Assembly: GCA_900617105.1 (NCBI GenBank)
Contig: UYFQ01000037.1
Location: 1 to 32,417, forward strand
Direction: 5' to 3'
Length of the DNA stretch: 32,417 nt
DNA from: Hydrurus foetidus
Lineage: Eukaryota
Shown: positions 1-32,417 of the stretch, in pieces
Layout: each line of letters begins with the position of its first letter
Position numbering within the stretch: position 1 is the stretch's first letter
Position numbers and translations under genes: made by a program
Notes under the pieces: model-generated
Told to the model about the DNA's origin: nothing
Databases searched by the model: none
The model's input: only the letters and a program-made list of their open reading frames with translations

Positions 1-508
1 TGTCAGTCCAGCATATTCATGCATGATCTGTTAGCATAGTTTCATCTGTAGATTAGCATTCACATGTCACAAGTAGTGTAGCGCTTCCTCACCCAAAACA
101 CCGCCATACACTGTTGTGTACATACGCTCATCGTTCTTCTAGCGATATCCCCCTTCGGGGCCATCACCAAGCATCCGGTTTTTCACCACCAAGCATCCGG
201 ATTTCCACCAGGTATCCGGTTTCCACCAAGCATCCGATTTCATGAGCAGCGAGGGTTCCGCCCATTGCTCAATCGCCAACTTGAATATTCGCTGAATATG
301 TTTCCACTTCGGCGATCACCATTTCATGCACAATGGATGCTTTGCTTTGCTTCTTTGATGGTTGTCTTCTCTGATATCATCGCCAGTTGTTTTACTACTT
401 GATCGTTGTAAGTAAACACGTCTTCCGAGACCACTTCCATCAGCCAGTCTTTCCTTTGCGCTTCCGCAGCCAACAGGTAGCTCGCTTCACTCCACAGTCT
501 GACTCACA
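1..508 (+). repeat. Copia A 5' LTR (508 bp)
   Basis: TGTCAG...GACTCACA; near-identical to 7341-7838 and 28719-29226. Confidence 0.97.
164..241 (+). repeat. Four imperfect ~19-21 bp tandem units (CACCAAGCATCCGG core) inside LTR A
   Basis: Units tcaccaagcatccggtttt / caccaccaagcatccggatt / tccaccaggtatccggtt / tccaccaagcatccgattt, present in all three LTR A copies. Confidence 0.85.
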
Positions 509-520
509 TGGTAGCGATTG
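509..520 (+). promoter_or_regulatory. Primer-binding site, probably tRNA-iMet type
   Basis: TGGTAGCG directly after the LTR-terminal CA; TGGTAGC is complementary to the GCUACCA 3' end of eukaryotic initiator tRNA-Met. Confidence 0.75.
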
Positions 521-598
521 CATAGAAAGTTCAGCAATCATCGATATAGTATCAATATATCAACGGTATCTCATCACAACAGATATCTCAAGTCGGCC

Positions 599-3500
599 AT
601 GATGCTACGATCGTCCGACAACACAGACCAAAACAACGAGGAATACCATGACCCAACTGGGCTAGAGACTCCCAGCCGCGCCCAGCTGCCGCGCATGCTC
701 TCCATGACCCTCGCAGAGTTCGATCAACGTGTCGCCGAGGCCATAAGAGCCCAAACTCAAAATTTGGTCACCAGCTCGACGGCAAATCGTCAAAATCCTC
801 GACACCAAACCGACCTCGACGAGGCTCCCATGCAGAGGAAGCCACGCCACCGCGCCAAACTTCGGCAGAAGTTTCAGCAAGTGGGCTATCATATAATGCC
901 GCGTTGGAATCCGTTTTGGAGCTCAAACGGCTAAAACTCGATCTCGTTCTGACGACCTCTTCAGAAATGGATAGCATCAAGCAAAACCAGATCACCACAA
1001 CGACTGTGGGATCTAACAAGCGCTTCAAAGCTCTCGACAACATGCTCCATGTCGTTGGACTCTACCCAATGGCGATGGGCACGCGTCGCGAGCCAATCCC
1101 AACGAGGCACAACCCATCAGGATACTCGGAGCCTACAACGTCGGAGAATCTTGACGGCACCTTCAATTATGTACCTGCCGACGATGTTACACGATGGGCC
1201 CACGACAAGAAACGTTTATACAACGTCATGTTGAACGCTTTCAGCGAGTCTACCCACTATCTATGTGCCGATTCCTTTACCTCTCGCGATGGGATCGCTA
1301 TTTATAAACGTATGCACAAGCACTACTACGGACATACTGAAGCAGACATCAACCGACTTAGGCGGCTTCTACAAAACTTCAAGGGCTCCACGGCTACTTG
1401 TTTTCAAGAGGATTTAGTGAGGTTTACAACGTTGATGACAGAATTCGAGTATGCCCAGGCCAGACCGAGCACCGAGCAGGAGCGCCTTCAATTCCTTCAC
1501 AACGCCTTCATGAACGACCACCGCCCCAACACCAAATCCTACTTTATGTCCTGCCATAGCAACATGCTCACCTATCACCAAACTTTGGAGAGAGCTGTTG
1601 TCTATTCCGAGTATGCCCTCCTAAGACAAGCCGGTCAAGATAGCTGCCTTGTCCACTACCCCTGAAGCCTGCCGCAAGTTCCTCGCTGGTACCTGCCTTC
1701 TCGGTAACAAGTGCAAGTACTATCATGCTCCTGCTAAGCCACCGGCAGCGACACCTCCCTCTGGCAAAGCACATCCTCCTGCCCCACCTGGATCCGCTCC
1801 AGTCACGGACAAGAACCGGATCAAAGCCAAGGGCAAGTACCCTCCCAAGCAGACCTTCCCAGTGACGAGTATCGATGGCCGCGTCCCTTACCTCAAGAGC
1901 AACATCCCCATGAAGCTTCTTACCAACGGACCCAACATCAACCCTGAGGACGGATGGCAGAACAACACGCTTTTGGATAACGCCGAACCCTCCGGGTATG
2001 TGCGCTTCTCCCTCAACATGTTCCGAGTCACCGACACTGACCCAGCACCTCCTCCGGATACACCGTCTAATCCTCCTCTCGAGTTAGCACTTCCGCCAGG
2101 ACTCCCTCCATCAGGACACTCACCACTGCGATCTCCAACTCGTCCATCTTCTAATGCCGCCTCTCCCTTAATGCTCCGACCGTACGTACGTTCCGAACAT
2201 ACTCAACCAGCATCTACCCCAGTACTCCTGGGTACCCCCCGACTCCTGTCGCCCCAGAGAATGCTACAGCATGGGACACGCCGCGCCATCAGAACATCTC
2301 CTCGCCAACATATGGGACCCCAATGCAAGAAGAAGTCGATGCCTTCACACGTACCTGGGCCTTCCTCACCAATGACGAAGTCACCTCCTCCACTGTCTTC
2401 CAGGGTATCTGCCGACAATGCTCCACGTACATCCTTCAGTACTACACTGTGGTCCACCACCGCATTCATCAGCAGCCCCTCTCAGCAAATGACTTCATCA
2501 TCTATGTGAACCGTCCCGCCTTGCCTGGATCCCCTACACCGGCGCCTCATATATACCTCGCTATTTTCGGCTGGGTATCCCCAACCACCCTCAGCAACTG
2601 CCGCGCTGATGTCAGAGACGGATACTCTCGGTATATGAACCTCATCCACAAGATTGCTCGCAACCTGCTGCTCGCCAACACTGAGCCGCCGACTCCACCC
2701 AATCTTGAGTATGACCCAGGGCACTACCGCACCTTCAATCCAACCTTGATTGAAGACATCACCACCTATCAGTCCACAGTCGGGAACATTTTCTTTTACT
2801 TCCTCGTCCACACTGCTCTGTACCTCGACGACCAGATCAGTCCAGACCACATGGCGATATTTGAAAGTGTCCTCATCTACGACTGTGCCTCCTGGGTCGC
2901 AGCACAGCTTGCCCGATATGCCAATGCACCCGGCAACTCCTGGCACAACATTCCCACTCTTCGCATACTCATGCTCACGGAAGTTGATGCACACGTTGAC
3001 GGTCTTATGACACGAACTGGATCGAACGAGTCATTCATCCAAGCTATTCGAGTCGTAATCCAGCATGTCCTACCCGACGCATTTCATGTTACACCCAACA
3101 GCCTCTTCGTCGGACCCGATCCTGTTGAACCCACCGAGTCACACTACCGCACAGTATCTCTCGCCAGGGACCTCGCAGCATCTACTGCCCCACAGAACAT
3201 ACGCAAACGATACACTTTGCGGAACTATGAGAGCGATTCAGAGTCCTCTGTCGAAGACTCCATCTGTTTCCTCCCGTACAACATGTCCTGTCCAACACAT
3301 AACATCAGTGGCCCTCGATGCGCCCTCTCTTATGTCAACTACCTACATGGAGCCGTCACACGTCTCATGGTCCCTCCATCAGACGCATCCCCATGGGTAC
3401 CACCGGACGCATCCATGGAACTTCAGCGGTACAACGCCAGGAAGCGCGGCATCGCATTCCAGAAAGACCAGGCTCAAGGGGACACTAAGCGTCAAGACAC

Positions 3501-4263
3501 TACCTCGTCCTCGTCAGCATCCTCTTCCGCCTCACCGTCAACATCGATTCCCACTACGCTTCCGGAGTTCAATACTCCGTTACCACCTGTTCCATCGACA
3601 CCCTCTGACCCTCTTACCGGGTCACTCAAACGTTGGCAAGCCGCGCAACCACTTGCATCCGACTCGCCTTTCACTATGCCTCGTGCCCAGCGCCACCGAA
3701 TGACTCCACCAGTCGGATCTCAACGCTCGACAAATGTCCGACATGCCTTCAACAGTACTCGCCCTCCGCTTGCATCAGCTCGCCCTCCTGCACCATCCGG
3801 CGGTACCTCCGACTCCAAGCTCAACACATTCGTCGTCAAGTCCCAACATGAGAGACTCAACTCGTTCCACGTCCCCGACAAGGTCATCTTCGACTCTGGT
3901 GCTTCACGCTCTGGCACCGGCCGCTCCCAACGTCTTACCAGCATTGAACCTGTCAGCACATCCGTCACAGTCACCCCTGCATTCGGTCCGTCCATGACAC
4001 CAACACACCAAGGCAGCCTCGGACCGTTGGAGCTTAGCACCCTCCTTCTCCCTGCACTAGGCGACAGCACCCTTGTCTCTGTCTCCCAGTTCTGCGCTGG
4101 CGGTGTCACCAACGACCACTTCATCGGCATCTTCACTCATAAAGACTTCCGCTTCTATGAGACTGCATCAGCCCTTCCCTACATTGCACTGGTAGCTCAG
4201 CATGGAAAGGAGGTCACCCGTGGAACCGTCCAAGACGGCCTCTACGTGGAGACTCCCTACTGA
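599..4263 (+). pseudogene. gag: Copia A Gag - CCCH finger - large insert - aspartic protease (~1220 aa reconstructed; three frameshifts in this copy)
   Basis: ORF pieces 518-934, 904-1665, 1649-2509 and 2323-4263 are joined into one frame by the +1, +2, +1 nt present in the 28719 copy; CCCH at 1670-1726; protease VIFDSGAS with DSG at 3892-3900. Confidence 0.9.
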
Positions 4264-7133
4264 CCAACCACTCGGGAGAGTCTTTTGGTCACACACTATA
4301 CTCCCGCTTCACTGTACGACCACGTGCATCAAGCCACAGGCCACCCCGGTCTTCCAGGCATGGCATGGCACCGCGATCATTCCCTCAATGCTCGCTTCAC
4401 CACCAAAGATGCACACACCTCCCGTCCGGTCTGTCCTGGATGCGCCCATGGCGCAATGCGTCAAGCATCCACAGACTATCGTCGCATCCACAGAGACACA
4501 ACTACCCTCGTCGGCCAGCAGTTCTCCTTGGATGCCTATACCCACTCGACTCCATCATTCCGTAACTACCGTTACACTCACATCCTCACCGACCTCGCGT
4601 CGGGACAATACTATCCTGTATATACAAAAGACCGGTCCGCCTCTGAACTCTGTGCCCGCATTGCAGCCTTCTTCGACCTAACCCCCAATGGAACCACAAT
4701 ACCCCTGGGGTTGATCGCTTCATCCGGCATGACCCAGAGGCCAACTACCGATCTGAAGAATTTACTGCGCTTTGCGCCCGATACCGATACCGACTTGAGC
4801 ACACTGCACCTCGTGACAAACATGCCAACGGCATCGCTGAGCGAGCAGTCGGCATTGTAGCTCTCAAGACAAACGTTGCCATGATAACCCCTGTTCCGCA
4901 TGTGCCAATGAAGTTCTGGGACCTTGCAATGTCCTATGCATGTGTTACTCATTCCTTTAACCTTAACAAGCGTATTGGTACTTCTCCGTATCACTTCACT
5001 TCTGGGCAACACGTGGACATCAGGATGCTTCGACCATTCTGGGCACCCTGCTATGTCAAGCACGCACCCAAAGATCAGAAAAGTAAAGTTGGGTCACCTC
5101 GTGCCTACCGTGCTCGGTTCGTTGGTTATAGTTTTACATCTATACTAGTACCACAATATTTAGTATTAGAAATACTACCCAAGAACACCTACGGTACTGT
5201 TCGAGTCAGTAAGGATGTCATCTTCGACATGCACAACAACTTCAAGCATGACTCAGATGCACACTTCCCTACCGACGAGGCCTTCGCCCTCATCCCGTCC
5301 CTCTACTATACTGATAATAATAATGACCCTATTGTGGTGCCTGAGCGAGTCGACCTACCCGGCCTCCCCTCACCTGCACCCCTTATCGACCCCGACTATA
5401 TAACCCCTGTCCCTGAGACAGAGCACTCAGTCAACGATGACATGATATACTGGTCCACCTACACCAGTTCTTCCACATGCTTCCCTGTTCACCTCTTCCG
5501 TGTCCTGCACTACAACATAGCAGTCCAAATCAAGGATCCCTACATCCCCAAAGACTTCTGGACCGCAATGCAGTACCCAGAGTGGGAACAGGCCATCAAC
5601 ACTGAGCGAACTAAGTTTGAAGTCAACAACTGCTTCCGGTCTGTTCCCTTCACCGGCCAGCACCTCGTACCAATGATGTGGCTCTTCAGTATCAAGACTG
5701 ACGGCACCAAGAAGGCCCGCCTCGTAGGTCGTGGTGATCTCATGATACCCTGGGTCGACTTCGACCCCTACGCAGTATACTGCGGTAATGTCAATGCGTC
5801 ATCGATCAAGATTGCACTCGTCATAGCCGCAACCTACAAATTATCCATGCGGGGAGGAGATTTAGTAGGCGCCTACTTAATCACACTCGCTAACCCCGAC
5901 TTTCCCGTTCACATCAAGACACCTCAAGGTTACACCACACCTTTTGGCACATGCTTTCAAGCCATTGGCAACCTCTACGGTTTTCCACCAGCAGGCCAGA
6001 ATTTCTCAAAGGAATTCGACAAATGTGTACGCGAATGTGGATACGAAAACACACCGTGGGACTTAAAGTTCTTCTTTAAGTGGGTCCAAGGTCAACCCCT
6101 GATACTGATAGCACACTCAGACGACTTCAGATGGTTCGGACCACTTGCACTCATTAGCGAATGGGATCTCCTCATCGCTACATTCAACTCCCACAAGTAT
6201 GAAGTCACCGACGCGACCTCCAAAGAGTTCGTCGGCATCCGCATTACATGCGATGCAAACTTCAACTACTACATGGATCAGTCACGCATGATCACATCCA
6301 TCGTATCGGAGGCCAACCTTGCTGGCGCCGCCGATGAGCATCTACCATATCCACCTTCTGGTGAGAGTCTGTCCAAGGCGGACAACTCTACCGATCTCGA
6401 TAGGCACATGTATAATAAGTATCCCTACCGACGGGTAGTTGGTCAACTTATGTACGGAATGGTACACACATTGATTACAATCATGTACGCGCTCAACATA
6501 CTATCCAGATATAGTAACAGTCCAGGTGCAAGACACATCAAGTTCCTTAAACACCTACTTCGATATGTCAAATACGCCAAGATGGATAGACTGAAATTCA
6601 CCACACACGACGGTCCCACCGACATCGCTACGATGACCAGTCTACTGCAGTTGAAGTTCCAATGCGACGCCGACCTCGCCGGTAACAAAGACAACCGTCA
6701 CTCCCAGACCTCCTACATTGGCTACCTCGCCGACAATGTCATCTGCTGGAAGAGTACCGACCAAGGCAGCATCTCATCATCAACTGCGGAATCCGAAATC
6801 AAGGCGGTTAATCACGCACTAAAATCCGATGTCATTCCCCTCCGGGGCATACTAAACCACATGGGATGGACACAAGCTCCTACAGTCATCGAAGAAGACA
6901 ATTCTGCTTGTGTTGATGCTTCAAATCATACACACATGACCAAGAACCTTCGTCACATTGACCTGAGCGAAAACTACTTTAAGGACAAAGTCGCCGATGG
7001 TACCTGTGTCATTGTTAAAATCCCTTCGGGCGAAAACAACTCAGACATAGGTACGAAAAGAGTTCCACTACCACTTTTCGAATACCTAACGCACAGGCTC
7101 GTTGACAAGTCTTTACGAACTAATATTAAATAA
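4264..7133 (+). pseudogene. pol: Copia A integrase - reverse transcriptase - RNase H (one frameshift near 4681)
   Basis: HQATGH...CPGC zinc motif; DDE residues in SLDAY / RHDPE / GIAERAV (last two in the shifted frame); KKARLVGRG; HSDD at 6114-6125; RNase H CDADLAG, STAESE, EEDNSAC, SDIGTK. Confidence 0.93.
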
Positions 7134-7319
7134 CATACATACTTAATATCCATATTTTTAACATACGTACTAATTTTACTATCTTATATGAGTGCACGCA
7201 TATATTATAACTAACTTTTTACACTTTTTGCCAAATCTCCCGTACGGGGAGTACATCCTCAGTACGGGGAGTATATATACACATATCATTCATTTCGATA
7301 CTCTCAATAACACGTTCAG

Positions 7320-7340
7320 CTACATCTTCACTACGGGGAG
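7320..7340 (+). promoter_or_regulatory. Polypurine tract GGGGAG with conserved upstream motif
   Basis: CTACATCTTCACTACGGGGAG abuts the 3' LTR; identical in Copia C (26880-26900, minus strand). Confidence 0.85.
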
Positions 7341-7838
7341 TGTCAGTCCAGCATATTCATGCATGATCTGTTAGCATAGTTTCATCTGTAGATTAGCATT
7401 CACATGTCACAAGTAGTGTAGCGCTTCCTCACCCAAAACACCGCCATACACTGTTGTGTACATACGCTCATCGTTCTTCTAGCGATATCCTCCTTCGGGG
7501 CCATCACAAAGCATCCGGTTTTTCACCACCAAGCATCCGGATTCCTACCAGGTATCCGGTCTCCACCAAGCATCCGATTTCACGAGCAGCGAGGGTTCCG
7601 CCCATTGCTCAATCGCCAACTTGAATATTCGCTGAATATGTTTCCACTTCGGCGATCACCATTTCATGCACAATGGATGCTTTGCTTTGCTTCTTTGATG
7701 GTTGTCTTCTCTGATATCATCGCCAGTTGTTTTACTACTTGATCGTTGTAAGTAAACACGTCTTCCGAGACCACTTCCATCAGCCATGCGCTTCCGCAGC
7801 CAACAGGTAGCTCGCTTCACTCCACAGTCTGACTCACA
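7341..7838 (+). repeat. Copia A 3' LTR (498 bp)
   Basis: Matches 1-508 with a 10-bp deletion (gtctttcctt) and a few SNPs. Confidence 0.97.
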
Positions 7839-10800
7839 ATCAGAACGGAGTTGGAGAGGTGCACCGAAACGACCGAAATGTTGCAAGAGGCATTGAGCAG
7901 TCGAAAGTGCCGAAGCATCTTTAGTATGAAATAGCTCAACCCACCTTGTGAACGTATCGATTATAACGAGTACGTACCCGCCGTCTGGAAACTGTCCTAC
8001 GAAGTCTATGTTAAGGCACTCCATAGGTGTGTAAGTAGAAGTCGAAAAGCCATCAGCATGAATAGGGATCTTTAACATGCTCATCTTTTGACAACACGAA
8101 CAGTGATCTATGAACCACCTGACATGCTGTCGTTGAAACTGCCGCACCTTGTTGTTGTCTTTGAGACGCTTTAAAGTGCGCTCAAGACCAAAGTGACCAA
8201 CTTGTGAATTGTGTACGTTACTTATACTCTTGTATTGTTCACGAGTTAGTTTGAACTTTTCAATAATATCCGCAGACATGATTGTTTCAAGTAAATATTC
8301 TTGAGGATGGTCAACCATGTTGTTGCGACATCGAATCGGCTATATCATTGTTAACACCAGAAATGAATTCAATTTTAAATGAGAATTCTGAGAAGGCCAT
8401 AAGCCAACGAACAATAATTGGATGATGGATAACAAGTTTCCATGATCGGTACGTGAAGTAAACATTCGATCACGTATTAGCGATTTTAAATACGTGCACG
8501 CAAAGAAAACAGCATTTGCTTCTCTCTGTAGAACTACCCAACGAAGCTGAGCTTTGTTAAGCGATTTACTAACAAATACTACGGGCGTCTCTCTCCCGTC
8601 AACTAACTGAAAAAGATAAGCACCTACACCGTAATCCGATGCATCAGTGTGCAAGTAAATCGGATCGGTGTCACTTAAAAAGTGCATTGTCATGCATTTT
8701 GCAGTCTCAGATTTAATTAACTCAAATACTGAGTCAGCTTCTAGTGTCCAAACTATTTTTTTAGATTTATTATAATCAACAAGCTACTGGTGTAACGGAT
8801 ATAATACACTAGAAGCATTTTTGATGAAATCGTGAAAATAGTTCACCATACAAACCTAAAAAACTTTTAAGTTGTTTAGATATATCTGATTTTGAGAAAT
8901 CTAAAACTTGCTGTATTTTTTCATGTGACATTTTTAGTCCCTCAGCAGAAAGGACTTTGCCAACATAATCAATTTCGGAATAGCCAAGATAACATTTATT
9001 TGGTTTCAAAAATATTTTATGTTGTCGAAAGCGTTGAAAAACAAAGCGGAGTCTGAAAACTAATTCATCAGAACAGTGCAATTCATCAATGTACATTTCG
9101 CATATAGTGTAAATCAATCCAGCTAGTACAACAGTTGCCATGGTCTGTTGGAAATAAGAAGGAGCTCGTTTAGGCCCAAAGGGCAGACGAGTGAATTGAT
9201 ACACGCCACAGAAAAGTATGAATGCAGTGTATGCGCGTGCTGGAAGTGTAAGTGGTGCTTGATGATATCCTTGAGTGTGATCAAGTGTAGCGAAGACTAG
9301 CTTTATGAGCACCAATTCGACATAATATTTCATTTATGTCCGGAATGGGCCATGATGCATCTTCGGTACAATCATTCAGGTTCCGATAATCTATACAAAT
9401 GCGCTTGGTTCCATCAGATTTTGGAACCATATGCACTTGGCTGTAATTAGCCGCATTTTATTTCTCGATATTCCCTTGCTCTTCAAATTTCGCGAGTTGA
9501 CGTATAATGTCAGCTTGATTTGCAGTGGATTGAGGTGGATAAGGTGTTCTATTACGGGAGACTTTCCATTTTACGTCATCCACGTCAAGTTCATACGGTG
9601 GGATATCAGCAGGGCTATCTGAAAGCTCACTGCAAAATATGTTCCTAAACTCGTTACATAGTGAACGAAGTTTATTTTTCTGCTATTCATCACCTGCTAT
9701 GTGTATTAGCGAGAGTGAATCTGCATCATTAATCCACGGTGAAAAGGTGTCATTTAATGAATCATCCATTTCATCTTCATCAGGCGGCACAACTCCAAAT
9801 AGTTGTTCCGACTCTTGAATTAATGAAGCTAGTATGACATGTGTTTGGGTGACTGATCATTCATTTCGGTTAATGGAAGATCTTTAGGGGTTCCCTCAGA
9901 GATTTGCAAAGTCTCCTCAGGCTGACAGCCACATGTCAAAACCACATCTTCAGAAGTCTAGACTCCCTTTATTGGGGTCGGTCGCGATAAAGTGATAGAT
10001 TTTATTTGATCTGGGAAAATCGAGAATAGATCTAAATCTCGTATTATTTTTCTTCCCACTATTAGATCAATTTATGTTTGTTCTAGAACATAAGCTGTGA
10101 TTTCGAAAGAAAATAAATTATTTAACTCAGGTAAAAAATAAAAAAGGTTTAAGTCTATGGTTTGAGAAATTTCATAACAATGATTATCTAAACCACTACA
10201 AACTGTACACGCTTTTTTAGATGATTTAGAAACGTGTTGTGTTAAGTTGAGGTTTTTATAACACGCCTAGCTATGAAGTTGCTGGCGATAGATCCCGTGT
10301 CCAATAGAGCGAAGACTTTATTTTTCTCTTCCAGCGAAGTTTGCTGAGAAATATGAGAAATATGATGTCCATCCGATGAAACGGAAGGATTGTCAATTGA
10401 CGACATATTAAGGTTGTAAACGTAGTCACCTTTTTGTTTCTTCACGACACGAGTAGTGTCTGCTGACGGAGCAGCGGTCTTAGAAGACGCGGAAGAAGAG
10501 GAAGAAGAGGAAGAAGACGACGATACTCCGTACGCATTTAGAACACACGTCGCTTTGGGATCGATCTTCAAAAGATCTTTGCCTCCTTCCGATTGAAGGA
10601 AAGGTTTTTCGGTACTGTTAAAGTACGGAGAAGAGTTGAAACGACAAGTGGCTACTAAATGGTCAAGTCTCCCACAACCGGTACAGTGGGGTCTGTCGAT
10701 TGCGCAGGCTTCTTGTTGCCGTCCTCTTGTTGCCATTTTTTAATTTGCGGCTCCTGAGGAGGACGATTAGAATTTTGATTTGGCGAGAATGATCGCCATA

Positions 10801-11450
10801 TGTCGGGTGAAAGTCTACAAACCATAAAGCATCAACTGCTTCTCGTAGCTTTCTTAGTTGCGCACGCCACATGAATCGAAAATCATCGACCGTGATAAGG
10901 CATGGCGTTCTATTAAGAGTGCGGTACAAAACTGACCTCCAATTAATGGGTTCAGCTGGCAACTGATCATTAAGAATTTAAGTTGCTGTTAACTGCATGG
11001 CAGCTGAAACATCAGGGAATGCATCGACAATATCAGCTAAAAGCTGATCTGTCTTTTCTTCCACTGATGAATTCTTCGGGTCAAATTAAATTTGGACCTG
11101 AGTAATGGATTCAATGAATCCTAATTTATCAGTTCTGGACGTAGCAGTTGCAGGAACTGCCATCTTCAATCCTCTACAAAAATTCTCATTAGTCCAGTTT
11201 CTCCAGTTGTTACAACTGTCTCAACGATCAGGGTCGGTGGCAAATCGAAGTTACAAAAGAGTTTTAAAAGATTGGAAGTTGCTGTGATGAACGACATCAA
11301 CTGGCCGAAACGGCGTTCCATTCGAGAGGAGAACCTCTGAAACTCTTTAAACTTCTTGCCAAGACGGCTTGGCGCTCAACTTAGGAGCTTTCTCACCAAC
11401 TTACACAGACTGAGTTGGTCTGTGCAAAAGCACAACTTGCACAACGTGCC
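7839..11450 (-). pseudogene. Gypsy G1 middle part: gag (CCHC), protease, RT, RNase H, N-terminal integrase; decayed
   Basis: CTGCGRLDHLVATC, LLDTGS, RLPFGPK, YID(D) damaged by a deletion, HTDASDYG, HNSQVGHFG, LNIDFVG, LRSD cut by Copia A; collinear with G2. Confidence 0.93.
10487..10523 (-). repeat. GAA/GAG microsatellite encoding poly-Ser in G1 gag
   Basis: gaagaagaggaagaagaggaagaagacgacg on the plus strand; SSSSSSSSSSS in ORF 10242-10736. Confidence 0.7.
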
Positions 11451-11881
11451 TGTCAGACCACTTGATTCTATCAAGATATGTCTTTAGTAATATAGTTGCA
11501 AATATAGTTTCAAATATATACATGCACGTTATGCGACACGTACGTACGTAAGTACACATGCAGATATGATAACACGCAGACGTACACACGTACTTACACA
11601 TGTTAGTGCATACTCATTTATGCATACGTACACACATGTACTTACACATGTACATACATAGTCAATATGTACCTACGTACGTACGCACGCATATAGCATA
11701 GCGTACACTTGTATGGTCACGCACACACATACATACGTACGTGCACATGTTATTACAAATTATTATATGCATACGTACACACACGTACTTACACATATAT
11801 GTACATATATAATATGTACGTATGTACGATCGCCAATAGCGTAGTACATAGATGTATAGGCGTACATACGTAAGTACCACT

Positions 11882-12028
11882 GTACTTACGCATGTACGTT
11901 CTTATACATACACATGCATACGTACTCCTATAATATCGCCATATAGCAGTTAGTACTCACGCATGTACGTTCATATACATATGCACGCATACGTACCCCT
12001 GTACTATCGCCATGTATCAGTTAGTACG
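11882..12028 (+). repeat. Two imperfect ~71-bp tandem units in LTR C
   Basis: gtactyacgcatgtacgttc...tatcgccat...cagttagtac occurs twice. Confidence 0.75.
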
Positions 12029-12179
12029 AACCCTCTGACCTCACGCAAATGAACGTTCGCCTTTCATGATTCTTCAGTATCGCCAGAACACTTCGTTACT
12101 ATAAGCATTCATGCAACGTTCCTCAAGCACATGCTATGAACAACACATCTTGCTGTGAACTTTGTCTCGAGGTAGTTTC

Positions 12180-12506
12180 TGTAGTAATATCAGTATTATG
12201 TAGACTAGATATTCCGTATACGAATTGTGATGCTATTGAACCACACGTACGATGTTGCACCAGCGCAGTACCGTACTACATACGATTGAACCAGATTAGC
12301 TACCTACTCTTTGAAACAACTACCAACCGAACTCGATAACTACTGTATTGCAGCAGTGCTAATTAACCCAATCTCGTAGCCGATACCAACTCTTCTCTTG
12401 CAAACGAATTGCGACGAGTAAAGAGCCCTCGGAGAGAGCAGTGGGGAGCTTGTGACCAGCCGTACTGGCACATACGTATGCCCTTGTGAGACCACTAATC
12501 ACAACA
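12180..12506 (+). repeat. Copia B 5' LTR (327 bp)
   Basis: TGTAGT...ACAACA; matches the 3' LTR apart from a 17-bp deletion. Confidence 0.96.
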
Positions 12507-12517
12507 TAATTAGCACT
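12507..12517 (+). promoter_or_regulatory. Candidate self-priming PBS of Copia B
   Basis: TAATTAGCACT is the exact reverse complement of AGTGCTAATTA at 12355-12365 in the LTR; no TGG tRNA PBS present. Confidence 0.7.
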
Positions 12518-12545
12518 TCATAGATTGCAACAAGAAGCTGCAACT

Positions 12546-13670
12546 ATGAAAGGGCGTGGAAACCCTCCACCACAAGGACGTGGTAAAGGAGGAGGATATT
12601 TTGGTAATCGTGGCAGAGGAGCTGGCGCTAACAACCATCTTAGGGGAAACATTTCGACTATCGGAACTTACTTAGATTTACAACCGGGAAAGGACATTGT
12701 CCCTGGTACTGTAACTAAGTTTATGGGAAAAATGAAAGAGCATGCGATGACAACTTTGAAGTCCAAAGTTAGCCTTATATTCGGTGCAGACGGCACACTT
12801 GGAGACTACCCAGTGTTAGCCATACCACCACCACCTGGGGAAGGAGCAACTCAGGATGAGAGGGACATCTGGAAGTTAGAGCGAGTAGAATACATCAAAG
12901 CTCGAACAAAATTGGAGGAGGACAAGCAGAACCTATACGGTGCAATGGTCGGACAGATGTCTGAGAATTCCAAGATCAGAGTGAAGGAAGTTACCGTAGG
13001 AGTTTAGGCCGATTCCGAGCAGGACCCTCGGAAACTAACGCAAGCCATCCTTGCAACTCATGTCGGAGATTCGACTCTTGGAGCAGAGCATCAAATGCAC
13101 AACATCCAACAACGATACGACCATCTAGTGATGCTACCTCACGAGCATCTGAGTACGTACCTGACCAACACCAAGTCTGCACTCACCGCTATCCAACAAG
13201 CTTTTGAGGCGGCTGGCAGGACGGAAATAGATGAGCTATATCCTGAGGGCAGGATGGCAGTAAAGTTTATTCTGGGACTGAATAATAACTATTCAGAGTT
13301 CAAAAACTTCTATATCAACAACTTGAAGGTGTGGCCAAACACCCTCGAGGAATCTTACAACGAGGCGTCGAAATTCAAACTGACGAAGGTTTTGAATAAC
13401 TCACCAGCTGCTATGGAACGCGCCAACGCTTTCTCAATGACTGGGAGAGGCGGCAAAAGTGGCAGAGGAGGATACCCCGGAGGACACAACGGGAAGAGCG
13501 CACCTGGCGCTAAGTGGGTGAAGGACGGAGCCGCTTCACCCGACAGCATGAGCAGCGAGAGAGGATCTCCTGCAGCTTCAGCAGCAGTTTATACTGCATC
13601 AGCCACTCCACCTAAGGGATACAAGCGGGGACCTTGTAACAACTGTGGGAAGTTTGGACACCTGGCATAG
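12546..13670 (+). pseudogene. gag: Copia B Gag (RG/RGG-rich ends, zinc knuckle), frameshifted near 13005 and broken at the knuckle
   Basis: MKGRGNPPPQGRGKGGG; KFILGLNNNYSEF; CNNCGKFGHLA* (truncated CCHC). Confidence 0.85.
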
Positions 13671-13814
13671 AGGAAACGCCGCAGACATCGTAGCACAGTA
13701 CTGGAATGAGGAAGGCGCGAGGAGCCCAGGAGGAAAATCGAATACAGCACCCGGCAAAGGAAAGGGAAAGTAAGTCTTTCACGTGATTGTTTACATGATG
13801 ACATAGATAGCGAT

Positions 13815-16800
13815 GTGAATAATAATGTGGCTAGTGTTGTAGACAAAAATGTTAAACACGTACGCATATCTAATATTGTACAAATAAAATTTATAGATGA
13901 CCAAGAATCCGTGATGGACCCCATAGCAGTAGATAGTAATGTATTTAGCATAGACATCACAGACTACCCTGATGCGTTTGGTGATGATCAATTGTTGCTT
14001 GATACATGCGCGGGCGAGTCTGTATTTAGAACTAGTACACTGTTCTATGACATTGTGCATGCCCCTACACCCATGGTAGTTAATGGAGTAAATAGTAGAG
14101 GAGAGCCAATGGTGATCACAGAGCGCGAAATGACGGACTTCGGACTAGTATACTACGACCCTAATTGTATAGCAAACATTCTATCCTTTGCAAATATGGT
14201 AAATAACTGTCACTCGGTGAAGTATATTAGTAAAGTAGATTTTTACAGTTTGCAAATTATAGAAGGAGGATGCTGTTATTACTTCAATAGGGATGTTAAA
14301 AGTAACATTTACATATGCGATCTGAATACAATGGTAAGTAAACCCAAACTTATGTTAGTTACGACTGTTAATGACAAGACAAAAAAGTACACAGTTAGGC
14401 AAGTAAAACAGGCTGAGTTAGCTAGAGAGTATCAGAGGAAATTAGGTTACGTTAGTCCAGGTCAGTTAGTTCAGCTGATTGGACAAGGTAAACTAGTTAA
14501 TAGCAACATTACAACACAAGGCGTAGTTAGGTCGTTAGATATCTGGGGTCCTGACTTGGGCTCCCTAAAGGGAAAAACGCCAAGCCATCAGGCACAGGTG
14601 GAAGAAGAGCAGCCGTTGATAGATAACATTCAAGATTTAATCCAGATAATGTACATAGACATAATGTTTGTAAACGGCAATCCATTTTTAATTGCCGTAG
14701 TAAAGCCATTAGAATATGTTGTGGGGAATAAGTTAAATAATAGAGCTAACCTTACACTGTGGACTAGCCTAGAGAGTGACATTAGACATGTTACTAAGTA
14801 TGGATTCAGACTAGACCTAGTTAGAGTTGATGGCGAAGGTGCGATCAATTCAGTATGGTTTGAAACCAAGCTAGCTAGTATAGGTACTGCATTAGATACG
14901 ACAGGTGCAGGAGAGGCAGTCACAGTAGTTGAGCGTAAGATAAGGCAGATTAAAGAGAGAGTCAGAGCAGTTATTAACACATTACCTTTTAAGTTAACCG
15001 AAAAACTAGAAGGATGGTTAGTTAGATATGCTGTTAACCGTATAGTGTTGGTTCCGACTAGGAACACTGTTGACTATGTTAGCCCTAGGGAAAAACTATA
15101 CGGTAGAAAAATTAACGTAAATAAAGAACTGAAACATGGTTTTGGTGACTACGTTCAAGTACATTCTGATAACATTGATAACAGTAACAAAGCCAGAACT
15201 TCAGGTGCCATTGCTCTAATGAGTGCAGGCAACTTTGAGGGATCTTGGTATTACATGTTACTCAATAACGAACAAATAGTTAAACGTACAAAAGCCACAT
15301 CATTACCCATTCCTGATGAAGTTATTTCTTACATTAATGGATTATCTGAAAAGAGAAACATTAACAAAAGTAATAATGCTAGTCAACCTATATTTGAACA
15401 GAATAAGCGTGTAATAGTTGATGATGGACTTGACTATGATGATGAAAATATATATGACAAAAATATGCGTAGATTCAGCCATGCAGTGACACCTAATACA
15501 GATGAAATGTACGATGATTCATAAGTCGATGAAATGAACGTACAGCATGATGCACCCGTTCCATACACAATGAACGACATAAACAACATTGATAACATAC
15601 CCGATGTATCTGACATGAATGATATGAGTGACATTAATAATAAAGATGATTATGACTACACACAGCTTGAAACTGATGACGTGAATATTGAAACAGTTGA
15701 GTATGACGATACTTTGACTGAATATTATACACCTAATGTTGATGATGTGCACAATGAACATGAAGTACTTACACCTTATCAACTATCCGATGTTACTGAT
15801 GATACGTACGCCGTTGATGATGTACTTACTGATGCACTGCCTGAGATAGAACAGCCTGCTCTGAGACGTAGCGCTAGAAATCATCAACCAGGCAGATGGG
15901 TTCCTAGGAGAGGAAATTACACTATAAGATGTAGTGCTATGAATCATGCACTATCCACCAATTTTTCATATGCTTTCAACATGACCGTTAAAGATGGCAT
16001 TGATAAGTTAGGCAATATTGCTGTAGATTCCATTAGAAAAGAAATGCAGCAGATGTGTGAAAAAGATGTTTGGGAGGGAGTGTTGATTAGCTCTCTTAGC
16101 CAGACTCAAAGAAGTAACATCATAACTAGTAGCATGTTCTTAAAGGATAAGTATACGGCGGACGGTAATTTTGACAAGCTTAAGTCTAGATTAGTAGCAG
16201 GAGGCCACTTACAAGACAGAGATATATATGACAATGGATCTTCACCAACTGTTAGTACTACTAGTGTGTTTATTGTTGCCTCAATTGCTGCCCATGAACG
16301 TAGATCGATTGTTACTATTGATTTTCCTGGTGCATTTTTGAATAGCGACATGCCTTTAGAGGGCACTCACACTGTGTATATGCGACTGAATAAATATTTA
16401 AGTGGAGTGTTGACATAAATTGATAAATCATATATTAAATATGTTAATGATAAAGGCACATGCATTGTTAAACTGAAAAAAGCATTGTATGGGTGTGTAG
16501 AATCTGCTAAATTATGGTATGATAAAATCTCACATGACTTATTATTATTAGGGTATACCGTTAACCCTTATGACATATGTGTATTTAACAGAACTGAATC
16601 AAATAATAAACAAACCACACTAATAATTCACGTTGATGACATGATGATCACATGCTGTGATGAAAAACGTGTTGATTATGTTATTGACGAAATTGAAAAA
16701 CTATACCCTGGTCTAACAAAACATCGAGGAAAAGTACTTAATTACATAGGTATGACGTTTAATTTTGGGATGGCGGGAAAGATTATTATAACCATGGAAG

Positions 16801-17588
16801 GATTCATCAAGGAGCTGCTAGAAGACTGTAAAGGAATTATAGGGGTGTCACCGACACCGGCTAAGACGGATTTATTTTCGGTTTCACCCGAAACTTCTAA
16901 CCCATTGTTAACCACTTCTGCGCGTGAATATTTTCACTCCATAACAGCCAAGTTGCTTTATCTCAGCAAAAGATCGAGGCCGGATATTCTAACGCCGGTA
17001 GCCTTCTTAACTAAGAGAGTAACCAAGCCCCAGACGGATGATATGAAAAAACTGGAACGTACCGTACAGTACATACGTGGTACTCGAGACTTAGGCCTCA
17101 CCCTTACAATTGGCGATCCAATGACTGTCATCAGCTACATTGATGCATCATATGGGGTCCATCAAGACATGAAGAGCCACACCGAAAGCACCATCACCCT
17201 TGACAAAGGATCCATCTATGCAAAAAGCTCCACTCAAAGACTTACCACCAAGTCGAGCACAGAGGCAGAGTTAGTGGGACTTAGCGATTCTGCGAATCAA
17301 GTACTATGGACCAGATACTTCATCATAGCTCAAGGATACACCAACAGACCAGCCATCATATTTCAAGACAATAAATCCACTATCCAACTTATCACCAACG
17401 GGAGATCGAACAGCGAACGGACAAGACATATCGACATCCGGTACTTTTTTCTCACCGACCGGATAAAAGAAAACGAAATTAATGTGACCTATAAACCTAC
17501 AAATGAGATGTCAGCAGATATGCTGACAAAACCCCTTCAAGGCGAGCAGTTCAGAGATCATCGAAACTTACTACTCAACATCACCTGA
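13815..17588 (+). pseudogene. pol: Copia B protease - integrase - RT - RNase H with in-frame TAA at 15522 and 16416
   Basis: LLLDTCAG; YIDIMF / RVDGEG / VVERKIR (DDE); KSRLVAGG; IDFPGAFL; HVDD at 16629-16640; YIDASYG, SSTEAE, QDNKS, ADMLTKPL. The three ORF pieces are in the same frame. Confidence 0.93.
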
Positions 17589-18124
17589 GTATTCCACTCT
17601 GACATTTTTCTTCTACCTGCGCTTTGCCAACACCTTTCTACTACTTCGGCCAAAATCAACCCTATGTATTATATGAATCTGTTTTTATGAATCTGCAATT
17701 CCAACGAATTCCTGCTGCCCTACAACATCAACCTCCAAGACCCGAACACTCAAGATACTTACACACGAGCCTACACCACACATGGTCGAGGTACATTAGC
17801 TGAAGACCCATCATGACGAAGACTCCAGCACAAACATTCCTACAATAAACTATTTCTAACCGCAAACTCTGCCAAATGCCAACTTCCTTCTATAACCGAC
17901 AATTCCAACAGCCAACTATTTCTAACAACTATAAATTCCTACAGCAAACTTCTACCATATTCCTTTCCGACTGAGATCGATTTTCAAGACACTGACGTAA
18001 CATTCCGGAGCCATTGATGAAACTTTATTTATGATTAATATTGAATGAACATGTATGAATTGATTTAACGCTTTTGAAATAATAATTGAATAAACCTGTT
18101 TGAGTTGAATACGATAACACATCA

Positions 18125-18132
18125 TAGGGGTG
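18125..18132 (+). promoter_or_regulatory. Short PPT of Copia B (TAGGGGTG)
   Basis: G-run immediately upstream of the 3' LTR. Confidence 0.6.
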
Positions 18133-18476
18133 TGTAGTAATATCAGTATTATGTAGACTAGATATTCCGTATACGAATTGTGATGCTATTATCTGTATTT
18201 CATATTTGAACCACACGTACGATGTTGCACCAGCGCAGTACCGTACTACATACGATTGAACCAGATTAGCTACCTACTCTTTGAAACAACTACCAACCGA
18301 ACTCGATAACTACTGTATTGCAGCAGTGCTAATTAACCCAATCTCGTAGCCGATACCAACTCTTCTCTTGCAAACGAATTGCGACGAGTAAAGAGCCCTC
18401 GGAGAGAGCAGTGGGGAGCTTGTGACCAGCCGTACTGGCACATACGTATGCCCTTGTGAGACCACTAATCACAACA
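18133..18476 (+). repeat. Copia B 3' LTR (344 bp)
   Basis: TGTAGT...ACAACA followed by TSD GTTTC. Confidence 0.96.
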
Positions 18477-18665
18477 GTTTCACTGTCATGAACTGTTCCG
18501 ATAGCTCTTTTGCGTGGCTATCTGTAAACTCTAATCAGAATTTAATACGTTGTACTTCACAGCTTCGTCTACTCGATAGCTCACTGAATTGAGACAGTAG
18601 CCTGCAGCTGCTTCTCCACCTTCGCTGCGAACGCTAGAAGGTGACATCTTGTATTTAGCCTTACA

Positions 18666-19062
18666 GTGCCAAAGCAAATTCATTAGCAGATCTATCGACC
18701 GAAGTCAACGTGAGCTCAGCCGAAGCTGTTGTCGCAGCCGAAGCTGGTATCGCAGCCGAAGCTGGTGAAATTGATAAGGCAGACAACGCAGAAATGACAG
18801 GCACATCAATAGCAGACGCGACCGCAGGCCCCGACGTCGGCTGAGACGCCGGCGCAGACAGGTCTCTGGCGGGGTCCTGAATCGCAGGTGATCCGGGAGA
18901 CTCTATGTCTTGGACGTTGCGCTGCGTATGCTCCAGATACGCTTTCCGTGCTGCGATGGCGATAGCGCGAGGCTGAGCTCGTCTTAAGATGGCGCTGGTG
19001 TTTTCGGTGGTGTTGGAGGTTGCCTAAGCAGAGGCTTTGGCACGGATACGGCGAATTGCCAT
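18666..19062 (-). pseudogene. gag: Gypsy G1 gag N-terminus (continues near 11445 once the solo LTR is removed)
   Basis: MAIRR...LRRAQPRAIAIA...ESPGSPAIQDPARDLSAP...DVPVISALSALS aligns with G2 MALRR...LRRKQQPRAVAVA...ESPGPPAAQDPAGDLSAP...DIPVISALSALS; one TAG stop; 3 x 18-bp repeat at 18717-18767. Confidence 0.85.
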
Positions 19063-19138
19063 GCTCCAAAAAATTTCCCGAGAAGAGATGGAAGAATAGA
19101 AAGAAAGAATTTTGGTCGTAGGAACCAAATATCGATAT

Positions 19139-19403
19139 TATGATCGTTGGTGACCTGAGGACGTTGGACGAGGACGATGGGCGAGGACGGAGGACGAAAG
19201 ACGAAGACAGAGAACGTGGAAGAGTATTCTTATAGATTACAGCGAGAAACAAGCAGTAGTATCTACAGTGATGTGCACTCGCGTGGAAACGAAACGAAAA
19301 GAAAACTGTACCGGACTTCGGGTCCGTTCTAGAATCTACAGTACGGGTATAGTATACAGTCACAGTGTATCCGTACATACAGTACAGATGCAGTGAGGCT
19401 ACA
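19139..19403 (-). repeat. Gypsy G1 5' LTR (~265 bp; inner end inferred)
   Basis: Starts TGTAGCCTCACTGCATC like the G2 LTR (TGTAGCCTTATTGCATC); ends GATCATA versus G2 GACCACA, before the shared ATATCGATATT. Confidence 0.7.
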
Positions 19404-19752
19404 CCAACGTGATCGTTCATGTCTCCAATCATTCTAGATCATTTTACTATCTTATGTCTAGTCACATCATTGGTGAAGGCGATCAAAAGAAATTTGGGCA
19501 TTTTGCGTGTATCATAGTCATTTTCAAAAAATTTGAAATAATTTTAACAGTATTTTTGGAAATTCAACACCTCCAGCCTTATGGTTTATCGCAGCTACTT
19601 GGTGAACGGCTAGTTAGTAGAATAGATTTGTGCCATTAAACACTCCACTTAAATCATTCGTTAGTTTTAACCCGGATCCCTGCAATTCTGGAGCCATATC
19701 ATTTGACCTTTCTCCATATAGAGGTGGAACCAGCATAAAGGTTTATCCCCCA

Positions 19753-20060
19753 ATATGAACGTATACGCGTAAGTACAGTGGCACTCACGTATGGACGCCC
19801 ATACATCTATATACTACGCTACAGGCGATCGTACACACGCACATATTCACTATATACGTACATGTGTAAGTACGTATGCGTACGTACGCAGAAATGAGTA
19901 TGCACTAACATGTGTAAGTAAATGTGTACGTGTTCGTGTTAGCATATCTACTTATGTACTTACGTACGTACGTGCCGCATAACGCACACGTATGTATTTG
20001 TGACTACATTTGCAACTAAATTGCTACAGAAATAACTTGATAGAATCAGGTAGTCTGACA
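19753..20060 (-). repeat. Diverged, truncated Copia C-family LTR
   Basis: TGTCAGACTACCTGATTCTATCAAG... homologous to 11451 onward; lacks one internal segment; no PPT upstream. Confidence 0.85.
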
Positions 20061-20755
20061 CTGGGGTAAACCAGGCTATCATTACTAAAGCACCCAAAAG
20101 GGCTACAGATGTGTATGATGAGCCGAAAGTGGTGTGGGTTGTGGTTGTTGAAACCGTCCGTATGTCGTATGTACATTACGGTACTGCGCGTGCAATTGAT
20201 CGTACACTGACTGAAGATGAAGCCAGAACTGTGAATTGCATTTCCTTCTCATCAATTTTGATAATATTCCATAGAGCATTCCCTCACTATTCCTCCTCTG
20301 CCAACAACACCTCATAAATCTGAAATTCAAAGAATCAGAATGGAGCAGAAGTGTTATTGTAAGTATCACAGTTGTATCGACAGTGATTAGGTCAGATAAA
20401 TGAGAGGACTGCAATGCATTAAACAAGATTAGTAAACTCAGATGCGTCTCAAAAATGATCGGACCTCTGAACTGTTACAAGAAAATTTTCAAAACTGAAT
20501 GAAACGCTGTTTAAGAGGCTAGTGAATTTTTTCTATCTATCACAACTTCTTGGTGAGTACAGCACAACTCTCACAATACGAACTGTTAACTTTTGACCCA
20601 ATAAAAATCGTACTAATATACATCTGGTACTATTAAAAATTGTTTTTACTTTGTAGAACACTTTACTGTTTAATATGAATCTATAATTTCAATGTGGACT
20701 TCGCACTTATCCAATCTGATGTTACAGTGAGAAACTGTTTTAATTGTTTTTTCTC

Positions 20756-21059
20756 AATTCCGCTGAGGAATCGGTGCAGACAGGTCGCCGGCGGGGTCCT
20801 GAGCCACAGGTGGCCCAGGAGACTCTGCGTCTCCACCACGATTGTGGTGCTCGTCATAGCGTTGTCGGAACGCGACGGCTACAGCACGGGGTTGCTGTTT
20901 TCGTCGAAGGGCGTTGATGGAGGCTGTCTTCTTTTCTTGACGGCATAGCGCCATAACTTTGACGTGATGGATAAAGTTGGGAAAGAGTCGAAGGTAAAAG
21001 TTGGAAAAGAGAAAAAACTTTCTCGGAGGAAACTTCGGTAGATGACCGAATATCGATAT
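20756..21059 (-). mobile_element. Second copy of the G2 leader and first ~66 gag codons, downstream of the G2 3' LTR
   Basis: Nearly identical to 25890-26193; ends abruptly at ...CAGCGGAATT. Confidence 0.88.
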
Positions 21060-21262
21060 TGTGGTCTGACGGCGGGGCCTAGGACGGAAGGCGAAGTTTG
21101 GCGGAAAATGGACAAACGAAGGCGAGTGAAAACAAAGATGTGATAATATGAATAATGAAGGTGATGTGTACGCTAAGAGCACTCACGATATAAAAGACCT
21201 AAATGGAATCTGGATAATTAATATATGTAAATAACACAGATGATATAATGCAATAAGCTACA
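21060..21262 (-). repeat. G2 3' LTR (heavily deletion-corrupted)
   Basis: TGTAGC-TTATTGCAT after the PPT; collinear with 26194-26456 but with many short deletions. Confidence 0.75.
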
Positions 21263-21439
21263 CTACCCCTTCTTAAAATAAGAGAAAACGAAATGATATA
21301 AAAAAAAGATATTAAAGTATATGATTATATATAGATAAACTTGAAACGATTAAAGACTTTTAGATAACACTCCAAAAGATTGAAGGTAAAAGAAAGAGAT
21401 GGATAAAAGGGATATATAACAACGGTGTTGATTATTGAT

Positions 21440-24400
21440 TAAATAAGTCATGATTATTAAATATAAGAAAACAACAGAGAGATTTAGAAGGTTCCCAAGT
21501 TGAATAATAACCATATAAATACTCTATGTGTCGTTGATAATTAACAATGTATTCCGTGATCATGTCGTGCAATCTAACGGATTTGTGATTGATGGGTCAA
21601 ATAGAAAAGGTTGCAGAAACATGAAAATGTTTTCTGAGTGAGTAAATATGGTGTGCGAATTTTCGCCACTAACGACTTTTAATGGACCTCTCCATGACGT
21701 GTGAAGCAAAGGAGGGAAGCGATAGTGCACCAAGACAATAGTCTTTTGGATACTCTACATGCTGAAAATTTGAGACTGACTTTGATGAAGCAAATCTGTG
21801 CGAAGAAGCTCTTTAGCAGAAGCTTTAAGGAGACTGTCTTGCGTTTTGAGTGGATTTCTCATACGTTTTGACAAAGGTTTCTCATCAGTGACATTTCGCT
21901 CAGCCGGAGGTAAAAAGATACCTCTATCGAGTTTAAGTACATTTCCGAAAAGAAGTTGAGAAGATGATATTTTTAAACGGTCACTGTGATTCGAATTTAA
22001 AATTCGTTGCACAAATGGAAGTGACGTTTTATAATCTTCTAAAGTGACATTATCGAATGTTAATGCACGAAGATGTCTATTTACTTCTTTATTGATGCGC
22101 TCAACAATAGCGTTTTCTTCTTTAGAGTATGCTAAAGTAAGACAATGTTGGCTCTTTAATAACTTCGGAAATGAAGTTTGGCCCATTATCAGAACGGAGT
22201 TGGAGAGGTGCGCCGAAACGACCGAAATGTTGCAAGAGGCATTGAGCAGTCGAAAGTGCTGTAGCATCTTTAGTATGAAACAGTTCAACCCACCTTGTGA
22301 ACGTATCGATTATAACGAGTACGTACCCGCCGTCTGGAAGCGGTCCTATGAAGTCTATGTTAAGGCATTCCATAGGTGTGTAAGTAGAAGTCGAAAAGCC
22401 ATCAGCATGAATAGGGATCTTTAACATACTCATCTTCTGACAACACGAACAGTGATCTATGAACCACCTGACGCATATATTGCCAAATTACATTTCTGTC
22501 TGTGAAACGCTTTAGAGTGCGCTCAAGGCCGAAATGACCAACTTGTGAATTGTGTACTTTACTGATTGTATTGTACTGCTCACGTGTTAGTTTGAACTTT
22601 TCAATAGTATTAGCTGACATGATTGCATTAGGAGTATATTCCTGAGGGAAGTCAACCATGTTATTGCGACAAAGTCAAGACATCGAATCAGCTATATCAT
22701 TGTTAGGTCCAGGTATGTATTCAAGGCTATAAACCATATGAATATTCGGATAAGGCCATAAACCATCGAATAATCATTGGATTTGAAATATCCTTTATGT
22801 ATAACAAGTTACGATGATCCGTACGTAATGTAAACGTACGATCACGTATTAGCGATTTTAAATACGTGCACGAATAAAAGATAGCATATGCTTCTTTTTG
22901 TGTAACAGCCCAACGAAGCTGAGCTTTGTTAAGTGATTTACTAACAAATGCTATGGGCGTCTCTTGACCGTCAACTAACTGGAAAAGATAGGCACCTACA
23001 CCATAGTCCGATGCATCAGTGTGCAAGTATATCGGATCGGTGTCACTTAAAAAGTGCATAGTCGTGCATTTTGAAATCTCAGATTTGATCAAATTGAATG
23101 CTCTGAGAGCTTCTATTGTCCAAGTTATTTTCTTATACTTATTATAGTTAAGAAGCAACTGATGTAACGGGTATACAACAGTAGAAGCGTTTCTAACAAA
23201 GTCGTGAAAATAATTAACCAATCCTAAAAAACTTTTAAGTTGTTTAGATAGTACTGGTTTAGGAAAATCTAAGACAGTCCGTATTTTTTCTTGTGACATT
23301 CTAAGTCCATCTGCAGATAGAACTTTGCCAACATAGTCTATTTCGGCATAGCCTAGATAACACTTATTCGGTTTAAGGAATATTTTGTGTTTTCTAAAAC
23401 GTTCAAAAACAAGACGAAGTCTAGAAATGAGTTCGTCAATGTCTTTACCGAAAACATTGCAATCATCGATGTACATTTCGCATATAGAGTATATCAGCCC
23501 TGCTAACACAACAGTCGTCATAATCTGTTGGAAATAGGAGGGAGCTTGTTTTGGCCCAAAGGGTAAACGAGTGAATTGATATACTCCGCAGAATAGTATG
23601 AATGCAGTATAAGCACGTGCAGCAAGTGTAAGTGGTGCTTGATGGTAACCTTGAGTGAGGTCAAGTACAGCAAACACTTTTGCTTTATGTGCACCTATTC
23701 GACGCAACATCTCACCGATGTGTGGAATAGGATGTGATTTATCTTCGGTACAATTGTTGAGATTCCGAAAATCAATACACATGCGCTTAGTTCCATCAGA
23801 TTTTGGAACTAGTAAAACTTGGCTATAATAAGCCGCGTTTGATTTTTCAACAATATTATGTTTTTCAAGTTTGTTAATTTGACTAAGAATGTCAGCTTGA
23901 TCAACTGTTGATTTAGACCATGGAGGTTGTCTATTTTAGTGACTTTCCATTGGTCGTCATTGACATGAAAGTCAAACGGTGGAATATCAGCAGGAGTGGC
24001 CGAAAGTTCACTGCTAAATATATCCTTGAATTCGTGTACTAGTAACCGAAGTTTATTTTTCTGATCTTCATCACCTGCTAAGTTTATTAGCGAGAGTGGG
24101 TCAGTATCAGGAAATTCATCTATCCAAGGTGAAAACGAGTCCTTGATCGAGTCGTCGATTTCGTCCTCATCAGGGGGCACAGCCTCAAAAAGTCTTTCAG
24201 ACTCTTGTATTAGTGAAGCTAGAATAACGTGTGTTTGGGTGACTGCCGGTTTCACCTTTTGGGTTAAAGGATCGACCTTTGGGGAGCCGTCGGAGGGTTG
24301 CAAATTCTCCTTAGGCTGACAGCCACACGTTATATCCACTTGCTCAGAAGATAAAACTTCCGCTAATGAGGTTGTGCTTGATGAAGCATTGGCAGATATC

Positions 24401-26088
24401 TGATCGGGGAATCGTGAAAACAAATTCAATTCGCGAATTGTTTTTCGTCCCACTATTAGATCAAATTTCGAATCGTTTAAAACATAAGCCGTGATTTGAA
24501 AAGTATAATAATTATTTAAATCAGGGCAAAAATAAGAAAGAGTTAAGTCTATAGTGTCAGAAATATCATAACAATGATTATCTAATCCACTACAAACTTT
24601 ACACAATTTCTTTGAAGAGTTAGAAACGAATTGTGTGAAATTATGATTAGTTATAATGCGGCGATGTATAAAGTTGCCAGCAAAAGAGCCGGTGTCCAGG
24701 AGAGTAAAGACTCTATTACTTTTTTCCAGCATAACCTCCTGTGAGAGGGGAGATACGAAGAAAGGAATAAGTTCTGGATCATCGGAAAGAATAGATGATG
24801 AATTTAGGTTGCATAGTTGCTCACCTTTGTGTTTCTTCGCAGCGTTTGTCGAGTCTGCTGTTGAAGTAGCAGGTTTTGACGAAGAAGAAGAAAGGTAATT
24901 GGAACAATGATGACCCTCAGAGTTAATGAAGGGTGTCTGAGTACTATTATAGTACGGAGACGTAGTGTAGAAACACGTGGCGACGAAATGGCCAAGTCTC
25001 CCACAACCTGTGCACAGAGGTCTTTCATGTTTGTCAGACTTGTCTGATTGCACAGATTGCTCGTTCTCTCGTGGACGTTTTTTGATTTTGTCCTGAGAGG
25101 AACGAGGAGGAGCTTTGATTTGGCGAGAGTTATCACCATACAAAGGAGAGACATCAATGAACCGTAAGGCATCAATTGATTCTCGTAGCTTAGCAAGCTG
25201 CGCAAGCCATACGAATCGAAAGTCTTCGATTGTAATGAGTCTTGGCGTTGTATTGTTAAGACTACGCTGTAACACTGCTCTCCAATTGATAGGTTCGACT
25301 GGCAACTTATCGATGAGAATTTTGGTTGCCTGAAGTTGGAGAGCGGGTGTTGCATCAGGGAATCCATCAACAATATCAGCTAAAAGCTGATCTGTCTTGT
25401 CTTCCACTGATTTATCCTTCAGGTCGAATTGAAGTGCGACCTGAGAGACAGTTTCAATGAAACTCAGCTTGTCAGTTCGATTGACAGCTGATGTAGGAAC
25501 TGTGAGATTGAGTTCTCTACAGAACAATTGATTCGACCAATGTTTCCAATTGTTACAGGAGTCGCGACGATCGGGATCAGTCGCAAACTTACGCTTGAGA
25601 AGCGTTGTAAACGATTGATGGTTGGAAACATGGACTACGTCAACTGGTTTAAATGGAGTTCCATTTGAAAGGAGGACCTCCATTACCCGTAGTACTTCCT
25701 GACGAGAGGGCACGGCGCTCAACTTAGGAGCTCTCTCACCCGTCTGCACATATTGCTGGGGTGGTGCCATCGTCCTTGGAATAGGATTCTCAGCAATAGC
25801 TGGTGTCGCAGCCGAAGCTGGTTGCAATGACAATGCAGATAACGCAGAAATGACAGGAATATCAACGACAGACATGACCGCAGGCTCCGAATTCCGCTGA
25901 GGAATCGGTGCAGACAGGTCGCCGGCGGGGTCCTGAGCCGCAGGTGGCCCAGGAGACTCTGCGTCTCCACCACGATTGTGGTGCTCGTCATAGCGTTGTC
26001 GGAACGCGACGGCTACAGCACGGGGTTGCTGTTTTCGTCGAAGGGCGTTGATGGAGGCTGTCTTCTTTTCTTGACGGCGTAGCGCCAT
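21440..26088 (-). pseudogene. G2 gag-pol, frameshifted (e.g. near 23935, 22740, 22480, 22160); 3' end unreadable
   Basis: CTGCGRLGHFVATC; LLDTGSF; MCIDFRNLN; LDLTQGYHQ; YIDD; HTDASDYG; RTDHRNL; HNSQVGHFG; NIDFIGP / RSDNGPNF / IVERINKEV; WRGPLKVV near 21680. Confidence 0.93.
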
Positions 26089-26193
26089 AACTTTGACGTG
26101 ATGGATAAAGTTGGGAAAGAGTCGAAGGTAAAAGTTGGAAAAGAGAAAAAACTTTCTCGGAGGAAACTTCGGTAGATGACCGAATATCGATAT

Positions 26194-26456
26194 TGTGGTC
26201 TGACGGCGGGGCCTAGGACGGAAGGCGAAGTTCGAGTAGGCGGAGGACAGAAGGCGTGGACAAACGAAGGCGAAGTCGAGGAGAAAAAGACTTGTGTTAA
26301 TATCTTACAGTTAAATAGATGAAGGTGATGTGTACGCTAAGAGCACTCACGTCATATATGGGACTAAGACCTAAACTGGAATCTGGGCATAATGAGCCTA
26401 TTGTACCTAGTAAACCTAGACACATTGTATCCATATAGGGATGCAATAAGGCTACA
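26194..26456 (-). repeat. G2 5' LTR (263 bp; inner end inferred)
   Basis: TGTAGCC...GACCACA with imperfect terminal inverted repeat; outer end defined by the break in LTR C homology at 26456/26457. Confidence 0.75.
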
Positions 26457-26879
26457 GTATGTACGCCTATACATCTATGTACTACGCTATTGGCGATCGT
26501 ACATACGTACATACTATATATGTACATACATGTGTAAGTACGTGTGTGTACATATGCATATAATAATTTGTAATAACATGTGCACGTACGTATGTATGTG
26601 TGTGCGTGACCATACAAGTGTACGCTATGCTACATGCGTGCGTACGTACGTACGTAGGTACATATTGACTATGTACGTACATGTGTAAGTACATGTGTGT
26701 ACGTATGCATAAATGAGTATGCACTAACATGTGTAAGTATGTGTGTACGTCTGCATGTTATCATATCTGCATGTGTACTTACGTACGTACGTGTCGCATA
26801 ACGTGCATGTATATATTTGTAACTATATTTGCAACTATATTACTACAGACATATCTTGATAGAATCAAGTGGTCTGACA
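26457..26879 (-). repeat. Copia C 3' LTR, first 423 bp (cut by G2)
   Basis: Reverse complement matches 11451 to about 11869; preceded by PPT GGGGAG. Confidence 0.92.
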
Positions 26880-27011
26880 CTCCCCGTAGTGAAGATGTAG
26901 TGTAAAATAATGCATGTTTACTTATGAGCTACCTTTATAATATTAGAATCAACATAGTATATGTGTGATCAAGACAAATACAATATTAAAACATAATTAG
27001 TATAGTGCTGT

Positions 27012-27725
27012 TTAAAGATTTTGTCTCTGAGACTGATCTATAATTTGATTTAGAAGTTTATTAAATATTGGTAGAGAAACTCTTTTTGTGCCAATATCTG
27101 AAATATTATCGCACGATTTAACTTTAACAACTACGCAAGTACCATCAGCAACTTTCTCTTTGACCCAGTTTTCGGTAAGGTCGAGGTGCCGTAGGTTGCG
27201 TGTCATGTGTGCTGCCTTAGAATGGTATTTACAGGCTTGGTTGTCTTCTTCAATATAGGTTGGACCTTCGACCCATCCCATCATGTTTAGGATGCCTCTG
27301 TTGGCTATGACCTCTGCTTTGAGTGTGTGGTTGACAGCCTTGATTTCCGACTCTGCTGTTGATGTTGATATGCTGCCTCGGTCGGTGGAACACCAGCAGA
27401 TAAGGTTACGGCCGAGGTATCCAAGGTATGCAGTCTGGAAGTGGCTATTGTCGGGATTACCACCCAAATCTGCATCGCATTGAAACCGGAGTTGGAGTAG
27501 CGTTGTCATAGTCTCGATGTCTCTGGGTCCATCGTGTCCATGAGACACTATTCGATCACTTCGTGCGTACTTGCAGTACTGCAATAAGTGTTTGAGGAAT
27601 TTGATATGTCTGGGACCTGGGTTGTTACTATAACGGGACAGTACATTGAGTGCATACAGAATGCCGACCATGGTATGTACCATACCGTACATTAGTTGAC
27701 CCACGACCCTCCTGTACGGGTACTT
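27012..27725 (-). pseudogene. pol: Copia C RT-tether/RNase H fragment, 5' truncated; relative of Copia A
   Basis: KYPYRRVVGQLMYGMVHT...QCDADLGGN...STAESEIKAVNH...SDIGTKRV closely matches Copia A 6415-7133. Confidence 0.93.
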
Positions 27726-27726
27726 T

Positions 27727-28718
27727 ATACGGTTTTCGAAGAAACTTCGAAAACGATTATGTTAGACTCTTACTGACTTAATTCCTCCAAAAAAGAATGT
27801 AAAAAAAAATGGGAGGTAAATTCTTCATGAATAACGTTCGAGTGAAGAAATCAACGGTGTTATTTACTGACTAATTTTGACAAATAGTTTTGACGCAAGT
27901 AATCATGAAGTTTATCAACATCACAAAGATTGGAGTATGGCTCCCAAGTGTTTTTGTCAGAAGGGCAATTTAATCATTTCACTAAAAACTTAATCTTGGA
28001 GCGTTGATGAGGTCCACGGTGATCAAGGATATCTTCTACGAAGTATTCCATATGGTAACGACGCGCGACATCAAGAGGATTTGTAATCGCTGGATCATAC
28101 AGAAACGGTTTCGTGGCAGATACTGCTGTTTTTTGTTTGATCAAGTCGAATAGAGTGTAACGAGAATTTTCGCCACTGACAACTTTTAATGGACCTCTCC
28201 AATGCATATGAAGACGTGTTGGAGGCGATCCATCACGGACATATAAGTTGCGAGGGTACTCAACATGCTGAGAGATTTGAGACTGTTTTTGATTAAGCAA
28301 ATCTGTACGAAGAAGTTCTTTAGCCGAAGCTTTGAGAAGACTATCTTTTATTTATAATAGATTGCTCATACGTGTTGACAAAGGTTTGTCATTAGTAACA
28401 AGTCTTTCAGATGAATGAAGAAATATTCCTCTGTCTAATTTAAGAATATTGCCGAAAAGCAACTGAGATGCAGAGATTTTTAAACGATCACTGTGACTAG
28501 AATTTGAAATTCTTTGCACAAATGGAAGTGATGCTGAATAATCATCAAGCGTTACGTTATCGTAAGTTAAAGCACGAAGGTGTCTATAATTTCTTTATTC
28601 ATGCGCTCAACAATGGCGTTTTCTTCTCTAGAATAAGCCAACGTTAAACAGTATTGAGTGCCAATAAGAGTTAGAAACTCTTTGATAACTTCGGCAATGA
28701 AGTTTAGCCCATTATCAG
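27727..28718 (-). pseudogene. Gypsy G1 3' part: integrase C-half, GPY/F motif, chromodomain, 3' UTR; no 3' LTR
   Basis: SDNGLNFIAEVIKEFL...EENAIVERM resumes the integrase cut at 7839; WRGPLKVV; EYFVEDILDHRG...FLVK*LNCPSDKNTWEPYSNL (W>TGA at 27974-27976); stop at 27860-27862. Confidence 0.92.
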
Positions 28719-29226
28719 TGTCAGTCCAGCATATTCATGCATGATCTGTTAGCATAGTTTCATCTGTAGATTAGCATTCACATGTCACAAGTAGTGTAGC
28801 GCTTCCTCACCCAAAACACCGCCATACACTGTTGTGTACATACGCTCATCGTTCTTCTAGCGATATCCCCCTTCGGGGCCATCACCAAGCATCCGGTTTT
28901 TCACCACCAAGCATCCGGATTCCTACCAGGTATCCGGTCTCCACCAAGCATCCGATTTCACGAGCAGCGAGGGTTCCGCCCATTGCTCAATCGCCAACTT
29001 GAATATTCGCTGAATATGTTTCCACTTCGGCGATCACCATTTCATGCACAATGGATGCTTTGCTTTGCTTCTTTGATGGTTGTCTTCTCTGATATCATCG
29101 CCAGTTGTTTTACTACTTGATCGTTGTAAGTAAACACGTCTTCCGAGACCACTTCCATCAGCCAGTCTTTCCTTTGCGCTTCCGCAGCCAACAGGTAGCT
29201 CGCTTCACTCCACAGTCTGACTCACA
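28719..29226 (+). repeat. Copia A 5' LTR, copy 2 (508 bp)
   Basis: TGTCAG...GACTCACA followed by TGGTAGCG. Confidence 0.97.
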
Positions 29227-29316
29227 TGGTAGCGATTGCATAGAAAGTTCAGCAATCATCGATATAGTATCAATATATCAACGGTATCTCATCACAACAG
29301 ATATCTCAAGTCGGCC

Positions 29317-32300
29317 ATGATGCTACGATCGTCCGACAACACAGACCAAAACAACGAGGAATACCATGACCCAACTGGGCTAGAGACTCCCAGCCGCGCC
29401 CAGCTGCCGCGCATGCTCTCCATGACCCTCGCAGAGTTCGATCAACGTGTCGCCGAGGCCATAAGAGCCCAAACTCAAAATTTGGTCACCAGCTCGACGG
29501 CAAATCGGCAAAATCCCTCGACACCAAACCGACCTCGACGAGGCTCCCATGCAGAGGAAGCCACGCCACCGCGCCAAACTTCGGCAGAAGTTTCAGCAAG
29601 TGGGCTATCATATAATGCCGCGTTGGAATCCGTTTTGGAGCTCAAACGGCTAAAACTCGATCTCGTTCTGACGACCTCTTCAGAAATGGATAGCATCAAG
29701 CAAAACCAGATCACCACAACGACTGTGGGATCTAACAAGCGCTTCAAAGCTCTCGACAACATGCTCCATGTCGTTGGACTCTACCCAATGGCGATGGGCA
29801 CGCGTCGCGAGCCAATCCCAACGAGGCACAACCCATCAGGATACTCGGAGCCTACAACGTCGGAGAATCTTGACGGCACCTTCAATTATGTACCTGCCGA
29901 CGATGTTACACGATGGGCCCACGACAAGAAACGTCTCTACAACGTCATGTTGAACGCTTTCAGCGAGTCTACCCACTATCTATGTGCCGATTCCTTTACC
30001 TCTCGCGATGGGATCGCTATTTATAAACGTATGCACAAGCACTACTACGGACATACTGAAGCAGACATCAACCGACTTCGGCGGCTTCTACAAAACTTCA
30101 AGGGCTCCACGGCTACTTGTTTTCAAGAGGATTTAGTGAGGTTTACAACGTTGATGACAGAATTCGAGTACGCCCAGGCCAGACCGAGCACCGAGCAGGA
30201 GCGCCTTCAATTCCTTCACAACGCCTTCATGAACGACCACCGCCCCAACACAAAATCCTACTTTATGTCCTGCCATAGCAACATGCTCACCTATCACCAA
30301 ACTTTGGAGAGAGCTGTTGTCTATTCCGAGTATGCCCTCCTACAAGACAAGCCGGTCAAGATAGCTGCCTTGTCCACTACCCCTGAAGCCTGCCGCAAGT
30401 TCCTCGCTGGTACCTGCCTTCTCGGTAACAAGTGCAAGTACTATCATGCTCCTGCTAAGCCACCGGCAGCGACACCTCCCTCTGGCAAAGCACATCCTCC
30501 TGCCCCACCTGGATCCGCTCCAGTCACGGACAAGAACCGGATCAAAGCCAAGGGCAAGTACCCTCCCAAGCAGACCTTCCCAGTGACGAGTATCGATGGC
30601 CGCGTCCCCTACCTCAAGAGCAACATCCCCATGAAGCTTCTTACCAACGGACCCAACATCAACCCTGAGGACGGATGGCAGAACAACACGCTTTTGGATA
30701 ACGCCGAACCCTCCGGGTATGTGCGCTTCTCCCTCAACATGTTCCGAGTCACCGACACTGACCCAGCACCTCCTCCGGATACACCGTCTAATCCTCCTCT
30801 CGAGTTAGCACTTCCGCCAGGACTCCCTCCATCAGGACACTCACCACTGCGATCTCCAACTCGTCCATCTTCTAATGCCGCCTCTCCCATAATGCTCCGA
30901 CCGTACGTACGTTCCGAACATACTCAACCAGCATCTACCCCAGTAGTCCTGGGTACCCCCCCGACTCCTGTCGCCCCAGAGAATGCTACAGCATGGGACA
31001 CGCCGCGCCATCAGAACATCTCTTCGCCAACATATGGGACCCCAATGCAAGAAGAAGTCGATGCCTTCACACGTACCTGGGCCTTCCTCACCAATGACGA
31101 AGTCACCTCCTCCACTGTCTTCCAGGGTATCTGCCGACAATGCTCCACGTACATCCTTCAGTACTACACTGTGGTCCACCACCGCATTCATCAGCAGCCC
31201 CTCTCAGCAAATGACTTCATCATCTATGTGAACCGTCCCGCCTTGCCTGGATCCCCTACACCGGCGCCTCATATATACCTCGCTATTTTCGGCTGGGTAT
31301 CCCCAACCACCCTCAGCAACTGCCGCGCTGATGTCAGAGACGGATACTCTCGGTATATGAACCTCATCCACAAGATTGCTCGCAACCTGCTGCTCGCCAA
31401 CACTGAGCCGCCGACTCCACCCAATCTTGAGTATGACCCAGGGCACTACCGCACCTTCAATCCAACCTTGATTGAGGACATCACCACCTATCAGTCCACA
31501 GTCGGGAACATTTTCTTTTACTTCCTCGTCCACACTGCTCTGTACCTCGACGACCAGATCAGTCCAGACCACATGGCAATATTTGAAAGTGTACTTATCT
31601 ACGACTGTGCCTCCTGGGTCGCAGCACAGCTTGCCCGATATGCCAATGCACCCGGCAACTCCTGGCACAACATTCCCACTCTTCGCCTCCTCATGCTCAC
31701 GGAAGTTGATGCACACGTTGACGGTCTTATGACACGAACTGGATCGAACGAGTCATTCATCCAAGCTATTCGAGTCGTAATCCAGCATGTCCTACCCGAC
31801 GCATTTCATGTTACACCCAACAGCCTCTTCGTCGGACCCGATCCTGTTGAACCCACCGAGTCACACTACCGCACAGTATCTCTCGCCAGGGACCTCGCAG
31901 CATCTACTGCCCCACAGAACATACGCAAACGATACACTTTGCGGAACTACGAGAGTGATTCAGAGTCCTCTGTCGAAGACTCCATCTGTTTCCTCCCGTA
32001 CAACATGTCCTGTCCAACACATAACATCAGTGGCCCTCGATGCGCCCTCTCTTATGTCAACTACCTCCATGGAGCCGTCACACGTCTCATGGTCCCTCCA
32101 TCAGACGCATCCCCATGGGTACCACCGGACGCATCTATGGAACTTCAGCGGTACAACGCCAGGAAGCGCGGCATCGCATTCCAGACGGACCAGGCTCAAG
32201 GGAACACTAAGCGTCAAGACACTACCTCGTCCTCGTCAGCATCCTCTTCCGCATCACCGTCAACATCGATTCCCACTACGCTTCCGGAGTTCAATACTCC

Positions 32301-32417
32301 TCTACCACCTGTTCCATCGACACCCTCTGACCCTCTTACCGGGTCACTCAAACGTTGGCAAGCCGCGCAACCACTTGCATCCGACTCGCCTTTCACTATG
32401 CCTCGTGCCCAGCGCCA
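29317..32417 (+). CDS. gag: Intact Copia A Gag polyprotein ORF, open to the window end (>1030 codons)
   Basis: All three frameshifts of copy 1 are absent; missing from the ORF track presumably because no stop is reached. Confidence 0.88.
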   Translation, partial: MMLRSSDNTDQNNEEYHDPTGLETPSRAQLPRMLSMTLAEFDQRVAEAIRAQTQNLVTSSTANRQNPSTPNRPRRGSHAEEATPPRQTSAEVSASGLSYNAALESVLELKRLKLDLVLTTSSEMDSIKQNQITTTTVGSNKRFKALDNMLHVVGLYPMAMGTRREPIPTRHNPSGYSEPTTSENLDGTFNYVPADDVTRWAHDKKRLYNVMLNAFSESTHYLCADSFTSRDGIAIYKRMHKHYYGHTEADINRLRRLLQNFKGSTATCFQEDLVRFTTLMTEFEYAQARPSTEQERLQFLHNAFMNDHRPNTKSYFMSCHSNMLTYHQTLERAVVYSEYALLQDKPVKIAALSTTPEACRKFLAGTCLLGNKCKYYHAPAKPPAATPPSGKAHPPAPPGSAPVTDKNRIKAKGKYPPKQTFPVTSIDGRVPYLKSNIPMKLLTNGPNINPEDGWQNNTLLDNAEPSGYVRFSLNMFRVTDTDPAPPPDTPSNPPLELALPPGLPPSGHSPLRSPTRPSSNAASPIMLRPYVRSEHTQPASTPVVLGTPPTPVAPENATAWDTPRHQNISSPTYGTPMQEEVDAFTRTWAFLTNDEVTSSTVFQGICRQCSTYILQYYTVVHHRIHQQPLSANDFIIYVNRPALPGSPTPAPHIYLAIFGWVSPTTLSNCRADVRDGYSRYMNLIHKIARNLLLANTEPPTPPNLEYDPGHYRTFNPTLIEDITTYQSTVGNIFFYFLVHTALYLDDQISPDHMAIFESVLIYDCASWVAAQLARYANAPGNSWHNIPTLRLLMLTEVDAHVDGLMTRTGSNESFIQAIRVVIQHVLPDAFHVTPNSLFVGPDPVEPTESHYRTVSLARDLAASTAPQNIRKRYTLRNYESDSESSVEDSICFLPYNMSCPTHNISGPRCALSYVNYLHGAVTRLMVPPSDASPWVPPDASMELQRYNARKRGIAFQTDQAQGNTKRQDTTSSSSASSSASPSTSIPTTLPEFNTPLPPVPSTPSDPLTGSLKRWQAAQPLASDSPFTMPRAQR

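What the first reader, a model, noticed from the sequence alone, without database searches (positions are those of the whole stretch)
12355..12517. Candidate tRNA-independent self-priming in a Ty1/Copia element
Seen: Copia B's 5' LTR ends at 12506 (fixed by the LTR pair and TSD). The next 11 nt, TAATTAGCACT, do not start with TGG and are the perfect reverse complement of AGTGCTAATTA at 12355-12365, mid-LTR, beginning at the A of a C-A-G-T initiator-like site. Pairing stops at both ends. A chance match is about 327 x 4^-11, roughly 1e-4 with uniform bases (somewhat higher for AT-rich DNA). The intervening R-U5 has stems (TTGTGA/TCACAA 12484-12504, CATACGTATG, CCAG/CTGG). Established: S. pombe Tf1 and Tf1/sushi Gypsy elements prime with the first ~11 nt of their own mRNA, annealed to the PBS and cleaved by RNase H; Copia elements are known to use tRNAs or tRNA halves. 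Inference: this CoDi-like Copia self-primes, which I do not know to be described for Copia.
Basis: partly seen in the sequence, partly recalled or inferred. Interest (0 to 1): 0.92.

Follow-up and report, generated by a model that had tools for sequence, protein, structure and literature searches.

The report
Self-priming Copia retrotransposon lineage
This broken Copia-type jumping gene, like most of its distant relatives in aquatic DNA, has a primer site that pairs perfectly with a piece of its own terminal repeat and lacks the usual tRNA-type start, so the lineage likely begins copying itself with the front end of its own RNA, a trick proven only in an unrelated fission-yeast element.

Summary
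Observation confirmed. The 5' LTR ends at 12506 (TSD GTTTC); the next 11 nt exactly complement 12355-12365 (chance about 1e-4). The feature is lineage-wide: 41 of 53 relatives (41-58% RT/RNase H identity) have a perfect 9-25 nt complement of their own LTR starting at a CA taken as the LTR end. At 10 nt or more, 27 of 35 loci pass against 0.2 in shuffles. The letters differ between families (41 distinct 9-mers of 42), which excludes a shared tRNA. In 32 of 42 the upstream arm starts at the A of a CA, initiator-like (background 11%). Best reading: Tf1-like self-priming (0.85); start site, cleavage and priming are inferred, as no reads could be had. Correction: self-priming was already predicted for a Copia lineage, plant TAR (PMC6317226), so this is probably a further lineage, not the first Copia case. 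Unlike Tf1: variable primer length, and no support for the flanking 'pretzel' duplexes. CoDi membership and host were not established. This scan has noted the same feature before on other DNA (32 notes, at least 6 genomes).

The parts
12175..12179 (+). 5' target-site duplication GTTTC
12180..12506 (+). 5' LTR (TGTAG...CAACA), 327 nt; U3 predicted 12180-12354, R-U5 predicted 12355-12506
   Evidence: LTR pair and TSD; the U3/R border is inferred
12355..12365 (+). Predicted self-primer: first 11 nt of the RNA, starting at the A of a CA
   Evidence: exact complement of 12507-12517; same position relative to CA in 32 of 42 elements
12484..12504 (+). Small predicted U5 terminal hairpin (TTGTGA/TCACAA)
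   Evidence: MFE and centroid fold; U5-end pairing is not above shuffles across relatives
12507..12517 (+). Primer-binding site position, TAATTAGCACT; no TGG
12518..12550 (+). Predicted hairpin directly 3' of the PBS that covers the gag start codon (ATG 12546)
   Evidence: not tested in relatives
12546..17588 (+). Single-frame gag-pol in Copia order (zinc knuckle 13635, protease 13995, integrase 14658-14960, RT 16182-16640, RNase H 17136-17530), broken by 5 in-frame stops at 13005, 13668, 13707, 15522, 16416
   Evidence: motif labels recalled; Pfam RVT_2
18126..18132 (+). Polypurine tract AGGGGTG, the clade's motif AGG[GA]G[TC]G directly before the LTR's TG
18133..18476 (+). 3' LTR, 344 nt; extra 17 nt at 18189-18205; second copy of the primer arm at 18325-18335
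18477..18481 (+). 3' target-site duplication GTTTC

Best explanation
This is a defective Copia LTR retrotransposon whose primer site pairs exactly with 11 bases inside its own LTR, and it belongs to a large lineage that likely primes reverse transcription with the predicted 5' end of its own RNA instead of a tRNA. Steps: (1) transcription would start at the A of a CA initiator at 12355 (inferred); (2) the first 11 nt fold onto the site just after the LTR (complementarity shown; duplex predicted); (3) the element's RNase H would cut after the last paired base, as in Tf1 (inferred by analogy); (4) RT would extend the freed 3' end into U5-R, giving a 141-nt strong-stop DNA with an 11-nt RNA primer (predicted); (5) plus-strand synthesis would copy the primer back into the primer site each cycle, which would keep the match perfect while letters and length drift (inferred).
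For: Perfect own-LTR complement of 9 nt or more starting right after a CA in 41 of 53 relatives. At 10 nt or more: 27 of 35 loci against a shuffle mean of 0.2, maximum 1 in 30 rounds. With the LTR end called blind from the PPT and terminal inverted repeat: 21 of 34 at 9 nt or more, 18 of 34 at 10 or more. L064, whose end is fixed by two LTR copies, has 14 nt. 41 distinct first 9-mers among 42; only 4 of 1722 cross-element matches, 2 of them between sister elements. L011/L012/L013 (one cluster at 80% RT-RNase H identity) have different 19-, 21- and 25-nt arms; sisters L004 and L035 differ by a change on both sides. The arm starts at, or 1 nt after, the A of a CA in 32 of 42 (30 of 38 after dereplication) against 11% background. 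Duplexes end sharply: G.U at the first break in 2 of 42, pairing never resumes for 3 or more bases. No TGG primer site at a plausible LTR end among 34 (2 chance TGG hits at other candidates). In-window control: Copia A has TGGTAGCGA and only 4-6 nt of self-complement. Post hoc lead: the first unpaired base 3' of the primer site is C in 20 of 42 (about 9.5 expected, P 2e-4 to 5e-4; 18 of 38 dereplicated, P about 1e-3), as copying of an mRNA cap would give (mechanism recalled).
Against: No RNA evidence: start site, cleavage and primer are unobserved (one search gave no runs). The host tRNA set could not be searched (no genome; no tRNA in the window). 12 of 53 relatives missed the 9-nt rule; most lack the LTR or have an altered end, but L076 has a clear CAACA end and no arm, and L073 is unexplained. 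The flanking duplexes that Tf1 needs (PMC10085805) are not above shuffles (mean z -0.09 and -0.18 over 38). In one search the LTR end was chosen as the best-scoring CA, so that count is not blind; the blind count is lower. This element has T, not C, after its primer site, and its initiator match is partial. This copy carries five stops, so it cannot make its own RT.
Confidence: 0.85

Rival explanations
1. The site binds a host tRNA or half-tRNA (for example half-tRNA-Ile as in Bianca), and the match inside the LTR is incidental.
For: Half-tRNA priming is known in Copia lineages (Bianca 92% half-tRNA-Ile; PMC6317226). From recall, window 12356-12363 resembles the anticodon arm of a eukaryotic tRNA-Ile; no call tested this.
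Against: Primer sites differ across the clade (41 distinct 9-mers of 42) and each matches its own LTR, not others'; up to 25 perfect nt; only 12 of 42 fit even a loose anticodon-loop pattern. In this element the base after the would-be anticodon is T where tRNAs have a purine (recalled).
Confidence: 0.04
2. The duplex is real but serves another purpose (closing the R-U5 domain, translation control, packaging or dimerisation through the TAATTA palindrome), with priming done elsewhere or by another primer.
For: TAATTA is palindromic; the first 5 primer-site bases are loosely conserved (N-A-A-T-T) and resemble the fungal GalEa hairpin site CTAATTAGT (PMC5445492). The Tf1 flanking duplexes are not supported.
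Against: The duplex starts exactly at the LTR end and extends past the terminal A in only 1 of 42, which is the geometry priming needs; no other primer site was found; purely structural helices usually tolerate G.U and mismatches (general knowledge), and these show perfect runs; many relatives have no palindrome.
Confidence: 0.07
3. Self-priming occurs, but in trans or by another cutter: the primer comes from a second RNA copy, a short capped transcript, or a host nuclease rather than in-cis RNase H cleavage.
For: Primer length varies 9-25 nt and the Tf1 three-duplex structure is not supported; a pyrimidine two bases after the arm in 39 of 42 hints at a sequence-guided cut.
Against: [quoted passage not shown] This is a variant of the best explanation and shares its sequence evidence.
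Confidence: 0.15
4. Chance match or assembly artefact.
For: Many relatives come from collapsed metagenome contigs read across their joined ends.
Against: The window's own element has two LTRs and a TSD; shuffles give 0.2 of 35; linear contigs L037, L072, L077, L078 and L064 show it without any joining.
Confidence: 0.01

Closest known systems
Tf1/Tf2 of Schizosaccharomyces pombe, Tj1, Tosmo and the Tf1/sushi group (Ty3/Gypsy chromoviruses)
   Same: Primer site directly after the LTR's CA, perfectly complementary to the first bases of the element's RNA; 11 nt in Tf1 and in this element; no tRNA site (PMC7175516, PMC10085805, PMC4600332; passages).
   Different: This element has Copia domain order; primer length in the clade is 9-25 nt; the two flanking 'pretzel' duplexes are not supported; nothing is shown experimentally here.
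TAR lineage of plant Ty1/Copia (Houba, Osr-1)
   Same: Copia superfamily; 5-bp TSD; single gag-pol frame; self-priming predicted from a complement of 10 nt or more in the 5' LTR, in 89% of 203 elements (PMC6317226; passages and Additional file 5).
   Different: TAR is described from plants; these relatives come from aquatic metagenomes and score weakly on Pfam RVT_2 (43 bits). Kinship could not be tested by tree because the reference file was too large to read.
CoDi (CoDiI/CoDiII) Copia of diatoms
   Same: Divergent Copia RT, TG...CA LTRs, size within 5.2-8.1 kb (PMC2806351, sections 6, 7, 18); the nearest atlas cluster of the Gag piece lists Bacillariophyta, phylum known for 1 member only.
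   Different: The main text of that paper has no occurrence of tRNA, priming or Tf1; its Additional file 1 on structural features could not be seen. Membership untested.
Fungal GalEa Copia with the Conserved Hairpin Site (CHS)
   Same: No tRNA site; an A/T-rich palindrome right after the LTR (CTAATTAGT shares TAATTAG with this element) (PMC5445492, section 10).
   Different: CHS is fixed in sequence and pairs with a partner 12-41 nt downstream, and the authors found no complement in the LTR; here the partner is upstream in the LTR and the letters vary.

Membership tests
Ty1/Copia LTR retrotransposon | LTR pair with TG...CA ends and TSD | tested here: met
Ty1/Copia LTR retrotransposon | Order protease-integrase-RT-RNase H and a Copia-type RT | tested here: met
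   motif order (labels recalled); Pfam RVT_2 E 5e-11
Tf1/sushi group | Ty3/Gypsy chromovirus phylogeny and domain order | tested here: not met
   Copia order and RVT_2
Tf1-type self-priming (mechanism) | Primer site abutting the LTR, perfectly complementary to an upstream LTR stretch | tested here: met
   41 of 53 relatives
Tf1-type self-priming (mechanism) | That stretch is the 5' end of the RNA | tested here: inconclusive
   indirect only: CA at the arm start in 32 of 42 against 11%; no reads
Tf1-type self-priming (mechanism) | Three-duplex 'pretzel' structure | tested here: not met
   flanking duplex energies equal shuffles: 2 and 3 of 38 below z -1.64; a crude test
Tf1-type self-priming (mechanism) | RNase H cleavage frees the primer | not testable with these tools
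   needs biochemistry
TAR lineage (plant Copia) | RT/RNase H/integrase tree placement within TAR | not testable with these tools
   reference FASTA too large
TAR lineage (plant Copia) | Own-LTR complement of 10 nt or more, starting 0-5 nt after the LTR | tested here: met
   11 nt at offset 0
CoDi (diatom Copia) | RT tree placement with CoDiI or CoDiII references | not testable with these tools
   no named CoDi protein among the 240 listed hits or the 6 clusters opened
CoDi (diatom Copia) | Diatom host | tested here: inconclusive
   atlas hint resting on 1 member; no genome
Fungal GalEa (CHS) | Complement of the post-LTR 9-mer 12-41 nt downstream | tested here: not met
   the exact complement occurs only at 12357 and 18327
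tRNA-primed Copia (TGG site) | TGG within a few bases of the LTR end | tested here: not met
Half-tRNA-primed Copia (Bianca, Osser, FunCo1) | One conserved site matching an anticodon arm across the lineage | tested here: not met
   41 distinct 9-mers of 42; the host tRNA set itself was not available

The most novel reading that the evidence does not exclude
A large, old Copia clade of aquatic protists invented tRNA-free self-priming independently of Tf1/sushi and of plant TAR, in a simpler form: one duplex, no pretzel, a primer of freely drifting length (9-25 nt) set by the distance from the initiator to an A/U-rich cut site, with the primer site rewritten from the capped primer each cycle and leaving a cap-copied C as a fossil mark of the start site.
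Probability: 0.5. Interest if true: 0.72.

Novelty: new variant of a known kind. Interest (0 to 1): 0.58.

Why it matters
Self-priming is proven only for Tf1 (Gypsy) and predicted for plant TAR Copia. A further, very diverse Copia clade using it would mean that dropping the host tRNA has arisen repeatedly and that a Copia RNase H can make the cut. The many natural primer/primer-site pairs of 9-25 nt give ready-made compensatory series for testing what the cut requires. The arm also predicts the exact transcription start of each family, and annotation tools that demand a tRNA site will miss or mis-score these elements.

Tried and rejected
No whole genome was held, so other copies and host tRNAs could not be searched. 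No sequencing runs were obtained, so the start site is untested. Viral contigs held no relative. ARAGORN found no tRNA in the window. Tf1-type flanking duplexes: not above shuffles; a duplex I suspected by eye between 12393-12404 and 12526-12538 was not supported (z -0.8 for this element). TATA-like box 18-40 nt upstream of the arm: 1 of 42. Named CoDi or TAR references for a tree: none obtained; the tree (quick method, unfinished careful search) only shows spread within the clade, and Copia A is too distant to root it reliably. An alternative genetic code for the five stops is unlikely: all three stop codons occur. The primary Tf1 paper on primer retention (PMC1563812) was not held, so cap copying rests on recall; PMC11042837 passages confirm only single-stranded ends and non-templated additions in Tf1 cDNA. 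An oomycete FPR-like explanation of the arm's A/T-rich end was considered and left open: the motif follows the arm's end, not a fixed distance from the CA.

Full report
Observation. The element spans 12180-18476. Its LTRs (12180-12506 and 18133-18476) have no substitutions and differ by one 17-nt stretch; the TSD is GTTTC. The 11 bases after the 5' LTR are the exact reverse complement of 12355-12365, with no extension either way and no other match in the window except the 3' LTR copy. The composition-based chance is 1.0e-4. The coding region is one frame, 12546-17588, in Copia order, with five internal stops, and matches Pfam RVT_2. The fold of the predicted 5' RNA holds the duplex (z -2.76; mean pair probability 0.95). 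Copia A in the same window has a TGG-type site and only 4-6 nt of self-complement.

Relatives. The RT/RNase H piece found 3258 longer relatives. An alignment of 40 of them fetched 78 metagenome loci (the best 80 of 495 confirmed in a scan that stopped early) and 23 contigs that sit in prokaryotic genome bins. Many contigs are collapsed elements with a single LTR between the end of pol and the start of gag; contigs with overlapping ends were read as circles. Of the first 78 loci, 35 gave such a region (those without an RNase H hit or a downstream ORF within 1250 nt were dropped, and L007, L042, L076 were set aside at that step). Of these 35, 27 have a perfect complement of 10 nt or more starting right after a CA, against a mean of 0.2 and a maximum of 1 in 30 rounds of dinucleotide shuffles; at 9 nt, 31 against 1.4.

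Blind test. The clade has a fixed PPT motif followed by TGTTG, so the LTR end can be called from the terminal inverted repeat without looking at pairing. 34 of 101 loci were usable; the single blind end gave 9 nt or more in 21 of 34 and 10 or more in 18 of 34. Several blind misses had a hit at another candidate end. L064, where two LTR copies fix the end, has a 14-nt complement. Pooling all regions and taking the best CA (not blind), 41 of 53 relatives reach 9 nt. The 12 misses, judged by eye: L020, L030 and L071 have 10-17 nt arms but an altered LTR end; L070 has 8 nt; L034, L047, L080, L087 and L098 appear to lack the needed part of the LTR; L067 runs into flanking DNA; L073 is unexplained; L076 has a clear end and no arm.

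Covariation. The relatives are 41-58% identical to this element in RT/RNase H, and 38 of 48 clusters at 80% identity carry the trait. The first 9 bases of the site are distinct in 41 of 42 elements, and only 4 of 1722 cross-comparisons match another element's LTR. L011, L012 and L013 fall in one 80% cluster yet have different 19-, 21- and 25-nt pairs; L004 and L035 differ by a change on both strands. A single external primer cannot explain this.

Is the arm the RNA's 5' end? Only indirect evidence. The arm begins at the A of a CA in 22 of 42 and one base after it in 10 of 42, against 11% background, mostly in contexts such as TCACT and TCATT, close to the oomycete initiator YCAYTYY (PMC3599244, passages). 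This element's GCAGT is a partial match. The distance from arm start to LTR end is 99-223 nt. At the inner end, pairing reaches the LTR's last A in 20 of 42 and its C in 1 of 42; the base opposite that C is a pyrimidine in 39 of 42. At the outer end pairing stops sharply (G.U in 2 of 42, no resumption), and the first unpaired base after the site is C in 20 of 42 against about 9.5 expected. Copying of a cap by RT would give such a C (recalled, not from a call); the test was post hoc and this element has T there. A search of this scan's notes for that idea returned 0.

Mechanism. Tf1 pairs the first 11 bases of its RNA with the primer site, and RNase H cuts between bases 11 and 12 (PMC7175516, passages). 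The same geometry is seen here. I put self-priming at 0.85. Shown: the complementarity, its position, its covariation. Inferred: start site, cut, extension, and recopying of the primer into the site. Against a plain Tf1 copy: Tf1 needs two further duplexes (PMC10085805, passages), and a duplex-energy test found none above shuffles in 38 dereplicated elements (mean z -0.09 and -0.18); primer length varies 9-25 nt.

Comparison with print. PMC6317226 (passages and Additional file 5) predicts self-priming for 89% of 203 TAR Copia elements and cites an earlier proposal for Houba and Osr-1 (that source not seen). So self-priming in Copia is already proposed, though the evidence that paper gives is sequence complementarity. 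PMC5445492 (passages, section 10) describes fungal GalEa without a tRNA site but with a downstream hairpin and no LTR complement. PMC2806351 (abstract, passages, sections 6, 7, 18) defines CoDi and has no word on priming in its main text; its supplement could not be seen and may bear on novelty. PMC3601003, PMC4600332, PMC5341516, PMC11042837 and PMC12786077 were seen as passages only. Ten searches (five of them aimed at self-priming or primer sites in Copia, diatoms or stramenopiles) listed no paper that reports self-priming in a protist Copia, judged from listings and the passages read; subscription journals, Repbase and GyDB were not covered.

Identity of the clade. Named CoDi or TAR sequences could not be obtained, so neither membership nor independence of origin was tested by tree. 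The atlas gave a weak Bacillariophyta hint (1 member with known phylum). After my own analysis I looked at this scan's earlier notes: 32 findings in at least 6 genomes describe the same feature, several calling the host a diatom; they are unchecked and were not used as support.

Verdict. Real, lineage-wide, and most likely Tf1-like self-priming; a new variant of a known mechanism rather than a new kind. Interest 0.58.

Noticed in passing
window 12180-18476: The LTRs have 0 substitutions over 327 nt, yet the coding frame has five in-frame stops and no frameshift; the copy may have been moved in trans while already dead.
   Followed up: partly
window 1-7838 and 28719-32417: Copia A (two copies, 99% identical) has a tRNA-type site TGGTAGCGA at 509; its RT/RNase H is only about 20% identical to Copia B and has unusual motifs (HSDD in RT).
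   Followed up: partly
window 7826-11397, 18742-20062, 22175-26879: Nested Gypsy-type remains on the minus strand (RVT_1, RT_RNaseH at 22727-23932); Copia B and an inverted LTR-like repeat (11451-11869) appear to interrupt one copy. Their primer sites were not resolved.
   Followed up: partly
window 7320-7350 and 26870-26900: Copia A's PPT and LTR start (CTTCACTACGGGGAG then TGTCAG) match, inverted, the sequence before the LTR-like repeat at 26879, whose LTR is otherwise different: a related Copia family fragment.
   Followed up: no
L007 1-55 and 5415-5469: The same LTR end and 17-nt primer site plus 2 bases lead into two different gag-like sequences; the shared stretch stops 2 nt after the primer site, as a switch at plus-strand transfer would give (or an assembly branch, the overlap being exactly 55 nt).
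   Followed up: partly
L079-L101: 23 contigs of this eukaryote-type Copia clade sit inside prokaryotic genome bins, probably as binning contamination; one relative carries a WP_ accession under a bacterial name.
   Followed up: no
relatives L002-L094: The clade has a very short, near-fixed polypurine tract, AGG[GA]G[TC]G, ending in a pyrimidine-G before the LTR's TG.
   Followed up: partly
window 12507-12513: TAATTAG is shared with the fungal GalEa hairpin site CTAATTAGT, and the clade's primer sites begin loosely N-A-A-T-T; fungal GalEa might use a related tRNA-free route.
   Followed up: no
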